Below, piece after piece: positions 1-49,112 of a stretch of 49,112 nucleotides of DNA. This DNA is from Candidatus Collierbacteria bacterium (GTDB taxonomy: Bacteria; Patescibacteriota; Microgenomatia; UBA1400; JACPES01). A model generated the notes under the pieces. That model was not told where the DNA came from, ran no database searches, and saw nothing but the letters and a program-made list of their open reading frames with translations. Position numbers and translations under genes: made by a program. Where the stretch lies: positions 539,154 to 588,265 of the forward strand of contig JACPES010000003.1 in NCBI GenBank assembly GCA_016183365.1, in the 5' to 3' direction. How positions within the stretch are numbered: the stretch's first letter is position 1; every line of letters starts with the position of its first letter.

Positions 1-1071
1 TATCCGATTTACGGTAAAGAACTGAAAAAAATGCGTAAAATAATTGAACAGGAAAATTTTATGACTTCAAAAAATGGCAGTTATGAAAAACTAAATATTT
101 TCACAGAGTATCAAAAATATTTTCTAGAACACAATCATTTAAATAGGTCGTTAAAAGTTGTGGTTGACTGCGGAAACGGCAGCGCCGGGTTATTTGCCCC
201 TGAAATTTTGAGAAAATTGGGATGCGAAGTGGTTGAATTATATACTAAGCCGGATTCAACTTTCCCTAATCATGTGCCTGATCCGGAAGATATCTTTGTG
301 ATGAGGGATTTAGGAAAACGAGTAGTTAAGGAAAAGGCGGATCTTGGGATAGCTTTAGACGCCGACGGAGATAGATTTGGAGCAGTTGACGAACATGGAT
401 CCTTTATTTACGCGGATAGAATGCTTCTGCTCCTAGCCAAAGATATTTTGTCCAGAAACCCCGGAAAAAAGATTGTCTATGATGTTAAATGTACGAGATT
501 GATTGATGAGCTAGTTCCTAAGTTTGGCGGAATTCCGGTAATGCATATTACCGGACATGCTCCGATAAAACAGACATTAAGAAATGATCCTGAAGTAATT
601 TTTGCCGGTGAGGTTTCCGGGCATTTTTACTTTGTAGAAGATTATTTCAAAATTGACGATGGTTTGTATGCTGCCGGAAAATTATTGTCCATATTGGCGC
701 AAGGGAATAAGCCATTCTCTCGGTTATTTGAAAGTTTTCCAAAAACAGTAATGACGCCGGAATTAAAACTTCCCTGCAGTGACAGCGCCAAGCAAAAAAT
801 AGTAGCTCAAATCTCAACGCGCTTTTCAAAGAAGTACAAAACAATTGCCATAGACGGGATAAGAATTTTGTTTAGTGATACGAGTTGGGGGTTGGTCCGC
901 GCCTCTAATACTAGTCCTTATTTAACGATTAGGGTAGAAGCGGATACAGAAAAAGAGGTTATAGATATTAAAAATTTGCTAGCCGATCAATTGGAGAAAT
1001 ATCCCGAGATCGGCGATCGCTTAAATCGTGACGCGGTAACCACGCACAGCGGAAAATTAGGTTGGGTTTAG
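1..1071 (+). CDS. phosphomannomutase/phosphoglucomutase (alpha-D-phosphohexomutase), 5'-truncated by the window edge
   Basis: The frame is open from nt 1 (YPIYGKELKK precedes the listed Met at 31). It has the Mg-binding loop GIALDADGDR and the sugar-binding loop GEVSGH of the PGM/PMM superfamily. Confidence 0.85.
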   Translation, partial: YPIYGKELKKMRKIIEQENFMTSKNGSYEKLNIFTEYQKYFLEHNHLNRSLKVVVDCGNGSAGLFAPEILRKLGCEVVELYTKPDSTFPNHVPDPEDIFVMRDLGKRVVKEKADLGIALDADGDRFGAVDEHGSFIYADRMLLLLAKDILSRNPGKKIVYDVKCTRLIDELVPKFGGIPVMHITGHAPIKQTLRNDPEVIFAGEVSGHFYFVEDYFKIDDGLYAAGKLLSILAQGNKPFSRLFESFPKTVMTPELKLPCSDSAKQKIVAQISTRFSKKYKTIAIDGIRILFSDTSWGLVRASNTSPYLTIRVEADTEKEVIDIKNLLADQLEKYPEIGDRLNRDAVTTHSGKLGWV

Positions 1072-1098
1072 TCCGAATACACTTCCAATAATCTAAAT

Positions 1099-1122
1099 AT
1101 AAAATGTTATATAACATTTTAT
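1099..1122. repeat. P1a: 24-nt perfect palindrome ATAAAATGTTAT/ATAACATTTTAT
   Basis: Checked base by base. It lies 17 nt beyond the stop codon (1140-1142) of the minus-strand TrpR-like gene. Confidence 0.9.
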
Positions 1123-1139
1123 TATAACTGCATTATAAA

Positions 1140-1589
1140 TCAGAAGGGAACTTCGGTTTGCTTTACTTTTTCCCACTGCCTCCGACGCTGACTTTTCCAA
1201 TTTGTTGGTCCAAACCATAAAGGAGAACTTTCGGTTTCTTCCAGAGCTGATTGATGAGAGCGTTGTTTTGCAGCGTCTTCTTTTAATATCGTTTCGAGCA
1301 ACGTTCGATATCCGCTGCCTTTTACTTCTAACCAAGTTTTAACCCTGTAAATAGTTGGAAATGATACTTTTAATTTATCTGAAATTTCGCGGGCACCAAC
1401 GTGTTTTAAAAGCATTAAAGCAACACCGATTCGTTTTGAGATCATAATCTTTTCTGTATTAGTTAATAAATCATCAACAAAGTCAGCGGCTAAAGATGCT
1501 TGAGCGCACCTATTGATGCAGTCAACAAGAAGAGACTGTAATTTTTCTTTTACTTCAGGTTTAATATATTGAACAGAAACTTGAGCCAT
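1140..1589 (-). CDS. TrpR-related YerC/YecD-family HTH protein (paralog 1, 149 aa)
   Basis: The core LLTNTEKIMISKRIGVALMLLKHVGAREISDKLKVSFPTIYRVKTWL matches the Trp-repressor-like HTH pattern. It has the same length and architecture as ORF 25965..26414. Confidence 0.7.
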   Translation of the reverse strand: MAQVSVQYIKPEVKEKLQSLLVDCINRCAQASLAADFVDDLLTNTEKIMISKRIGVALMLLKHVGAREISDKLKVSFPTIYRVKTWLEVKGSGYRTLLETILKEDAAKQRSHQSALEETESSPLWFGPTNWKSQRRRQWEKVKQTEVPF

Positions 1590-1617
1590 ATATAAAATGT
1601 TGTACTACATTTTATAT
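1590..1617. repeat. P1b: 28-nt palindrome ATATAAAATGT-tGTACt-ACATTTTATAT with one central mismatch
   Basis: Checked base by base. It directly abuts the start codon (complement of 1587-1589) of the TrpR-like gene, and its arms match P1a. Confidence 0.9.
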
Positions 1618-1746
1618 TAGTTGTAAAGTGGGACGTTGTCTGTTCTTGCGTTGAGATTGCAGAGATTGCAAAGTTGGCAGATGCTGATATGATAGAAAAA
1701 CTAAGATATATTTTTCTTAATCTTATTCATTTTCATTAAACAAAAT

Positions 1747-2823
1747 ATGAGTTTAAGCATTTTAGATTCCCGAGAAGAAATTGCCAAAATTGATTTAGAA
1801 AACGTGTTGGGATCGGTGGAAGCTTTACCGCAACAGTGTTTGGATGCTTGGGAAAAAGCTCAAAATATTGTTGTTCCCGATTCTTATAAACAGATTGACA
1901 ATATCGTCATGTGCGGGATGGGAGGGTCAGGGTTGGGGACGCGAGTAATTGAGTCAGTTTACTTCAAAGATTTAAAAGTTCCTTTGGTCAGGGTTAACGG
2001 ATATGATCTGCCTGCTTTTGTGAATGAACGTAGTTTAATTTCTTGTTCCAGCTATTCGGGATCGACAGAAGAAACAGTTATGAATGCCCAACAGGCGATT
2101 GATAAAAATCTTAAATGGATGGCCATAGGCACCGGCGGAAAATTATTAGAATTAGCGGAACAACAAAAAGTTCCTTATTACAAAATTGTGCCTAAATATA
2201 ATCCTTCGAATCAGCCGAGGATGGCGATCGGTTATTCCGCAATCGGCCAGCTGGCCTTAGTTTCTCACGTCGGTTTAATTTCAATTTCAAGTAAAGAAAT
2301 AAGCGAAATCGTTAAAGTTATGAAAGCGGTTATAAATAAGAACAAAGTTGAAATTCCGGAAATAAACAATTCGGCAAAATTGTTGGCGAATAAGATGAAG
2401 GGTAAAGTCGTGGCACTTGTTGCCGGCGAACATTTGGTCGGACCGATGCACGTTGTCAATAACCAGCAAAACGAGAATGCCAAGAATATTTCTTTTGATT
2501 TTCAAATTCCGGAACTTAATCATCATTTACTGGAAGGTCTTAAACACCCTAAAACTAACTCTGGCAATATTTTGTTTGTTTTCGCGTCATCAAATCTATA
2601 TTCTGCCAGGATCCAAAAAAGATTTGGGTTGACCAAACAGGTGGTGGAAAAGAACGGGATTGAGACGGTTGCTCTGGAAATGATATCGGCCACTAAATTG
2701 TCTCAAGCGTTTGAACTAATCCAGCTTGGGGCTTACACCGATCTTTATTTATCCCTTCTGTACGGCCAAAATCCGGCCCCTATCCCTTGGGTTGATTGGT
2801 TTAAGGTCGAGATGGGGAAATAA
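1747..2823 (+). CDS. bifunctional phosphoglucose/phosphomannose isomerase-type SIS-domain protein
   Basis: 358 aa. It has the SIS nucleotide/sugar-phosphate fold signature (CGMGGSGLG ... SYSGSTEET) and the length typical of archaeal-type PGI/PMI. Confidence 0.7.
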   Translation: MSLSILDSREEIAKIDLENVLGSVEALPQQCLDAWEKAQNIVVPDSYKQIDNIVMCGMGGSGLGTRVIESVYFKDLKVPLVRVNGYDLPAFVNERSLISCSSYSGSTEETVMNAQQAIDKNLKWMAIGTGGKLLELAEQQKVPYYKIVPKYNPSNQPRMAIGYSAIGQLALVSHVGLISISSKEISEIVKVMKAVINKNKVEIPEINNSAKLLANKMKGKVVALVAGEHLVGPMHVVNNQQNENAKNISFDFQIPELNHHLLEGLKHPKTNSGNILFVFASSNLYSARIQKRFGLTKQVVEKNGIETVALEMISATKLSQAFELIQLGAYTDLYLSLLYGQNPAPIPWVDWFKVEMGK

Positions 2824-3826
2824 ATTTATTAAAGAATTTAAGATCGGTTTTAACCACTGAATTCCAACCGGGAGTTAAGTTGTGGTCGGCTCCGGGATAT
2901 TGATATAGAACCGCTTGTTTATTCAATGATTGCAAAGTTTTAATAAGATCCATAGACCATTCCCACGGTACCGCTTCATCGCCAGTGCCTTGGTGAACGA
3001 TCAACGGAGTTTCAATCCGATCCAGGTAATTGGTTACGGAAAATAGCTCCGGGTCGTAGACGGATTCAAATTCAGAAATAGATTTTCGCAAATACTTTCC
3101 ATGGTCGTCACTGTCGCCGGTATAGTACAGAATGGAATAAGGAAACGGTTTGGACACCGGAGCCCAAAACGAAGCCGCTTTAATTCTGTTGCTAACGGTT
3201 AAAACCGATAAGCCGATTTGGCCGCCATTGGAATGCCCCCACAAAAATATGTTTTCAGTATCAGCCATGGGTAGGTTAGAGATGGAAGCTAATAACTGCA
3301 AGACAGTAGCCGGTTTAATCAAACGGGACTCAATCTCGTTTTGAGGTTCGGGATCTGAACTGCCGAAGCCTAAAAAATCCGGAGCCAGGGTTAAAAATCC
3401 GTTATCGGCGAATACCTCTGCCGCTTTTTTAGTTCCGATACCCGGCATGTAAGCTTCCTTATCGACATATCCCCGCAACATTATTATTACCGGACATTTT
3501 GATTTAAAAGAAGACAAAGCGCAGCCAGCCGAAATATTGGCGGTTCCGCTTACTCGGCCTTCCCGGGTTTCAAAATCAAATAACCAACCGGAGTGTTTTT
3601 CTCCTGAATTGATTTCTTGCGACAGATCAATAGTTTTTGGCGTAAAATTAGACTGGTTTAGATTGTCAAACGAATATTTAAGCAAAGGTTTTGGAATCAC
3701 GGTTGGTTCCGGGGATAAAGGCGACAGCATCGCGGGAGATGATTTTAGCAACCAATATTGTTGGGTTATTCCACCGGTTAGCATGCCAACGATAAAAATT
3801 GCTGTTAATAAAATATAGAATTTCAT
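2801..3826 (-). CDS. membrane-anchored or secreted alpha/beta hydrolase (S9 / dienelactone-hydrolase-like)
   Basis: Nucleophile elbow GHSNGG, later HQGTGDEAVP and GADHNL (a Ser-Asp-His arrangement). The preferred start is Met44 (MKFYILLTAIFIVGML, hydrophobic N-terminus), because the first 43 codons of the listed ORF translate a hairpin repeat. Confidence 0.7.
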   Translation of the reverse strand: MKFYILLTAIFIVGMLTGGITQQYWLLKSSPAMLSPLSPEPTVIPKPLLKYSFDNLNQSNFTPKTIDLSQEINSGEKHSGWLFDFETREGRVSGTANISAGCALSSFKSKCPVIIMLRGYVDKEAYMPGIGTKKAAEVFADNGFLTLAPDFLGFGSSDPEPQNEIESRLIKPATVLQLLASISNLPMADTENIFLWGHSNGGQIGLSVLTVSNRIKAASFWAPVSKPFPYSILYYTGDSDDHGKYLRKSISEFESVYDPELFSVTNYLDRIETPLIVHQGTGDEAVPWEWSMDLIKTLQSLNKQAVLYQYPGADHNLTPGWNSVVKTDLKFFNKFISPSRP

Positions 3827-3880
3827 TTTGTCCTTCAAGAATCGAGTATACAGAGATTGATGAATAAGTAAACTTTTCTT

Positions 3881-3953
3881 TGTCATTCCTTTCGTAAGCA
3901 GGAATCTGTTCAAATAATTATTGGAATAGATTCCTGTTTTCACGGGAATGACC
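3881..3953. repeat. inverted pair of TGTCATTCC-N10-12-GGAATCT hairpin modules
   Basis: 3881-3907 is tgtcattcctttcgtaagcaggaatct. 3928-3952 is its inverted copy (reverse complement gtcattcccgtgaaaacaggaatct). An AT-rich spacer lies between them. Confidence 0.85.
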
Positions 3954-4012
3954 ATTGATTGCTAAAGTTTTGGCATTTGAACTTTGGACTTCAATAAGGT
4001 ATCCTAAATATA

Positions 4013-6328
4013 ATGCCTGATAAACTTCCGTTGGTTATTGATTTTAAGAAAGTAGATAAAGGCGATATTCTGTTGGTGGGAGGCAAGGGTTCCAATTTGG
4101 GAGAAATGACTAAAGCCGGATTTCCGGTCCCGCCCGGATTTGTGGTAACTTCAGAATCCTATTGGAAGTTTTTAGAGGAAAATCATTTAAGAAATAAAAT
4201 CTCCGATTTATTAAAGGGACTCGACGTTCACCGTTCCGACGAGCTGACCCGGATCAGCCACCAGATAAAAGATATGATCGTCCATGGTTCTATTCCAGAA
4301 GATATTTCTGAAAAAATAATTAAGTCTTATTTAGAATTGGGAAATAAAACTTTGGTGGCTGTCAGGTCTTCGGCGACGGCGGAAGATCTGCCTGACGCCA
4401 GTTTTGCCGGCCAACAGGACACTTTTTTAAACATAGTCGGCGAATCGAATGTCGTCGATTATGTCAGAAAAGCCTGGGCCAGTTTGTTTACTCCGCGAGC
4501 TATTTTTTATCGGGAGCAAAAGAAATTTGATCATTTTAAAGTCGGGATAGCGGTCCCGATTCAGAAAATGATCCAATCGGAAGTTTCCGGAGTTATGTTT
4601 ACCGTTAATCCGGTTAATCAGGATAAATCGGTAATTATAATCGAGGCCGTATTGGGATTAGGAGAAATGATTGTTCAGGGATCGGTAACACCTGATCATT
4701 ATGAAGTTTTAAAAAGAAATCTGGAAATTTCAAAAAAAACCATTAACCGTCAGACCAGGATAATGGTTAAAAATATCAAAGATCATCTGGCTGAAAATGA
4801 AGTCAGAATTTTGCCGATATGGAAGCAAAAATCTCAAAAGTTATCGGATAAATATGTAGTGGAGGCGGCTAAATTGGGAATGGCTTTGTATCAACACTAT
4901 TTTTTCCCCCAAGACGTGGAGTGGGCTTTGGAGAAAGGAAAAATTTATATCATCCAAACCAGGCCGATCACCACTCTAGAGAATAAAATTTATTCGGAAG
5001 AAAGCGGAAAAATAGTTACTAAAGGTTTGACCAAGATTTTAACTGGCCAACCGGCCAGCCCGGGGCTAGTTTCCGGTCCGGTCAGGCTGATTAAATCAGT
5101 CAAAGAAATTCATAATGTCAAACCCGGAGATATTTTAGTGATGGAAATGACCAGCCCGGATTTTGTCCCGGCCATGCGGAAAGCGGTGGCAGTAGTAACT
5201 GATCAGGGCGGGCAGACTTCGCATGCCGCAATTGTCAGCCGGGAATTAGGAGTGGTTTGCGTGGTTGGAACTCAAATTGCCACTAAAAAGCTTAAAAACG
5301 GTTCGATAGTAACCGTAAACGGAACTAACGGGGAAGTATTTGCGGGGGCGTTTCAGAAAACTCCGACAGCCGGATCGTCCGATAGTCAGATTGTCAGACA
5401 GTCAGAATCTCCGAGTGTTCAGAGTGTTCCGAATTTTTCTAATTTTAAAACCGCCACTAAGGTTTACGTTAACCTGGCCGAACCGGAACTGGCCGAGAAA
5501 ATCGCGGCCGAAAACGTGGACGGGATCGGATTATTAAGAGCGGAGTTTATGATTGCCCAGATAGGAATTCATCCTAAAAAATTTATTCAGGACAAAAAAA
5601 CCGCTGAATTCGTTGATGCTTTGAAAACGGGCTTAACCAAATTCGCGCAGGCTTTTTATCCCCGGCCGGTGGTGTATCGGGCCACGGATTTCAGGACGAA
5701 TGAGTACCGGAATTTAAAAGGCGGGGACCGGTTTGAGCCGGTGGAGCCAAATCCGATGTTGGGTTTCAGGGGTGCGTCAAGATATATCGTCGATTCTGAA
5801 GTTTTTGAATTGGAGTTAAAGGCAATCCGCGAAGTCCGGGAAAAATTTAATAATCTTCATTTGATGATTCCGTTTGTCAGAAGTGTAAATGAACTGAAAG
5901 AAGTTAAAAAAATAGTTTACGGAATGAGTTTAAGGAGAAGTCAAAACTTTCAATTTTGGATGATGACAGAATTACCGGTTAATGTAATTTCAATTGACGA
6001 TTTTCTGGACGTCGGCATAGACGGTATTTCTATAGGAACCAATGATTTGACCATGCTGACATTGGGAACCGATCGGGATAACGAAAATGTGGCCAAGGAT
6101 TATGACGAGATGAATTCGGCGGTACTCTGGAGTTTAAAACGTTTGATTACCTCGGCCGCTAAAAGAGGCGTCACCAGTTCTATTTGCGGCCAGGCCCCAA
6201 GTATTTATCCGGAACTGGTAGAAGAATTGGTAAAATGGGGAATCACCAGTGTGTCAATTTCGCCCGATAGGATTAATACGACCAGAAAATTAATTTATGA
6301 AGCGGAGAGGAAAAATCTATGTCATTAA
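4013..6328 (+). CDS. ppsA: phosphoenolpyruvate synthase (pyruvate, water dikinase)
   Basis: 771 aa. N-terminal ATP-grasp region, phosphohistidine swivel motif GGQTSHAAIVSRELG, and a C-terminal PEP-utilising barrel with ICGQAPS. Confidence 0.85.
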   Translation: MPDKLPLVIDFKKVDKGDILLVGGKGSNLGEMTKAGFPVPPGFVVTSESYWKFLEENHLRNKISDLLKGLDVHRSDELTRISHQIKDMIVHGSIPEDISEKIIKSYLELGNKTLVAVRSSATAEDLPDASFAGQQDTFLNIVGESNVVDYVRKAWASLFTPRAIFYREQKKFDHFKVGIAVPIQKMIQSEVSGVMFTVNPVNQDKSVIIIEAVLGLGEMIVQGSVTPDHYEVLKRNLEISKKTINRQTRIMVKNIKDHLAENEVRILPIWKQKSQKLSDKYVVEAAKLGMALYQHYFFPQDVEWALEKGKIYIIQTRPITTLENKIYSEESGKIVTKGLTKILTGQPASPGLVSGPVRLIKSVKEIHNVKPGDILVMEMTSPDFVPAMRKAVAVVTDQGGQTSHAAIVSRELGVVCVVGTQIATKKLKNGSIVTVNGTNGEVFAGAFQKTPTAGSSDSQIVRQSESPSVQSVPNFSNFKTATKVYVNLAEPELAEKIAAENVDGIGLLRAEFMIAQIGIHPKKFIQDKKTAEFVDALKTGLTKFAQAFYPRPVVYRATDFRTNEYRNLKGGDRFEPVEPNPMLGFRGASRYIVDSEVFELELKAIREVREKFNNLHLMIPFVRSVNELKEVKKIVYGMSLRRSQNFQFWMMTELPVNVISIDDFLDVGIDGISIGTNDLTMLTLGTDRDNENVAKDYDEMNSAVLWSLKRLITSAAKRGVTSSICGQAPSIYPELVEELVKWGITSVSISPDRINTTRKLIYEAERKNLCH
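5350..5450 (+). repeat. in-frame low-complexity tract built from TCAGA/TCCGA 7-mer words inside ppsA
   Basis: The words ttcagaa ctccgac gtccgat gtcagat gtcagac gtcagaa ctccgag ttcagag ttccgaa encode the linker SSDSQIVRQSESPSVQSVPNFS. Confidence 0.7.
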
Positions 6329-7575
6329 TCAAATCCATCCAGGCTCGCCAAATTCTTGACTCCAGGGGAATTCCCACGATTGAAGCCTTATTAACAGCTG
6401 ACGATGGTTCGCAGGTGGTGGCTTCGATTCCTTCCGGGACCTCGACCGGTTCCCATGAAGCTAAAGAGTTAAGGGACAAAAATCCAGGCAATTATCAAGG
6501 TCAGGGAGTTTTGAAAGCCGTGGATAACGTCAATAAAATATTGGGGCCAGCCATAATCGGTAAAGATCCTACCCGCCAAACGGAAATAGACCAGATTTTA
6601 ATCGATATGGATGGAACCGCGGATAAAAGCCATTTAGGAGCCAACGCCATCCTGGCGGTTTCTCAAGGAGTTTGCGAACTGGGAGCAGCGGTTACTGGTT
6701 ATCCGACCTATAAGTATATTCATTTGAAATATCGGGTTTCTGAAAATCTGGATATCCCAACCCCGATTTTCAACGTTATCAATGGCGGCAAGCACGGCAC
6801 CGGAAATTTGGACTTCCAGGAGTTTCATGTCATTCCGGCCACCAACAAAGCTTATAGCCAGGCTTTGGAGTGTGGAGAAGTAATTTATCAGACTTTGGGT
6901 GATGTTTTGGTTCATCGCGGCGCCATCAGTTCGGTAGGAGTCGAAGGCGGATACGCTCCTAATCTTTTTACCAATACGGACGCCTTGGAACTGATTATGG
7001 AATCCATAAAGCAAGCCGGTTTTGAGCCAGCTCGAGACGTTTTTTTGGGGCTGGATGTGGCCGCGACTTCTTTTTATAACGGCCATTCTTACGCGATTCG
7101 GGATAAGTCTCAAGCTTTGACCAGATCAGAACTGTTGGAATTTTATAAAGAAATAAACTACAAGTTTCACCTTTTTGGTTTGGAGGACCCGTTTAGTGAA
7201 GATGATTTTGACGGTTGGAAACAGGTTACAACTTCAATGTCTAAGCAAACTATTATCATCGGTGATGATTTGCTGACTAGCAATAAACAAAGAACTAAAG
7301 AGGCGATTGATAAAAATTTATGCACCGGGATTTTAGTCAAACCTAATCAAATCGGAACTATCTCGGAAACCGTGGAAGTTATAAAAATGGCTTTGGCCGC
7401 CAATTGGCATATAGTTGTTTCTCACCGTTCCGGGGAAACCAATGATGATTTTATTGCCGATTTTGCGGTTGGAGTCAGTGCTAATCACGTTAAATTCGGG
7501 GCCCCGGCCAGAGGTGAAAGGGTGGCAAAATATAATAGGTTGTTACAAATTGAAGAAGAATTGAAAGGAAGTTGA
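6319..7575 (+). CDS. eno: enolase
   Basis: Canonical N-terminus IKSIQARQILDSRGIPTIEA, then SHRSGETND and KFGAPARGERVAKYNRLLQIEEEL. It overlaps the ppsA stop by 10 nt. Confidence 0.95.
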   Translation: MSLIKSIQARQILDSRGIPTIEALLTADDGSQVVASIPSGTSTGSHEAKELRDKNPGNYQGQGVLKAVDNVNKILGPAIIGKDPTRQTEIDQILIDMDGTADKSHLGANAILAVSQGVCELGAAVTGYPTYKYIHLKYRVSENLDIPTPIFNVINGGKHGTGNLDFQEFHVIPATNKAYSQALECGEVIYQTLGDVLVHRGAISSVGVEGGYAPNLFTNTDALELIMESIKQAGFEPARDVFLGLDVAATSFYNGHSYAIRDKSQALTRSELLEFYKEINYKFHLFGLEDPFSEDDFDGWKQVTTSMSKQTIIIGDDLLTSNKQRTKEAIDKNLCTGILVKPNQIGTISETVEVIKMALAANWHIVVSHRSGETNDDFIADFAVGVSANHVKFGAPARGERVAKYNRLLQIEEELKGS

Positions 7576-7587
7576 CCAAGAAAGATA

Positions 7588-7700
7588 TCTTGAAGATGGA
7601 ATCCTTGATCTTGAAGTCTTGAAATCTTGATGATTAGATCAAATATTCAAGGTATCAAGTGTATCAAGATCAAAAATCTCAAGAAAATCTATCTTCAAGA
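7588..7700. repeat. intergenic imperfect dyad built from TCTTGA words (left half) and TCAAGA words (right half)
   Basis: The words were read directly in the eno-gpmI spacer. Confidence 0.75.
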
Positions 7701-7708
7701 AATCTATT

Positions 7709-9331
7709 ATGTTACGACCTATGGTCCTTGTTATTCTCGACGGTTGGGGGATTGGCTGTCCGGGTCCGGGAAATGCTATAACTCAGGCTCAAACCCCGGC
7801 GATTGATAAGCTTAAAGCCGGGTTTCCATCTACTCAATTAGCCGCCGCCGGCGAATCGGTCGGCCTTCCCCATGGCGAAGACGGAAATACAGAAACCGGT
7901 CATTTAAACCTGGGCGCCGGCCAAATTGTTTATCAGGATTTGCCCCGAATAAATATGGCCATCGCCGACGGGACTTGTTTCACAAACCCCGCATTTTTAA
8001 ACGCTGTCGAGCACGTTAAAAGAACTAAAGGAAATTTTCATGTTTTGGGCTTGATTGGTTCCGGCGGGGTTCATAGCAATATTGAACATCTTTACGCCCT
8101 GATGCGGTTTGCTAAACAACAAGGCTTGTCTCAAATTTATCTGCATTTAATTACCGATGGCCGGGATTCTCCGCCGACTTCGGCTTTAACTTATATCGCC
8201 CAAATTAAACAACATATTGGTTCAACCGGAATAGGACAAATCGCCAGCGTGATGGGCAGATATTGGGCCATGGATCGCGATCATCGTTGGGACAGGACGG
8301 CAAAAGCCTACCAGGCCTTGACTAAAGGTCAAGCTGTTAAAACCTTATCTCCGGAAGAAGCCATCACCAAATCTTATGAGATCGGTAAAAATGATGAATT
8401 TATTGATCCAACAGTAATAACTGATATTTCTGGTCAACCGGTCAGGCTAATTTCAGACAACGATGCGGTAATTTTCCTTAACTTTAGGATTGACCGCCCC
8501 CGGCAATTAACCAAAGCCTTTGTCTTGCAAAATTTTAAAAAGGAAGCCCTCAAGGAAGGTTTTGACCCATACGCGGTCAAATATTACCAAAAACATTTGG
8601 CTGATGGGAAGTCGGAAACGTCTCCTTTTGAACGGGGAGAGCAATTGAAGAATTTATATTTTGTGACAATGACCAGGTATGAAGAAAATTTGCCGGTAGA
8701 TGTAGCCTTTCCGCCTCAATTCATCCCGATGCCTTTAGGCAGAGTATTGGCAGAAAAAGGCTTAAGGCAATTGAGGTTAGCGGAAACCGAAAAAGAGAGA
8801 TTTGTGACCTATTATTTTAATGGCCAGCGGGAAACGGCTTTTGAAGGTGAAGACCGCAAAATGGTCTCCAGTCCCCGAGTGGCAACTTATGACTTAAAGC
8901 CGGAAATGTCTACCCCGGAACTCACCGAATTATTCCGGGTCAAAATCAGAGGCGGAGTCTATGATTTCATTTTGGTGAATGTGGCTTGTCCTGACATGGT
9001 CGCTCATACCGGAAATCTTGAGGCTTCTATTAACGCTTGCGAGGCGGCGGACAAATTCGTGGACGTGGCTTTTCAGGAGACACTCGGGGCGGACGGAGTT
9101 TTATTGGTGACAGCGGATCACGGCAACGCGGAAGAGCTGATAAACTCCATTACCAATAAACCTGACACCGAACATTCAGCTTCCAATGTACCTTTGTATA
9201 TTGCCAGCCGCCAATATCAGGGAAAACCGGCTAAGCTCCCATCCGGAATTTTAGCCGATGTGGCCCCGACTATACTAAAAATAATGGGGATAGATAAACC
9301 CCAGACCATGAATGGCAGAAGTCTGTTGTAA
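7709..9331 (+). CDS. gpmI: 2,3-bisphosphoglycerate-independent phosphoglycerate mutase
   Basis: 540 aa. N-terminal VLVILDGWG, catalytic-Ser region NTETGHLNLGAG, and C-terminal TADHGNAE. Confidence 0.9.
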   Translation: MLRPMVLVILDGWGIGCPGPGNAITQAQTPAIDKLKAGFPSTQLAAAGESVGLPHGEDGNTETGHLNLGAGQIVYQDLPRINMAIADGTCFTNPAFLNAVEHVKRTKGNFHVLGLIGSGGVHSNIEHLYALMRFAKQQGLSQIYLHLITDGRDSPPTSALTYIAQIKQHIGSTGIGQIASVMGRYWAMDRDHRWDRTAKAYQALTKGQAVKTLSPEEAITKSYEIGKNDEFIDPTVITDISGQPVRLISDNDAVIFLNFRIDRPRQLTKAFVLQNFKKEALKEGFDPYAVKYYQKHLADGKSETSPFERGEQLKNLYFVTMTRYEENLPVDVAFPPQFIPMPLGRVLAEKGLRQLRLAETEKERFVTYYFNGQRETAFEGEDRKMVSSPRVATYDLKPEMSTPELTELFRVKIRGGVYDFILVNVACPDMVAHTGNLEASINACEAADKFVDVAFQETLGADGVLLVTADHGNAEELINSITNKPDTEHSASNVPLYIASRQYQGKPAKLPSGILADVAPTILKIMGIDKPQTMNGRSLL

Positions 9332-9385
9332 TCAGACCTATGAATTTTTCTTTGTCAATGTTATTAAGACGAAGTTAATACAACT

Positions 9386-9465
9386 CTTCATTAGCGGGTG
9401 CCGACCCGCCTGCAATTGCCTGCGGCAATAGCCGATGGTGGGCAGGTCGGCAGTCTGAAATGAAG
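9386..9465 (+). other. GC-rich nested-helix element upstream of acs (candidate structured RNA or regulatory site)
   Basis: cttcatt (9386-9392) pairs with aatgaag (9459-9465). tgccgacc (9399-9406) pairs with ggtcggca (9445-9452). attgcc-tgc-ggcaat forms a hairpin (9415-9429). The strand was not determined. Confidence 0.3.
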
Positions 9466-9506
9466 GTTTAGTACAAATTTGGAATAGGTGGAATACAATA
9501 AGATAA

Positions 9507-11222
9507 ATGAAAACATCAATACCAAAAATCACCGTCAAGGACAAGCAGCTTAAATTTAAGCCCAATATATCCAATTATGAGGCGGCTTATCGTGATTACA
9601 ATCTCAATAAACTGATTAAAGATAACATTTCTCTATTTCCTGAAAATAAAATCAACGCCGCTTATAATGCCGTCGACCGTCAAGTTTTAGGCCCGCGGAA
9701 AAATAAAATCGCGATTTATCATCTGGACCAGGATTTAAACGAAATCAAGTTAACCTTTTTTGAGCTTTACCAATTGTCCAACAGATTCGGGAATTTATTA
9801 AAATCATTGGGAGTCGGTCGCGGCGATAGGGTATTTTTCTTCCTGCCCAGAATTCCGGAACTTTTCTATGGATTTTTGGGAACGTTGAAAATCGGGGCTG
9901 TAGCCGGAACTATGTTTTCGGCTTTCGGAGTCCAAGCCTTAATCGATAGATTAGCGGATAGTGCCGCTAAAGTCGTTATAACCAATAAGGAATTATTGCC
10001 TCGGATAAAAGACGCCAAAATACATTTGCCTGATTTGGAAAAGATTTCAGTGGTAGAGGATTTTGCGCCGGAATTATCAAAATTTTCTGATGAACTCCAT
10101 GTGTCCCAAATGGATATGGATGATCCGGCTTTTATGTTGTATACCTCCGGTACTACAGGTAAGCCCAAAGGAGTAGTTCATACCCACCGGGCCATTATCC
10201 AAGAACATTTAACTTCCAACTGGGTTTTGGATTTAAAAGAAGACGATACCTATTGGTGCACGGCCGATCCAGGCTGGGTAACCGGAATTGCCTATGAAAT
10301 TTTAGGGTCGTTAAGCAACGGGGCTTCGACTGTAGTTTATTCCGGCCGGTTCGACCCAACCATCTGGTATAAAATCGTCGAAAAATATCAGGTTTCAGTT
10401 TGGTATACGGCCCCGACGGCCATCCGCATGCTTCAGGCGGCCGGCAAGCAGGCTATCGGCAAAACAGATTTATCCTCATTAAGACATATTTTAAGCGTTG
10501 GCGAACCATTGAATCCAGAACCTCTACTGTGGGCTAAAAAAACTTATGGGTTGGTTTTTCATGACACTTGGTGGCAGACGGAAACAGGCAGTATTATGAT
10601 TGCCAATTTTCCTTGTTTACCCATCAAGCCCGGTTCGATGGGCTATCCGGTGCCGGGAGTGACCGCGGCGATAGTTGACGATAACGGCAAACCGGTAAAA
10701 CCGATGATGGAGGGCAATTTGGCGATTAAGAAAGGCTGGCCATCGATGATGAAGACAATTTGGCGCCGGCCCAAAAAATACGAGTCGTATTTCATTGACG
10801 ATTGGTATATATCCGGCGACCGGGCCTATATGGATTACGACAGCTATTTTTGGTTTGTGGGCCGGGCGGACGATGTCATCAAAACCGCCGGCGAAAGGGT
10901 AGGACCTTTTGAGGTGGAATCGGCCCTGGTGGCCTATCCCGGCGTGACCGAAGCCGGAGTCATTGGCAAACCGGATCCAATTCGAGGTCAAATTATTAAA
11001 GCTTTTGTAACTTTAAATCCGGAAATTAAACCATCTAAAGCCTTGGTGGTAAAACTCCAGGAATTTGTTAAAAAATATCTGGCCGGCCATGCCTATCCCA
11101 AAGAAATTGAATTCGTGAAATCCCTGCCTAAAACCCGTTCCGGTAAAATCATGCGCCGAATGTTGCGGGCCAAAGAACTTGGCTTGCCGATCGGTGATAC
11201 GTCGACACTTGAAGAGTATTAA
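9507..11222 (+). CDS. acs: AMP-forming acetyl-CoA synthetase-type acyl-CoA ligase
   Basis: AMP-binding motif YTSGTTGKPKG, the Acs-type DTWWQTETG, and C-terminal PKTRSGKIMRR. Confidence 0.75.
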   Translation: MKTSIPKITVKDKQLKFKPNISNYEAAYRDYNLNKLIKDNISLFPENKINAAYNAVDRQVLGPRKNKIAIYHLDQDLNEIKLTFFELYQLSNRFGNLLKSLGVGRGDRVFFFLPRIPELFYGFLGTLKIGAVAGTMFSAFGVQALIDRLADSAAKVVITNKELLPRIKDAKIHLPDLEKISVVEDFAPELSKFSDELHVSQMDMDDPAFMLYTSGTTGKPKGVVHTHRAIIQEHLTSNWVLDLKEDDTYWCTADPGWVTGIAYEILGSLSNGASTVVYSGRFDPTIWYKIVEKYQVSVWYTAPTAIRMLQAAGKQAIGKTDLSSLRHILSVGEPLNPEPLLWAKKTYGLVFHDTWWQTETGSIMIANFPCLPIKPGSMGYPVPGVTAAIVDDNGKPVKPMMEGNLAIKKGWPSMMKTIWRRPKKYESYFIDDWYISGDRAYMDYDSYFWFVGRADDVIKTAGERVGPFEVESALVAYPGVTEAGVIGKPDPIRGQIIKAFVTLNPEIKPSKALVVKLQEFVKKYLAGHAYPKEIEFVKSLPKTRSGKIMRRMLRAKELGLPIGDTSTLEEY

Positions 11223-11261
11223 CACGTTGACAATTCCATCTTCACCATTTAACATTTAATT

Positions 11262-11468
11262 ATGCTGACAAATGATGATTTGAAGAACATTGAAAAAGTG
11301 GTTGAAAATAAAATCGATCCATTCAGAGAGGAATTTCAGAAATATAAAAAATAATCGATTGAATGGTTTGAAGCGATTTTTGACGATTTGCAAGATAAGC
11401 ATCAGGAGATGAGGCAACTTAAAGCTAGAGTGTCTAGGTTTGAGAAAATACAACCAATCACAACTTAA
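11262..11468 (+). pseudogene. small coiled-coil-like ORF interrupted by an in-frame TAA (or a genuine 30-aa ORF)
   Basis: MLTNDDLKNIEKVVENKIDPFREEFQKYKK-TAA(11352-11354)-SIEWFEAIFDDLQDKHQEMRQLKARVSRFEKIQPITT, all in one frame. It is below the ORF-track size cutoff. Confidence 0.35.
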
Positions 11469-12156
11469 CTTCTATAACCAGAGTAAACTCTCCTTTCAAT
11501 CGGACTTTATTCTCATTTAGCCAATTTATTAGCTCGGCGGGGATTCCATTTTTGTGTTCTTCAAACATTTTAGTCATTTCGCGGGCTAAGCTGATTTTTA
11601 TGCCCTCCCCAAAAACTACCGCGATATTCTCAATCGTTTTCAAAACCTGATATTTGGAACAATAAATGACTATTCCGGCCGGCTCATCCAGAGCTAAAGC
11701 CGCATTTTTAAGTTTTTCCAGAGAATTGTTTTGAGCCCCTGATTTTTTTGGCAAGAATCCTGCCAAAATCAGCCTTTTGGTTGGCAATCCGCTGGTAACC
11801 GCGGCCGATAGGGCGGCGTTAAATCCGGGCACTTGCCTAACCGGAATTCCGCAAGCCACCGCTATTTCTACTAAAGCCAAACCGGGATCGCTTATCAAGG
11901 GCGTGCCGGCATTACAAACCAAACTAATATCACTTCCGGATTTTAAATCATCAATTGCCTGCGACATAACCGACGTACCCGAACTCCCCTTGCCGACGTA
12001 TTTTTTGAGCCTAGCTGCAGAGGTGAGTTTTCTGGTCTGATCGGTTGATTCGCACAGCACGTAAGCTGACGATTCCAAAATCTGTTTTGCTCTGGGCGCC
12101 AAATCATCCAAGTTGCCAATCGGGGTGGATACTATATACAGTGTTCCTGTAGACAT
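11458..12156 (-). CDS. rsmI: 16S rRNA (cytidine1402-2'-O)-methyltransferase
   Basis: N-terminal GTLYIVSTPIGNLDDLAPRA and the tetrapyrrole-methylase-like fold length (232 aa). Confidence 0.9.
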   Translation of the reverse strand: MSTGTLYIVSTPIGNLDDLAPRAKQILESSAYVLCESTDQTRKLTSAARLKKYVGKGSSGTSVMSQAIDDLKSGSDISLVCNAGTPLISDPGLALVEIAVACGIPVRQVPGFNAALSAAVTSGLPTKRLILAGFLPKKSGAQNNSLEKLKNAALALDEPAGIVIYCSKYQVLKTIENIAVVFGEGIKISLAREMTKMFEEHKNGIPAELINWLNENKVRLKGEFTLVIEVKL

Positions 12157-12192
12157 GGTTAGTTAAAGTATTGTATAACTATATGGCTTTTT

Positions 12193-13959
12193 ATGAAATC
12201 TGAAATATCCATTAAAGTCGGGGGGCCGGCGGGGGCTGGGGTTAAATCGGTCGGACAAATATTGGCTAAAACCTTGCAACGGTTGGGTTTCCATGTTTTT
12301 GAATATCCGGAATATCCAAGTTTGATCCGCGGCGGTCATAACACTGAACTTATTCAGGCTTTAGTTGAAAAAAAATATTCCCTGACAAAGCCGGTAGATT
12401 TGTTGATTGCTCTGGACGATAAAACTTTGAGCTTAGACCTACCGGAAGTAATTCCTGGCGGAATGGTGATTTTCGATTCTAAAATAGATTTTAAATCCAA
12501 TTCTTCCAAAATTAAGTTCTTATCTATCCCGATGTCCGATATAGCCTTGAAATTAGGCAATCCATTGACGGCTAACATAGTTGCAGTCGGTGCAGCTTTG
12601 AGGGTAATGGGGTCGACCACGGAAACAACTTCTAAGCTTTTGGCCGATCAGTTCTCGCAGAAGGGTCCCGACGTAATTTCTGCAAATATTAAATCCTTGG
12701 AAGCCGGCTGGAATTTCGTCAAGGACAAATCTTTCCACCCGATTTTAGATTTGATCTCCGACCTTCCGGCCAAAGGCCGATCCGCCTCTGGCGGAAAAGT
12801 TTCAAACGAATTAATGATGAACGGCAATGAAGCCTTATCTTCGGGAGCGATTTCGGCCGGAATGGGCCTATACACGGCCTATCCAATGACTCCTTCCACT
12901 CCGATTTTGCATTTTTTAGCGGCTCATCAAAACGAATTCGGATACATCTCGCTTCAAGCTGCGGATGAAATCACCTCGGTGAATATGGTGATTGGGGCGA
13001 TGCACATGGGCGTTAGAGCTATGTGTGGAACTTCAGGAGGCGGATTTGCTTTAATGAACGAATCCCTGGCTCTATCTGGAATGACCGAAACTCCGTTGGT
13101 ATTGGTTTTAGTCCAGCGTCCGGGGCCGGCCACCGGTTTACCGACCTGGACGGAACAAGGGGAATTGCAGTATGCCGTTCACGCCGCTCACGGTGAATTC
13201 CTGCGGTTTGTTTTAGCCCCGGGGGACATTGAGGAAACTTTTCAAATGGCTTTTGACGCTTTCAACTTAGCGGAAAGATACCAAACCCCTGTAATAATTA
13301 TGCTGGACAAATTTTTATCCGAATCATCCATGTCATCAGGAAATTTATCCTCTATCGGATTTAGCATAGACCGGGGAAAAATAACCGACCCTAAAAAATT
13401 AAACAGGGTGAAGAATTTTCAACGTTACCAATTGACGGCTGACGGAGTATCATCAAGAAGTTTACCCGGAATGGAAAACGGAATATTTTGCGCCAATTCA
13501 GATGAACATGAATACCATGGATTGGTGGATGAATCCAGTTCGATGAGAGTTTGGCAAGTTGATAAACGGTTAAAGAAAATGGAAACTGCTTCTAAAATGA
13601 TGCCGGGGCCGCAGTTAATCGGACCCAAAGACGCCAAAATTACCATCGTGACTTGGGGATCGGGTAAATTGCCGGCCCAGCAGGCGATGATGACAATGAA
13701 CAAGAAGCAAGAAACAGGAAACAATGAAAAAGTAAATTTGCTGCATTTTAGCTATATCTGGCCGATGAATGCTAATGCTATAAGGGAAGCGTTGAAAAAT
13801 TGCGCCACCTCGACATTATTAATCGAACAAAACGCCACTGGCCAATTTCAGTCCTTGTTAAAAGAACAAATAGGCTGGGAACCGACGGCATATTTGCGGA
13901 AGTATGACGGAAGGCCATTTTACGCGGAAGAAATAATAGAAAAAGTTGTTGAATTATGA
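12193..13959 (+). CDS. 2-oxoacid:ferredoxin oxidoreductase, fused gamma-alpha subunit
   Basis: Gamma-like N-terminus IKVGGPAGAGVKSVGQILAK, followed by alpha-type GNEALSSGAISAGMGLYTAYPMTPSTPIL. Confidence 0.8.
   Translation: MKSEISIKVGGPAGAGVKSVGQILAKTLQRLGFHVFEYPEYPSLIRGGHNTELIQALVEKKYSLTKPVDLLIALDDKTLSLDLPEVIPGGMVIFDSKIDFKSNSSKIKFLSIPMSDIALKLGNPLTANIVAVGAALRVMGSTTETTSKLLADQFSQKGPDVISANIKSLEAGWNFVKDKSFHPILDLISDLPAKGRSASGGKVSNELMMNGNEALSSGAISAGMGLYTAYPMTPSTPILHFLAAHQNEFGYISLQAADEITSVNMVIGAMHMGVRAMCGTSGGGFALMNESLALSGMTETPLVLVLVQRPGPATGLPTWTEQGELQYAVHAAHGEFLRFVLAPGDIEETFQMAFDAFNLAERYQTPVIIMLDKFLSESSMSSGNLSSIGFSIDRGKITDPKKLNRVKNFQRYQLTADGVSSRSLPGMENGIFCANSDEHEYHGLVDESSSMRVWQVDKRLKKMETASKMMPGPQLIGPKDAKITIVTWGSGKLPAQQAMMTMNKKQETGNNEKVNLLHFSYIWPMNANAIREALKNCATSTLLIEQNATGQFQSLLKEQIGWEPTAYLRKYDGRPFYAEEIIEKVVEL
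12766..12797 (+). repeat. in-frame double mini-hairpin (ggcc-aaa-ggcc, tccgcc-tct-ggcgga) at the gamma/alpha domain junction
   Basis: Encodes PAKGRSASGGK. Both hairpins were read directly at 12768-12778 and 12781-12795. Confidence 0.6.
13699..13732 (+). repeat. in-frame aacaagaa/caagaaacaggaa word tract (NKKQETG)
   Basis: aacaagaagcaagaaacaggaaacaa. A near-identical 24-mer lies in uvrB at 17056-17087. Confidence 0.75.
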
Positions 13960-14053
13960 ATTAAGATTTATGATTTATGAATCAAACATTTCTTAATCGT
14001 AATTCGTAAATCATAATTCATAAATCGCCCCTATACAAATACAATCGAGTATT

Positions 14054-14923
14054 ATGGCAAAGATTTCATCAAATCAGAAAAATCCTAATTCTTATAACAC
14101 ATCTGTTTTTCCCACTTGGTGTCCCGGTTGCGGAGATTTCGGAATTTGGGGAGCGTTAAAACAGGCCCTGGAATTATTAGAAATAAATCCTGACCAAGTG
14201 GCTTTCTTTTTCGGGGTTGGCTGTTCCGGGAATATCTCAAGTTTTATCCGGGGATATGGTTTCCATTCTTTGCACGGCCGCGCCATAGCCAATGCTATCG
14301 GGGCCAAACTGGCGAATCATAAAATGCCGGTAATTGTAATAGCCGGAGATGGTGATCTTTTAGGCGAAGGTATCAGCCATTTTATTCATTCAGCCAGGGC
14401 CAACCACGATATTACGGTCATTCTGCATAACAACGGAGTTTTCGGCTTAACCACCGGTCAGGCTTCCCCGACTGCCGTTACCGGATTTAAATCCAAACCA
14501 ATTCCGACTGAAATTACCGATGAACCGGTTAATCCCTGCGCCTTAGCCATTATGCATCAAGCCGGATTTGTGTCCCGAGGTTTTGCCGGCGACCAGGAAG
14601 TCTTGTGTAATTTAATTTCACAGGCTATTGCCCACCCCGGATTTTCGTTGGTCGACGTTCTCCAGCCTTGTGTGACTTTTAATCCGGATAAATCATATAT
14701 TTGGTACAGGCAAAGAATTAACCCTGTCAAAATTCCGGCTAAGGACGTCCTTACTGGAATCAAAAATTCATTGTGGACGGATAAACGGATAGCTACCGGA
14801 ATTATTTATCAAAATTCTAGGGACGCCTTTCATACTAATTACCCGCAATTGCAAACTGAAACTTTGTTAGCCACGACCGGCAAAAAAAGAAATATTCAAA
14901 AACTTTTGAAAGGGTTTAAGTAA
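14054..14923 (+). CDS. 2-oxoacid:ferredoxin oxidoreductase, beta (TPP-binding) subunit
   Basis: WCPGCGDFGI near the N-terminus and the TPP motif IAGDGDLLGEG. Confidence 0.85.
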   Translation: MAKISSNQKNPNSYNTSVFPTWCPGCGDFGIWGALKQALELLEINPDQVAFFFGVGCSGNISSFIRGYGFHSLHGRAIANAIGAKLANHKMPVIVIAGDGDLLGEGISHFIHSARANHDITVILHNNGVFGLTTGQASPTAVTGFKSKPIPTEITDEPVNPCALAIMHQAGFVSRGFAGDQEVLCNLISQAIAHPGFSLVDVLQPCVTFNPDKSYIWYRQRINPVKIPAKDVLTGIKNSLWTDKRIATGIIYQNSRDAFHTNYPQLQTETLLATTGKKRNIQKLLKGFK

Positions 14924-15545
14924 CTACGGGGTGGAACTTGCGGATTACTCCGACCACTTTCCCCTGAACCCTGACGCGGGTCGCAAAAATCGGCTGCATT
15001 TGGGAATTGGCTGGCTCCAGTCTAATTCTGGTAGCTTCGCGGAAAAATCTTTTTAATGTCGCCAAGCCATTGTCCAAAAGAGCGACCACAATATCGCCGT
15101 TATGGACTTCGTCTTGCTCTTCGATCACCACATAATCGCCGTCCAAAATTCCGTCGTCAATCATCGACTGACCTTTAACCCGTAAAACATACGCCCGGCG
15201 CTTGCCGGATAGCATATCAGGAGAAATAGACAAAGTAGTATGGGTATCGGTAAATGGCACAATCGGCGAGCCGGCGGCGATAAATCCCATCACCGGCAAC
15301 TCGACTCCGGTTGATGTTTTGGAAATTTTGCGGTCTAATAGTTCTATGCCGCGGACAGTCCCTTCATATTTTTTTATAATTCCCTTGCGGACTAAAGCCT
15401 CCAGATGCTCGTGGACAGTGGCTAAAGAAGTTACTCCCAAAGCCGAAGCGATTTCCTGTAAAGTAGGGGAATATCCGTGCTGCTGGATATATTGAGATAA
15501 AAATTCTACAATTTGGCGTTGGCGTCTGTAAAGAGTAACTGGCAT
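14916..15545 (-). CDS. lexA: LexA repressor
   Basis: Winged-helix N-terminus (RQRQIVEFLSQYIQQHGYSPTLQEIA). S24 peptidase C-terminus with VKGQSM (Ser) and ATLKRF (Lys). Confidence 0.9.
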   Translation of the reverse strand: MPVTLYRRQRQIVEFLSQYIQQHGYSPTLQEIASALGVTSLATVHEHLEALVRKGIIKKYEGTVRGIELLDRKISKTSTGVELPVMGFIAAGSPIVPFTDTHTTLSISPDMLSGKRRAYVLRVKGQSMIDDGILDGDYVVIEEQDEVHNGDIVVALLDNGLATLKRFFREATRIRLEPANSQMQPIFATRVRVQGKVVGVIRKFHPVVT

Positions 15546-15807
15546 AATGTTGCGATCCTAATCTACGAATTCATCCGAATGATCCAAATATCATGATGTT
15601 GATGTTTCGTGATAGATTATTTTTCTGTTCGTCTCATATTAGCCCGAAGTAATACCAAGTGTCAAGGGGGTAAATCTATGTCAAATGCTGTCAGTTATAA
15701 TTATATAAACGCAATCCAACTCTACGAATTGAGTCCGAATCTTCGCATCCTTAATATTGGGAACATTCGGATGTATATTCGGATTATTCGGATCGCTGAA
15801 AGTAATT

Positions 15808-17991
15808 ATGTTTAAACTATATTCATCCTATCAACCGGCCGGCAGTCAGCCGCAGGCAATTCAAAAACTTGAGAGGCTAATTGAGTCAGGCAACCGTCAC
15901 CAAACTTTATTAGGCGTCACCGGCAGCGGAAAAACTTTCGTGACCTCAAGTGTCATCGCCAAAATCAATAAACCGACTTTGGTAATTGCCCACAATAAAA
16001 CATTAGCCGCCCAACTGTATCAGGAATATCGCGATTTTTTTCCGGAGAATGCCGTTTCCTATTTCGTCAGTTATTACGATTACTATCAACCAGAAGCTTA
16101 CATCCCTCAAACCGATACTTATATCGAAAAGGAAACCGATATAAACGAAATGATTGATAAATTGCGGTTAAAGACCACCGCAAATTTGGTTTCCCGCCGC
16201 GACGTGATCGTAGTTTCTTCCGTTTCCTGCATTTACAATTTGGGCGAGCCGCAGGAATATTTAAAAAGAGTTTTGAAATTAACCCTTAATCAGAAGATTT
16301 CAGGGAGAGAGTTGGCAGAAAAACTGGTAGACATAATGTACTCTCGATCAGAAATTGAATTAGGGAGATCAAATTTCAGGGTAAGAGGTGATACTTTGGA
16401 TATTTGGCCGGCATACGAGGATAATGTTTTAAGGATAACTTTAATCGGGGATAAAATTTCAGAGTTAGTCTGGATAGATCCAATTTCCTCCCAACCTATC
16501 AACCCTTCCAGCCATTTTGACCATTTTAATCATTCTAACCATTTTTCTCTTCCCTCCGTCGCCCTTTTTCCCGCCAAACACTATATCGCCGATTCCAAAA
16601 ACCTTAAACCGGTATTTGCCGAGATTAGAAACGACTTGAGTTTAAGAATAAAACAGTTGGAAAGGCAGAACCATCCTCTGGAAGCCAAAAGATTGGCCCA
16701 AAAAGTGGAATACGATTTGGCGATGATTCAGGAATTGGGTTACGTCAGCGGGATTGAAAATTATTCTCGGTATTTTGACAATCGTCAACCGGGAAATCCG
16801 CCCTTTACCCTATTGGACTATTTTAAGCAATGCGACCCGGATTTTTTAACCGTGATTGACGAATCGCACATTACTCTTCCTCAAATTAGGGGCATGTTCA
16901 AAGGCGACCAATCCCGGAAACAAACCTTGATTGATTTTGGTTTCCGTTTGCCGGCTGCAATGGATAACCGGCCTTTAAACTATGAAGAATTTATGGATAG
17001 GGTTAATCAGATTGTTTATACTTCGGCAACGCCGGGGGAATGGGAGATGGAAAAGTCAGGAAACAAGAAACAAGAAACAGGAAGCAGTGGGGTAGTTGAA
17101 TTGTTGGTTAGACCGACCGGACTAATCGATCCTGAAATAGAAGTCAGAAATGCCGAAAATCAGGTTTCGGATTTAGTCATAGAAATTATAAAGCGGAAAG
17201 CCAAGAACGAAAGAGTTTTAGTTACCACTTTAACTAAGAAAACTGCAGAAGCCCTGACGGAGTTCTTATCGGATGAAAAAAAATTAACAAAAATTATCGG
17301 TTCCAGTGCTTCTATTGTCATTCCCGTGAAAGTGGGAATCTATATAAATAGTTCCGCCAAAGGTGGAATGATATTGGATTTGCCAAAAGTGGCTTATCTT
17401 CATTCCGACATCAAAACTCTTGACCGCCAGGATACTTTGGATAAGCTTAGACTAGGAGATGTGGATGTAATTGTCGGGATTAATTTATTGCGGGAGGGTT
17501 TGGATTTGCCGGAAGTATCGCTGGTTGCCATTTTGGATGCCGACCAGGAAGGATTTTTAAGGTCAAAGACCAGCTTAATCCAGACTATGGGGCGGGCAGC
17601 CCGCCATATTCAAGGCAAGGTGATTCTTTACGCGTATAAAATCACCGATTCCATGAAAGAAGCGATTGAGGAATCCGGTAGAAGAAGAAAAGTCCAGGTT
17701 GAATACAATTTAAAACATAATATTTTTCCTCAAGGAATCAATAAGCCTATCAGGGAGAAATTGGTCGACAGAAGTCAGGAGTCTGTGGCTGACATTGACT
17801 TGCCAAAGGGAATTTCTTTTAGATACGGGATAAAAAAACTGGTGGATCTGGAAATTGCGTCTTTGTCTCCAGTGGACAAACAGGCTGTGGTCCGCCATTT
17901 AAGAAAACAGATGCTGGCTGCCGCCGATGATTTAAACTTTGAAAAAGCGGCAGAAATCCGCGATAAAATCAACGAAATAAAACAAATTTAG
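15808..17991 (+). CDS. uvrB: excinuclease ABC subunit B
   Basis: The chosen start is MFKLYSSYQPAGSQPQAIQKL, the canonical UvrB N-terminus; the listed ORF starts 17 codons earlier. Also present are GVTGSGKT, DESH, YLHSDIKTLDR and a C-terminal UVR motif (AAADDLNFEKAAEIRDKI). Confidence 0.95.
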   Translation: MFKLYSSYQPAGSQPQAIQKLERLIESGNRHQTLLGVTGSGKTFVTSSVIAKINKPTLVIAHNKTLAAQLYQEYRDFFPENAVSYFVSYYDYYQPEAYIPQTDTYIEKETDINEMIDKLRLKTTANLVSRRDVIVVSSVSCIYNLGEPQEYLKRVLKLTLNQKISGRELAEKLVDIMYSRSEIELGRSNFRVRGDTLDIWPAYEDNVLRITLIGDKISELVWIDPISSQPINPSSHFDHFNHSNHFSLPSVALFPAKHYIADSKNLKPVFAEIRNDLSLRIKQLERQNHPLEAKRLAQKVEYDLAMIQELGYVSGIENYSRYFDNRQPGNPPFTLLDYFKQCDPDFLTVIDESHITLPQIRGMFKGDQSRKQTLIDFGFRLPAAMDNRPLNYEEFMDRVNQIVYTSATPGEWEMEKSGNKKQETGSSGVVELLVRPTGLIDPEIEVRNAENQVSDLVIEIIKRKAKNERVLVTTLTKKTAEALTEFLSDEKKLTKIIGSSASIVIPVKVGIYINSSAKGGMILDLPKVAYLHSDIKTLDRQDTLDKLRLGDVDVIVGINLLREGLDLPEVSLVAILDADQEGFLRSKTSLIQTMGRAARHIQGKVILYAYKITDSMKEAIEESGRRRKVQVEYNLKHNIFPQGINKPIREKLVDRSQESVADIDLPKGISFRYGIKKLVDLEIASLSPVDKQAVVRHLRKQMLAAADDLNFEKAAEIRDKINEIKQI
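16511..16549 (+). repeat. in-frame ccatttt/tcattct word tract (SHFDHFNHSNHFS) inside uvrB
   Basis: The sequence gccattttgaccattttaatcattctaaccatttttctc was read directly. Confidence 0.7.
17056..17087 (+). repeat. in-frame aacaagaaacaagaaacaggaa tract (NKKQETG) inside uvrB
   Basis: Near-identical to 13699-13732 in the OFOR alpha gene. Confidence 0.75.
17316..17372 (+). repeat. in-frame hairpin-module pair (TGTCATTCC..GGAATCT + inverted partner) inside uvrB
   Basis: tgtcattcccgtgaaagtgggaatct - atataaata - gttccgccaaaggtggaatgat. This is 57 nt (19 codons: VIPVKVGIYINSSAKGGMI) between FLSDE and KVAYLHSD, where canonical UvrB has only a few residues. Confidence 0.8.
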
Positions 17992-18008
17992 CGCTTTTAT
18001 TATAATAA

Positions 18009-18034
18009 TGTAAAATGATTTAAATCATTTTACA
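18009..18034. repeat. P3: 26-nt perfect palindrome TGTAAAATGATTT/AAATCATTTTACA
   Basis: Checked base by base. It starts 18 nt after the uvrB stop. It shares TAAAATG arms with P1 and the ATTTAAAT centre with P2. Confidence 0.9.
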
Positions 18035-18232
18035 CTTCTCCTGACACATCTTTTTATATCTTCTGCTACGGGCTGGGAATAGTTGAAGATGGTTATAAAC
18101 ACAACGGAACTGTACTGGAGTTAAATTATCAGCTCGTAAATACGAATGTCGATTGATGGCAAAATTATGATTCCGAATTTTTACATCCTGTAAGTAATAT
18201 CGGGTTGAACTCCAGATAAAAAACGGATAAAA

Positions 18233-18609
18233 CTAGGCTTTCAGTTTGGTTAAGAGAAATTTGAATAAAGGTAAAAAGTTTGGAAGTTGAGAATAAATTT
18301 TATCTGCTAAATCCTGATTGTAGGTATGAACGGTTTGATTTCGCAAATCAACCATTGTTAACCAATTGTCTTCATATTCGATAATTCCCTGACGATATGC
18401 TTCGCGGAAAGCCTCCTTTGGAGAATTGACTAAAATCCCTTTTTTCTCTTCAAGATATGCTTTTAGGGTTATCCAAGCCAAATCAAGACTAAATTCAAAC
18501 CTTTGGATCGCCGAATCTTTTACCACATCAGACGGGATTAGCTTGAGAACTTCTTCCAATCGAATAATGGCTTGGGTTAATTGACGGTAATAGCTTCAAA
18601 TTTGCTCAT
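18233..18609 (-). pseudogene. HEPN-domain nucleotidyltransferase substrate-binding protein (HI0074-like), frameshifted near the 5' end
   Basis: ATG at 18609 gives MSKFE. The rest (YYRQLTQAIIRLEEVLKLIPSD...RNQTVHTY) is in another frame. The span is 377 nt (3n+2). Confidence 0.7.
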
Positions 18610-18912
18610 ATATACTCTTTATTATTATTTACCACTTGAATAAACTCTTTTGGAATTTGAGAAAAATCCACGATATCTATTTTATAGAGTATGGGAAGAT
18701 TTTCAACCTCGACTTTTATTTTTTCTAAAACCGAAAGTTGAATTGGTTCGGAACCCTCTAGTCCGACGTCAATATCTGAAGTCGGCCGGTAAGTGCCGGT
18801 AACCCTGGAGCCGAAAAAAGAAAGCCCGATAGACAGACATGTCTAAATGTTTTTCGAAAATACCAAGCAGGAGTGTTTTTAGAGTTTCCACGGGAAAATT
18901 TTCCAAAACCAT
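18606..18912 (-). pseudogene. minimal nucleotidyltransferase (MNT, HI0073-like), frameshifted in an A6/T6 run
   Basis: MVLENFPVETLKTLLLGIFEKHLDMSVYRAFFF, then a shift at 18814-18819 into GSRVTGTYRPTSDIDVGLEG...KIDIVDF (GS..DxD motif). The span is 307 nt (3n+1). Its TGA overlaps the HEPN ATG (ATGA). Confidence 0.7.
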
Positions 18913-19001
18913 ATTTTGATTGTACAACTTTCTAGGCAATCAATTTGAACCCTGACTGAATTAAAGCTATAATTTAAGGTTGCGAAATATTTTCATAAGT
19001 T

Positions 19002-19124
19002 ATGGATAAAGAAAAATTTATTGAAGTCATTGGGGCTCGACAACACCCCAAAGTACACTTTTTTCACCCCGGAGGCTTCCAGTCTAGCGCTCGCGAAGGG
19101 CGTAACTTCGGGGCAAGCAAATAA
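19002..19124 (+). pseudogene. orphan uvrA 5' fragment (MDKEKFIEVIGARQH) running into unrelated GC-rich sequence and a stop
   Basis: The first 15 codons match the canonical UvrA N-terminus (compare E. coli MDKIEVRGARTHNLKNI). The frame then reads PKVHFFHPGGFQSSAREGRNFGASK-stop. Confidence 0.5.
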
Positions 19125-19128
19125 CGCC

Positions 19129-21864
19129 ATGGAATATATTCAAGTTATTGGAGCTAAACAACATAACCTTAAGAATATTAATGTTAATATTCCCAAAAAT
19201 AAGCTAACGGTTATCACTGGTGTGTCTGGAAGCGGTAAGTCGTCTTTGGCGTTTGACACCATTTTTGCCGAGGGCCAAAGACGATATGTTGAGTCTTTGT
19301 CTTCATATGCCAGACAATTTTTAGGGATGATGAACAAACCCGATGTGGATAAAATCATCGGTCTGTCACCGACCATTGCCATCAATCAAAAAGCGGTTTC
19401 TTCAAATCCCAGAAGCACGATGGGGACGGTAACCGAAATATATGATTATTTACGGGTCTTATTTTCCCGCATCGGCCATCCGCATTGTTCTAAATGCGGC
19501 CGGGAAGTAAAACGCCAATCAGTCGATCAAATTTCCGATTCGATTCTGGATCAGGCTCAGCAATTGGTCGTAGGTCAAAAACCTTGTTTAATCGAAATTT
19601 TTTCCCCAATTGTCATCGATAAAAAAGGCGAGTTTAGCCAACTGTTTGAATCATTGCGCCGGGAGGGTTTTCGGGAAATCATCGTCGACGGCCAAAGATT
19701 TGAGTTATCCCGAAACTTCGTCCTGATTAAAACCAACCGCCATACCATTGAATTATCCATTGATAAAATTTCAGTAACTAAAAAAGATTATAAAAGTCCG
19801 TCCGGTTTAAAATTAATTTTCTCCCGTTTATCTGAAGATTTGGAACTGGCTTCTAAAAAATCCGGAGGGACTCTGTGGGCCGAATTTGACGGAAAAGGCA
19901 AAACCCTATTTTCCCAAAGTTTTGCTTGTCCGGAATGCAATATCTCTTTACCGGATATTGAACCGCGGAGTTTTTCGTTTAATACCCCTTACGGGGCCTG
20001 TCCTCAATGTGACGGACTCGGCACAATTCTCTCTGCTGATCCAGAGGCGGCACAAAAGATTCCCAATCTGCTAAACCGTTATTTGGAAACTGATAACGAA
20101 GCCATAAGAAAACGTTTAAACCCGTTTATTATCACTTCCGTTTGCCCTGACTGTCAGGGCCAAAGATTAAACAAAGTTTCCCGGAGCGTGACGGTTTTAG
20201 ATAAAAGCATCTCCGATATTTCCGGTCTGACTGTTAAGCAATGTTTAGAATTTATTCAAACTTTATCTGATTCCGGCAGTTTTTCATTATCGGAAAAAGC
20301 TGTGGCTGATCCGATAACAACAGAACTATCCGTCCGTTTAAAATTTTTAATTAACGTCGGATTGGACTATTTAACCTTGAACAGAACGGCTTCTTCACTG
20401 TCATCGGGCGAAGCTCAAAGAATAAGATTGGCGTCCCAAATCGGAACCGGCTTAACCGGAGTCTTGTACGTTTTGGACGAACCCACCATTGGCTTGCACC
20501 AGCGCGACAACTCTAAACTCATTAAAATTTTAAAAACCTTGCGGGATCTTGGCAATACGGTTTTGGTGGTGGAACACGATCAGGAAACCATTGAAAGCGC
20601 TGACTGGGTGATTGAAATCGGACCGAAAGCCGGAAATGACGGCGGGCATATTGTGGCAGAGGGAACGGTTGACCAAATAAAAAATAACCTTAAATCGCTG
20701 ACAGGAGCGTATCTATCTGGACGGAAGATCGTCCAAATTCAGAACACTCGGAATACTCAGAGTGTCGGAATGTCAGAGCATCGGACAATCAGAACGCCAG
20801 ATGATATTCCGACAATCAGACATTCTGACAATCTGATTTTTAGGCGTTCAGAGTTTTCTGAGTTTTCCGAATCAATAAAGCTCTCCGGTGCCTCACAACA
20901 TAATCTCAAATCAATCGACGTCGAATTTCCTCTTGGTAAATTCATTTGCGTTACCGGAGTTTCAGGCAGCGGGAAATCGACTCTAGTTCACGACACCCTG
21001 TATCACGTTTTGGCCCGGAGGTTGAACCGCTACCATCATTCATCCCCTGGAAAATTCGATAGCTTTTCATTGCCCAGCGCTGTCCGTCAGGTCAGCTTAA
21101 TTGACCAAAGTCCAATTGGAAGGACTCCACGATCTAATCCAGCCACCTATAGCGGAGTGTTTGATTATATCCGCCAAATTTTTGCTAATACCCGCGAATC
21201 TAAAATCAGGGGCTGGAAAACCGGCAGATTTAGTTTTAACGTTCCGGGAGGCAGGTGCGAAACCTGCGAAGGCCAGGGCCAAATAAAAGTTGAAATGCAA
21301 TTTATGCCGGATGTATACGTTACTTGCAATGACTGTCAGGGTTTAAGATTCGGCCGGGAAACTTTGGAAGTCATATATTCCGGCAAGAATATTGCCGAAA
21401 TTCTGAAATTAACCATTAATGAAGCCGTCGAGATGTTCGTGGGTTTTCCGGCCTTAAAATCCCGGCTGTCGATGCTGAAATCTGTCGGTTTGGGTTATTT
21501 GAGCCTAGGCCAACCGGCGACGATCTTGTCCGGCGGCGAAGCTCAAAGAATGAAATTATCCTGCGAACTGGGAAAAATACGTTCAGCCCATACTATTTAT
21601 ATTTTGGACGAGCCCACCACCGGTCTGCATTTTGACGATTTGCAAAAGCTGATTGAAGTCCTATTGAAATTAGTGAACCTAGATAATACGGTCATCGTGG
21701 TTGAGCACAATCTGGAGGTGATCAAAAACTCCCAATGGATAATTGATTTGGGACCGGAAGGCGGGGATGAAGGCGGAGAGGTAATCGCGGTCGGAACTCC
21801 GAGGGAAATTGCCAACAACCCCAGAAGCTACACTGGGCAATACTTGAAGAAAATGATAGACTGA
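19129..21864 (+). CDS. uvrA: excinuclease ABC subunit A
   Basis: The chosen start is MEYIQVIGAKQHNLKNINVNIP. Two ABC ATPase modules (GVSGSGKSSLAFDT and GVSGSGKSTLVHDT), LSGGEAQR twice, and zinc-finger cysteines. Confidence 0.95.
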   Translation: MEYIQVIGAKQHNLKNINVNIPKNKLTVITGVSGSGKSSLAFDTIFAEGQRRYVESLSSYARQFLGMMNKPDVDKIIGLSPTIAINQKAVSSNPRSTMGTVTEIYDYLRVLFSRIGHPHCSKCGREVKRQSVDQISDSILDQAQQLVVGQKPCLIEIFSPIVIDKKGEFSQLFESLRREGFREIIVDGQRFELSRNFVLIKTNRHTIELSIDKISVTKKDYKSPSGLKLIFSRLSEDLELASKKSGGTLWAEFDGKGKTLFSQSFACPECNISLPDIEPRSFSFNTPYGACPQCDGLGTILSADPEAAQKIPNLLNRYLETDNEAIRKRLNPFIITSVCPDCQGQRLNKVSRSVTVLDKSISDISGLTVKQCLEFIQTLSDSGSFSLSEKAVADPITTELSVRLKFLINVGLDYLTLNRTASSLSSGEAQRIRLASQIGTGLTGVLYVLDEPTIGLHQRDNSKLIKILKTLRDLGNTVLVVEHDQETIESADWVIEIGPKAGNDGGHIVAEGTVDQIKNNLKSLTGAYLSGRKIVQIQNTRNTQSVGMSEHRTIRTPDDIPTIRHSDNLIFRRSEFSEFSESIKLSGASQHNLKSIDVEFPLGKFICVTGVSGSGKSTLVHDTLYHVLARRLNRYHHSSPGKFDSFSLPSAVRQVSLIDQSPIGRTPRSNPATYSGVFDYIRQIFANTRESKIRGWKTGRFSFNVPGGRCETCEGQGQIKVEMQFMPDVYVTCNDCQGLRFGRETLEVIYSGKNIAEILKLTINEAVEMFVGFPALKSRLSMLKSVGLGYLSLGQPATILSGGEAQRMKLSCELGKIRSAHTIYILDEPTTGLHFDDLQKLIEVLLKLVNLDNTVIVVEHNLEVIKNSQWIIDLGPEGGDEGGEVIAVGTPREIANNPRSYTGQYLKKMID
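20734..20872 (+). repeat. in-frame low-complexity tract of TCAGA/TCGGA/TCCGA words inside uvrA
   Basis: The words tcagaac ctcggaat ctcagag gtcggaat gtcagag atcggac atcagaac attccgac atcagac attctgac ... ttcagag ttctgag ttccgaat encode about 45 extra residues before the second ATPase module. Confidence 0.75.
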
Positions 21865-21984
21865 ATTTTAAATTTTCAATTCTCAATTTACAATGAATTT
21901 ACAATGACAAAATTTTCGAAAGTTTGAAAATTGAGAAATTGTAACTTGATTGAAAATTGCAAATTGTAAATTGTAAATTTATCC
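21865..21984. repeat. intergenic dyad of ATTTACAAT / ATTGTAAAT and TTTTCAAT / ATTGAAAA words
   Basis: The left half (aattttcaattctcaatttacaatgaatttacaat) and right half (ttgaaaattgagaaattgtaac..attgcaaattgtaaattgtaaatt) mirror each other. Confidence 0.75.
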
Positions 21985-23844
21985 GTGTTTATCCGACTAC
22001 TAACATTTTCAATCTTTGCTATATTGTGGTTATCACTTCAGCCAACAAAGGTATTTGCGACTAAAGATTTTTCCACCTCTTTTGATTCCACTTATGAAAT
22101 CGGAGAAAATATTTCTACCAAGGTTGTCCATCAAATTTCTCTGACAAATTTAAAGCCAAATTCCTATGCTTCCGAGTTTACTTTGATTATCGGGAGCACT
22201 AATTTGGACTCAATCACTGCCCGCGACAATTCCGGATTGTTGCCGGTCGCAATTAATCAGAAAGATAACGGGGTGGCGGTCAGCGTTAACCTGAAATCCA
22301 GGCCGGCCTTAGGCCTTAACCAAAAAAAGGAATTTACCATCCGCTATGACAGCCGCGACACCGCTCAAAAAGTCGGAAAAATAATTGAAGTCAATATTCC
22401 CAAACTCTCCAATTCCAAGGAATTCGATTCATTTACCACCAATTTATTAGTTCCGGCAAAGTTCGGTTCGCCTTCGTTAATGGTCCCGGAACCTGCAGCC
22501 AAAACTCCGACCGCTCAATATTTAAGTTTCACTTTTGATCGAAACGATGAAACCGGAATTTCAGCTGTTTTCGGAACGACCCAATCATTTTCAGTTTTCC
22601 TCAAATATTTTATCAGTAATCCCGGCGGCAACCAGATCCAAAGTTCAATCGCTTTACCCCCGGATACGGCTTACCAAAGGGTGAGTATTGACCGGATTAA
22701 GCCCTTGCCTATTAAGCTGGAAGCTGATATTGACGGAAACTGGTTGGCATTTTATCAATTAAAGCCTCAACAAAAATTATCCATCGAAGCCGACTTAACC
22801 GTCGAAATTAAAATGGTTCCGCTGGGTCAAAATTTCCCACAACCTTTGCCGGAACACTTGCAGCCATCGGTTTTCTGGCAATCTGATGATCCGGAAATAT
22901 TAGCTTTAGCTGTTAAATTAAAAACTCCTAAAGAAATTTACGATTACGTCGTTTCTAATTTAACCTATGATTACACCAGAGCTGAAAAAAGAAATGAAAG
23001 AAAGGGGGCTAAATCAGCTTTAAAAAATCCGGGTTCAGCCATATGCACGGAATTTACCGATTTGTTTATCGCTCTTTCCCGGGCAGCCGGGATTCCGGCC
23101 CGTGAATTAGAAGGTTTCGCTTGGACCGAAAATCCAAAGTTGAGACCATTATCATTGTCGGGAGATATTTTGCACGCTTGGCCGGAATATTGGGACAAAG
23201 ACAGAAACCTGTGGGTGCAGGTTGACCCGACTTGGGGGAATACTACAGGATTAATAGATTATTTCACTAAACTCGACTTTAATCATATTGTATTTGCCAT
23301 TCATGGAAAATCCGATACGACTCCATTACCGGCCGGATTTTATAAGACCGATGAAAGCCAGAAAAAAACCGTCGCAGTTACTCCTAAAAACGTTTCGTTA
23401 GATTTTACCCAAGAACCCGAGGCTCAAATTTTTATTCCCAATACTTTGCCAACCTATTTGTTCAACCGAATTTCAGTCATGCTTACAAATCAACAATCCT
23501 ACGCCCAGTATAAAATTCCGGTATCAATTCTGGTCCCTGGAGCTGAAGTTAAAATCAACAGCCCGTCCGAAACCAACCTTTTGCCTTGGGAAACAAAATC
23601 GCTGGAGTTCAAAATTAAACCCCGAGACCTGTGGATGAATAAACCGCTGCCCATAACGGTTAGAATAGGCCTTAAGACCTATGAATATCAACCAAAAGCG
23701 GTTTCTCCGCTTAAACCCATCATCGGAATTTTCATTGGATCCGCGGCGATTTTCGCCGTCATCCTTGCCCTCCGCTCCGGGAATATACGCCTTCCTGGAT
23801 TCCTGCGGAATTCCCATTTATATCGGGAAATCAAAAAATCTTAG
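21985..23844 (+). CDS. secreted transglutaminase-like domain protein with a C-terminal TM anchor
   Basis: GTG start and signal-like N-terminus. The Cys-His-Asp core is CTEFTDLFIALSRAAGIPAR ... HAWPEYW ... VQVDPTW. The TM segment IIGIFIGSAAIFAVILAL lies near the end. Confidence 0.75.
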   Translation: MFIRLLTFSIFAILWLSLQPTKVFATKDFSTSFDSTYEIGENISTKVVHQISLTNLKPNSYASEFTLIIGSTNLDSITARDNSGLLPVAINQKDNGVAVSVNLKSRPALGLNQKKEFTIRYDSRDTAQKVGKIIEVNIPKLSNSKEFDSFTTNLLVPAKFGSPSLMVPEPAAKTPTAQYLSFTFDRNDETGISAVFGTTQSFSVFLKYFISNPGGNQIQSSIALPPDTAYQRVSIDRIKPLPIKLEADIDGNWLAFYQLKPQQKLSIEADLTVEIKMVPLGQNFPQPLPEHLQPSVFWQSDDPEILALAVKLKTPKEIYDYVVSNLTYDYTRAEKRNERKGAKSALKNPGSAICTEFTDLFIALSRAAGIPARELEGFAWTENPKLRPLSLSGDILHAWPEYWDKDRNLWVQVDPTWGNTTGLIDYFTKLDFNHIVFAIHGKSDTTPLPAGFYKTDESQKKTVAVTPKNVSLDFTQEPEAQIFIPNTLPTYLFNRISVMLTNQQSYAQYKIPVSILVPGAEVKINSPSETNLLPWETKSLEFKIKPRDLWMNKPLPITVRIGLKTYEYQPKAVSPLKPIIGIFIGSAAIFAVILALRSGNIRLPGFLRNSHLYREIKKS

Positions 23845-25081
23845 GAGCAGGGTCAAATCTTACTTTGCCCTAAACAAGTATTCTCCTTCAAAAACCGGAT
23901 TGATGGTAGGTAAGGCTAGACGCCTGACAGTTTATCCCTTAAAGTCGGAATTTTTGGCTTTACTAAAAGAGGCGGAGATGATCCGAGAATTTAAACCAAA
24001 ATATAATATCAGCCTTAAGGATGACAAAACTCCAAGTTTTATCGTAATCACAAAAAATAAGAATAATCCTGAAGTTATTATTGTCCGGCAAAATCAGCTT
24101 ACTAAATTTAACAATTCTGATATTTTTGGTCCATTTTTGTCTTCAAGATCATTAAGAACCGTTCTGAAGATCGCCAAAAGGATTTTTCCGTATTGCGACC
24201 GGCCAAATCAGAGTGTGAATAAGAAACCTTGTTTTTATTATCATCTCAATCTTTGTCCGGGAATTTGTATCAGGGTGATAAGCCATAAAAGTTATCTCCG
24301 CCAAATTAAACGATTAACTTTGTTTTTAAGAGGTAATCATCAAAAATTGTTGCGTCAATTAACTATTGATATGAAGGTAAAATCTAAATCCCGCAATTAT
24401 GAAGCCGCCGGCAAAATCAGAGATCAAATCGAAGCCATAAATAATTTAAACACTGTAAACGCCTTTTCAGAATTTTCATCTTTAGAGTTGTCATTGCCAG
24501 GATTCCCGATAAAATCGGGTGGACGTGACGATCTATTTAAGGTAGATTCCCACGCCCCGATCAAATCGGGACTCGGAATGACAGGAGCGCAAAATTTAAA
24601 ATTGGCCGCAAGAATTGAAGGATATGATATCAGCCACCTGCAGGGCAAATGGGCTACAGCCTCGATGGTGGTTTTTATAAACGGCAAACCTGCCAAAGAA
24701 GAATATCGCCAATTCAGAATGGAAGGTCTCCCTTCGGCCGATGATCCTAAAATGTTGGCCGAAATTCTAGCCAGAAGATTTATGCACTCCGAGTGGGAAT
24801 TCCCGGATTTAATCATGATTGATGGAGGTGAACCACAGCTAAGAGAAATTTTGCGCGTCTTCGAAAAGCTTCCGGTTAAGTTGCCCCGGATGGTGGGCTT
24901 AGCAAAGGGAGAGAACACAATAATTATTCCTGAAAATGGTTCATATCAAAGAATAAATTTGCCAAAATTTAATCCCTGGCTCAAAATTCTGATGGCTCTC
25001 CGCGACGAAGCCCACCGTTTTGCCAGGCGTTATCATCACGCGTTGCGCCTGAAGTCATTAATAGGCCGTACCGGTCGCTGA
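23681..25081 (+). CDS. uvrC: excinuclease ABC subunit C (short form, no C-terminal (HhH)2 region visible)
   Basis: GIY-YIG (PGIYAFLDSCGIPIYIGKSKNLRSRVKSYF), Cys-rich segment, UVR motif (YEAAGKIRDQIEAI), RNase H-like endonuclease region (YDISHLQG ... RDEAHRFA). The start is uncertain: ATG 23681 or an in-frame TTG near 23735. Confidence 0.85.
   Translation: MNINQKRFLRLNPSSEFSLDPRRFSPSSLPSAPGIYAFLDSCGIPIYIGKSKNLRSRVKSYFALNKYSPSKTGLMVGKARRLTVYPLKSEFLALLKEAEMIREFKPKYNISLKDDKTPSFIVITKNKNNPEVIIVRQNQLTKFNNSDIFGPFLSSRSLRTVLKIAKRIFPYCDRPNQSVNKKPCFYYHLNLCPGICIRVISHKSYLRQIKRLTLFLRGNHQKLLRQLTIDMKVKSKSRNYEAAGKIRDQIEAINNLNTVNAFSEFSSLELSLPGFPIKSGGRDDLFKVDSHAPIKSGLGMTGAQNLKLAARIEGYDISHLQGKWATASMVVFINGKPAKEEYRQFRMEGLPSADDPKMLAEILARRFMHSEWEFPDLIMIDGGEPQLREILRVFEKLPVKLPRMVGLAKGENTIIIPENGSYQRINLPKFNPWLKILMALRDEAHRFARRYHHALRLKSLIGRTGR
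24489..24583 (+). repeat. in-frame ~95-nt element with TGTCATT...AATGACA termini and two internal cccga-N4-5-tcggg hairpins inside uvrC
   Basis: tgtcattgccaggattcccgataaaatcggg ... ccccgatcaaatcgggactcggaatgaca. It encodes LSLPGFPIKSGGRDDLFKVDSHAPIKSGLGMT between the UVR and endonuclease domains. Confidence 0.7.
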
Positions 25082-25105
25082 TGTATAATTCCCCGCTTAG
25101 TCCTT

Positions 25106-25831
25106 TTGGAGTCGCCGCCGCCGTACCGGCAAAGCCTGGAGATAGATATAGGGTCGCTAACCGGTCTTCTCGGCGTGGCCGGAGCCAAAGAAGACCAATT
25201 AAAACTTAGTTTCGAACGCCAGCAAAATGTTGTCCGCGCCGCACCGACTCACGCAGGACGACTGGCGACCACAACTAAAGAAACGCAGTTTATTGTATTC
25301 GATCCCCACCGACAAGAATTGAAGCTGACTATGTCTTATCCGGACAATGAGGTAAAAACACCAACGGCAACGGCGAAAAATCTATCACGGCGGCTAACCA
25401 GGACATTATCAATGGATCCGGCAACGCGAAGTACTTCACTAATTTACTAGAAGATATAGATGGTAAATCTGCGTCTGGCCGAGCAGTAGAATTAGCGCTT
25501 CATACTGTTCGAATGGTCGAAACCGCTCTGTGCACTCCTATCGTCTATGGAACTATTTCAAGTAGGAACAAATGCTCCGCGTCCTTGGGAAACGCTAGGA
25601 ATTATTGCCACAATGAATCTTTTAGACGTAACCTTTGATTTGCAACATGCTATATGGTTAATGCGTGGTGAGCTAACAGACGAAAAGAAAATTCCACTCG
25701 CGATAACTATCGCCGAGAAACCGTTAAGAGCTCTTTATCCTGTTTCTCTCGTCCACGAATGTCTGCTTCCGACAGCACGGATATTAACACATAATACTTT
25801 TACCTTAGCACAACTCCTCAAGGCAAACTAA
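25106..25831 (+). pseudogene. GC-rich block with three protein-like frame fragments (possible degraded foreign gene)
   Basis: ORFs 25106..25450 and 25547..25831, plus an unlisted frame (TNGNGEKSITAANQDIINGSGNAKYFTNLLEDIDGKSASGRAVELALHTVRMVETAL), follow each other in different frames. No family was recognised. Confidence 0.3.
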
Positions 25832-25935
25832 AAATGACTGTCAATACTTTTAAGCTATAGCGATGAAGTATAGACATTCGTTAATAAGTTAACATTAATG
25901 CCACTTGACTCTAGCATTAAAAGATTTCTATAATT

Positions 25936-25961
25936 ACTTCAATTATTTAAATAATTGAAGT
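25936..25961. repeat. P2a: 26-nt perfect palindrome ACTTCAATTATTT/AAATAATTGAAGT
   Basis: Checked base by base. It ends 3 nt before the ATG (25965) of TrpR-like paralog 2. Confidence 0.9.
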
Positions 25962-25964
25962 CTT

Positions 25965-26414
25965 ATGCCCCAGATTTCTAAAAGATTCGTTAAGCCAGCG
26001 GTAAAAGAAAAGATTGATAATCTGTTTATTGAGTGTATTGCCGAGTGTAGAAATCAAAATGAAGCGGCTAATTTCATTAATGTTCTACTTACAAAAACTG
26101 AAAAAACAGTTATTGCCAAAAGAGTTGCCATTGCCCTAATGTTGACTAAAGGCTATACCGCTACAGATATTGATGAAAAGTTAAAAGTTTCTCTAGCTAC
26201 TGTTTATACTGTTAAATATTGGCTGGAAGAAAAAGGCAGCGAGATTAACGCGATTCTAACCAAAATTGCCAAGCGCGACCAGCGGCAGGAGTTAGATAAT
26301 CAGGAATTCCAAAGAGAAGCCGATAGTCTATTTCCACCGCCTCCCGGCACAAATTGGAGAAACTACCGCCGTTTCCAGAACGAAAAAATCCTTAAAACCT
26401 CTGCCCCATTCTAG
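25965..26414 (+). CDS. TrpR-related YerC/YecD-family HTH protein (paralog 2, 149 aa)
   Basis: LLTKTEKTVIAKRVAIALMLTKGYTATDIDEKLKVSLATVYTVKYWL. It is collinear with ORF 1140..1589 over its whole length, including the C-terminal TNW..RR....K......PF tail. Confidence 0.7.
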   Translation: MPQISKRFVKPAVKEKIDNLFIECIAECRNQNEAANFINVLLTKTEKTVIAKRVAIALMLTKGYTATDIDEKLKVSLATVYTVKYWLEEKGSEINAILTKIAKRDQRQELDNQEFQREADSLFPPPPGTNWRNYRRFQNEKILKTSAPF

Positions 26415-26437
26415 ATGAAAGAAACGTTTTTACTTTG

Positions 26438-26471
26438 AAATACTTCAATTATTTAAATAATTGAAGTATTT
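26438..26471. repeat. P2b: 34-nt perfect palindrome AAATACTTCAATTATTT/AAATAATTGAAGTATTT
   Basis: Checked base by base. It starts 23 nt after the stop codon of paralog 2. Confidence 0.9.
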
Positions 26472-26665
26472 ATAACTATTCCAATTAACAGAAAATCATG
26501 GATAAATATCTTTGATGAAAAGGTATAATAACCTGAATGGAGTATCGCAAAATTATGCCCAAATAAGTTTTGATGATTTTAATAAATTCTTTTCTCGCAA
26601 GGGAATTGTCGTAACCGTATCATCTGGTTGCGGACTAGTGTGAGAACGGTATAAAATCAATACTA

Positions 26666-27070
26666 ATGAGAAATATTCTGAAGTCTTTTTTGATCAATGC
26701 TGTGGCTCTATATGTTTTAACCGTGGTTGTCCCGGCTTTTAAGATCAGCGGCGGATTAAACTCCTTCTTGGTGGCCGGCGCCACCCTGACGGCATTAAAC
26801 ATCCTGGTCAAACCTATCTTCAATTTACTGCTGTTGCCGATTAACCTTTTGTCATTGGGATTTTTCAGGTGGGCTTCCAGCGTTTTGATCATTTGGTTGT
26901 TAGCCAAGCTAACTCCGGGATTAATCATTACCAACTACAACTTTTTAGGATTTAGCTATCAAGGCTTTATTGTTCCGGCCGCCCATTTCAGCGTCCTCTG
27001 GACTCTGATCATCGGTTCGTTTATGATGTCGATTATCACCACTCTTTTGGATTGGATTTTAAACGAATGA
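26666..27070 (+). CDS. four-TM membrane protein of the DUF360 / phage-holin-IV-like (YvlD) type
   Basis: The pattern LINAVALYVLTVVVPAFKISGGLNSFLVAGATLTALNILVKPI and its hydrophobic repeats. Called by family resemblance only. Confidence 0.55.
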   Translation: MRNILKSFLINAVALYVLTVVVPAFKISGGLNSFLVAGATLTALNILVKPIFNLLLLPINLLSLGFFRWASSVLIIWLLAKLTPGLIITNYNFLGFSYQGFIVPAAHFSVLWTLIIGSFMMSIITTLLDWILNE

Positions 27071-27273
27071 TTTATTTACAAATAGCAATTTCATTGTTAT
27101 TGATAATTTTGATTTTGATTCAAGGTCAATCAGGCGGAAAAGGGATTTTATGGGAATCCTTAAAAACTTCCTATCATACTAAACACGGAGCCGAAAAAAC
27201 TGTTTTTTTACTGACCATAGCGGTGACTATCATATTTATTTCCGCGGCTATCGCCAATTTGCTAACCGGATAG
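27067..27273 (+). CDS. secG: preprotein translocase subunit SecG-like
   Basis: The start at MIYLQIA forms an ATGA overlap with the upstream stop. It has two TM segments and the LIQGQSGGKG loop typical of SecG. Confidence 0.6.
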   Translation: MIYLQIAISLLLIILILIQGQSGGKGILWESLKTSYHTKHGAEKTVFLLTIAVTIIFISAAIANLLTG

Positions 27274-27277
27274 TTCT

Positions 27278-28606
27278 ATGCTTAAAAGTCTTAGGTTTGC
27301 CTGGTGGTTAATCAAAGCCTTCAACCTCCGGCACGGAAAAACAATCATCTGGACGATCGTCATAAGTGTTTTTATTTTCTTGGCCGGATTAAAAATTTTA
27401 CCTAAATTATCGGCAGTGATTAAAACTTCCCGTCAATTTTCCACCATTGCAATGGTTGGCAAAGTTCGCCCTAGCGAACTTCCGGCTACAATTCTGGATA
27501 AACTTGGTTTAGGGTTAACCCAAATAGACGAGTCGGGCCGGGCTATTCCGGGATTGGCCCAATCGTGGACTGTTTCGGAAGATGGTAAATCATACATCTT
27601 TAATTTAGATAAATCTAAAACCTGGCACGACGGCATTCCGCTGTCTGCCAAAGACATTAATATCGCCATAGAACACGTCCAAACCGAAGTGGTGGATAAT
27701 AGAACCATTAAATTTACCCTGGAACAGCCTTTTGTTCCATTTCCGACCGTATTATCTAAGCCATTATTTAAAAGCAGACTGATTGGAACCGGAAATTTCC
27801 GGTTGAAGAGACTAAACCAAAACGGAGAATTTACGGACAGCGTGGTTATAGAAGATGGTACCAAAACAGAAATATATAAATTTTACCCGTCTTCCGCAGA
27901 TGCCATCACCGCTCTGAAATTGGGCGAAGTAGATGAAGTCAGAGATTTAATCTCAATCGAAGACGTTCCTAAAGTGAGCCAGTTTGAGATTAAGCCGGAA
28001 CGACATTTAGACAGATATCTGGCGGTTTTATTCAATACCCAGGATAAATTATTAGCCGAAAAATCAGTCAGACAAGCCCTAGCTTACGCCATTCCGAATA
28101 AACCTCGGGACGAAAACAGGGTGATCTCGCCTATATCCAAATCATCCTGGGCCTATAACCCTCATGTTAAACCCTATAACTGGGATATCCCGCAAGCCAA
28201 GGAATTATTGAAAGGTTTGGAAGAAATTGGTTCCGCCAAACTGGAAATATCCACATTTTTGCCTTATTTAAGTCGGGCGGAAGAAATTGCCGCGGCTTGG
28301 GCTGATTTGGGAATTCCAACTTCCGTTAAGGTAACATTGGTTTTGCCGACGGAATTTCAAGTCCTAATCACCGGTCAGCAAATTCCAGCTGACCCTGATC
28401 AATATGTATTTTGGCATTCGACTCAATCCACTAATTTAGCCAAATACGCCAATCCTAAGGTAGACAAGCTTTTGGAAAACGGCCGAGAAACTCTAAATGA
28501 AGATAAACGCCAGGAAATCTACCGCGATTTCCAAAGGTTTTTGCTGGAAGATCCGCCGGCAGTTTTTTTGGGCCATATAACCACCTATTCTATTTTTAGA
28601 AAATAG
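27278..28606 (+). CDS. ABC-transporter family-5 (peptide/nickel type) solute-binding protein, N-terminally anchored
   Basis: AIPGLAQSWTVSEDGKSYIFNLDKSKTWHDGIPLSAKDI matches the family-5 SBP signature region. Confidence 0.65.
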   Translation: MLKSLRFAWWLIKAFNLRHGKTIIWTIVISVFIFLAGLKILPKLSAVIKTSRQFSTIAMVGKVRPSELPATILDKLGLGLTQIDESGRAIPGLAQSWTVSEDGKSYIFNLDKSKTWHDGIPLSAKDINIAIEHVQTEVVDNRTIKFTLEQPFVPFPTVLSKPLFKSRLIGTGNFRLKRLNQNGEFTDSVVIEDGTKTEIYKFYPSSADAITALKLGEVDEVRDLISIEDVPKVSQFEIKPERHLDRYLAVLFNTQDKLLAEKSVRQALAYAIPNKPRDENRVISPISKSSWAYNPHVKPYNWDIPQAKELLKGLEEIGSAKLEISTFLPYLSRAEEIAAAWADLGIPTSVKVTLVLPTEFQVLITGQQIPADPDQYVFWHSTQSTNLAKYANPKVDKLLENGRETLNEDKRQEIYRDFQRFLLEDPPAVFLGHITTYSIFRK

Positions 28607-30439
28607 TTAATCGGTCGTGGTGCCGTTAGATCTTCGATGGCGACGACGGTCGATTTCGGTCAATAACTTCTTTCTTAGCCTCAAAGATAGGGGGGTAATT
28701 TCCAACAATTCATCTTTTTCCAAAAAATCAATACACTCTTCCAGTGAGAAATTTTCTTCCGGGGCCAATTGGGTAATACCTTGATGAGATTTTTTCCGAT
28801 GATTGGTTAAATTCTTTTCCTTGCAAACGTTTATCTCCACGTCATCTTCTTTGGTGGTTTGGCCGACGATCATGCCTTGGTAAACTTTTGTTCCTGGCTG
28901 AATAAACGCCGTCCCATGGGATTTTATGGTTTTTAAACTGTACTCCACGGCTCTACCGGTACAATTAGAAATTATTACTCCTGTTCTTAACTTTTGGATA
29001 TCCTTACCCTTGGGTTCAAAATCGATGATTTGAGAATTTAAAACCACCGTTCCTTTAGTTAGAGTCAACAGTTGGCTGCGGAGTCCAATAATATTTCTGG
29101 TAGGCACCCGGTATAAAAATTCTGTTTCGGCGTCGGTTACCGGCTGGCTTTTTTGCAACCAGGCCAAGCGCCGCCCCAGTTCCTGATTGATAACTCCGAT
29201 ATATTCATTAACCACAATAATCGATACTTCCTCCACCGGTTCGCATAAACTTCCGTCAATGGTTTTCAGAATAACATCCGGTTTGCCGATTTCCATTTCG
29301 TAACCTTCACGCCGCATAGTTTCAAATAGAATGGATAAATGGAGTTCTCCCCGGCCGGAAATTTTGAAAGCTCCGTCATCGGTTTTATCAATTTTTAAGC
29401 TGACATTGTTTTCAATTTCCTTGGTCAACCTTTCTTCTAACTGTCTGGAAGTAAAATAAAGCCCTTCTTGCCCCGCAAATGGAGAAGTATTAGCCGAAAG
29501 CCTAACATGCAAAGTCGGTTCGCCGATAACGATCCCGGCCAAGGGAGTCAAATCTTTGGGATCTGTTAAAGTATCTCCAACTTTAACCCCTTTTGAACCG
29601 GATAGAAAAACAATTTCTCCAGCTTTAGCCGAATCAACTTTAGTTCTTCCCAAACCTTCTGCCAGGTAGACGGTTTCTATCTGAAATTTTTCTGGCTGCT
29701 GGCGGTTGGCAATGACTACTGTTTGACCAGCTTTAACTTCACCTTGGTGAATTTTTCCAATCACGATTTGACCCAAGTGGTTATCGTAATCGAGCGATGA
29801 AACCATCATTTTAAAAAAACCATCTACCGGATTTGCCGGAGCCGGAATTTTTGAAATAATAGCGTCCAAAAGGGGAATGCAGTTTGCCTGTTCTTCAATG
29901 TTTGAAGGAAGAGAAATAAACACCTTACCCTCTCTGGCCACAGCGTATAACACCGTCAATTCCAATTGAGCTTCGGTTTTGGCCAAATCCAAAAACAAAT
30001 CGTCCAGACGCGCTAGGGTCCTTTGGATATTGGCGTTAGGTTTATCGATCTTATTAATTACGGTTATGACTTTCAAATTCATGCCGAAGGCTTTTTTCAA
30101 CACGAATCTGGTCTGGGGCATCGGCCCCTCTTGAGCATCCACAATTAACAAAGCTCCGTCTGCCATCCCCAAAGTCCGTTCCACTTCTCCTGAAAAATCG
30201 GCGTGACCGGGAGTATCGATAATATTGATTTTGATGCCTTTGTACTCAATAGCGCAGTTTTTAGCCAGAATCGTGATTCCGCGCTCTCTTTCCAAGGCGT
30301 TTGAATCCATTATCTGCGACTGTTGCATCTCGGCCTGATTTTCCCGAAAGACGTGGGTTTGCTTCAACAGGGCGTCAATTAGTGTGGTCTTTCCATGATC
30401 CACATGAGCGATTACGGCTACATTTCGTATATTTTGCAT
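28607..30439 (-). CDS. typA: translational GTPase TypA/BipA
   Basis: The chosen start is MQNIRNVAVIAHVDHGKTTLIDALL. G-domain motifs DTPGHADF and NKID are present, with EF-G-like domains downstream. Confidence 0.9.
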   Translation of the reverse strand: MQNIRNVAVIAHVDHGKTTLIDALLKQTHVFRENQAEMQQSQIMDSNALERERGITILAKNCAIEYKGIKINIIDTPGHADFSGEVERTLGMADGALLIVDAQEGPMPQTRFVLKKAFGMNLKVITVINKIDKPNANIQRTLARLDDLFLDLAKTEAQLELTVLYAVAREGKVFISLPSNIEEQANCIPLLDAIISKIPAPANPVDGFFKMMVSSLDYDNHLGQIVIGKIHQGEVKAGQTVVIANRQQPEKFQIETVYLAEGLGRTKVDSAKAGEIVFLSGSKGVKVGDTLTDPKDLTPLAGIVIGEPTLHVRLSANTSPFAGQEGLYFTSRQLEERLTKEIENNVSLKIDKTDDGAFKISGRGELHLSILFETMRREGYEMEIGKPDVILKTIDGSLCEPVEEVSIIVVNEYIGVINQELGRRLAWLQKSQPVTDAETEFLYRVPTRNIIGLRSQLLTLTKGTVVLNSQIIDFEPKGKDIQKLRTGVIISNCTGRAVEYSLKTIKSHGTAFIQPGTKVYQGMIVGQTTKEDDVEINVCKEKNLTNHRKKSHQGITQLAPEENFSLEECIDFLEKDELLEITPLSLRLRKKLLTEIDRRRHRRSNGTTTD

Positions 30440-30538
30440 ACTTCCTGCTTTTAAAAAAACAACCCCGCCCAAGCGGGGTTCGATACCTGTATTTTAGCCG
30501 ATTTGGAACCAAATAGCCAATCTACTCAATGCTTTCAT

Positions 30539-30565
30539 TGTCATTCCGGGCTTGAACCGGAATCT
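30539..30565 (+). repeat. single TGTCATTCC-N-GGAATCT hairpin module (intergenic)
   Basis: tgtcattccgggcttgaaccggaatct, with the 7-bp stem attccgg/ccggaat. Confidence 0.85.
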
Positions 30566-30845
30566 ATATAGATTACTCCTTCAACCATCCCACCGACCAG
30601 ACTGCAACCAAAATTTTGGCTGGCCTTGATCGTTTGATAAAGACCCAATCAGCAATTTAGTTGTTGGCATATTCAAACCTATTCATGCCAACGACGCAAA
30701 TTTTCCGGTCAATATCAATCAAAGTTTTAATATAAACCTCAAAAAGTTTTTTGAGTTGTTCAATTTCTGCGGGTGAATATGGTTTAGAAGTCAAAATAGC
30801 CACGAAAGAATGATAGCAGACATCACTGTTCTGATCTCTAAACCA

Positions 30846-30880
30846 TAAGGAGGTAAAATTAAATGATTCAAATCATTTAA
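30846..30880 (+). promoter_or_regulatory. perfect Shine-Dalgarno (TAAGGAGGT) followed by a 5-codon mini-ORF (MIQII-stop)
   Basis: SD at 30846-30854, ATG at 30863, TAA at 30878-30880. No long ORF follows on this strand. Confidence 0.35.
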
Positions 30881-31007
30881 CCTTTTTATGATTCATAGTT
30901 GATTGTTGTGCAGTTTATCCTGTAAAGCAGGATCCTGCTCTGCAGGACGAAACTTCACCATAATCTTCATTCTACGATGCCGATCGGCACTCTGGAATGA
31001 AAATCTA

Positions 31008-31030
31008 AAATACTTCAATTATTTAAATAA
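31008..31030. repeat. P2c: truncated copy of palindrome P2 (left arm + centre only)
   Basis: aaatacttcaattatttaaataa, then a break into GC-rich sequence (cactgagccc...). Confidence 0.85.
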
Positions 31031-31073
31031 CACTGAGCCCACCGAATGTGCCCACCCGCCGCGCCGGAGTTTA

Positions 31074-31119
31074 CCCCGAACCGTCCCGCTAAGCGGGACT
31101 GGTTCTGGGGCTATTTTTT
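31074..31119 (+). terminator. strong intrinsic terminator (nested hairpin + T-run)
   Basis: ccccgaacc-gtcccgc-taa-gcgggac-tggttctgggg followed by ctatttttt. Confidence 0.7.
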
Positions 31120-31192
31120 GCGCGCGCGATTTTTTTCTTGCTTCGCAAGTAAATACTACTTGAATTTTCTCAAATATGTTATACTAAATCAA

Positions 31193-31438
31193 ATGGAGCA
31201 ACAGTTTAAGGTTAAACTAAATACAGATCCTATCCAAACAACAAAATCCTTTATTGCTAGTATGAATAAAAGCGATTGGATTTTTCTGTTTTCATACGTG
31301 ATTATTTTGATGGTTGTTGCTATGGTTATTGATTTCGGTCTTCACTTGATTGATGGAAAATACATCTTTCTTCCTGGAATATTTTTAGGTGGTCCCTTAC
31401 TTCGGAATAGAATAATGGCGAGAGAAAATAAAAAGTAA
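31193..31438 (+). CDS. hypothetical small membrane protein (81 aa)
   Basis: The start is set at MEQQFKV. The upstream part of the listed ORF covers the terminator. One or two hydrophobic segments. Confidence 0.45.
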   Translation: MEQQFKVKLNTDPIQTTKSFIASMNKSDWIFLFSYVIILMVVAMVIDFGLHLIDGKYIFLPGIFLGGPLLRNRIMARENKK

Positions 31439-31446
31439 ATTTTTCC

Positions 31447-31677
31447 TTAGCCTCTCTTCAGCTTTTTATACAATTCGTAAAATATACCAACGGCTCCCGG
31501 AAATACGAGAATACTTACAACCACAACAGCCATAGGACTTATATTTCCCTGCCCCTCAGCCTCGGACATATAACCAACCATTAATCCAAATATGACCATG
31601 ATAAAATAAAGTGCAAGTTTGGGATTTTCAGAAACTATTTTCTCTATACTTTTTTGCTTGTTTAACATATATTTCAC
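31447..31677 (-). CDS. hypothetical small two-TM membrane protein (76 aa)
   Basis: Two clear hydrophobic spans (LALYFIMVIFGLMVGY and MAVVVVSILVFPGAVGIF). No family was recognised. Confidence 0.5.
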   Translation of the reverse strand: MKYMLNKQKSIEKIVSENPKLALYFIMVIFGLMVGYMSEAEGQGNISPMAVVVVSILVFPGAVGIFYELYKKLKRG

Positions 31678-31727
31678 CTCCTATCTGCGAATTATTACCC
31701 TTACACTGTTTAGTGTACAAAATCAAC

Positions 31728-31757
31728 TTGCTTTTAACAATCTAGTTTTGCTATATT
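31728..31757 (+). promoter_or_regulatory. sigma70-like promoter candidate (-35 TTGCTT, 18-nt spacer, -10 TATATT)
   Basis: Hexamers at 31728-31733 and 31752-31757. The predicted start near G31764 coincides with the first base of the long helix. Confidence 0.35.
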
Positions 31758-31763
31758 AACTAT

Positions 31764-31927
31764 GGACTCAGCAAAAACGAATTGCGTTTTTTAATGGCGC
31801 AATCGGACAGTAAGACGCAATTCTTGCTGAGTCCACCGGTTGCGCCATTTAAATTGTATAAAAGTTCTTTGAAAATTTTTGCGTCACGCTGAGCGTGACA
31901 GTTGCCCCGCTAAGCGGGGCGTTTTTT
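31764..31927 (+). ncRNA. candidate ~165-nt structured sRNA (unassigned family)
   Basis: An 11-bp helix (31764-31774 with 31824-31834) and an 8-bp helix (31779-31786 with 31816-31823). A 10-nt loop segment aatggcgcaa (31793-31802) is complementary to ttgcgccatt (31840-31849). Two hairpins follow, the second a terminator. No ORF is present. Confidence 0.4.
31904..31927 (+). terminator. intrinsic terminator gccccgc-taa-gcggggc + T6
   Basis: A perfect 7-bp GC-rich stem followed by gtttttt. Confidence 0.75.
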
Positions 31928-31963
31928 CTTCGAGCCGACAAATCATCGACAGTAAAAATTGTT

Positions 31964-32233
31964 TTATTTTTTCCAAGTTTTTTTCCTAAAATATTCTCTC
32001 AATTTAACTTCAAGTTCTTTCTTCCCATTTCCTCCTTTGAGATAAATTTCTCTATTTCTGGCATCTTTTTCTTCGACAAAAGCTTCATAATGAATTAATT
32101 GTAAGGGTCTCCTATCTTTTGTCGCTCTGACAAATCCATTTTCATGAGCTTTAATTCGAGAACGCAGATCTGGAGTAAATCCCGTGTAAAGTTTTCCATC
32201 CTTCAAGCTGTGGAGAATGTAGGTGTAAAACAT
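31964..32233 (-). CDS. small GIY-YIG nuclease-family protein (UPF0213/YhbQ-like)
   Basis: YTYILHSLKDGKLYTGFTPDLRSRIKAHENG ... EIYLKG in an 89-aa protein. Confidence 0.8.
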   Translation of the reverse strand: MFYTYILHSLKDGKLYTGFTPDLRSRIKAHENGFVRATKDRRPLQLIHYEAFVEEKDARNREIYLKGGNGKKELEVKLREYFRKKTWKK

Positions 32234-32271
32234 TTTAGATAGGAGGAATGAAATTACGATTCCGGATGGTT

Positions 32272-32310
32272 GGCGCGCTCAGCGCGCCTCTAACCACGCT
32301 CAGCGTGGTT
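32272..32310 (-). terminator. two consecutive CGC-TGA-GCG hairpins downstream of tRNA-Gln (processing or termination structures)
   Basis: On the minus strand these read aaccacgc-tga-gcgtggtt (which includes the tRNA ACCA end) and ggcgcgc-tga-gcgcgcc. There is no clear T-run. Confidence 0.4.
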
Positions 32311-32379
32311 GGGAGACAGGGAATCGAACCCCGATTAGCGGATCCAAATTCCGCTGTCCTACCGTTAGACGATCTCCCA
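32306..32379 (-). tRNA. tRNA-Gln(TTG), CCA encoded
   Basis: Cloverleaf folded by hand. U1-A72 acceptor TGGGAGA/TCTCCCA, anticodon loop ATTTGGA, T-arm CGGGG-TTCGATT-CCCTG. Confidence 0.9.
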
Positions 32380-32441
32380 ATTGAGCATATTTTACCTCAA
32401 ATCTTTAAATTGGAACATGGTTACGCTTATCTGATATTAAA

Positions 32442-32469
32442 TACTTCAATTATTTAAATAATTGAAGTA
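32442..32469. repeat. P2d: 28-nt perfect palindrome TACTTCAATTATTT/AAATAATTGAAGTA
   Basis: Checked base by base. It lies upstream of the minus-strand tRNA-Gln / GIY-YIG unit. Confidence 0.9.
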
Positions 32470-32516
32470 ATTAAGCTGTCGGCATTATTATTATAGATGA
32501 AAATTGATCCGATCTT

Positions 32517-35243
32517 CTAACGAAGCTTATTCAAAATTTCCCCCAATTTTTTAATTTCCTCTCCGTATCTTGTCCAGTCGCCGTCTCTTTGAGCCCGGAT
32601 GGCGGCTTCATACGCCGAGGCGGCCTGTAGCAGGAGATTTTCCTTCCCCGCGTCGATTGCAACTTCCAAAGTAATTGGTTGCCCCGTCAGTTTGTCCGGT
32701 TGGCTGGCACTTGTCCCAAACAATTTGGCCAGTCCAGCTTCCAAGGTCTCCTCCATGGCTATTTTATTTTCGTACGCCACAATCACCCGCTTAAGCTCCG
32801 GAATTTTACCGGTATCTGCCTTGAGGTACAGCGGACGGACATATAAAAGAGATTCCTCAATCGGAATAACCAACAACGGACCCTGAATAACTTGAGAACC
32901 GCGTTGATCCCACAAAGTAATTTCTCGGCTGACATCCGCATCCTGGTTTATCCGTCCGATAATTTGCTTAGGCCCAAATATCAATTTATCCTTGGGAAAG
33001 CGGTAGACGACCAATTTGCCATACTGCTGGCCATCGTTTCTGGCCACCATCCAGGCGGAAAGATTGTCTTTGGCCCGCGGGGTAAACGGCAGCATCAGAA
33101 TATATTCTTCTTTTTTATCGCCCGGGAGTTTCATAATCATGTGGCGGGGAGTCGTAACTGAACCTACTACCCCTGTTTCTGATTCTCCCTCTTGGGCTAA
33201 TTCCGGAATTTCCCACTGGTCTTCTTTGTTATAAAAGATTTGCGGATCATCCATGTGATAGATGGTATAAACAGCGGTTTGCAGAGAAAAAATGTCCTCC
33301 GGATAGCGCAAATGGGGGATAAGTCCCGCAGGCATTTCGGAAAGCGGACGGAAGATTTTCGGAAATATTTTAGCGAAGGTTTGTATAATTGGATCATCAG
33401 GATCGGCCTGATAAAAATTCACTGTTCCTTCATACGCGTCCACCACTGCCTTGACCGAATTTCTAATGTAATTAACTTTACCGCCGTTAAAAGACAATGG
33501 TTGGGAATAGGGATATCTGGCGGTGGAAGTATAGGCATCGAGAATCCAATAGAGCTTGCCGTCGGCCACGACTAAATATGGATCCTGGTCGTAGATTAAA
33601 AACGGGGCGATTTTTGCTACCCTCTCTTTTACATTCCGGTAATAGAGAATCCGGCTTTCAGCGGTTATATCGCCGGATAAAAGCATTTTAAGCGAGCCAA
33701 ACCGAAATGCGTAGAACAGCCGCCGCAAAGGCGAGTTGAGTTCTACTCCGCCTGTACCGGCATAGGTGGTATAAACATTTTCTTCTCCTTTGGGATAATC
33801 AAATTCTTTGGATTGAGTTTTGACAATGACATAGTCGTTCAGAATTTCTCCGTAGTAAATTTCCGGCCTGGTAACAACCAGTTCTTTGACTTCAGATTTG
33901 GGCGGCAAATCTTTGACGAATAGAACCGGCAATCCTTCGGGTGTGACCTGATTAACGGGTCCTCCGGATACTCCATAACCGTGGGTAAAGGTCAACCGTT
34001 CATTAATCCAGTTCTTGTTTGGCAGGCTGTCGGAAGCCAGCTCCCGCGGCGAGAGCATAATCTGACGGACCTCGCCGTCAATCGTATACCGATCATTATC
34101 CACCGAGACAAACTCGTAATAGGTTCTGATTTCTTGGATCTGGGAAAAAGTGGACAGAAGCGGGGCTCTGTCCCAAAGCCTGACATTTTTAATGGTCAGA
34201 TTATTGGCCGCGATGTCTGAAGCTGTAATAGATTTATCCGCCGAGATTTCTCTTTCTTCAATCTTGTCCAATCCATAAGCCCGGCGGGTGGCTTCGATAT
34301 TATATTTAATAAATGGCGTTTCCTTAACCAACTCATTGGGAGCTACCACCAGTTTTTGAAAAACTGAAGGCGCGACTCCGGATACCAATCCGACCAACAC
34401 AGTTAGAGCTATGGCTCCCAGAAGGGGAGACAGTTTCCCGCTTATGCCGTAATATAATGCCAACGCCGCAGCCAAACCATAGACGAAAACAGAAGCTTTA
34501 AGAATCGGCATCATGACGTTGGCATCGGTGAATGCCGCCCCGAATATCGTCCCGCTTTGCTGGTTGAGAAGATTATATAGTGAAAAATAGCTGCTCCCAA
34601 CAACCGAAATCAAAAATAGGGATATTAAAATCCCCATATGGATTCTGGACTTGCGATCAGGGCTTTTTTTTCCCAAAAGATCCGCCAGGTTCAGTCTTCC
34701 TTGTAAAAAATAGCCCAGGCCGCATCCAATCACGGAAACCACAATCAGAAATTTTATTAAGCCTAAAACCAGAAAGTATGCGGGCAGAAAAAAAACGTAA
34801 AAAGCCGCATCTCGGCCAAATAGGGGATCGGTTTGGCCAAACGGAGTGGCCTCCAAAAATTTTAGAACATCTTGCCAGCCGGCGGCGGCCGCCAAGGCGG
34901 TGAGGAAAGCCGCCATCATACCTAAAACCACGCCCACTTTTTTGGCCAGTCCGCTATCCAGCGTTATCGGTTGGCCCAGCAAAGCTGCCGGAAGAGTGAT
35001 CATCCACGGCACTTTGGACCTAAGGGCAATCAGGAAGTTAGAAACCAAAAATGCCGCGGCAAATAATCCGGCCACACCGCCTATCGCTACCCTCGTAACC
35101 AAAGTTTTGCTAAAAATTTCGGTAAAGCCGACTTCGGAAAACCACCACCAGTCGGTGATCATAGAGATGATAGTCGAGAAGAAAACCACAAAAACAATAG
35201 CTATTCCTAAAAAAGTCCAAGAGAGAAATTTGGCAATATTCAT
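32517..35243 (-). CDS. UPF0182-family large polytopic membrane protein
   Basis: 908 aa. N-terminal multi-TM region with the ITDWWWFSEVGF motif, then a large soluble C-terminal part. Confidence 0.75.
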   Translation of the reverse strand: MNIAKFLSWTFLGIAIVFVVFFSTIISMITDWWWFSEVGFTEIFSKTLVTRVAIGGVAGLFAAAFLVSNFLIALRSKVPWMITLPAALLGQPITLDSGLAKKVGVVLGMMAAFLTALAAAAGWQDVLKFLEATPFGQTDPLFGRDAAFYVFFLPAYFLVLGLIKFLIVVSVIGCGLGYFLQGRLNLADLLGKKSPDRKSRIHMGILISLFLISVVGSSYFSLYNLLNQQSGTIFGAAFTDANVMMPILKASVFVYGLAAALALYYGISGKLSPLLGAIALTVLVGLVSGVAPSVFQKLVVAPNELVKETPFIKYNIEATRRAYGLDKIEEREISADKSITASDIAANNLTIKNVRLWDRAPLLSTFSQIQEIRTYYEFVSVDNDRYTIDGEVRQIMLSPRELASDSLPNKNWINERLTFTHGYGVSGGPVNQVTPEGLPVLFVKDLPPKSEVKELVVTRPEIYYGEILNDYVIVKTQSKEFDYPKGEENVYTTYAGTGGVELNSPLRRLFYAFRFGSLKMLLSGDITAESRILYYRNVKERVAKIAPFLIYDQDPYLVVADGKLYWILDAYTSTARYPYSQPLSFNGGKVNYIRNSVKAVVDAYEGTVNFYQADPDDPIIQTFAKIFPKIFRPLSEMPAGLIPHLRYPEDIFSLQTAVYTIYHMDDPQIFYNKEDQWEIPELAQEGESETGVVGSVTTPRHMIMKLPGDKKEEYILMLPFTPRAKDNLSAWMVARNDGQQYGKLVVYRFPKDKLIFGPKQIIGRINQDADVSREITLWDQRGSQVIQGPLLVIPIEESLLYVRPLYLKADTGKIPELKRVIVAYENKIAMEETLEAGLAKLFGTSASQPDKLTGQPITLEVAIDAGKENLLLQAASAYEAAIRAQRDGDWTRYGEEIKKLGEILNKLR

Positions 35244-35329
35244 GATGGGATATACTGTTTATACCATAATATACCGTAAACGAGCTACGGAAAGCTTTAG
35301 CTTAAATTAAGTGTATAATTGAGTTTGAG

Positions 35330-36877
35330 ATGGATTCAAAAAAATTGAAGGTATTATTTGTTTGCGCCGAAGTAGCCCCGTTTTCTTCGGTGGGCGGATT
35401 ATCCCAAGTGGCCTACTTTTTGACCCGGGCCTTAAAAAGATTGGGGGTAGACGCCAGAGTATTCACTCCGAAATACGGGATTATCGATCCTATCAAATAC
35501 CCAGCCAAAACTATTGTTTCAAGCTTAAAAGTACCTACCGGCGAAGACATTTCCAATAATAACAATCAGCCATTAAATATCGATTGCGCGATAGAATTTT
35601 ATCAACCGGCAAAAAACGATGTTCCGGTCTATTTCTTGGTCAACGAAGAGTATTACCAAAAAAGAGCCAATGTCTATAATTACAATGACGACCATATCCG
35701 CTTCAGCTTGTTTTCCAAAGCAGCCATAGAATTTATTAAGACCGGCGATTTTGTCCCCGATGTTATTCATGCCAACGATTGGCATACCGGATATCTGATT
35801 GATTTTTTAAAAAACGAAGGCGATTACAAATCCGACCCTTCTTTAAAAGAAATTGCCACTCTTTTATCAATCCACAATATTTACCAAGGGGTGTTTGATT
35901 TTGCCAACGCTAATCAGATGGATTTCGACGATGGTAAAAGCCCGCTGGCCTCGCTTTTTTCAGATATGCTCATCAAACAAAATTCCTTAAAGCGCGGGGT
36001 GATGTACGCCGACGTGGTCAATACGGTTTCCCAAACTTATGTCAGCGAGCTGTTGAACGCCGAGTATAGCGGCGGCCTGGAAAACCTATTCCGGGAATTA
36101 AGGGGGAAATTGTATGGTGTTTTAAATGGCTTGGACACGGCCGATTTCAACCCGTCAGCTGACGAAATAATCAAACAAAAATTCTCCGCAAGCTCGGTAA
36201 ATTTGAGAACGGCAAATAAACTGGATTTGCAAAAAAGATTCAATTTAAAAAATGATCCTGGAGTCCCTCTTATTTCTTATATCGGCCGGCTGGATTCCCA
36301 AAAAGGCTTGGACCTTGTCGTCCAAGAATTCGAGTACATAATCGAAGATTTGGGAGTCCAATTTATCATAGTCGGAACAGGTGAACAAAATTTTGTAGAA
36401 TTTTTTTCCGAAATGGGGAAAAAATACCCGGGGCAGGTCGGGACTCATCTGATGAGCGATTTTACTCTCCCCAGAAAAGTTTTTGCGGGAGCGGACATGA
36501 TCCTGATTCCCAGTAAATACGAACCTGGGGGGATAATTGCCATCGAAGCCCTGCGCTATGGCTGCATCCCGATAGTTCGCGCCACCGGGGGACTGGCTGA
36601 TTCTGTGGTAGATTATGACCCGAAATCAGGCAGCGGTTATGGTTTTACGTTTAAAAATTTTGTCCCCGAGGGGTTGTTGACGGCGGTGGTCCGAGCGATT
36701 GAAACTCACAAAAACCTGCCGCTTTGGGAAAAAATGGTTAAAAGGGCAATGTTAGCCGACTTTTCCTGGAAAAAGTCGGCTGAAAAGTATCTCGATCTCT
36801 ACCGCCGAGCGCTGCAGGTTAGAAAAGAATCGCTTCAACCCAATCCTTCTCCCACCTTCCAGCCCCTCTATTCCTAA
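35330..36877 (+). CDS. glgA: glycogen/starch synthase (GT5)
   Basis: KVLFVCAEVAPFSSVGGLSQV N-terminal motif and a GT-B C-terminal half (PSKYEPGGIIAIEALRYG). Confidence 0.85.
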   Translation: MDSKKLKVLFVCAEVAPFSSVGGLSQVAYFLTRALKRLGVDARVFTPKYGIIDPIKYPAKTIVSSLKVPTGEDISNNNNQPLNIDCAIEFYQPAKNDVPVYFLVNEEYYQKRANVYNYNDDHIRFSLFSKAAIEFIKTGDFVPDVIHANDWHTGYLIDFLKNEGDYKSDPSLKEIATLLSIHNIYQGVFDFANANQMDFDDGKSPLASLFSDMLIKQNSLKRGVMYADVVNTVSQTYVSELLNAEYSGGLENLFRELRGKLYGVLNGLDTADFNPSADEIIKQKFSASSVNLRTANKLDLQKRFNLKNDPGVPLISYIGRLDSQKGLDLVVQEFEYIIEDLGVQFIIVGTGEQNFVEFFSEMGKKYPGQVGTHLMSDFTLPRKVFAGADMILIPSKYEPGGIIAIEALRYGCIPIVRATGGLADSVVDYDPKSGSGYGFTFKNFVPEGLLTAVVRAIETHKNLPLWEKMVKRAMLADFSWKKSAEKYLDLYRRALQVRKESLQPNPSPTFQPLYS

Positions 36878-37182
36878 AACCCTACAAATTTACCTGTGAT
36901 AAGCGAACTTATGAGTGAAATCGAAGGAACCGATAGCCCGATTTCATCCCCGTTGTTCAAGATTTCAAATTCTGTGGGCCGTTTGTCATTTAGCCGCAAG
37001 CCTATGCTCCCGGGCGGATATTGTTTTTGGATCTCCGGATATGAGTCAAATATAAATTTGAGCATCATCAAGAAATTTAATCCTTCGGAAACTATCGCTT
37101 CCTCGCTCGCCACTCTGGTTATTTTTTGCAGTTCCTTGTCGTAAATAATTTGCACTTTGATTGGTTTTGGAAATGACTTCAT
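36874..37182 (-). CDS. hypothetical protein (102 aa)
   Basis: An ORF of reasonable coding appearance, convergent with glgA. No family was recognised with confidence. Confidence 0.4.
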   Translation of the reverse strand: MKSFPKPIKVQIIYDKELQKITRVASEEAIVSEGLNFLMMLKFIFDSYPEIQKQYPPGSIGLRLNDKRPTEFEILNNGDEIGLSVPSISLISSLITGKFVGF

Positions 37183-37286
37183 GTTGTCTCCCTCATTAAG
37201 ATTTTACAATATTTTTTGTTTTTTTCATCCGGATGAAAACCGCCGGCATAAAATGTATAGGACGCCCACATTTTGGACTGAAGCGG

Positions 37287-37540
37287 TTAGAGAAACTGTT
37301 GTAGATATGCTATTGGTGTCTGCATCTTCAACGAATAATGTGGTCTTTTTGTGTTGTACCAGTTCAAATAGTGTAACAGTTTCTCTTCAAAAGAAAACAG
37401 ATCGTAATAAAGCTCGTCGCTCCAGTTTAAGAACTCATCCTGGATTGTTCGATTAAACCTCTCTACGCCAGTGAAGAGAAAAGAATAAATTTTGCTCTTA
37501 ACTCTACGCGGCCGCGAGGAGTTAATGACGAGGGGATAAT
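37287..37540 (-). mobile_element. remnant of a DDE (rve, IS481/IS3-like) transposase: C-terminal end only
   Basis: The minus-strand frame reads ...GVERFNRTIQDEFLNWSDELYYDLFSFEEKLLHYLNWYNTKRPHYSLKMQTPIAYLQQFL-stop. No upstream catalytic core or start codon is present. Confidence 0.6.
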
Positions 37541-37594
37541 GACATTCTCAAATTCTTGAGAATATTGGAATGATCAAAAGGGTTGGAAGGTTCG

Positions 37595-38365
37595 TTATAA
37601 ATATTTTAAAACCAATCTGGAGAAATTGGTGTCGCCTGATTTAACAGATTCTTCCGAAACATCTTTTAAATACCTGTCATAAGCGCTGCTGGACCATAAG
37701 TGGTAAACATACGGCTCGGGGATCTTATCAGCAGTCTCATAAAATCTCTTTAAATCTTCTTTATCCCAGCTAAAACCGTAAAACCGGTCAAATGGAATCA
37801 CTTCTATCTCGTCAGCCCAGTAATGCGATAAAAAGTACGGATATTTAATGCTTGATTCCGTCCAGTACAAATCGTGCCCTGACGATCTGAACCCCCGCCA
37901 TAATGACTTGGCCGGATCATAACCGTCCAACCACCTTTTCAAAAAATTTGCCCCCGGTTCAGCTAATATCGTCGCGCTGCACAACCCCACCGTTTTTCCG
38001 CGAGCCTTTTCTTCACCCAACACCACCGAATTTTCTGTTAACGGCCCGAACGGCCGGTTGCAGATTACATCGGTATCTAAATAAATCCCGCCGGTTTCTA
38101 ATAGTTTCTTAAGCCGCCACACATCTGCTTTATGGGACAGCAAAGTCAACTTTTGTCCGAACGCCTCTTCCACAGGTTCAATTTTAACCGGCTCACAAAA
38201 CTTCTTTGCCTTCATCCACCACTGCCCGCTTGGTTCGGTATCGTAATGAAAATGAATTTTATCGGGATTATTCACTATAGCCGCCGCTTTAACCGCCGCA
38301 TAATTAACCAGGCCGAACGGCCTGCCTCCGAAGTAGCAAAAGTGGATTATATTTGGGACTGCCAT
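37595..38365 (-). CDS. DXD-motif glycosyltransferase (Gly_transf_sug / OCH1-like)
   Basis: PNIIHFCYFGG near the N-terminus and GGIYLDTDV. Confidence 0.65.
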   Translation of the reverse strand: MAVPNIIHFCYFGGRPFGLVNYAAVKAAAIVNNPDKIHFHYDTEPSGQWWMKAKKFCEPVKIEPVEEAFGQKLTLLSHKADVWRLKKLLETGGIYLDTDVICNRPFGPLTENSVVLGEEKARGKTVGLCSATILAEPGANFLKRWLDGYDPAKSLWRGFRSSGHDLYWTESSIKYPYFLSHYWADEIEVIPFDRFYGFSWDKEDLKRFYETADKIPEPYVYHLWSSSAYDRYLKDVSEESVKSGDTNFSRLVLKYL

Positions 38366-39513
38366 TCTTTATATTTGGTTTCTACATTTCCCGACCAGTG
38401 ATACTGCCACATTTTATTTAAAAACAAATGATACGCCTCTTCTGCCTTGGCCTTCTTCTGATTATCAATATTTGCCATTCTGACGCATTTGATCAAATTC
38501 CTGGCGCCGGTTCCCACCAAATCCGGATGCCACCAAGGCCAATTGGACAACCAATATAAATAACACGACGAATTAGCCTGATCGAAAAGATCCTCGGCCG
38601 CGCCATCCAAACTGCCCAAAGTCAAATCGTGAACCATTTTCAATAATTGTAAATATTCCTGTTGCAAACCGTTTTTATTCCACAGATCAAACCCTTGACA
38701 GTTTTGCCAGGAAGAAGCTTTAACGTCAGAGATTGTTTTTACCTGATTGCCAAATTTAACCACAGCTTCGGAAGCTGTGATAAATTTAATTTCTTTGGCG
38801 TCCAACAAGTCAGCCAGCACTTGTAATCTTTCCGAATAGTGATGGCCAAACAGTTCGGCGTCATTTGCGGTGACGATTAAATCTTCTTCGCCGCTATTCT
38901 TTTGGATCAAATTTAATACTATTTCTACAGAAAGCTGTTTAGGATACGATCTAAACAATCCGCCAATTTGGCGATTATTTATTAACAGATATTTTCTGTC
39001 ATATTTGACTATTGAAGTTGATATTTTAGAACTTGATTCCGGAGCGTTTTCATCTACAAACACATAATTTATAGATTCCCGCTGTTGCGGAAATGACACC
39101 GAGTTGTGAATTAAATCAAGGGTGTCTTTATCTACCGCCAGCTCGGGAGGGAAAAATCCTGCTGTCGATTCTACCCCAAATAAATTTTTTAAGGTCAGGC
39201 TATTTTTTTCGATTTGTCTGATCAGGATGTCTTTTGGAGTTATCGGCATCAGCGGGTGATACATGACGCTATTGACAATTTCAACCTTTCCGCTGCTAAT
39301 AAGTTTTTTTATCAGATCAAAGAATTCATCGACCCCCAACCGTTTCAACTGCAGTATCAGACTGCCGCTGATGTTTAGCGTTAAACCAAATCCGGACTTT
39401 TCTGAAAGTATTCTCAACAAAGGCAGATAACACGATTCCAATACCGACTTGGTAATCTTTAATTCCTGCGTCGGGGGCTGATAAAAATGCAGAACCATTG
39501 ACCAATATTTCAT
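38347..39513 (-). CDS. glycoside hydrolase family 57-like protein
   Basis: LHFYQPPTQ N-terminal signature and NISGSLILQL. It neighbours glgA. Confidence 0.65.
   Translation of the reverse strand: MKYWSMVLHFYQPPTQELKITKSVLESCYLPLLRILSEKSGFGLTLNISGSLILQLKRLGVDEFFDLIKKLISSGKVEIVNSVMYHPLMPITPKDILIRQIEKNSLTLKNLFGVESTAGFFPPELAVDKDTLDLIHNSVSFPQQRESINYVFVDENAPESSSKISTSIVKYDRKYLLINNRQIGGLFRSYPKQLSVEIVLNLIQKNSGEEDLIVTANDAELFGHHYSERLQVLADLLDAKEIKFITASEAVVKFGNQVKTISDVKASSWQNCQGFDLWNKNGLQQEYLQLLKMVHDLTLGSLDGAAEDLFDQANSSCYLYWLSNWPWWHPDLVGTGARNLIKCVRMANIDNQKKAKAEEAYHLFLNKMWQYHWSGNVETKYKEWQSQI
39073..39098 (-). repeat. in-frame single hairpin module (tgtcatttccgcaacagcgggaatct on the coding strand) inside the GH57 gene
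   Basis: Encodes SVSFPQQRESI. The stem is ttccgc/gcggga(a). Confidence 0.8.
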
Positions 39514-39544
39514 TTAGCTCAAAATTATACGCTATAATATCTAA

Positions 39545-39889
39545 ATGAAGAAAAAACAGCCAAATCCTCAATTTTCAACTCCTTTCAATGATTATTTCAA
39601 ACTTTTTGATAAATATGATAAGAAAGTTAAGTATACGGAGGAGTACGGATCATTTTTAATCTTAAGCTTGGTAGAAGAAATCGGCGAAATGGCCCGGGCC
39701 TACTTGGCAAAGCACGGCCGGAAACAAACCAATCTGGCCGCCCAAGAGGATGAAACCTACGAGCAGGAATTAGGCGACATTTTGATCTCAATCCTGCGGT
39801 TTGCCCGGATAAAAAATATCAACCTCCACGAACGGGTCATGTATTCGTTGAAAAAGATTGAAAAGCGTCAGGACGAGCCGAAAAGATAA
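39545..39889 (+). CDS. MazG-like nucleotide pyrophosphohydrolase domain protein
   Basis: The EEIGEMARAY and ELGDILISILRFA helices, typical of the MazG/all-alpha NTP-PPase fold. Confidence 0.7.
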   Translation: MKKKQPNPQFSTPFNDYFKLFDKYDKKVKYTEEYGSFLILSLVEEIGEMARAYLAKHGRKQTNLAAQEDETYEQELGDILISILRFARIKNINLHERVMYSLKKIEKRQDEPKR

Positions 39890-39896
39890 CTTGATG

Positions 39897-39967
39897 AGCG
39901 GGTAAGGGGAATCGGACCCCTATATCCTGATTGGCAACCAGGCGTACTACCACTGTACTATACCCGC
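39897..39967 (-). tRNA. tRNA-Gly(GCC)
   Basis: GCGGGTA acceptor, anticodon loop TTGCCAA, T-arm AGGGG-TCCGATT-CCCCT. No encoded CCA. Confidence 0.9.
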
Positions 39968-40092
39968 AACGTAAAATTTTCTTCGAAAATTAACGTTGTT
40001 GAAGCGTTTAAATATTTTAATATTTATTACGCTTCGCACGCTAATTCGTAATTATACATTTATTAATCAATACGGTAAAATATGCTTAGCAT

Positions 40093-40179
40093 GGGCGGGT
40101 GGCGAAATTGGCAGACGCACAACTTTGAGGGGGTTGTGATCGCAAGATCGTGCAGGTTCAAGTCCTGTCCCGCCCACCA
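40093..40179 (+). tRNA. tRNA-Leu(GAG), long variable arm, CCA encoded
   Basis: GGGCGGG/CCCGCCC acceptor, anticodon loop TTGAGGG, variable arm gatc-gcaa-gatc, T-arm GCAGG-TTCAAGT-CCTGT. Confidence 0.9.
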
Positions 40180-40380
40180 AGGTTGGATAGGAGGTTTCCC
40201 GCAAAGCGGGATTCCGTGTATCGAGACGATTTTGCTAAAATCGCACGATACACGATAACAAGTCCTGTCCCGCCCACCAAGGTTGGATAGGAGGTTTCCC
40301 GCAAAGCGGGATTCCGTGTATCGAGACGATTTTGCTAAAATCGCACGATACACGATAACAAGTCTTGTCCCGCCCACCAA
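40159..40380 (+). repeat. tandem repeat: 100-nt unit x 2 (identical) plus a 22-nt partial third unit; each unit starts with the last 21 nt of tRNA-Leu
   Basis: Units at 40159-40258 and 40259-40358 are identical by eye. 40359-40380 repeats caagtcTtgtcccgcccaccaa with one change. Each unit contains the hairpins tcccgc-aaa-gcggga and cgtgtatcg..cgatacacg. Confidence 0.95.
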
Positions 40381-40386
40381 TAGTTG

Positions 40387-41012
40387 ATGATACTAACAAG
40401 AGATGAATGCTTGGCAGAGTTGATAGGAATTATCTTGGGTGATGGTAATCTCGGATTTTACCCTAGATATCCAAAAAAAAGTTCTAAAAATCCGTTGCCA
40501 TTATTTAAGAATTTATTGTTTTCTTAATGAGGAACAATACGCTAATGAAATAGAATTTATATTAAAAAAAGTATTTAAAAAGCAATGTTATATTTACAAA
40601 CGACCATCAGAAAATGTTTTGTACCTTGAAATATCTTTGAAGTCGCTCGATACATTGTTGGGTTTATCTATTGGCGATAAGATAAAAAATAAAGTAGAAA
40701 TTCCAAATTGGATTTTCAATCACAAAAAATATTTATTATCTTGTATCCGGGGATTATTCGATACCGATGGATGCTGTTACTTGACAAAAAAAATATCGAA
40801 TTGTTAATTTTACGAGCGCAAATCCAGCTTTGCTAAAAAACATACGGTCAGGTTTAGTGCTTTTGGGTTTTCACCCTTATATTAAAGGAGAAAAATATGT
40901 CGAAATTTGTCGACAAAATGAGGTAACAATGTTTTTTGATAAGATAAAGCCCAGAAATAGAAAACATTATCGTCATGCCGGAGTAGCCAACTTGGTGACG
41001 GCGCGTGTCTGA
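40387..41012 (+). pseudogene. LAGLIDADG homing endonuclease, split over three frames by two A8 runs
   Basis: Frame 1 gives LAELIGIILGDGNLGFYPRYPKK (motif 1). After A8 at 40473-40480, frame 2 continues ...LLSCIRGLFDTDGCCYLTKK (motif 2). After A8 at 40786-40793, frame 3 gives YRIVNFTSANPALLKNIRSGLVLLGFHPYIKGE.... The last frame runs into tRNA-Phe. Confidence 0.75.
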
Positions 41013-41049
41013 AAAACACGAGATATAGGTCCGATTCCTATCTCCGGCA
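40977..41049 (+). tRNA. tRNA-Phe(GAA)
   Basis: GCCGGAG/CTCCGGC acceptor, anticodon arm CGTGT-CTGAAAA-ACACG, T-arm ATAGG-TCCGATT-CCTAT. Confidence 0.9.
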
Positions 41050-41068
41050 CAGAAAATGAACTCATATC

Positions 41069-41105
41069 GGATCTGTAGCTCAACGACAGAGCGTTCAGTT
41101 TACAC
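41069..41105 (+). pseudogene. 5'-half tRNA fragment resembling tRNA-Val(TAC)
   Basis: ggatctgtagctcaacgacagagcgttcagtttacac parallels the first ~37 nt of the intact tRNA-Val 50 nt downstream. It has no 3' anticodon-stem strand and no T-arm. Confidence 0.5.
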
Positions 41106-41120
41106 CAGCCCGACTAGAAT

Positions 41121-41194
41121 GGACTCGTAGCTCAGTTGGTTAGAGCATTCGGTTTACATCCGAAAGGCCAGAGGTTCGAGACCTCTCGAGTCCA
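41121..41194 (+). tRNA. tRNA-Val(TAC)
   Basis: GGACTCG/CGAGTCC acceptor, D-arm GCTC-AGTTGGTTA-GAGC, anticodon loop TTTACAT, T-arm AGAGG-TTCGAGA-CCTCT. Confidence 0.9.
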
Positions 41195-41249
41195 CAATGA
41201 GGAACGTTTAATTTCGAAGAAATTATTACATTCCACCAAACTTCTAACC

Positions 41250-41333
41250 AGCCCTGGTGCTGAAATTGGCAGACAGGCACGCTTCAGGAGCGTGTGTTCG
41301 TAAGAACGTGCGAGTTCAAATCTCGCCCAGGGC
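41250..41333 (+). tRNA. tRNA-Leu(CAG), long variable arm
   Basis: GCCCTGG/CCAGGGC acceptor, anticodon arm CACGC-TTCAGGA-GCGTG, variable arm gttcg-taa-gaac, T-loop TTCAAAT. Confidence 0.9.
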
Positions 41334-41342
41334 ACAAAACAA

Positions 41343-42143
41343 CTAAGGTTTTTTATTGTTGCCAGAGAAGCTAACCTCAAATTTTCTCAACAATAACAAG
41401 CCCATGATAACCATCGATCCCGAACTCGCCTGGGCCATGTTAAGTTCAATTCCGGACGGTAAATTCAATTGCCATACAAATTCCGCCGGCCTCAAAAAAT
41501 CCAACCAAAATCTTCCCACTCCATACCAAACTAGATAAAAACCGGTGAAACTTCTTTTTATCCATCCCAATTTGTTTGTTTTCTCCGCTAAAAACATCAA
41601 TCCAAATCCCAACAGCATCCACAACGCTTCATAAGCGAATAGGGGATGGAACCAACTGAATTGTTCATATCCTGACAAACGGTTTTTGGGTTCAATATAA
41701 ATTCCCCACGGCAAGTCAGTCGGCATTCCATAAACTTCCTGGTTGATAAAATTGCCGATTCGGCCGATGGCTTGTGCTAACGGCAAACCGAAAAAAGCTA
41801 TATCAACGAGATGCTGGAATGAATGTTTCAATCTGAAATTTGAAGTCTGAAATCTGAAATATAGCGCTAACCCAATAATTCCGCCGATCAGTCCGCCAAT
41901 GATGCCCAAGCCGCCATTCCAAACATAAAACGCGCTTATAGGATTAAGTGAATAAATTTCGTTCCACAAATCCAAAACATGATAGATTCTAGCGCCGATT
42001 AAACCGCTGATAAGCGCCCACCAGGCAACTTTCCAAATAACCTCCTCTCCAATTCTCCGCCTCTTAGCCAGCCACGTCGAAGCTTGCAGTGCCGCTAAAA
42101 TTCCAACCCCGATTATCAATCCGTACCAGTGAAGTCCGAACAT
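41343..42143 (-). CDS. lgt: prolipoprotein diacylglyceryl transferase
   Basis: N-terminal HWYGLIIGVGILAA and the conserved GRIGNFINQEVYG. It contains an in-frame word tract at 41829-41860 (RFQTSNFRLKH). Confidence 0.9.
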   Translation of the reverse strand: MFGLHWYGLIIGVGILAALQASTWLAKRRRIGEEVIWKVAWWALISGLIGARIYHVLDLWNEIYSLNPISAFYVWNGGLGIIGGLIGGIIGLALYFRFQTSNFRLKHSFQHLVDIAFFGLPLAQAIGRIGNFINQEVYGMPTDLPWGIYIEPKNRLSGYEQFSWFHPLFAYEALWMLLGFGLMFLAEKTNKLGWIKRSFTGFYLVWYGVGRFWLDFLRPAEFVWQLNLPSGIELNMAQASSGSMVIMGLLLLRKFEVSFSGNNKKP

Positions 42144-42296
42144 ACAATGAGTTTACCAGTTTGGTAAACTAGAAATCGGAAGTGAAGTGTTTAGAGACAA
42201 GTAATGGAAAGTGGTGACTGGTGTTTGGAGATTACCAGTCTCAAATTTCCAATCTCTATTACTGAACACTAAATCACATCACTCTAATCACAAATT

Positions 42297-42686
42297 ATGA
42301 AGCCTGACTTTGGCTCAATATTCACTCCTTTTTTCTGGATAACTATCACTTTCCTGGCGATTACCTACGGCCCGGTGCTTGCCGGCCGTCTAAAGGGCGA
42401 CATAAAATCGGCCGAAATCAAGCAACAGATTATTGATCGGTCTCCGCAGCCAATTAAATTAATTCTGGGCGACCAAACTCAAAGTCCTGATGACACTTTC
42501 ATCAGCCAATCCGTTAAACCGGCCGGGCAAATTTCAACCTATGTCAAAAATGTAATCGATGACGCCACTAAAGCCGTAATCGATAAAGGCTCATTCCAAT
42601 TAGAGGAAACTAAACAGCAAACCACCTCTTTGGTCTGCAAACAAATAATTACCGAGGTCCAAAAACAGTGCGGAATCGAACAATAA
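42297..42686 (+). CDS. hypothetical N-terminally anchored protein (129 aa)
   Basis: One hydrophobic N-terminal span. No family was recognised. Confidence 0.4.
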   Translation: MKPDFGSIFTPFFWITITFLAITYGPVLAGRLKGDIKSAEIKQQIIDRSPQPIKLILGDQTQSPDDTFISQSVKPAGQISTYVKNVIDDATKAVIDKGSFQLEETKQQTTSLVCKQIITEVQKQCGIEQ

Positions 42687-42735
42687 AAAAAATATTCGTG
42701 TCATTCGTATGCAATTAGCAGATTCGTATCGCCTG

Positions 42736-43401
42736 TCATCTGTGAGCGAATATTCCGACATAAAACGGAAATCTGCCACTGATACAAGCGTGGGTCCAGT
42801 CGTTGGACAGTTGGGCGTTGCGGTGGGGAGAGCTCGAATCCCATCCCCATTCGATAATTTGGGTCGCGATGGCGTATTCCGGTAAATAGGCCAAATTTTC
42901 AGCTATGGCCGGAAAATTAGTTTCCTTAAACACCGATTCATTAGCGGCATCGCGTTCAAAACCGGCGTGAGAATCAAGGGACGCTTCTCCTGATTTCAAA
43001 GTCAAATACCGCGTCTGATGTTCCTCAACTCTTTTTCTGGCATAAACGCACAAAGATTCCTCTTTAACCAGATGATTGCGATTTTGGGCTTGCCGGTAAT
43101 CCGCCAAAGCCTGCCACAATTGATCTTCGGAAATATGCGGTGGCGGAGTCGGAGCCCTGACTGTTTTCGTCGGACGGGGAATTGCCCCGTTTGGAGACAT
43201 AGTCGGAGTAGACAAAGATTGAGGAGCAATCCGACTTTGGGCCAATACTTCTAAAAAATAATTATGGTAATCCTGAAAAGATTCTAAAGTTTCCCGGCTG
43301 ATATCTGAATAAATTTTTAAATGGACAGCAACCGAAAATACAATCGACAAACCAAAAATAAAAACAAAAAACAGTATTCCGGGCAAAATTCGTTTTATCA
43401 T
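42736..43401 (-). CDS. membrane-anchored CAP/SCP (PR-1-like) domain protein
   Basis: N-terminal TM. The C-terminal domain contains SHAGFE ... ENLAY ... GWDSSSPHRNAQL, typical of CAP domains. Confidence 0.6.
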   Translation of the reverse strand: MIKRILPGILFFVFIFGLSIVFSVAVHLKIYSDISRETLESFQDYHNYFLEVLAQSRIAPQSLSTPTMSPNGAIPRPTKTVRAPTPPPHISEDQLWQALADYRQAQNRNHLVKEESLCVYARKRVEEHQTRYLTLKSGEASLDSHAGFERDAANESVFKETNFPAIAENLAYLPEYAIATQIIEWGWDSSSPHRNAQLSNDWTHACISGRFPFYVGIFAHR

Positions 43402-43409
43402 GACTTATT

Positions 43410-43486
43410 TGGGGTGGTGTACGGGAGTCGAACCCGCTAAAACTACCTCCACAGGGTAGCGCCTAAGCCGTTCGGCACACACCACC
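43410..43486 (-). tRNA. tRNA-His(GTG) with encoded G-1 and CCA
   Basis: G-1 opposite C73, acceptor GTGGTGT/ACACCAC, anticodon arm CTACC-CTGTGGA-GGTAG, T-arm GCGGG-TTCGACT-CCCGT. Confidence 0.9.
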
Positions 43487-43507
43487 ATATTATTTATATT
43501 ATATTTG

Positions 43508-43579
43508 TGCCGGTAGCAGGAATTGAACCTGCATCTTGTCCTTAGAAGAGACTTACTCTATCCATTGAGCTATACCGGC
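43508..43579 (-). tRNA. tRNA-Arg(TCT)
   Basis: GCCGGTA/TACCGGC acceptor, anticodon loop CTTCTAA, T-arm GCAGG-TTCAATT-CCTGC. Confidence 0.85.
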
Positions 43580-43829
43580 CCGTGGTGCTCCTGACGAGGT
43601 CTTAGCCAGACTGCCAGGATTCATTCAAGAATTTAGCTCTAATCCTATTTTACCAGATTTTTTTATACGAATTGGAGCCAGAATTAGCCTCAAAAATGCC
43701 CCAGACGGCAAAATAAGCCAATTTTGCCCCTTATTTTCCTTTTATTAACCTTCTTTTAACTATTGTTAAGTAAGCATTTTACCTGTACAATTATGCATAA
43801 TAGGAATTGTTATATAAAAGTGACCAAAA

Positions 43830-44024
43830 ATGCCAAAAGACGATAAAAGGTTGCCGGAATTATTGACTATTGCGCAGGTGGCTAAAATACTTAATGTCCA
43901 CCCAACGACCTTGAGGCGGTGGGATAAGAAAGGAAAGTTAAAAGCCATTCGTGTAGGCACAAGACGCGGTGTTGGTGAAAGACGCTATCACCGAGAAGAT
44001 ATTATTAAGCTAATAACAAAGTAA
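43830..44024 (+). CDS. small excisionase/MerR-type helix-turn-helix DNA-binding protein
   Basis: LLTIAQVAKILNVHPTTLRRWDKKGKLKAIRVG..RRY..EDI matches the HTH_17 / Xis-like pattern. Its stop lies 4 nt before the next gene. Confidence 0.7.
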   Translation: MPKDDKRLPELLTIAQVAKILNVHPTTLRRWDKKGKLKAIRVGTRRGVGERRYHREDIIKLITK

Positions 44025-44028
44025 ATTT

Positions 44029-47000
44029 ATGTATACGCCGAATAAATCAATTATTGATAATGACAAGATTAAGCTCTTTACCGAGTTAAAAAACATTCTC
44101 AATGACCAGCCAAACCATTTTGACGTTGCCACCGGATACTTTAATGTCGGAGGCTTTGAGCTTGTCGCCCAAGAGATTAAGGGAGTAAAGAAGTTTAGAC
44201 TTCTACTCGGCCATTCCCCCTCAGTTGATGATAAAGTTAAACCGGATTTATTCGAGCCAATAGCTTTTTATAAAACGAATTTACGCGAGGACTTAGAAAA
44301 CGAAGAATTCACCTCTAAAAAATCACAGGCAGTCAAAGACCTTATCTCCTTCCTTGAGAAGCAGATCGTTGAAGTAAAACTTCTGGAAAAGCCATTCTTA
44401 CACGGCAAGGCATATATTTTTGATGATCTGGCCATTATTGGCTCTAGCAACTTTACCTATTCGGGACTTGCCGGCAATACAGAGCTAAACGCAGTTCTTA
44501 TTGACCCTCACCCCGTTTATGTAAAGAAAGAGTGGTTTGATAAATTCTGGGAGCAAGCCCGCGACTTTAAGCAAGAACTTATTGAAATTCTCAAAAGCTC
44601 AAAGCTAGGCACAAGAGAATACTCGCCTTACGAAGTTTATATTAAAGCGCTCTATGAACTTCAAAAGAAAGAGCTGGAACCTACAAGCGTAGTAGATTTA
44701 GCAACATTTCAAGAAGACGCGGTTAATCGTGTGTACTCATCACTAACCAACTATAACGGCGTATTAGTTGCTGATTCTGTCGGTCTTGGTAAAACATGGA
44801 TCGCAAAGAAGGTTATCGAGGATTTTGGCTTTTATAGAAGACGCAAGTTCTTGGTTATATGCCCCGCTCAACTTCACCGAATGTGGCAGGGGGAGCTTAA
44901 AGATGTAGGTGTATCAGAAAACATTATCCATCAAGAATATTTAGGCGGTGAAGGCTTAGACTTTGAGGATTTAGAAAAACGCCATCAGATAAAGCTCTCC
45001 GATATTTCTCTTATCGTAATTGATGAATCTCACAATTTCAGAAATCCTATATCTAACCGCTACGAAAACCTCTTTTCCCTTATAGAAAAAATCCGCTCAT
45101 ACGGCAAAACTCCAAAGGTAGTTTTAATGACTGCAACTCCAATGAATAACACTATTTGGGACTTTTACTTTCAGCTTATGCTTATTGGTCAAAACAATAA
45201 GCGCATGTTTATTAAACAAGGAATTTTTGACTTGCAAAAAGAGTTTAGCAAAGCCCAGAAAGGAAATACCAACCATATTAACGATGTTTTACAGTCGATC
45301 TCCATTCGTAGAACACGCCAGTATATTAGAGAAAACTACAAAGACGCGAAATTCAAAACAGAATCCGGTGAGTATAAAAAAATTGAGTTCCCAGATAGAA
45401 AACTCGAAGAAGTACACTATTCTCTTGATAAAGCCTATGACGGCCTCTATGCTGAGATTTCGCGCAAGATAGAAGCCGATTTAACCCTTGCCTACTACAA
45501 ACTCTCCGAGTACAAAGTATCCGAGAAAAAAGATTTAGTGGAAGTCCACAGAGGACAGGCTTTAGCCGGTATCTTTCAAACAGTTCTTCTAAAAAGACTG
45601 GAAAGTTCAGTCGAGGCATTTCGTAAAAGCGTTAAAAGCCACAAAGAGTTCTTGGGTGAATTTAAAAATGTTGTCCAGAAAGGAAAAATCTTACGCAAAA
45701 AGTTCTTCCTAAAATATATAAACAGCTTGGATGAATCAATTGAGGATATAGACGGCTTGGGAGACTTTGGTAATAGCTTGGAAGATATAGACCTTAAAGA
45801 CTATGACAAAGAAAAGATGTTTGCTGATATTGACCAAGATATTAAAGTATTTTCAACTATTTATGAGGACATAAAAAATATAGATGAAAGCCAAGACGCA
45901 AAACTTATTAAATTTAAGGAACATCTAATCAAAAATCTCAAGAACGAAAAAGCAGTTATCTTCTCCTACTACTCCGACACTGTTAAGTATGTAGCTCAAG
46001 CATTAGATAAAGATGAAGATTTTAAGAAAAAGTACGGCAAGAAAATAGCTTTCGTTACAGGCGCTAACTCATCAAGCGAGCGCCAGAATATTATTGAAGA
46101 TTTCTTAAATGGTAAGACAAATGTTGTTATTTCAACCGATATTCTCTCCGAAGGCCAAAACCTGCAACAAGCAAAAACAGTTACTAATTACGATTTGCAC
46201 TGGAATCCGGTGAGAATGATTCAAAGAGCGGGAAGAATTGATCGTATTGGTACCCCTTTCAAAGAAATTATTATCTATAACTTTTACCCAGAAGATGAGT
46301 TGGAATCGCTCCTTGATTTAGTAGAAACCTTACAGAAAAAAATTATGATGATTAACGATACCATTGGTCTTGATGCCTCTGTTTTAGGTGAACAGATTAA
46401 CCCTAAAGTGTTTGGTATTATCCGAGACTTAAAAAGTGAGGAAGAAGAAACGAAAGATAAGACAATGGAACTTTTGGAAGCCGAACAGTTCGGTGGCGGA
46501 GAACTTTTTTTCCAGCCCTTGAAAAACTTTGGACTAGATAAACTCCCCACGTTTGCCGATGGCTTACCTCATGGAATACAAAGTGGACTAAAGAAGGGTT
46601 ATAGAGGCATTTTCTTTTATTTCCAGTATGCAGAGGAGTATCACTTCTGGTACCTGTACGATTTAATTGACAAAGAGTTTAAGACCAACAAAACAGAAAT
46701 TTTAGACTTTATAGCCTGCAAGCAAGTCGAGCGACGAGTTGTCCCCGAAGATTACGATGTTTATTCAGCTCACGATGAAGTAAAAAATCGTATCGCAGAG
46801 CTTTTTAATGAAACAAGGTTTGAGGTTGAAATGCGTACTCCCTCCGGCAAGAAAGAAAAGTTTTTAATTGATATGCGGGATGAACTAGAACATATAAAAA
46901 CAGAGGTTTTATTTGAAGAAGATCAAAAAGAAAGAACAAAAATAGAAGAAATTGTTACTAAGATAAACGAGGTCAACTTTACTAAAAAACGTTTGCAGTA

Positions 47001-47166
47001 TTTAAGGCGTTCTTGGCAGGCTTACAAAAAATCACATCAGAACTGGCGAAAACTGGTTGCAGAGCTTGGTGACTTTTTATCGGATAAAGTCGAGACGCCA
47101 ACTGAAGTTATTGAAGAATTCAACGAGAAAAAGTTAAAACTTATTTGTGTTGACTATATTTCATGA
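44029..47166 (+). CDS. PLD-family (single HKD) nuclease domain fused to an SNF2-family helicase (1045 aa)
   Basis: HKD motif HGKAYIFDDLAIIGSSNFTYSG (from nt 44401). SNF2 motifs ADSVGLGKT, VIDESHNFRN, LMTATPMNN, STDILSEGQNLQ and WNPVRMIQRAGRIDRIG. The ~250-aa C-terminal region is unassigned. Confidence 0.85.
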   Translation: MYTPNKSIIDNDKIKLFTELKNILNDQPNHFDVATGYFNVGGFELVAQEIKGVKKFRLLLGHSPSVDDKVKPDLFEPIAFYKTNLREDLENEEFTSKKSQAVKDLISFLEKQIVEVKLLEKPFLHGKAYIFDDLAIIGSSNFTYSGLAGNTELNAVLIDPHPVYVKKEWFDKFWEQARDFKQELIEILKSSKLGTREYSPYEVYIKALYELQKKELEPTSVVDLATFQEDAVNRVYSSLTNYNGVLVADSVGLGKTWIAKKVIEDFGFYRRRKFLVICPAQLHRMWQGELKDVGVSENIIHQEYLGGEGLDFEDLEKRHQIKLSDISLIVIDESHNFRNPISNRYENLFSLIEKIRSYGKTPKVVLMTATPMNNTIWDFYFQLMLIGQNNKRMFIKQGIFDLQKEFSKAQKGNTNHINDVLQSISIRRTRQYIRENYKDAKFKTESGEYKKIEFPDRKLEEVHYSLDKAYDGLYAEISRKIEADLTLAYYKLSEYKVSEKKDLVEVHRGQALAGIFQTVLLKRLESSVEAFRKSVKSHKEFLGEFKNVVQKGKILRKKFFLKYINSLDESIEDIDGLGDFGNSLEDIDLKDYDKEKMFADIDQDIKVFSTIYEDIKNIDESQDAKLIKFKEHLIKNLKNEKAVIFSYYSDTVKYVAQALDKDEDFKKKYGKKIAFVTGANSSSERQNIIEDFLNGKTNVVISTDILSEGQNLQQAKTVTNYDLHWNPVRMIQRAGRIDRIGTPFKEIIIYNFYPEDELESLLDLVETLQKKIMMINDTIGLDASVLGEQINPKVFGIIRDLKSEEEETKDKTMELLEAEQFGGGELFFQPLKNFGLDKLPTFADGLPHGIQSGLKKGYRGIFFYFQYAEEYHFWYLYDLIDKEFKTNKTEILDFIACKQVERRVVPEDYDVYSAHDEVKNRIAELFNETRFEVEMRTPSGKKEKFLIDMRDELEHIKTEVLFEEDQKERTKIEEIVTKINEVNFTKKRLQYLRRSWQAYKKSHQNWRKLVAELGDFLSDKVETPTEVIEEFNEKKLKLICVDYIS

Positions 47167-47169
47167 GCT

Positions 47170-49112
47170 ATGAGAACTCAATTAGACTTAGATGAATTTA
47201 TACCGACAATGGATACACCGGAGAAGGTGTACCAACTTTTTGATTCATTAGGATATAAGGTACTTGATTCTCGCCTCAAGACTAACCCATCTGTTTATAA
47301 CTTACCGGTTAAGGAAGCCGCATTAGTTGAGAAGATTTATGCAGTTTCAAATTATGACCGCCGTTTTCAGATTCTTTTATTTAAACTCAAAGAGGAGAAC
47401 AAAGAAGCAATCCGTACAATACCGGAGAAAATATTACGCGAGGTAGACTTCCCTTTCATTATCTTTACCCCAGATTTTAAGACTTACACTTTTACTCTTG
47501 TTGAAAAAGTCCGTGAGGGACCCGGAGAGTTTAAGCGCAAACTTACAAAACTTGTAATTGATAGCAGTCAGCCCTATCACACGGACAAAGAAATACTAGG
47601 AAGCCTTGCGCTATCTGTTGATATCAAAACCCCCGTTGAGGTTTATAAGTTGTTTCAAGGCGCTTTTAGCGTTGAGAAGGTCACTAAGAAATTCTTTACT
47701 GAATATCGGGAAGTTTTTGAAAGATTAGTAAGAGAAGTTACTAAACAAAATAACCACCTGAAATTTACGCTTTTTTCCAGAGATGCTTCTGTAGAAAACT
47801 TCGTCAAAATACTCTTAGGTCGTTTAATGTTTCTCTACTTTATACAAAAGAGGGGGTGGCTTAACTGCTTCGATGGCTGGGGTAGTGGTGATAAAAAGTT
47901 TCTTTATAATAAATTTCAAGAGGCAAAGAAAGAAAAGAAAAACTATTTTAAGGATTATCTCGAACCGCTTTTTTTTGACACTCTCAATAATCCTCGCCGC
48001 GATAAGCCGGATCAAGCTACACAGTTTGGCGGTAGAATCCCCTTTCTAAACGGAGGACTCTTTGAACCCGAATACGACTATCAAGATGTAAGAAATCACA
48101 TACTTTTAGAAAACTCAACTTTCGATGATGTTTTCTCGGTTTTTGAGAAATACAACTTTACTGTTAAAGAGGACGAACCGCTTGAAAAAGAAGTTGCCAT
48201 TGACCCCGAAATGCTGGGTAAAGTTTTTGAGAATCTCTTGGAAGAAAACTTACGCAAAGGTAAAGGTACTTACTATACTCCGCGAGAAATTGTCCACTAC
48301 ATGTGCCATGAAAGCCTTATAAACTATCTGGCTTCCGAAGTTAGCCTAGATCAAGATGTAATAAGGAATTTCTTGGATCGTGAGCAGTCCCTAGAAAAGA
48401 AGGAGACTTTAAGTTCTGTTATACGAGGAAAGGCAAAGGAAATAGACGAAAAATTAGCTGATATTAAGGTTTTAGACCCCGCCTGCGGTTCTGGCGCTTT
48501 CTTGGTTGGTATGCTCCACGAAGTTATAAACGCCCGCCTAAGTCTTAATCGGGAACTGGGGCGTAGTTTCTCCGAATACGAGCTGAAAAAGGCAACAATT
48601 CAAAATAATATCTATGGCGTAGACATTGATCCGGGTGCAACTGAAATCGCCAAACTTCGTTTATGGCTAACTCTAGTTGTTGACCACAATCTATCGGAAA
48701 TAGAACCTCTCCCTAATCTTGACTACAAAATTATGGTCGGTAACTCTTTACTAGATGAATTTATGGGGGTAAAGCTCTTTAATTTTGAGAAGGCAAGACA
48801 GCAACCTAATGGTAAAAAAGTGCTCAAACTTTTTGAGGATGACATAAAACAAGTTGAGTTGTTTGAGGAAGATAATAAATCCGGCGTCTTAAAAGCTCTG
48901 CAAAAATTACACGCTTTATACTTCAAGGAGTCCGATCCTGAAAGGAAGAAGCAAATAAGAATTCAAATAGACAAGATCGAGTTTGATCTTATTGAGACAA
49001 CTGTAAAAGATGAGGTCAAAAAATTAGAAGATGAAATAAGCCATATAACCAGCAATCCTATGTTAAAAGGGTTAGGTATCCCAAAAGAGATAGCAGATAA
49101 AATTATAAAAAT
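47170..49112 (+). CDS. PglX/Eco57I-family (type IIG/BREX-like) N6-adenine DNA methyltransferase, 3'-truncated by the window edge
   Basis: All 647 codons from ATG 47170 to the window end were read by hand with no stop. Motifs are GRLMFLYFIQKRGWL, IPFLNGGLFE, YNFTVKEDEPLEKEVAIDPEMLGKVFENLL, TYYTPREIVHYM, LDPACGSGAFL (SAM motif I), IYGVDIDPGATEIAKLRLWL and LPNLDYKIMVGNSL. The NPPY motif is expected beyond the window. This ORF is not in the supplied track. Confidence 0.85.
   Translation, partial: MRTQLDLDEFIPTMDTPEKVYQLFDSLGYKVLDSRLKTNPSVYNLPVKEAALVEKIYAVSNYDRRFQILLFKLKEENKEAIRTIPEKILREVDFPFIIFTPDFKTYTFTLVEKVREGPGEFKRKLTKLVIDSSQPYHTDKEILGSLALSVDIKTPVEVYKLFQGAFSVEKVTKKFFTEYREVFERLVREVTKQNNHLKFTLFSRDASVENFVKILLGRLMFLYFIQKRGWLNCFDGWGSGDKKFLYNKFQEAKKEKKNYFKDYLEPLFFDTLNNPRRDKPDQATQFGGRIPFLNGGLFEPEYDYQDVRNHILLENSTFDDVFSVFEKYNFTVKEDEPLEKEVAIDPEMLGKVFENLLEENLRKGKGTYYTPREIVHYMCHESLINYLASEVSLDQDVIRNFLDREQSLEKKETLSSVIRGKAKEIDEKLADIKVLDPACGSGAFLVGMLHEVINARLSLNRELGRSFSEYELKKATIQNNIYGVDIDPGATEIAKLRLWLTLVVDHNLSEIEPLPNLDYKIMVGNSLLDEFMGVKLFNFEKARQQPNGKKVLKLFEDDIKQVELFEEDNKSGVLKALQKLHALYFKESDPERKKQIRIQIDKIEFDLIETTVKDEVKKLEDEISHITSNPMLKGLGIPKEIADKIIK

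What the first reader, a model, noticed from the sequence alone, without database searches (positions are those of the whole stretch)
25936..26471. TrpR/YerC-like gene bracketed by two copies of a private perfect palindrome (start-codon-proximal and stop-codon-proximal)
The 149-aa HTH gene is preceded by a 26-nt perfect palindrome (ACTTCAATTATTTAAATAATTGAAGT) that ends 3 nt before its ATG. No room is left for a normal Shine-Dalgarno sequence. The gene is followed, 23 nt after its stop, by a 34-nt perfect palindrome with the same core.

The paralog at 1140..1589 has exactly the same layout but a different palindrome. TrpR-family proteins bind palindromic operators as dimers.

The simplest reading is a pair of co-diverged repressor/operator sets with autoregulation. 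The gene-between-two-identical-palindromes geometry also fits a small mobile or recombining cassette, or hairpin insulators. I do not know of a described system with this layout.
Basis: partly seen in the sequence, partly recalled or inferred. Interest (0 to 1): 0.75.

Follow-up and report, generated by a model that had tools for sequence, protein, structure and literature searches.

The report
Repressor gene bracketed by its operators
A small Trp-repressor-like regulator gene of an ultra-small (Patescibacteria/CPR) bacterium has the same private palindrome on its promoter and just past its stop codon, and this two-site bracket recurs with clade-specific sequences across the protein family, which points to a self-regulating repressor with an unusual second operator at the gene's 3' end.

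Summary
Gene A (25965..26414, +, 149 aa, Pfam Trp_repressor) is flanked by ACTTCAATTATTTAAATAATTGAAGT at 25936-25961 and 26442-26467. Paralog B (1140..1589, -) has the same layout with TAAAATG-N8-CATTTTA.

The palindromes are not strictly private. A has a third full copy (32443-32468) and a truncated one (31006-31030). B has a third site (18011-32).

The bracket recurs in about 17 distinct related loci, counting near-identical contigs once. Each protein clade has its own palindrome, the same one at both ends, standing out as fully conserved in poorly conserved DNA. Predicted promoters always overlap the upstream copy. In 12-20 kb around the Woesebacteria-type genes only the two flanking copies occur, so this is not a REP-like repeat.

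Best reading: these are cognate operators of a Patescibacteria-specific TrpR-like subfamily with a 45-aa C-terminal extension. The upstream site autorepresses by promoter occlusion. The stop-proximal site is a second operator, either a roadblock/insulator or a loop anchor; its role is inferred, not shown.

The missing Shine-Dalgarno sequence is genome-wide and not special to this gene. A mobile-cassette reading is poorly supported. I rate this a new variant of a known kind, of moderate to high interest.

The parts
25905..25934 (+). Predicted sigma-70 promoter of gene A: TTGACT, 18 nt, TATAAT
   Evidence: It is the best promoter-like site in 8 kb, matching 11 of 12 positions. The -35 box and the 18-nt spacing are conserved in orthologous loci L004 and L017, and the -10 box is conserved or near-conserved (TATAAT in L004, TATACT in L017).
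25936..25961 (.). Upstream operator of gene A: a 26-nt perfect palindrome that starts 2 nt after the -10 box, covers the predicted transcription start (about 25941) and ends 3 nt before the ATG
   Evidence: It is 26/26 identical in L003, L004, L017 and L018, while the genes themselves are about 72-85% identical.
25965..26414 (+). Gene A: 149-aa TrpR-like helix-turn-helix protein with a 45-aa C-terminal extension
   Evidence: Pfam PF01371 at 48.2 bits. AF2 model with pLDDT 89.5, and a TrpR fold with TM about 0.78 to 6fal/1tro. The hhalign comparison with E. coli TrpR gives 95% probability.
26438..26471 (.). Stop-proximal operator of gene A: a 34-nt perfect palindrome (core 26442-26467) starting 23 nt after the stop
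   Evidence: The same core lies 34-37 nt after the stop in L004, L009 and L017.
32443..32468 (.). Third full copy of the A palindrome (near-palindromic over 32437-32474), 48 nt after the UPF0182 stop and 63 nt before tRNA-Gln
31006..31030 (+). Truncated A copy (left arm plus centre) in a decayed intergenic region
1590..1617 (-). Upstream operator of paralog B (ATATAAAATGTAGTACAACATTTTATAT on the gene strand). It abuts the ATG and overlaps the predicted -35/-10 spacer and -10 box
   Evidence: It is near-identical (0-1 mismatch in 28 nt) in L001, L011 and L015.
1140..1589 (-). Paralog B: 149-aa TrpR-like protein, 44% identical to A
1099..1122 (.). Stop-proximal operator of paralog B: a 24-nt perfect palindrome 17 nt after the B stop and 27 nt after the stop of the convergent phosphoglucomutase gene
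18009..18034 (.). Third B-type site (TAAAATG-N8-CATTTTA inside a 26-nt perfect palindrome), 17 nt after the uvrB stop

Best explanation
Each palindrome is the cognate DNA operator of the TrpR-like dimer encoded between the two copies.

The upstream copy sits on the core promoter and transcription start of the gene. The bound protein would block RNA polymerase there, which is classical negative autoregulation as at E. coli trpR.

The second copy lies from 2 nt of overlap with the stop codon to 38 nt after it. It is a separately maintained operator for the same protein. Its most likely role is a protein roadblock or insulator at the 3' end of the gene. It would stop the gene's own transcription from running into the neighbour. 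It would also stop transcription of the usually convergent neighbour from running antisense into the regulator gene. It may additionally anchor a roughly 0.5-kb repression loop.

A few further sites of the same kind lie just after other genes: uvrB and UPF0182 in the window, and uvrC in relatives.

What is shown: the sequence architecture, its conservation, the co-variation, and the fold.

What is inferred: binding, repression, and above all the function of the downstream site.
For: 1. The protein is a TrpR-fold helix-turn-helix protein.

2. The bracket recurs in about 17 distinct related loci, counting near-identical contigs of the same strain once, and in at least 7 palindrome classes. In each locus the same palindrome lies upstream and downstream:
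- Clade A: ACTTCAATTATTTAAATAATTGAAGT.
- Clade B: TAAAATG-N8-CATTTTA.
- Clade C: ATTTCAATTAATTGATTAATTGAAAT, with an 8-nt-longer variant in L005 that is changed at both ends.
- L013: TTATATCGATATTTTAAAATATCGATATAA.
- Woesebacteria type: CCATGATTCGAATCATGG upstream and CTATGATTCGAATCATAG downstream.
- L022 and L023: core changes are mirrored at both ends.
- L019b: TGTACTAGTACA.

3. The palindromes are 100% conserved blocks in roughly 60-80% identical DNA.

4. The recognition helix tracks the operator class. L019b has SIATVTKVS, close to E. coli TrpR GIATITRGS, and an E. coli-like GTACTAGTAC operator core.

5. In every clade the best predicted promoter overlaps or abuts the upstream palindrome.

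6. Upstream and downstream variants differ systematically in the Woesebacteria type (CC versus CT). This argues for selection on each site rather than copying between them.

7. Copy number is low. There are only the two flanking copies in 12-20 kb around six Woesebacteria-type genes, and none beyond the flanks in about 17 kb around B.

8. Evidence for a role at the 3' end of genes:
- The downstream copy is always tied to the regulator's stop codon (from 2 nt of overlap to 38 nt after it), not to the neighbour.
- The neighbour is convergent in most loci.
- The extra sites also lie 1-49 nt after stop codons and 63-1000 nt before the next gene.
- No canonical terminator follows the gene where the palindrome is intact. 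The one clear terminator is in L002, whose downstream copy is degenerate.
Against: - No binding or expression data exist. Everything rests on sequence comparison and consensus promoter matches.
- Perfect palindromes are also RNA hairpins. The A downstream copy folds at -14.4 kcal/mol.
- All 26 positions are conserved, which is more than a single TrpR dimer usually contacts.
- L020 and L022 have near-identical recognition helices but operator cores that differ by a dinucleotide swap.
- The spacing between the two sites (478-518 bp) shows no helical phasing, which gives no support to looping.
- The stop-to-site distance varies from 2 nt of overlap to 38 nt, so no single roadblock geometry is implied.
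- L003 and L014 lack the downstream copy, so it is dispensable in some lineages.
Confidence: 0.72

Rival explanations
1. The palindromes act as RNA hairpins, independently of the protein. The one after the stop codon would be an AT-rich terminator or 3'-end stabiliser. The one before the start codon would be a 5' stabiliser or translation-control hairpin.
For: - The A downstream copy folds at -14.4 kcal/mol (z = -6.9). That is as stable as a canonical terminator stem in the same window, at -14.9.
- Canonical terminators are no commoner than chance in 8 kb of the window. They are absent after the regulator gene wherever the palindrome is intact.
- The extra copies lie just after stop codons.
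Against: - No U-run follows any copy.
- The B downstream hairpin is weak, at -6.6 kcal/mol and z = -1.7.
- In clades B, L013, L019b and the Woesebacteria type, the predicted -35 and -10 boxes flank or lie inside the upstream palindrome. It would therefore not be transcribed as a whole.
- An RNA hairpin needs only complementarity. Here the exact sequence, loop included, is conserved, it is clade-specific, and it is shared by the two ends.
- One of the downstream-copy mismatches checked (L020) is an A-C pair and not a wobble pair (direct reading of the sequences).
Confidence: 0.12
2. The unit palindrome-gene-palindrome is a mobile or recombining cassette, analogous to REP/RAYT units, Xer (pdif) modules or integron cassettes. 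The palindromes would be recombination sites.
For: - Blocks of homology between relatives end at palindrome ends.
- In clade A the arrays are: window UvrC-X-P-A-P-holin; L017 UvrC-P-AKR-P-A-P-X-holin; L004 UvrC-P-membrane protein-P-A-P-other-holin. Here P is the palindrome, A is gene A, AKR is an aldo-keto reductase gene, and X is a 741-bp segment that sits on opposite sides of A in the window and in L017.
- In clade B one flank changes beyond the palindrome in L001, L011 and L015.
- The B palindrome has an 11-6-11 architecture like a dif site.
- In clades B and C the asymmetric centres have the same orientation at both ends.
Against: - The genes keep their place across deep divergence. Six genomes have the gene between rpsG and fusA. 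A stays after uvrC. B stays beside PGI or PGM.
- Flanks change one side at a time, not both together.
- Unrelated ORFan insertions also fill other intergenic slots of the same operons that carry no palindrome, so variable neighbours are not specific to the palindromes.
- Homology would end at the last conserved element anyway.
- The protein has no catalytic domain.
- Centre length varies (0, 2, 4 or 6 nt) and most sites are perfectly symmetric, which is unlike tyrosine-recombinase core sites.
- Copy number is very low.
- Viral contigs hold no A-palindrome match. The two matches to the Woesebacteria-type core have no TrpR-like gene nearby.
Confidence: 0.06
3. The palindromes are a generic dispersed repeat (REP-like) that happens to flank these genes.
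For: - A few copies occur away from the regulator genes (32443, 31006, 18009; L004 1886; L017 5127).
- Other short dispersed repeats do exist in these genomes.
Against: - Only 3.5 A copies and 3 B copies occur in 49 kb, and there are no extra copies in six 12-20 kb loci.
- Each class co-occurs with its own protein clade in unrelated metagenomes.
- All five perfect palindromes of 24 nt or more among the 25 longest inverted repeats listed for the window (59 pairs found) belong to these two classes.
Confidence: 0.03

Closest known systems
E. coli TrpR and its autoregulated trpR operator
   Same: - Same fold (TM about 0.78).
- Dimeric helix-turn-helix protein that reads a palindrome overlapping its own promoter.
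- Arg54 and Thr44 of the corepressor pocket have conserved equivalents, Arg53 (invariant) and Thr43 (Thr or Ser).
- One family member, L019b, even has a GTACTAGTAC operator core and an E. coli-like recognition helix.
   Different: - The score is far below the TrpR equivalog cutoff (25.8 against 67.25 bits).
- The protein is 149 aa with an extra long helix (residues 92-120) and a terminal helix (131-145).
- Most operators are unrelated in sequence and 22-34 nt long.
- A second operator lies just after the stop codon. To my knowledge that is not a feature of trpR.
- No tryptophan genes are nearby.
HisR (B. subtilis YerC) / YerC-YecD family
   Same: It is the closest sequence family by NCBIfam and by PDB matches (3g1c, 3frw, 3kor). 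HisR also uses lineage-specific 20-bp palindromes and has sites upstream of hisR itself (PMC9413887).
   Different: - The score is below the TIGR02531 cutoff (33.6 and 28.2 against 42.2 bits).
- The C-terminal extension is present here.
- The operators do not fit cacTTTA-N6-TAAAgtg.
- No histidine genes are in the neighbourhood.
- No stop-proximal site is described for HisR.
Lambda CI with OR and OL flanking the cI-rex operon; LacI with O3 at the 3' end of lacI (recalled from my own knowledge, not checked here)
   Same: A repressor gene lies between two sets of its own operators. In lambda this allows looping and tighter autoregulation. In lac, the operator at the 3' end of lacI acts as a roadblock on lacI transcription.
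   Different: - The protein families are unrelated.
- In those systems the distal operator primarily controls another promoter (pL, lacZYA).
- Here the distal site usually lies between convergent genes with no promoter to control.
- The arrangement here is conserved family-wide.
REP/RAYT units (REP-associated tyrosine transposase genes flanked by their cognate REP palindromes)
   Same: A small gene is bracketed by clade-specific palindromes, with extra copies in intergenic 3' regions.
   Different: - The protein here is a TrpR-fold DNA binder and not an HUH/Y1 transposase.
- Copy number is 2-4 in the sequence available, not tens to hundreds.
- The upstream copy coincides with the gene's promoter.

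Membership tests
Trp repressor superfamily (Pfam PF01371) | Sequence match above the curated cutoff | tested here: met
   A scores 48.2 bits and B 43.0 bits against a cutoff of 27.
Trp repressor superfamily (Pfam PF01371) | TrpR fold: six-helix protomer with the D-E helix-turn-helix | tested here: met
   The AF2 model has pLDDT 89.5. Foldseek top hits are all TrpR or TrpR-like, with target-normalised TM 0.74-0.80. The intertwined dimer was not modelled.
Trp repressor superfamily (Pfam PF01371) | Palindromic operator overlapping the regulated promoter | tested here: met
   This holds by sequence prediction only: the palindrome abuts or lies within the best -35/-10 pair in 19 of 20 loci examined. 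Binding was not tested.
TrpR proper (NCBIfam TIGR01321 equivalog) | Score above the equivalog cutoff; regulation of trp or aro genes; L-tryptophan as corepressor | tested here: not met
   The scores are 25.8 and 21.4 bits against a cutoff of 67.25. No trp genes are in the window. The equivalents of pocket residues Arg54 and Thr44 are conserved, but the Arg84 equivalent is Thr in A. The ligand is not testable with these tools.
YerC/YecD = HisR (NCBIfam TIGR02531) | Score above the cutoff; operator cacTTTA-N6-TAAAgtg; control of histidine genes | tested here: not met
   The scores are 33.6 and 28.2 bits against a cutoff of 42.2. The operators differ from the HisR consensus (PMC9413887). No his genes are nearby.
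REP/RAYT-type or other mobile palindrome-flanked cassette | A transposase or recombinase is encoded between the palindromes | tested here: not met
   Only the TrpR fold plus helices is present. The only transposase match is a weak hit to the IS630 N-terminal helix-turn-helix region (20 bits against a cutoff of 100).
REP/RAYT-type or other mobile palindrome-flanked cassette | Many dispersed copies, or the unit found at different genomic sites in relatives | tested here: not met
   There are 2-4 copies per 12-49 kb. The gene's position is conserved across relatives: rpsG|fusA in six genomes, after uvrC for A, beside PGI or PGM for B. A whole-genome count was not possible.
Intrinsic terminator | G+C-rich stem followed by a U-run | tested here: not met
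   The stems are AT-rich and no T-run follows them. The consensus terminator scan does not call them.

The most novel reading that the evidence does not exclude
The bracket is a self-encoded, protein-dependent transcription insulator. The regulator gene typically sits as an antisense island inside a run of co-directional genes, most strikingly between rpsG and fusA of the str operon.

Its product, bound at both ends of its own gene, would block polymerases arriving from either side. The same sites placed just after other genes (uvrB, uvrC, UPF0182) would act as ligand-controlled roadblock terminators.

This would matter in genomes with few canonical terminators. It would make this TrpR-like family a regulator of read-through, including read-through between ribosomal-protein and elongation-factor genes, rather than a classical promoter repressor only.
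Probability: 0.2. Interest if true: 0.8.

Novelty: new variant of a known kind. Interest (0 to 1): 0.58.

Why it matters
Patescibacteria (CPR) have tiny genomes, and, to my knowledge, few regulators and almost no experimentally characterised transcription factors.

This analysis gives the following:
- A family of at least about 150 clusters at 50% identity, with paralogs in one genome.
- Precise, clade-specific predicted operators for that family.
- A conserved and unusual two-site architecture: one site on the promoter and one just past the stop codon.
- A striking conserved location for many members, antisense between rpsG and fusA.

All of this is directly testable with purified protein and synthetic DNA, and needs no cultivation. 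If the stop-proximal site proves to be a protein roadblock, it would be a family-wide example of regulated, factor-dependent termination or insulation in bacteria with few intrinsic terminators. If it proves to be only an auxiliary operator, the finding is still a useful regulon anchor for CPR genomes.

Tried and rejected
- Helical phasing of the two sites. The centre-to-centre distances are 478-518 bp, with fractional turns scattered between 0.0 and 0.95, so this is uninformative.
- A third paralog or pseudogene in the window that could explain the site at 18009 and the palindrome at 30859-30880. A tblastn search with 121 family proteins found only noise. The site at 18009 then turned out to fit the B-type pattern exactly.
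- The third paralog elsewhere in the same genome. No hit from the 588-kb contig appears among the top 120 of 707 hits.
- Rfam. It finds only tRNAs at gathering score, and only chance-level matches in 30470-32000.
- Viral contigs. There is no A palindrome. The two hits to the Woesebacteria-type core are at about chance level by a rough estimate of my own and have no TrpR-like gene nearby.
- Cargo genes next to the palindromes. They have no homology with each other. The same kind of ORFan insertion occurs in slots without palindromes, so I dropped this as evidence for recombination at the palindromes.
- Extending the window. The far-end gene was not on record. The near end gave about 6 kb more sequence with no further copies.
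- Literature searches for CPR TrpR-like regulators. [quoted passage not shown]
Full report
**1. The observation**

Reading the window confirms the ORF 25965..26414 (+, 149 aa). The 26-nt perfect palindrome ACTTCAATTATTTAAATAATTGAAGT lies at 25936-25961 and ends 3 nt before the ATG. A 34-nt perfect palindrome with the same core lies at 26438-26471, 23 nt after the TAG.

The protein matches Pfam Trp_repressor (48.2 bits, cutoff 27). The paralog 1140..1589 (-) is 44% identical. It has ATATAAAATGT-AGTACA-ACATTTTATAT abutting its ATG (1590-1617), and ATAAAATGTTATATAACATTTTAT 17 nt after its stop (1099-1122).

A search for the A palindrome allowing 3 mismatches finds three exact copies against 0.00 expected. 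The third is at 32443-32468, between the stop of a UPF0182 gene and tRNA-Gln. A truncated copy lies at 31006-31030 in decayed DNA.

The B half-site pattern TAAAATG-N8-CATTTTA occurs three times against 0.08 expected. The third is at 18011-18032, 19 nt after the uvrB stop; the full palindrome, 18009-18034, starts 17 nt after it. Among the 25 longest inverted repeats listed for the window (59 pairs found), all five perfect palindromes of 24 nt or more belong to these two classes.

**2. The organism and the protein family**

The window comes from a 588-kb contig, and the closest loci retrieved from named genomes are Candidatus Collierbacteria and Paceibacterota. The genes are housekeeping: glycolysis, uvrABC, BipA and tRNAs.

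The protein belongs to a Patescibacteria family of about 147-150 aa:
- A word-indexed profile search gave 198 proteins at E <= 1e-5.
- A profile of the Woesebacteria-type members gave 707 at E <= 1e-8.
- An exhaustive profile search gave 157 clusters at 50% identity at E <= 1e-30.

It scores below the curated cutoffs of both YerC/YecD (33.6 against 42.2 bits) and TrpR proper (25.8 against 67.25). The AF2 model is confident (pLDDT 89.5). Its first roughly 100 residues superpose on E. coli TrpR and TrpR-like structures (TM about 0.75-0.80). They are followed by a long helix (92-120), a Pro-rich linker and a terminal helix (131-145) with no counterpart in solved structures.

A profile alignment to E. 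coli TrpR puts invariant Arg53 at TrpR Arg54 and Thr43 at Thr44; both are corepressor-pocket residues by my knowledge of the TrpR structures. The Arg84 equivalent is Thr in A and Arg or Lys in other clades.

**3. The bracket is a property of the whole family**

I retrieved 30 related loci and looked for palindromes around each gene.

Classes found at both ends of the gene:

| Clade / loci | Upstream palindrome | Downstream palindrome |
|---|---|---|
| A orthologs (79-88% identity; L004, L009, L017, L018) | A palindrome, 3 nt before the ATG (gene start not held in L009) | Same, 34-37 nt after the stop |
| About 52% identity clade (L005-L010) | ATTTCAATTAATTGATTAATTGAAAT | Same (contigs L008 and L010 end before the downstream region) |
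| L005 | A variant of the above, 8 nt longer | Same variant, changed at both ends |
| B orthologs (L001, L011/12, L015, L028-30) | B palindrome | B palindrome |
| L013 | TTATATCGATATTTTAAAATATCGATATAA | Same |
| Woesebacteria type (L019-L022, L024, L025) | (TA)CCATGATTCGAATCATGG(TA) | CTATGATTCGAATC... 2-22 nt after the stop |
| L022 | Core AGTTCGAACT | Same core |
| L023 | Core GATTTAAATC | Same core |
| L019b, a second paralog in L019 | TGTACTAGTACA core | Same core |

Exceptions: L003 and L014 lack the downstream copy, and in L002 it is degenerate (20 of 30 positions by direct comparison of the two sequences).

In multiple alignments the palindromes are fully conserved blocks in DNA that is otherwise 60-80% identical. 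In the Woesebacteria type the upstream and downstream versions differ consistently (CC against CT at the same position). This argues that each site is kept by selection rather than by copying from the other.

**4. Are they a repeat family?**

No. Scans of the 12-20 kb loci find only the two flanking copies around each Woesebacteria-type gene. No extra B copy lies in the roughly 17 kb around B held in L028-L030. A-type loci have one extra copy each (L004 1886-1911; L017 5127-5152), right after the uvrC stop.

**5. Position relative to promoters**

The best sigma-70-like site in 8 kb is TTGACT-18-TATAAT at 25905-25934, and the palindrome starts 2 nt after it. My scan of all loci gives two layouts:
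- In clades A and C and in L002, a strong TTGAC(N) -35 box and a -10 box lie immediately upstream of the palindrome, so the start site falls in its left arm. In L014 a comparable promoter lies about 15 nt upstream of the shorter palindrome.
- In clade B, L013, L019b and the Woesebacteria type, the palindrome fills the spacer and the -10 box (for example TTGTTA-18-TAACAT with an extended-10 TG). The start site falls 0-11 nt before the ATG.

Either way a bound dimer would occlude RNA polymerase, which is classical autorepression. In the second layout the upstream copy would not be transcribed as a hairpin, which weakens the RNA reading. These are consensus matches, not mapped starts.

**6. The Shine-Dalgarno point**

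Depending on how strict a motif is required, about 2-7 of 28 genes checked in the window have any SD-like motif. Many have a -10 box 8-15 nt before the ATG. Short or absent leaders are the rule in this genome, so this part of the finding is ordinary.

**7. Recognition code**

The recognition helix varies with operator class:
- SLATVYTVKYW in A.
- SFPTIYRVKTW in B.
- S-x-G-T-I-A-R/K-V/I-H in the Woesebacteria type.
- SIATVTKVS in L019b, which resembles E. coli GIATITRGS and goes with an E. coli-like GTACTAGTAC core.

One discordance: L020 and L022 share the helix but differ by a dinucleotide swap in the core.

**8. What the stop-proximal copy might do**

- It is tied to the regulator's own stop codon (from 2 nt of overlap to 38 nt after it), not to the neighbour, which lies 81-168 nt away in the Woesebacteria-type loci.
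- The downstream neighbour is convergent in most loci: PGM for B, rpsG or a small ORF for the Woesebacteria type. There is therefore usually no promoter for it to control.
- The extra sites in the window and in relatives also lie 1-49 nt after stop codons (uvrB, uvrC, UPF0182) and 63-1000 nt before the next gene. That is unlike the promoter-type copies, which lie 0-18 nt from the ATG.
- No canonical terminator follows the regulator gene where the palindrome is intact. The one clear terminator is in L002, where the downstream copy has decayed.
- Canonical terminators are no commoner than chance in 8 kb of the window.
- As RNA, the A copy would be a stable hairpin (-14.4 kcal/mol) and the B copy a weak one (-6.6). 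None has a U-run.

I therefore favour a protein roadblock or insulator at the 3' end, possibly also a loop anchor. The spacing gives no phasing signal, and this step is inference.

**9. The cassette idea**

Homology blocks between relatives end at palindrome ends, and the neighbours vary. In the arrays below, P is the palindrome, A is gene A, AKR is an aldo-keto reductase gene, and X is a 741-bp segment found on opposite sides of A in the window and in L017:
- Window: UvrC-X-P-A-P-holin.
- L017: UvrC-P-AKR-P-A-P-X-holin.
- L004: UvrC-P-membrane protein-P-A-P-other-holin.

B keeps PGI but loses PGM in L001 and L011, and the reverse in L015.

Against this, the genes stay in place over deep divergence, and flanks change one side at a time. 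The variable genes are unrelated ORFans. The same ORFan turnover fills palindrome-free slots of the same operons, such as tuf|fusA and rpsJ|rplC. Alignments would also end at the last conserved element in any case. The protein has no catalytic domain. I rate this reading as unlikely.

**10. A notable context**

In six genomes (L019-L022, L024, L025) the gene lies antisense between rpsG and fusA, splitting the near-universal str operon. L019 has a second paralog, on the opposite strand to its neighbours, between rpsJ and the ORF that precedes rplC.

In L019 a terminator-like hairpin and an extended-10 promoter precede fusA (my reading of the sequence), so the operon is genuinely split there.

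Clade C genes lie near tRNA-Trp. [quoted passage not shown] A link to translation genes is a lead, not a result.

**11. Comparison with known systems and verdict**

Functionally this works like an autoregulated TrpR/HisR-type repressor (HisR: PMC9413887). It is a member of the Trp_repressor superfamily but not of TrpR proper or YerC/HisR by the curated thresholds.

The conserved second operator just past the stop codon, the C-terminal extension and the antisense position in the str operon are not described in anything I could find. By layout, the nearest analogues are lambda CI between OR and OL, and lacI with O3 at its 3' end. These come from my own knowledge and were not checked here.

It is a new variant of a known kind. 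Interest is 0.58.

Noticed in passing
L019 10001-10459, L020, L021, L022, L024, L025 (gene at 10001 or 6001 in each): In six divergent Patescibacteria genomes the TrpR-like gene sits antisense between rpsG (S7) and fusA (EF-G), splitting the near-universal str operon. Lineage-specific ORFans lie beside it.
   Followed up: partly
window 17992-19020: A 1-kb stretch between uvrB and uvrA has no long ORF. It starts with TATAAT (18001-18006) followed by the B-type palindrome at 18009-18034. No Rfam family reaches its gathering score there in the whole-window scan, and there is no homology to the fetched loci.
   Followed up: partly
window 30473-31050: A decayed region lies after the BipA gene. It holds a remnant of a DUF5674 gene (30628-30766, homologous to L017), a palindrome TTAAATGATT-CA-AATCATTTAA (30859-30880) that resembles the Woesebacteria-type operator core, and the truncated A copy.
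   Followed up: partly
window 30538-30581 and 30910-30953: Two short G+C-richer segments match several unrelated CPR loci at 83-87% identity (L001 twice, L011, L014; L006 and L007). They are possibly small dispersed repeats or MITE-like elements.
   Followed up: no
window 31030-31150: A G+C-rich, hairpin-rich stretch lies right after a TAAAAT box and the truncated A copy. It ends in T-runs and could be a small RNA. No Rfam match was found.
   Followed up: partly
window 31755-31843: A long, nearly perfect hairpin of about 85 nt picks up chance-level microRNA-precursor matches in Rfam on both strands.
   Followed up: no
window 3896-3939: A 44-nt imperfect palindrome (88% complementary) lies near the start of the long ORF for an alpha/beta-hydrolase (2801..3955, -), upstream of the divergently transcribed pyruvate phosphate dikinase gene. 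It is possibly the operator of another regulator.
   Followed up: no
L001 5154-5156: The Collierbacteria ortholog of paralog B has an in-frame TGA at the codon of the family-invariant Arg53, yet keeps both palindromes. It could be a pseudogene, a sequencing error or recoding.
   Followed up: no
L024 5854-6000: A G+C-rich repeat-like insertion of about 135 nt separates the upstream operator (5831-5848) from the ATG. In this locus only, the operator therefore sits 152 nt upstream of the ATG.
   Followed up: no
L006 3603-3790: TATAAT is followed by a half-site of the clade C palindrome (ATTTCAATT). After it comes a sequence resembling the 5' part of the adjacent tRNA-Trp, interrupted by a 40-nt hairpin insertion. 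The real tRNA-Trp follows at 3793-3866.
   Followed up: no
window, 28 gene starts: Shine-Dalgarno motifs are nearly absent. Many genes have a -10-like box 8-15 nt before the start codon, which suggests that leaderless or very short-leader mRNAs are the norm in this genome.
   Followed up: partly
window 25101-25841 versus L017 6977-7748: A 741-bp segment with two ORFs that have no Pfam match (114 and 94 aa) lies upstream of gene A in the window, but downstream of it in the relative L017.
   Followed up: partly

Follow-up and report, generated by a model that had tools for sequence, protein, structure and literature searches.

The window (the whole stretch of 49,112 nt that was analysed) carries a cluster of tRNA genes in which an intact tRNA-Leu(GAG) with an encoded CCA is followed by two tandem units of 100 nt, a disrupted LAGLIDADG gene, tRNA-Phe(GAA) and the 5' piece of a tRNA-Val(TAC). 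A small GIY-YIG nuclease gene and a further two-hairpin module lie elsewhere in the window (Table 1).

Table 1. Features of the window at and around the tRNA-Leu(GAG) array
Feature	Position	Strand	Remarks
Second two-hairpin module	30914-30947	+	TCCTGT-AAA-GCAGGA and TCCTGC-TCT-GCAGGA; intergenic, T-arm-like flanks; covariance model R1 35.8 bits, E 2e-08
Small GIY-YIG nuclease gene	31964-32233	-	72 nt downstream of tRNA-Gln (32306-32379, minus)
Intact tRNA-Leu(GAG)	40093-40179	+	ARAGORN; Rfam tRNA 47.3 bits
Repeat copy 1 (final 21 nt of tRNA-Leu(GAG))	40159-40179	+	
Unit 1, 3' relic of tRNA-Leu	40180-40279	+	
Unit 1, GGTTG	40181-40185	+	3' strand of the anticodon stem
Unit 1, 5' arm	40185-40194	+	GGATAGGA/GGAGG, then TT at 40195-40196
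Unit 1, hairpin A	40197-40211	+	TCCCGC-AAA-GCGGGA
Unit 1, long hairpin B	40215-40254	+	
Unit 1, tail	40259-40279	+	CAAGT CCTGT CCCGCCC ACCA
Unit 2	40280-40379	+	79-nt body as in unit 1; hairpin A 40297-40311, hairpin B 40315-40354
Unit 2, tail	40359-40379	+	one C>T at 40365
LAGLIDADG homing endonuclease pseudogene	40387-41012	+	both motifs kept: LIGIILGDGNL, LRGLFDTDGCC
tRNA-Phe(GAA)	40977-41050	+	conserved anchor of the LAGLIDADG subfamily
Older tRNA-Val(TAC), 5' relic reaching the anticodon loop	41069-41105	+	comparison with L002 899-971
Intact, different tRNA-Val(TAC) after the 5' relic	41121-41195		

The repeat array at tRNA-Leu(GAG)

The final 21 nt of tRNA-Leu(GAG) (CAAGTCCTGTCCCGCCCACCA), which extend from the 3' part of the T-loop through CCA, occur at 40159, 40259 and 40359, the last copy with one C>T, as compared to 0.01 matches expected from shuffled sequences. 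Tandem Repeats Finder reported a period of 100, 2.2 copies and 99% matches for the array (40159-40380), and the full 100-nt units at 40159-40258 and 40259-40358 displayed 100% identity. The earlier note had described the 3' end of the tRNA (21 nt) as recurring at 100-nt spacing, with identical 79-nt spacers and a single substitution in the third copy, and all of this was confirmed by the repeat finder and the 21-mer scan. The direct repeat of a tRNA 3' end begins in the T-loop, as expected of integrase-type sites in tRNA genes.

The spacer and the tail form a single unit, composed of the T-arm and the acceptor 3' strand of a tRNA whose T-loop is interrupted between T55 and C56 by two hairpins, a conserved one (hairpin A, TCCCGC-RAA-GCGGGA) and a covarying one (hairpin B). 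The spacer is hairpin-rich, as had been pointed out, and is additionally a conserved two-hairpin element lying within a dead tRNA piece, in its T-loop. From tRNA-Leu(GAG) the window unit retains GGTTG, the T-arm and the acceptor 3' strand, and it is a 3' relic of the same type just downstream of the intact tRNA. Its fold z-score is -8. Rfam gave no match to the unit, only tRNAs being found at the gathering threshold and at E<=10. A resemblance between hairpin B and the variable arm of tRNA-Leu (ATCGCAAGAT vs ATCGCACGAT) is not colinear and was treated as chance, and bulge-helix-bulge and self-cleaving ribozyme readings of the two-hairpin module were dismissed on inspection and on the absence of an Rfam match.

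The value of 2.2 copies is a lower bound for the array. The unit-to-unit junction (40235-40288 and equivalents) is present in Logan unitigs of four independent runs; its depth is ~1.4 to 15x that of the flanks, which are single-copy. The ratio varies with the run and with the counting of a second tRNA-Leu genome, and refers to unitigs and contigs rather than reads, with array length beyond their resolution. These observations suggest that the array holds more than two units. The units lie head-to-tail, are identical and are bounded by a short direct repeat, a pattern typical of tandem amplification. Because the two units are identical, amplification of one unit is favoured over repeated independent integrations such as the repeated insertion or homing proposed in the earlier note. 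We infer that the array arose by unequal-crossover amplification of one relic.

The LAGLIDADG gene beside tRNA-Phe(GAA)

The frame of the LAGLIDADG gene opens at ATG 40387, 7 nt past the third repeat copy, and its final frame stops at 41010-41012 within tRNA-Phe by way of T33-G34-A35 of the anticodon loop, the last 36 nt with the stop codon overlapping the tRNA; the earlier account of both ends of the gene was correct. The ORF is broken over three frames by two 2-nt deletions in A-runs (~40473-40480 and ~40786-40793) as compared to a 90%-identical intact homologue (reference L002), and the relatives retain the AC that is missing from the window gene. The same 952-nt contig was found in three runs (X1-X3), and a shorter contig (X4) covers the same stretch without differences. 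Homopolymer sequencing error was rejected as the source of the frameshifts, since other ORFs with A8/T8 runs are intact, contigs from four runs agree and the lesions are 2-nt deletions relative to L002.

The read-through protein matched Pfam LAGLIDADG_3 (E 1.5e-08), and G17, D18, G19, D127 and G128 are invariant across 30 homologues. Sequence comparison with the PDB gave no match, and a fold comparison was needed. The AF2 model of an intact homologue (P0001; pLDDT 91.2, pTM 0.87) displays a monomeric double alpha-beta-beta-alpha-beta-beta-alpha fold, and its best structural matches in Foldseek are archaeal rRNA-intron and intein enzymes, namely PI-PfuI (E 2.6e-10), I-Tsp061I (TM 0.68/0.69) and I-DmoI. 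On motifs, profile and modelled fold, the gene is thus predicted to be a LAGLIDADG homing endonuclease, broken in the window. It lies outside any intron, as the earlier note had held, and no group I core was detected between 39850 and 41400 even at E<=10; a group I intron or other known RNA was likewise rejected, as Rfam gave tRNAs only at the gathering threshold and at E<=10. LAGLIDADG endonucleases such as I-ShaI are present in rRNA insertions of CPR (PMC11270868). The host group and the enzyme family are the same here, whereas the window gene is located outside introns and rRNA, exactly occupies the interval separating two tRNA genes and extends into tRNA-Phe.

In the nearest relatives (L001-L003), as in an X11 contig of 883 nt, the endonuclease gene is intact and begins immediately behind the CCA of tRNA-Leu, and the array is absent. 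A 171-nt X11 contig, from a more divergent relative, contains the tRNA-Leu 3' end, 23 nt and tRNA-Phe, and lacks both the endonuclease gene and the array. The site is therefore polymorphic, being occupied in the window, L001-L003 and the 883-nt contig and empty in the 171-nt contig, which is the one empty site found among the relatives in which such sites had been anticipated. In many CPR genomes the LAGLIDADG subfamily directly adjoins tRNA-Phe(GAA) on its 5' side, irrespective of what stands upstream, and ~27 other loci bear the same kind of unit without a LAGLIDADG gene. These three lines of evidence contradict the link drawn earlier between the array and LAGLIDADG homing. The reading of duplicated tRNA 3' ends as integration scars stands insofar as they are scars of selfish DNA at tRNA genes, and fails where it ties the array to this enzyme. 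The gene appears to be a second, independent selfish element, which is decaying in the window. No tRNA-Phe relics were found near the LAGLIDADG genes of the window, L002, L004 and L005.

tRNA relics and two-hairpin modules in CPR genomes

Exact-pattern scans located the unit in 3 GTDB genomes and 58 metagenome contigs, ~17 metagenome matches of hairpin A in a conserved coding repeat being set aside as a different context. An intact tRNA on the same strand (Leu, Val, Cys, Pro, Ala, Ile, Lys or Thr) ends within ~115 nt upstream in 27 of the 56 distinct unit matches, with a gap of at most 55 nt in 23 of those 27. The apparent T-loop specificity is partly an ascertainment effect, because the search patterns contained GGTT and were biased towards T-loop contexts. 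The order of the parts of the unit does not vary: T-stem 5' strand, TT, hairpin A, hairpin B, CRAnT, T-stem 3' strand and acceptor 3' strand. Hairpin B of the short class is 100% paired with 3 compensatory pairs, and that of the long class has at least 6 different stems of 9-12 bp. The two T-stem strands of a unit match one another, yet they often differ from the neighbouring tRNA. Acceptor identities amount to 5.9/8 with the neighbour tRNA, 4.85 with the same isotype elsewhere and 3.35 with other isotypes (permutation p<1e-4). The window and L002 differ in the presence of the unit at tRNA-Leu(GAG) and at tRNA-Leu(CAG); no gain or loss of the module by itself was observed.

No recurrent integrase or transposase was found near the units, the all-against-all clustering of 488 neighbouring ORFs from 35 loci yielding synteny groups only. 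No recombinase lies between or beside the repeats, whose separation is only 79 nt, and the matches in viral contigs are unrelated. A phage attP bearing hairpin A was also rejected, the five viral-contig matches representing one unrelated high-GC coding sequence, plus one other.

At locus L077, a 5' relic (GACCGGATGG, the module and CGAAGTG) and a 3' relic (ending in CTCCGGTCTCA) are complementary halves of one old tRNA-Cys, separated by a GIY-YIG gene and a new tRNA-Cys. The same split architecture is displayed by L040, L049, L071, L078 and L081 for tRNA-Cys, and by L052 for tRNA-Leu-GAG with a truncated GIY-YIG gene. The loci found by GIY-YIG homology alone all have the gene upstream of tRNA-Cys (5/5), abutting it or within ~100 nt, with module matches of covariance model R1 nearby in 5/5 (strong in four, weaker in L081, whose module is imperfect) and recognisable relics in L077, L078 and L081. 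The GIY-YIG proteins are minimal, with 83-89 aa. A full-text search of the literature yielded no account of the units, nor of GIY-YIG placed next to tRNA-Cys. The units at the best-preserved loci are, judging from their sequences, displaced 3' relics of older tRNA genes split by a GIY-YIG gene and a new intact tRNA.

Within the window, the 5' relic of tRNA-Val(TAC) beside a new copy shows that overwriting also took place in the tRNA cluster of the array. The GIY-YIG gene next to tRNA-Gln, flanked by hairpin pairs at 32272-32308 and 31883-31920, is the window's own case of the association of endonuclease, tRNA and hairpins. Neither a 5' relic nor an endonuclease gene is located upstream of tRNA-Leu(GAG) (39968-40092), so the overwrite at this tRNA is argued by analogy rather than seen.

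The module is present in the window at 40197-40254 (twice, once per unit), 30914-30947 and 12764-12800. Elsewhere, the 30-nt two-hairpin module occupies D-, anticodon- and T-loops of relics, intergenic DNA and apparently in-frame linkers of ORFs, and L049 contains an identical 30-mer in both orientations. It thus occurs in several copies per genome, in both orientations and in unrelated contexts, as palindromic elements do. In the loci examined, modules lie ~6-17 nt from relic junctions.

Origin of the array

The explanation that we favour, with a confidence a little above even, is that the array is a tandem-amplified dead 3' piece of a tRNA-Leu gene with a two-hairpin element in its T-loop, and that the LAGLIDADG gene is separate from it. 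The relic would span the anticodon-stem 3' strand to CCA with the variable arm deleted, and the palindromic element of ~60 nt would have been inserted in its T-loop between T55 and C56. Incoming copies would overwrite the tRNA genes of CPR again and again. Where preservation is best, the arriving cassette appears to consist of a free-standing gene for a homing-type endonuclease with an intact tRNA behind it, whereby the old tRNA gene is split and its 3' part remains just downstream of the new one. The small palindromic element would then occupy the loops of the dead pieces, a pattern that is evident from the loci. The 21-22-nt identity of the relic tail to the real tRNA end would allow unequal crossing-over or replication slippage to expand the array, and the same recombination may contract it or remove it precisely, which would give rise to the array-free relatives. 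The LAGLIDADG gene would be an independent element of a subfamily inserted immediately 5' of tRNA-Phe(GAA). One observation is against this explanation: the window unit and the L002 unit after tRNA-Leu (CAG) have the 5' arm GGATAGG in common, while each tail fits the local tRNA, which suggests that the unit may move or be converted as a block, an ability not predicted by a relic formed purely in situ.

Two known systems resemble the proposed overwriting and its palindromes. In the mitochondrial atp6 of Allomyces, Paquin et al. are said to have described in 1994 a mobile endonuclease ORF that carries a replacement part of the host gene and displaces the resident part. There as here, the insertion disrupts an essential gene, supplies its own functional copy and leaves a displaced pseudo-copy, whereas in CPR the target is a tRNA gene in bacterial chromosomes and the whole tRNA is supplied (or its 5' 40 nt, in L081). 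The palindromic elements of Rickettsia (RPE) were reportedly described by Ogata in 2000. Mitochondrial double-hairpin elements (DHE) and GC clusters are further small palindromic mobile elements (reviewed in PMC2800124). Like DHE and RPE, the module is ~30-75 nt long with one or two hairpins, occurs in both orientations, encodes no enzyme and inhabits intergenic DNA, RNA genes and, apparently in frame, protein genes. It differs from them in its sequence family (TCNNGC-RRA-GCNNGA + TCNNGC-TYY-GCNNGA), its marked link with the loops of dead CPR tRNA pieces and its apparently low copy number per genome.

It is unlikely that the unit is instead a mini-element complete in itself, made up of 79 nt and a tRNA 3' end, which uses site-specific or microhomology recombination to enter the T-loop of tRNA-Leu and regenerates the tRNA end, with one integration per unit. 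The earlier note had given a small element of this kind as its second possibility. Its repeat begins in the T-loop, the classical crossover site of integrases, and its tails are the tRNA end; units after two tRNA-Leu genes in close relatives share GGATAGG and hairpin A with local tails, L012 has two tandem, non-identical units, and the closeness of modules to relic junctions also fits. Williams is reported to have shown in 2002 that integrases use attachment sites in tRNA genes, with the tRNA 3' end duplicated from the T-loop or anticodon loop. The direct repeat and the insertion sublocations (T-loop, anticodon loop) are the same here, but only 79 nt separate the repeats, no integrase is present, the hairpins are enclosed by a complete T-arm instead of flanking a core site, and 5' relics occur too. 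Moreover, no integrase, transposase or other recurrent neighbour accompanies the units and no phage attP-like copy was found; in at least 8 loci (L040, L071, L017, L047, L037 and L012 among them) the two T-stem strands of the unit fit one another and differ from those of the adjacent tRNA, which is not what a chimeric attR would look like. The 5' relics and split halves, as in L077, and the physical implausibility of a double-stranded circle of 100 bp also argue against such an element.

An origin of the duplications in LAGLIDADG cleavage, through several rounds of homing or through segmental amplification induced by a break as in T4/T6 SegB, is improbable. The endonuclease gene abuts the array, and SegB, a free-standing GIY-YIG homing endonuclease in the tRNA gene cluster of these phages (PMC2330249; PMC13096335), drives tandem amplification via short homology (PMC13096335). 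The two cases are alike in the free-standing endonuclease gene between tRNA genes and in a tRNA region that is preferentially inherited or rearranged. However, the host here is cellular (CPR), the enzymes are a LAGLIDADG protein beside tRNA-Phe and minimal GIY-YIG proteins, old tRNA genes persist as split relics, and the amplified unit is gene-free, containing neither the endonuclease gene nor a full tRNA. Against this origin also stand the absence of the array in relatives with an intact enzyme, the broken enzyme of the window, the ~27 loci with units and no LAGLIDADG gene, and a subfamily that tracks tRNA-Phe rather than tRNA-Leu.

Slightly less probable still is a functional structured RNA, i.e. 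a tRNA-like 3' trailer co-transcribed with the tRNA (for processing, stability or as a decoy) and amplified for dosage. The unit always lies on the same strand just 3' of a tRNA, hairpin A is conserved over distant CPR lineages while hairpin B covaries, and the fold z-score is low. The modules, however, are found in either orientation, within ORFs and in 5' relics that precede genes, the T-stem has decayed in several units (e.g. L048 vs L017), presence varies between close relatives, and Rfam gave no match. An assembly artefact, in which a mis-resolved de Bruijn cycle mimics a tandem array, is highly improbable: the 221-nt repeat exceeds typical short reads and the assembler output equals the minimal cycle traversal, but junction unitigs above flank depth occur in four independent runs, and diverged copies in runs of other studies.

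Returning to the amplified relic, a speculative and rather unlikely extension is that CPR tRNA genes are homing sites of a new class of cassette (minimal endonuclease gene plus replacement tRNA) that needs no splicing, since a functional copy comes with it. The halves of old tRNA genes would provide each following transfer with universal homology arms, and the loop palindromes would be cis-acting sites (e.g. cruciform substrates of a domain-only GIY-YIG nuclease, or recombination initiators); the window array would then be an amplified arm.

tRNA genes are among the most conserved sequences across species, and elements landing on them can travel between distant genomes. Annotation has to take account of pseudo-tRNA ends and of 30-nt insertions in ORFs, and in assembly, collapsed arrays in tRNA clusters may escape notice. 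The findings bear on gene movement by horizontal transfer among streamlined genomes, and point to an intron-free form of homing in which a replacement gene copy takes the place of splicing. They suggest that overwriting of tRNA genes happens time and again in the CPR, a very large and uncultured radiation, and that a small palindromic element then colonises the dead pieces.

Tandem array and its repeat unit

The window is bacterial, of low GC content (about 37-48%) and derived from groundwater metagenomes, and its closest named protein relatives are Candidate Phyla Radiation (CPR; Patescibacteria) lineages. The earlier note had described the array following tRNA-Leu(GAG) accurately: Tandem Repeats Finder reports a period of 100 with 2.2 copies, both complete units are identical, and the 21-mer at the tRNA end occurs three times, where chance predicts 0.01. 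Contigs of four independent public runs recover the flanks and the unit-to-unit junction of the array, as well as the LAGLIDADG region. Junction unitigs are deeper than single-copy flanks in runs X1 (38-51 vs 7-8), X2 (54 vs 11), X3 (268-499 vs 23-33) and X4 (101-132 vs 20), and the assembled copy number is therefore probably a lower bound. Contig depths suggest about 2.4-5 units after allowing for a second genome, whose tRNA-Leu contig stops exactly at 40179 in X1, X2 and X4 and may feed the same words; for X3 they suggest a figure above this range, uncorrected for the second genome.

Features of the window
Feature	Position	Strand	Remark
Double hairpin, module-like	12764-12800		inside ORF 12193-13959, in frame as ...LPAKGRSASGGK...
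Two-hairpin module	30914-30947		intergenic; TCCTGT-AAA-GCAGGA + TCCTGC-TCT-GCAGGA
GIY-YIG gene, 89 aa	31964-32233	minus	72 nt downstream of tRNA-Gln; locus 31883-32379
tRNA cluster	39.9-41.3 kb		Gly(-), Leu-GAG, Phe, Val, Leu-CAG
AT-rich-loop hairpins	39999-40040, 41200-41235		bracket tRNA cluster
Tandem array	40159-40380
GGTTG of unit	40181-40185
LAGLIDADG reading frame	40387-41012		stop codon 41010-41012
Older tRNA-Val(TAC), 5' half	41069-41105		orthologous to intact tRNA-Val of relative L002
Intact tRNA-Val(TAC)	41121-41195		different from older one; 15 nt after 5' half

The recurrent unit resembles a tRNA 3' end and carries a conserved two-hairpin insertion: it consists of the T-arm and the 3' strand of the acceptor stem, with the insertion between T55 and C56. 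All tRNA-adjacent units share one layout, in which a 5-nt arm and TT precede hairpin A (TCCCGC-RAA-GCGGGA) and hairpin B; then come CRAnT, a second arm of 5 nt, complementary to the first, and 8-9 nt similar to the 3' strand of an acceptor stem with its discriminator. Hairpin B comprises one short class (TCNNGC-TYN-GCNNGA), paired in every case and with three compensatory pairs, and several long classes, whose 9-12-bp stems represent at least six sequences unrelated to one another. A spacer search of the kind proposed earlier, made as exact-pattern scans for the conserved hairpin, matched 3 GTDB genomes and 58 metagenome contigs. An intact same-strand tRNA ends within about 115 nt upstream in 27 of 56 distinct matches, the gap being ≤55 nt in 23 of these; the scan patterns start with GGTT, which enriches T-loops and affects the apparent preference for them.

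The GGTTG of the window unit matches the anticodon-stem 3' strand of tRNA-Leu(GAG), so that the unit resembles tRNA positions 40-87 minus the variable arm. Related sequence, GGATAGG TT TCCCGCGAAGCGGGA TCCTGCTCTGCAGGA CAAAT CCTCT CCTCGGCAC, follows tRNA-Leu(CAG) in contigs L001 and L002, and the GGATAGG arm common to units at two different tRNA-Leu genes may indicate that the unit moves as a block.

The intergenic module at 30914-30947 has T-arm-like flanks (GTGCAG TT ... CGAAA CTTCAC) with no tRNA adjoining, and the in-frame double hairpin occupies the POR/POR_N linker of a 2-oxoacid:ferredoxin oxidoreductase. A UvrD-like ORF of L034 holds a similar in-frame copy, and both copies are reminiscent of the Rickettsia palindromic elements. 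A dozen or more hairpin A matches fall in a context distinct from tRNA units, a conserved coding-looking repeat (...GGGGTTTCCCGCAAAGCGGGATGTCGCTCCGCTCCAGAA...) of one metagenome, Ga0247727 (L018, L023, L025, L029, L031, L033, L044, L056, L057, L065, L069, L070). The stem of the hairpin bracketing the tRNA cluster covaries over its 6 bp, and its AT-rich loop, GTTTAA(A)T...TTATTAC, is conserved (two window matches vs 0.04 expected). The hairpin also occurs after units elsewhere (L022 4738-4759, L064 806-827) and could be a promoter, a terminator or a site of protein binding.

The LAGLIDADG gene at tRNA-Phe

The LAGLIDADG gene is broken and can be separated from the array. Its reading frame is disrupted across three frames; the read-through protein matches Pfam LAGLIDADG_3, and its homologues number about 150, each of roughly 200 aa. 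As compared to the intact homologue in contigs L001-L003 (88% identical; 90% in DNA), it has two 2-nt deletions, both within A-rich runs. The stretch is free of differences among contigs of four runs, the missing AC is present in relatives' genes from other runs, and other ORFs with A8 runs are intact, so the gene is a real pseudogene. AlphaFold models the intact homologue with confidence (pLDDT 91), and the model superposes on the monomeric LAGLIDADG enzymes PI-PfuI, I-Tsp061I and I-DmoI. An Rfam search found no group I intron core around the gene, in agreement with the earlier note, which had placed the endonuclease outside the tRNA body rather than in an anticodon-loop group I intron.

Gene order in L001-L003 is that of the window, with the LAGLIDADG ATG directly after the tRNA-Leu(GAG) CCA (L001 2988-2991, L002 215-218) and the array absent. 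More distant homologues (62-64% identity) have tRNA-Ile or a sortase gene on their upstream side, and their ORF still ends within tRNA-Phe(GAA). The stop codon is the TGA of tRNA-Phe T33-G34-A35, and the C-terminus of many family members is the translated tRNA-Phe 5' half (e.g. ...AGVANLVTARV, ...ARIAKVVKASV), these residues being disordered in the predicted model. The empty site that had been proposed as a check was found in a 171-nt contig of run X11 from a more divergent relative, in which the tRNA-Leu 3' end, 23 nt and tRNA-Phe follow one another. The array-free relatives, the varying upstream neighbours, the constant tRNA-Phe end and the empty site indicate that the gene is docked at tRNA-Phe, where it behaves as a free-standing homing endonuclease, independent of the array. 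The causal link between endonuclease and array drawn in the earlier note is thus not supported, as L001-L003 carry the intact gene without the array.

Since the ATG abuts CCA in the intact relatives, the mRNA released by tRNA processing would be leaderless, and cleavage by RNase P would strip it of the stop codon lying inside tRNA-Phe; such an mRNA could act as a brake on LAGLIDADG expression. Locus L004 carries an HNH endonuclease gene (3725-4090; Pfam E 1e-05) immediately 3' of tRNA-Phe, besides a LAGLIDADG gene 5' of it.

tRNA relics and GIY-YIG cassettes

Split tRNA relics flank endonuclease and tRNA cassettes in many CPR genomes. A search of the unit-bearing contigs with R1, the covariance model of the unit, revealed further modules upstream of the intact tRNA gene. 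They are contained in 5' pieces of the same tRNA, where they occupy the D-loop or follow G34 of the Cys anticodon. A GIY-YIG gene of 83-86 aa (Pfam E 1e-16 to 1e-18) separates the 5' piece from the intact tRNA. In five further loci, chosen by GIY-YIG homology alone, tRNA-Cys(GCA) invariably lies downstream of the gene, either adjoining it or ≤~100 nt away, with R1 matches nearby in all five (strong in four, weaker in L081, where the module is imperfect) and recognisable relics in L077, L078 and L081. The 5' and 3' pieces of L077 have complementary acceptor strands (GACCGG.../...CCGGTC) and are the halves of a single old tRNA-Cys, which GIY-YIG and a new tRNA-Cys with a different acceptor have split. 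The 5' piece of L081 equals nt 1-40 of the intact gene, L052 has the same arrangement at tRNA-Leu(GAG) with GIY-YIG truncated, and L049 holds one 30-mer in both orientations.

Unit tails are closer to the acceptor strand of the adjacent tRNA than to tRNAs elsewhere, and unit T-stems are usually unlike that tRNA's, which fits units being older alleles of the adjacent tRNA. At tRNA-Leu(CAG), the window allele and that of L002 agree in the T-arm and differ everywhere else. The window GIY-YIG gene has GC-rich hairpin pairs upstream (CCACGC-TGA-GCGTGG / GCGCGC-TGA-GCGCGC) and downstream (GCCCCGC-TTA-GCGGGGC / GTCACGC-TCA-GCGTGAC), the first hairpin overlapping the CCA end of tRNA-Gln. In L011 (~4380-4800, minus strand) a tRNA-Lys between 17-bp inverted repeats is nested within an older tRNA-Lys, which has a different hairpin insertion in each of its D-loop, T-loop and acceptor strand.

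Origin of the array and known precedents

The window unit probably arose as a tRNA relic of the kind that flanks the cassettes. Its 21-22-nt identity to the true tRNA end would then have driven unequal crossing-over, giving identical tandem units and, likewise, the precise unit loss of relatives.

The closest precedents include integrase att duplications, which occur at tRNA T-loops, the palindromic mobile RPEs of Rickettsia, and mobile ORFs of organelles, which supply a replacement for the end of a gene. SegB of T4/T6, an endonuclease in phage tRNA clusters with break-driven tandem amplification (PMC2330249, PMC13096335), is also among them, as are mitochondrial double-hairpin and other palindromic mobile elements (PMC2800124) and the LAGLIDADG enzymes of CPR rRNA introns (PMC11270868). 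The literature search found no description of tRNA relics with this hairpin element or of the GIY-YIG-tRNA-Cys arrangement.

Follow-up and report, generated by a model that had tools for sequence, protein, structure and literature searches.

The window, the whole stretch of 49,112 nucleotides that was analysed, ends in a module of three genes on the plus strand, which encode an HTH protein, an HKD-SNF2 protein and a methyltransferase and start 250 nt from a tRNA-Arg gene. The features of the locus were as follows.

43410-43485, minus strand: tRNA-His(GTG), found with ARAGORN; left flank, outside the module
43507-43579, minus strand: tRNA-Arg(TCT), found with ARAGORN; left flank, outside the module, with 250 nt between it and the HTH start
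43763-43801, plus strand: putative promoter with the abutting palindrome; -35-like TTGTTA (43763-43768) and -10-like TACAAT (43786-43791)
43790-43801, plus strand: perfect 12-bp palindrome ATTATGCATAAT, abutting the putative promoter
43830-44024, plus strand: HTH_17/MerR/excisionase-family DNA-binding protein, 64 aa (Pfam, TIGR01764, PADLOC)
44029-47166, plus strand: HKD(PLD)-SNF2 protein, 1045 aa (Pfam, PADLOC)
44029-44628, plus strand: its HKD domain, about aa 1-200, with HGKAYIFD (44401-44424) and GSSN (44440-44451)
about 44686-45348, plus strand: SNF2 lobe 1, with GLGKT (44782-44796), DESH (45022-45033) and TATP (45130-45141)
45910-46251, plus strand: Helicase_C, with QRAGR (46222-46236)
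46426-47163, plus strand: conserved C-terminal alpha+beta region of the HKD-SNF2 protein
47170-49112, plus strand: Eco57I/MmeI/PglX-type gamma-class N6-adenine methyltransferase, N-terminal 647 aa, ORF open to the window end
47170-47619, plus strand: methyltransferase N-terminal domain (NTD), about aa 1-150
47647-48429, plus strand: methyltransferase helical region
48475-48495, plus strand: AdoMet motif I DPACGSG (aa 436), from motif reading

The ORF coordinates and ARAGORN agreed with a preliminary description of this DNA on the placement and common direction of the genes next to tRNA-Arg and tRNA-His. Its spacing of 4 nt between the genes was right for the first gap (ATTT, between the HTH and HKD-SNF2 genes) and wrong for the second, which is 3 nt (GCT, between the HKD-SNF2 and methyltransferase genes). 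The 5' ends of the tRNAs face the module, which differs from the usual 3'-end integration geometry. The AT-richness that had been claimed from counts by hand was borne out by computation: the GC content of the module was 0.377 compared to 0.419 in the rest of the window, and below that of all same-size sliding windows elsewhere (mean 0.4216, sd 0.0125, minimum 0.398). DNA that is 84-90% identical to the module was found in other Patescibacteria in unrelated genomic contexts; in one of these copies (L005) the nucleotide homology with the window begins at 43583, 4 nt past tRNA-Arg. As the GC content is low and the flanks differ among relatives, the module is probably mobile, and from its sequence the operon looks foreign and horizontally acquired.

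The HTH protein matched HTH_17 (5.8e-13) and MerR (1.4e-10) in Pfam, TIGR01764 'excise' with 36 bits (cut-off 28.8) and mad1 in PADLOC (6.5e-16). Its gene was found upstream of the helicase gene only in the window and in L004 (100% amino acid identity), L005 (95%) and L007 (62%), besides a few further distant cases with weak matches, so that the small HTH protein is not a general component of the system. The promoter call is weak by itself, such promoter-like sites not being enriched over shuffles, and the palindrome at the promoter is conserved in 4/4 HTH-bearing loci. The block TGTACAATTATGCATAATA is kept in the window, L004 and L005, and with one mismatch in L007, despite the remainder of the L007 spacer being unrelated to that of the window. 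The palindrome is proposed as a candidate operator of the HTH protein, which is a lineage-specific accessory and probably controls transcription of the operon.

The Pfam profile search supported all three domain assignments made earlier (HTH, PLD-SNF2 and adenine methyltransferase). For the HKD-SNF2 protein the matches were PLDc_2 (4.2e-11, aa 101-174), SNF2-rel_dom (4.1e-12), ResIII (4.3e-09) and Helicase_C (1e-23). Motif reading gave a single HxKx4D (HGKAYIFD, aa 125-132) plus GSSN, and H125, K127, the GSS triad and every helicase motif were invariant in 35 homologues. The best PADLOC match was the model C3a139 'HKD+Snf2' (5.9e-57), which derives from Shah et al. 2018 (PMC6546367); the statement that no named system has a PLD domain at the N terminus of an SNF2 protein is contradicted by this model, and also by the Type-2 BREX-related effector with the same fusion (PMC12839542). 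The AF2 model (pLDDT 78, pTM 0.70) had RapA (6bog, 1.8e-15) as its top Foldseek match, followed by SauUSI (7clg, 1.5e-14) with more than 1000 aligned columns. The family comprises 1,394 clusters of 50% identity at E<=1e-30. We propose that the HKD-SNF2 protein is a nuclease-translocase and the restriction subunit.

The window copy of the methyltransferase has at least 647 aa, and NPPY, the TaqI_C-type TRD and the C terminus lie beyond the edge; full-length orthologues have 1054-1130 aa with Eco57I and TaqI_C, and NPPY at about aa 693. It matched MmeI_Mtase (3.7e-11), N6_Mtase (1.1e-09) and Eco57I (2.3e-07) in Pfam, and REase_MTase_IIG (8e-86), PglX (8.5e-16) and DrmMI (8.6e-15) in PADLOC. The methyltransferase is predicted to have no nuclease of its own, because neither a Pfam nuclease nor MmeI_N was matched, the alignment with the REase_MTase_IIG profile starts only at profile position 186, no D...ExK is conserved in the NTD (candidate positions vary, with K-L-K in the window clade), and the fold, taken from an AF2 model for P0122 (95% identical), is nearest to the nuclease-less BrxX/PglX (9ewz, 2.8e-19). 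Among close relatives the first 700 aa or so of the methylase are 85-100% identical and the TRD is 13-30% identical, and a Lactococcus plasmid holds a spare inverted TaqI_C TRD together with an invertase. Judged from these identities, close relatives differ by swaps of the specificity domain, in an RM-style turnover, and the protein is proposed to be the modification and recognition subunit. The identity of the NTD followed that of the helicase (rho 0.91) more closely than the identity of the methylase body did (0.42). However, this contrast is due solely to loci in which the helicase gene borders the NTD-coding end of the methylase gene, and in loci of opposite order the whole methylase co-varies with the helicase (0.90 vs 0.83); physical linkage could therefore explain the correlation, and the sequence evidence for a link between NTD and helicase is ambiguous.

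The gene pair recurs in other genomes of bacteria and archaea. A methylase gene lies within 6 kb of the HKD-SNF2 gene in 32/40 evaluable loci (helicase positive for HKD, contig extending 3.5 kb or more to each side); no partner was detectable in the other eight, and one seeming exception carries a TaqI_C fragment. The relatives compared span 25-96% identity, with a recurrent methylase of about 1050-1280 aa, and occur in Patescibacteria, Caldisericota, Thermodesulfobacteriota, Caldithrix, Thermoplasmata and Aenigmatarchaeota, as well as in cyanobacteria, Deinococcus, haloarchaea, Rhodococcus, Pelobacter and Lactococcus. The paired genes are on the same strand in either order, adjacent (often with a gap of 0-25 nt, or overlapping) or parted only by inserted cassettes, frequently unrelated defence cassettes. 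The neighbourhoods are rich in toxin-antitoxin and defence genes, and the loci are situated on plasmids and in variable islands. The best 150 family representatives included no fusion of helicase and methylase. The preliminary description had placed remaining genes of the system beyond the window, but nothing conserved follows the pair in relatives: among 132 neighbouring ORFs from 16 loci no family occurred in more than three loci, and DrmA/B, PglZ, BrxC, DUF499, DUF3780 and DUF1998 were found in none of the contexts examined. Downstream of the methylase the 96%-identical L004 has a 343-aa ORF, an AAA_15/21 ATPase, a 215-aa ORF, an 86-aa ORF and tRNA-Gly, and the remaining close relatives have different short unannotated ORFs.

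We consider it fairly probable that this horizontally acquired operon is a two-component, ATP-dependent restriction-modification system with a small controller. In favour are the recurrent pairing with no third conserved gene, the methylase without a nuclease, the TRD swapping, the invariant HKD and SNF2 residues in the 35 homologues, the resemblance of the helicase model to SauUSI, a PLD-helicase restriction enzyme that depends on ATP, the signs of mobility, the conserved palindrome at the promoter, and an equal interpretation reached independently for L. lactis pLd8 orf33/orf34 (PMC6098607). The methylase, in which a catalytic domain (AdoMet binding, NPPY) is joined to a TaqI_C-type TRD, would read a short asymmetric DNA motif and methylate adenine on host DNA. 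When it meets an unmethylated site, it would load or activate the SNF2 motor, possibly via its NTD, and the activated motor would use ATP to move along DNA. Two single-HKD domains would then join into one PLD-type active site and cut, presumably with an anti-phage effect. SauUSI forms its PLD active site by pairing of HKD domains, and the single-HKD nucleases Nuc and BfiI act as dimers. The 64-aa HTH protein would bind the palindrome beside the -10 element and autoregulate the operon in a C-protein-like way, by which nuclease expression may be delayed or limited. A precedent is HmaA, a nuclease-fused Snf2 protein whose gene lies beside that of a methylase, for which phage defence is reported to require both helicase and nuclease activities (PMC11232893). 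However, HmaA alone is also reported to protect against T4 (PMC11232893), so that this precedent also counts against the two-component reading, and the eight loci without a methylase suggest that in some genomes the helicase-nuclease may work by itself or with a different partner.

BREX PglX-like methylases do not act by simple cleavage, and a non-cleaving mechanism is therefore conceivable, in which the methylase would mark self, the SNF2 protein would block phage replication or remodel protein-DNA complexes on unmethylated DNA in place of double-strand cuts coupled to translocation, and the HKD domain would be only a nickase or accessory, as in BREX or DISARM and with no classical restriction. 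We regard this as unlikely. The methylase fold is indeed nearest to BREX PglX/BrxX, a core of SNF2 and PglX-like proteins is common to BREX type 3, DISARM class 1, ARMADA and BR (PMC12458937, PMC12839542), and the HmaA nuclease is reported to be a nickase (PMC11232893); but PglZ, BrxC, DrmA/B, YprA-like and DUF499 proteins occur in none of the relatives examined, the HKD catalytic residues are invariant, and SauUSI, the nearest solved PLD-helicase, is a true restriction endonuclease. Quite unlikely is also that the two genes are independent neighbours in shared defence islands, one a stand-alone SauUSI- or HmaA-like HKD-SNF2 protein and the other an orphan or separate type IIG-derived methylase. 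The unpaired loci, the T4 protection by HmaA alone and the unrelated cassettes between both genes would fit such independence, whereas the 80% co-occurrence, which extends down to about 25-30% identity and across both prokaryotic domains, always co-directional and often at close spacing, argues against it. Moreover, the methylase would then be a bare methylase, and a translocating nuclease that is unregulated and has nothing to tell self from non-self would presumably be toxic.

The pair resembles DrmD-DrmMI, BrxHII-PglXI and ArmA-ArmB, its helicase matches the DrmD, BrxHII and HmaA profiles (1e-24 to 2e-51) and an N-terminal HKD domain is also present on Type-2 BR helicases (PMC12839542), as if a larger, already classified locus (DISARM class 1, BREX type 3, ARMADA or Type-2 BR/Hma) began here and continued past the edge. 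This is extremely improbable, given that L004 and other close relatives carry the ORFs described above after the methylase, that the signature genes named above are missing from the contexts inspected, that the NCBIfam scores are far under the curated cut-offs (window helicase to DrmD 175 vs 610 bits; full-length methylase orthologues to PglX 118 vs 500 bits) and that the contig probably ends at the window edge. A role outside defence, with the methylase as an epigenetic regulator, the HKD-SNF2 protein in DNA repair or transcription and the HTH protein as a regulator, appeared very improbable: RapA is the top structural match of the helicase and phase-variable type IIG methylases, Cj0031 for example, can have an epigenetic regulatory role, but the patchy distribution, low GC, location on variable islands and plasmids, TRD swapping, defence-rich neighbours and frequent decay (truncated copies in L005, L008 and L036) speak for defence.

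Membership of DISARM, BREX, ARMADA and the DUF499-centred (Hma / Type-2 BR) systems was rejected, as their partner genes are in no relative examined. The defence or RM-like nature proposed in the preliminary description holds, and of its options the minimal helicase-nuclease-methylase restriction system fits the evidence. In DISARM class 1, too, a large Eco57I-like adenine methylase comes after an SNF2 helicase, and a PLD nuclease is part of the system. However, its PLD protein DrmC is a separate gene whereas PLD is fused to SNF2 here, the window relatives are without DrmA/DrmB (DUF1998), and besides the low DrmD score the methylase matches DrmMI far less well than type IIG. BREX type 3 (BrxHII and PglXI) and ARMADA (ArmA and ArmB) share the core pair, a RapA/Snf2-like helicase with a methylase resembling PglX, but the window relatives lack PglZ, BrxC, BrxA and a YprA-like helicase, and BrxHII-type helicases have an N-terminal Tudor domain in place of HKD. 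In the Type-2 BREX-related systems, as in the window module, the effector is a Swi2/Snf2 helicase that bears an HKD endonuclease at its N terminus and has an N6-adenine methyltransferase as partner, and it is read as RM-like (Rakesh & Krishnan 2026, PMC12839542). Their defining component is a DUF499 AAA+ ATPase, and 98% also have a DUF3780 gene (PMC12839542), whereas neither was seen as a neighbour in the window family, and the PADLOC HmaA profile covers only the helicase core of the window protein (1e-24). MADS resembles the module in its small HTH_17-type gene before a DNA methylase, with the mad1 match given above, but the mad2 match is weak (PADLOC 3.4e-11; NCBIfam 38-49 bits, cut-off 720) and no mad genes other than the mad1/mad2-like ones are present at the module.

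In SauUSI (type IV, ATP-dependent), as in the window protein, an SF2 helicase comes after an N-terminal PLD nuclease with a single HKD, but SauUSI carries its own C-terminal modified-cytosine reader and targets modified DNA with no partner methylase, whereas in the window module the separate methylase-TRD protein presumably supplies the specificity, with unmethylated DNA as the proposed target. Type ISP enzymes (LlaGI, LlaBIII) combine a nuclease, an SF2 ATPase motor, a gamma-class N6A methylase and a TRD, as the window module does; their sites are asymmetric, and cleavage follows translocation driven by ATP. In type ISP all these parts are in one polypeptide, with a nuclease of the Mrr/PD-(D/E)xK kind and a motor like the HsdR of type I, whereas in the window two genes share the parts, the nuclease is of the HKD kind and the motor belongs to the SNF2 family.

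The system is also not undescribed, since the exact pair was reported in 2018 on the L. lactis plasmid pLd8 (orf33/orf34), with a PLD-SNF2 protein and a nuclease-less 'type IIG' methylase that were read alike: the authors could find no restriction domain in their methylase and suggested PLD-SNF2 as the nuclease (PMC6098607). A related Lactococcus plasmid in our search also bears the pair, and Cj0031-like genes with an adjacent PLD(cd09178)+SNF CDS were described in 2023 (PMC9881135). The pLd8 and Cj0031-like loci differ from the window in their helicases (25-31% identity, the Lactococcus one being longer with 1233 aa), have no HTH_17 gene and in some cases show invertase-driven TRD switching, but their two-gene architecture and domain content are the same. 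The window operon is a member of a widespread two-gene restriction-like module, unnamed so far, which others had noticed earlier.

Based on the ORF listing and direct translation, the module consists of three co-directional genes, as the preliminary description had it, and each of its domain calls (HTH, PLD-SNF2 and adenine methyltransferase) was backed by Pfam:

43830-44024, + strand: HTH protein, 64 aa; Pfam HTH_17 and MerR
44029-47166, + strand: HKD-SNF2 protein, 1045 aa; Pfam PLDc_2 (aa 101-174), SNF2-rel_dom/ResIII and Helicase_C
47170 to window end, + strand: methylase ORF, 647 codons and still open; Pfam MmeI_Mtase, N6_Mtase and Eco57I

The spacing of 4 nt that had been given for these genes holds for the first gap, and the second measures 3 nt. 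The position next to tRNA-Arg and tRNA-His was confirmed, with tRNA-His and tRNA-Arg(TCT) on the opposite strand and ending 250 nt upstream of the module, and so was the AT-richness, the module GC of 0.377 being below that of every same-size stretch elsewhere in the window (average 0.42). The window sequence contains a single HxKx4D with GSSN and a complete SNF2 motif set, as well as motif I of the methylase, whose NPPY motif falls past the window edge. We conclude that the operon is real, of defence type and probably mobile.

The flanks of the module are of housekeeping type (BipA, UPF0182, glycogen synthase, GH57, Lgt and clustered tRNAs). The 11 kb upstream of it (window 32306-43579) contain eight genes for tRNAs (Gln, Gly, Leu, Phe, Val, Leu, His, Arg). 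Integration targeted to a tRNA was considered and rejected, as the window has no integrase, the tRNAs have their 5' ends towards the module, and relatives of the module occupy other contexts; neither the window nor the contexts of the relatives gave evidence of a classic tRNA-integrated island. A 74%-identical copy of the window UPF0182 gene (32521-35221) was seen near the module copy of L007, a related locus from Amesbacteria, hinting at a similar chromosomal location in both.

The protein database lists the window methylase with a length of 647 aa, on a contig of 588,265 bp, and for this reason the window edge (49112) probably coincides with the end of the contig. An independent contig from Woesebacteria (L036, LBVY01000013.1, 4246-6186) also ends inside the methylase, at residue 647, with 90% identity to the window copy. 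Both contig breaks (49016-49112 in the window) lie at the start of the target-recognition domain (TRD), where the identity of close relatives collapses, and strain-level TRD heterogeneity may break these assemblies. A shared terminal repeat was rejected as the cause, since the two ends are homologous and not identical.

Gene content past the window edge was read from relatives. A genome scan gave 19 related loci, including other Patescibacteria helicase copies with 89-96% aa identity to the window helicase. The best proxy for the window locus was L004, on a 330 kb contig (JBBTZT010000003.1; 96% aa and 90% nt identity), in which the complete operon (locus coordinates 9695-16564) runs from HTH through HKD-SNF2 to a 1130-aa methylase (Eco57I + TaqI_C). 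On the 3' side of the methylase the order is 343-aa ORF, AAA_15/21 ATPase, 215-aa ORF, 86-aa ORF, tRNA. In other close relatives differing short unannotated ORFs were found 3' of the methylase. The 343-aa ORF of L004 (weak PLDc_2 match, E 0.003) and the 481-aa AAA_15/AAA_21 ATPase form a cassette (16561-20039) whose neighbours are the methylase and a conserved gene of 215-229 aa that is present in the related loci L003 and L018 too; possibly this cassette is an inserted defence pair in its own right.

It was found that the conserved unit consists of two genes. In genomes, metagenomes and plasmids from many phyla of both domains, the HKD-SNF2 gene is paired with a same-strand gene for a 1050-1280-aa MmeI_Mtase/Eco57I/M_Eco57I_C methylase. 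The helicase gene comes first in most bacterial loci, and the methylase gene in archaeal loci, in Caldithrix and in some other bacterial loci and plasmids. For a pairing census, HMMs from our own alignments were run on 192 distinct loci, of which 40 were evaluable (HKD-positive helicase, flanked by 3.5 kb or more on either side). A methylase was present at most 6 kb from the helicase in 32 of these 40 loci, which answers in the affirmative the check on recurrence proposed earlier for this gene pair. The expectation that the remaining genes of the system lie past the window edge was not: neither L004 nor the other relatives showed a conserved further gene, and a census of 132 nearby ORFs by Pfam and PADLOC showed every family to be confined to 3 of the 16 loci at most. 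DUF499, DUF3780, PglZ, BrxC and DUF1998 were found in no relative context inspected. The ~380-aa ORFs 3' of the methylase in archaeal loci were considered as a third core gene and rejected; they are an inserted Peptidase_M78 + DUF4411 cassette that is present elsewhere too.

Unrelated cassettes are often found between the two genes (HEPN/MNT, M78 + DUF4411, DUF3800, DUF262, AAA_21 + DUF4276 and toxin-antitoxin pairs), and this intergenic space behaves as an insertion hotspot. Gap cassettes were mapped in the related loci L020 (13167-13867), L011/L016 (8346-9982), L003 (8500-9291), L029 (5985-8895), L126 (2360-4122) and L023 (6446-10004), the kinds being MNT + HEPN, Peptidase_M78 + DUF4411, DUF3800, DUF262/GmrSD-like, AAA_21 + DUF4276, HicAB and ParE. 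No helicase-methylase fusion of the Rosetta-stone type was detected among the best 150 family representatives. Matches on viral contigs included an HKD-positive helicase in 14 of 80 cases, and a methylase accompanied it in 5 of the 7 that were evaluable; phage carriage was rejected, the remainder of the 80 being other SNF2 proteins. Directly upstream of the HKD-SNF2 gene, a sigma-70-family gene was seen in two distant loci, L028 (a Planktothrix plasmid, 7426-8985) and L145 (3110-4900). A more distant HKD-helicase on an E. faecium plasmid (L035, 8665-17777) stands in a five-gene arrangement of HTH, helicase, DUF4391, 614-aa site-specific methylase and second DEAD/DEAH helicase, which is a separate system type with a related helicase.

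The helicase family comprises 1,394 clusters at 50% identity (E<=1e-30) and is constant in length, the best 150 of these clusters all being ~1,000-1,330 aa or fragments. H125, K127, the GSS triad and all helicase motifs were invariant in 35 homologues. An AlphaFold model of the helicase (pLDDT 78) gave its best matches to RapA and to SauUSI, a PLD-helicase restriction enzyme. Truncated copies were observed in L005 (10001-12151, 716 aa), L008 (3191-4612, 473 aa) and L036 (2032-4242, 736 aa), and the gene is split in L017; such truncated or fragmented copies span Patescibacteria and archaea. Frequent decay of the module fits the expectation for a defence gene that is costly.

The best profile match of the window methylase was to type IIG enzymes (PADLOC REase_MTase_IIG, 8e-86), aligned only from profile position 186. 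Full-length orthologues carry Eco57I with TaqI_C or M_Eco57I_C, and hence both methyltransferase and TRD in a single chain. Pfam gave neither an MmeI_N nor a nuclease match that would indicate an N-terminal PD-(D/E)xK nuclease, and the candidate D...ExK positions in the N-terminal 150 aa are not conserved (K-L-K in the window clade); judged from these alignments, the methylases seem to be a family without their own nuclease. The predicted fold was closest to full-length BREX PglX/BrxX, despite scores far under the curated PglX cut-offs.

In close relatives the first ~700 aa of the methylase are 85-100% identical and the TRD 13-30%, and such a conserved body with a divergent TRD is the pattern typical of RM specificity swapping. 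The methylase of L002/L024 (6071-9706) is a mosaic: with 90% identity to the window copy in the helicase, 81% in the methylase N-terminal domain (NTD) and 35-38% in the remainder, a recombination breakpoint is placed near methylase residue 150. NTD identity tracks helicase identity (rho 0.91 vs 0.42 for the methylase body). Docking of the helicase by the NTD is our hypothesis; a gene-order control did not uphold it, as linkage could account for the correlation. On the L. cremoris plasmid pJM1F (L031, 8763-10230), the methylase is followed by a stand-alone gene for a TaqI-like TRD, in inverted orientation, and by an invertase of the Mpi family, an arrangement that resembles a phase-variable switch of specificity for this system. 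In Pelobacter (L033) and Gottesmanbacteria (L024-L027), serine recombinases adjoin the gene pair.

The HTH gene was limited to the window and three close relatives, bar a few weak distant cases. Upstream of it lies one further conserved feature:

43784-43802: conserved block TGTACAATTATGCATAATA, with a perfect 12-bp palindrome (43790-43801) abutting a -10-like hexamer

The palindrome block is kept in all four HTH-bearing loci, including one with an otherwise unrelated spacer, and ATTATGCATAAT at the promoter is the candidate target sequence of the HTH protein. A promoter/terminator scan of the window performed no better than on shuffled sequence, and the promoter/operator call is worth reporting solely because of this cross-locus conservation. 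It suggests that the palindrome is a candidate C-protein-like operator, and the HTH protein is predicted to autoregulate the operon, probably.

The best-supported prediction for the module is a two-component ATP-dependent RM system, in function most like a split type ISP or a type III-like enzyme. The methylase-TRD protein would recognise and modify DNA, and the HKD-SNF2 protein would translocate on DNA and cut it. Single-HKD nucleases dimerise, and two HKD domains would make up one active site as in SauUSI.

The preliminary description knew of no named system with a PLD domain fused to the N-terminus of an SNF2 protein and allowed for an undescribed one. Both points have been overtaken by the literature: PADLOC includes a model of the fusion that goes back to Shah et al., 2018 (PMC6546367), the fusion is the effector of Type-2 BR systems (PMC12839542), and the exact pair was reported with the same interpretation on L. 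lactis pLd8 in 2018 (PMC6098607) and noted anew in 2023 (PMC9881135). The searched literature yielded no experimental study of the pair and no name for it. The window operon belongs to a two-gene, RM-like family that is widespread, unnamed and already noticed by others; as one more copy, from a Patescibacteria genome, it is useful and unsurprising.

Pairs of an SNF2 helicase and a PglX-like methylase are at the heart of BREX type 3, DISARM class 1, ARMADA and Hma/BR, and the main interest of the family is that it could serve as a minimal model for such defence. A broader reading, which we regard as possible and somewhat short of probable, is that the pair constitutes a distinct, very widespread and formally nameless ATP-dependent RM class, in effect a split type ISP with SNF2 motor and PLD nuclease, that the NTD recruits the motor-nuclease, and that the pair is the minimal core from which these four systems were elaborated. 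If the minimal-core part were true, the pair would be a simple model of PglX-type methylase signalling to effectors. A two-gene form with its own nuclease, with ~1,400 clusters in bacteria and archaea, would offer experiments the simplest access to methylase-effector communication. Database practice would also be corrected, in that the methylases are labelled 'type IIG restriction enzymes' though seemingly nuclease-less, and the proposed real restriction subunit is currently annotated only as 'helicase-related protein'.

Compared with named systems, the locus fails on the defining features of DISARM, BREX, ARMADA, MADS and Type-2 BR/Hma. For DISARM class 1, the helicase scored 175.4 bits with NCBIfam DISARM_DrmD (cut-off 610) and 74 with DrmD_b (cut-off 950), and its best PADLOC match was C3a139, the HKD+Snf2 model, and not DrmD. 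The methylase matched PADLOC DrmMI at 8.6e-15 over a short stretch, compared to 8e-86 for the type IIG model; on these scores it would share a broad superfamily with DrmMI and fall into a different family. DrmA and DrmB (DUF1998) are missing 3' of the module in L004 (96% identical) and in all other contexts examined, the window itself being cut at that point. For BREX (types 1-6), PglZ and BrxC/PglY were found in no relative's neighbourhood, and the window methylase fragment scored 50.7 bits and its full-length orthologues 117-118, against a BREX_1_MTaseX cut-off of 500. The HTH protein matched the mad1 profile of MADS at 6.5e-16; however, mad2 gave no more than 38-49 bits (cut-off 720), and there were no other mad genes.

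Type-2 BR/Hma systems share the N-terminal HKD on a Swi2/Snf2 helicase (PLDc_2 at aa 101-174, intact HxK...GSxN, complete SNF2 core). However, their DUF499 AAA+ ATPase is absent from the annotated contexts and not recurrent in the 132-ORF census, and the standalone DUF3780 gene, present in 98% of the members of those systems, was in no context inspected. Type-2 BR membership was also rejected for a sub-clade of ~35% identity without methylase matches, whose contexts contained a TaqI_C fragment, AAA_21 + DUF4276, an IS66 transposase and a sigma-70-like gene, and no DUF499. Type IIG/IIL enzymes (Eco57I, MmeI, Cj0031) likewise combine methyltransferase and TRD in one Eco57I/MmeI-family polypeptide, whereas the N-terminal PD-(D/E)xK endonuclease that they carry in the same chain appears to be missing here. 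Type ISP enzymes are one polypeptide, whereas here two genes are separated by a stop codon and a 3-nt gap, with no fusion in the best 150 representatives. The arrangement of pLd8 orf33/orf34, an adjoining co-directional PLD-SNF2 gene and a large nuclease-less methylase-TRD gene, is the one shared by the window and its relatives.
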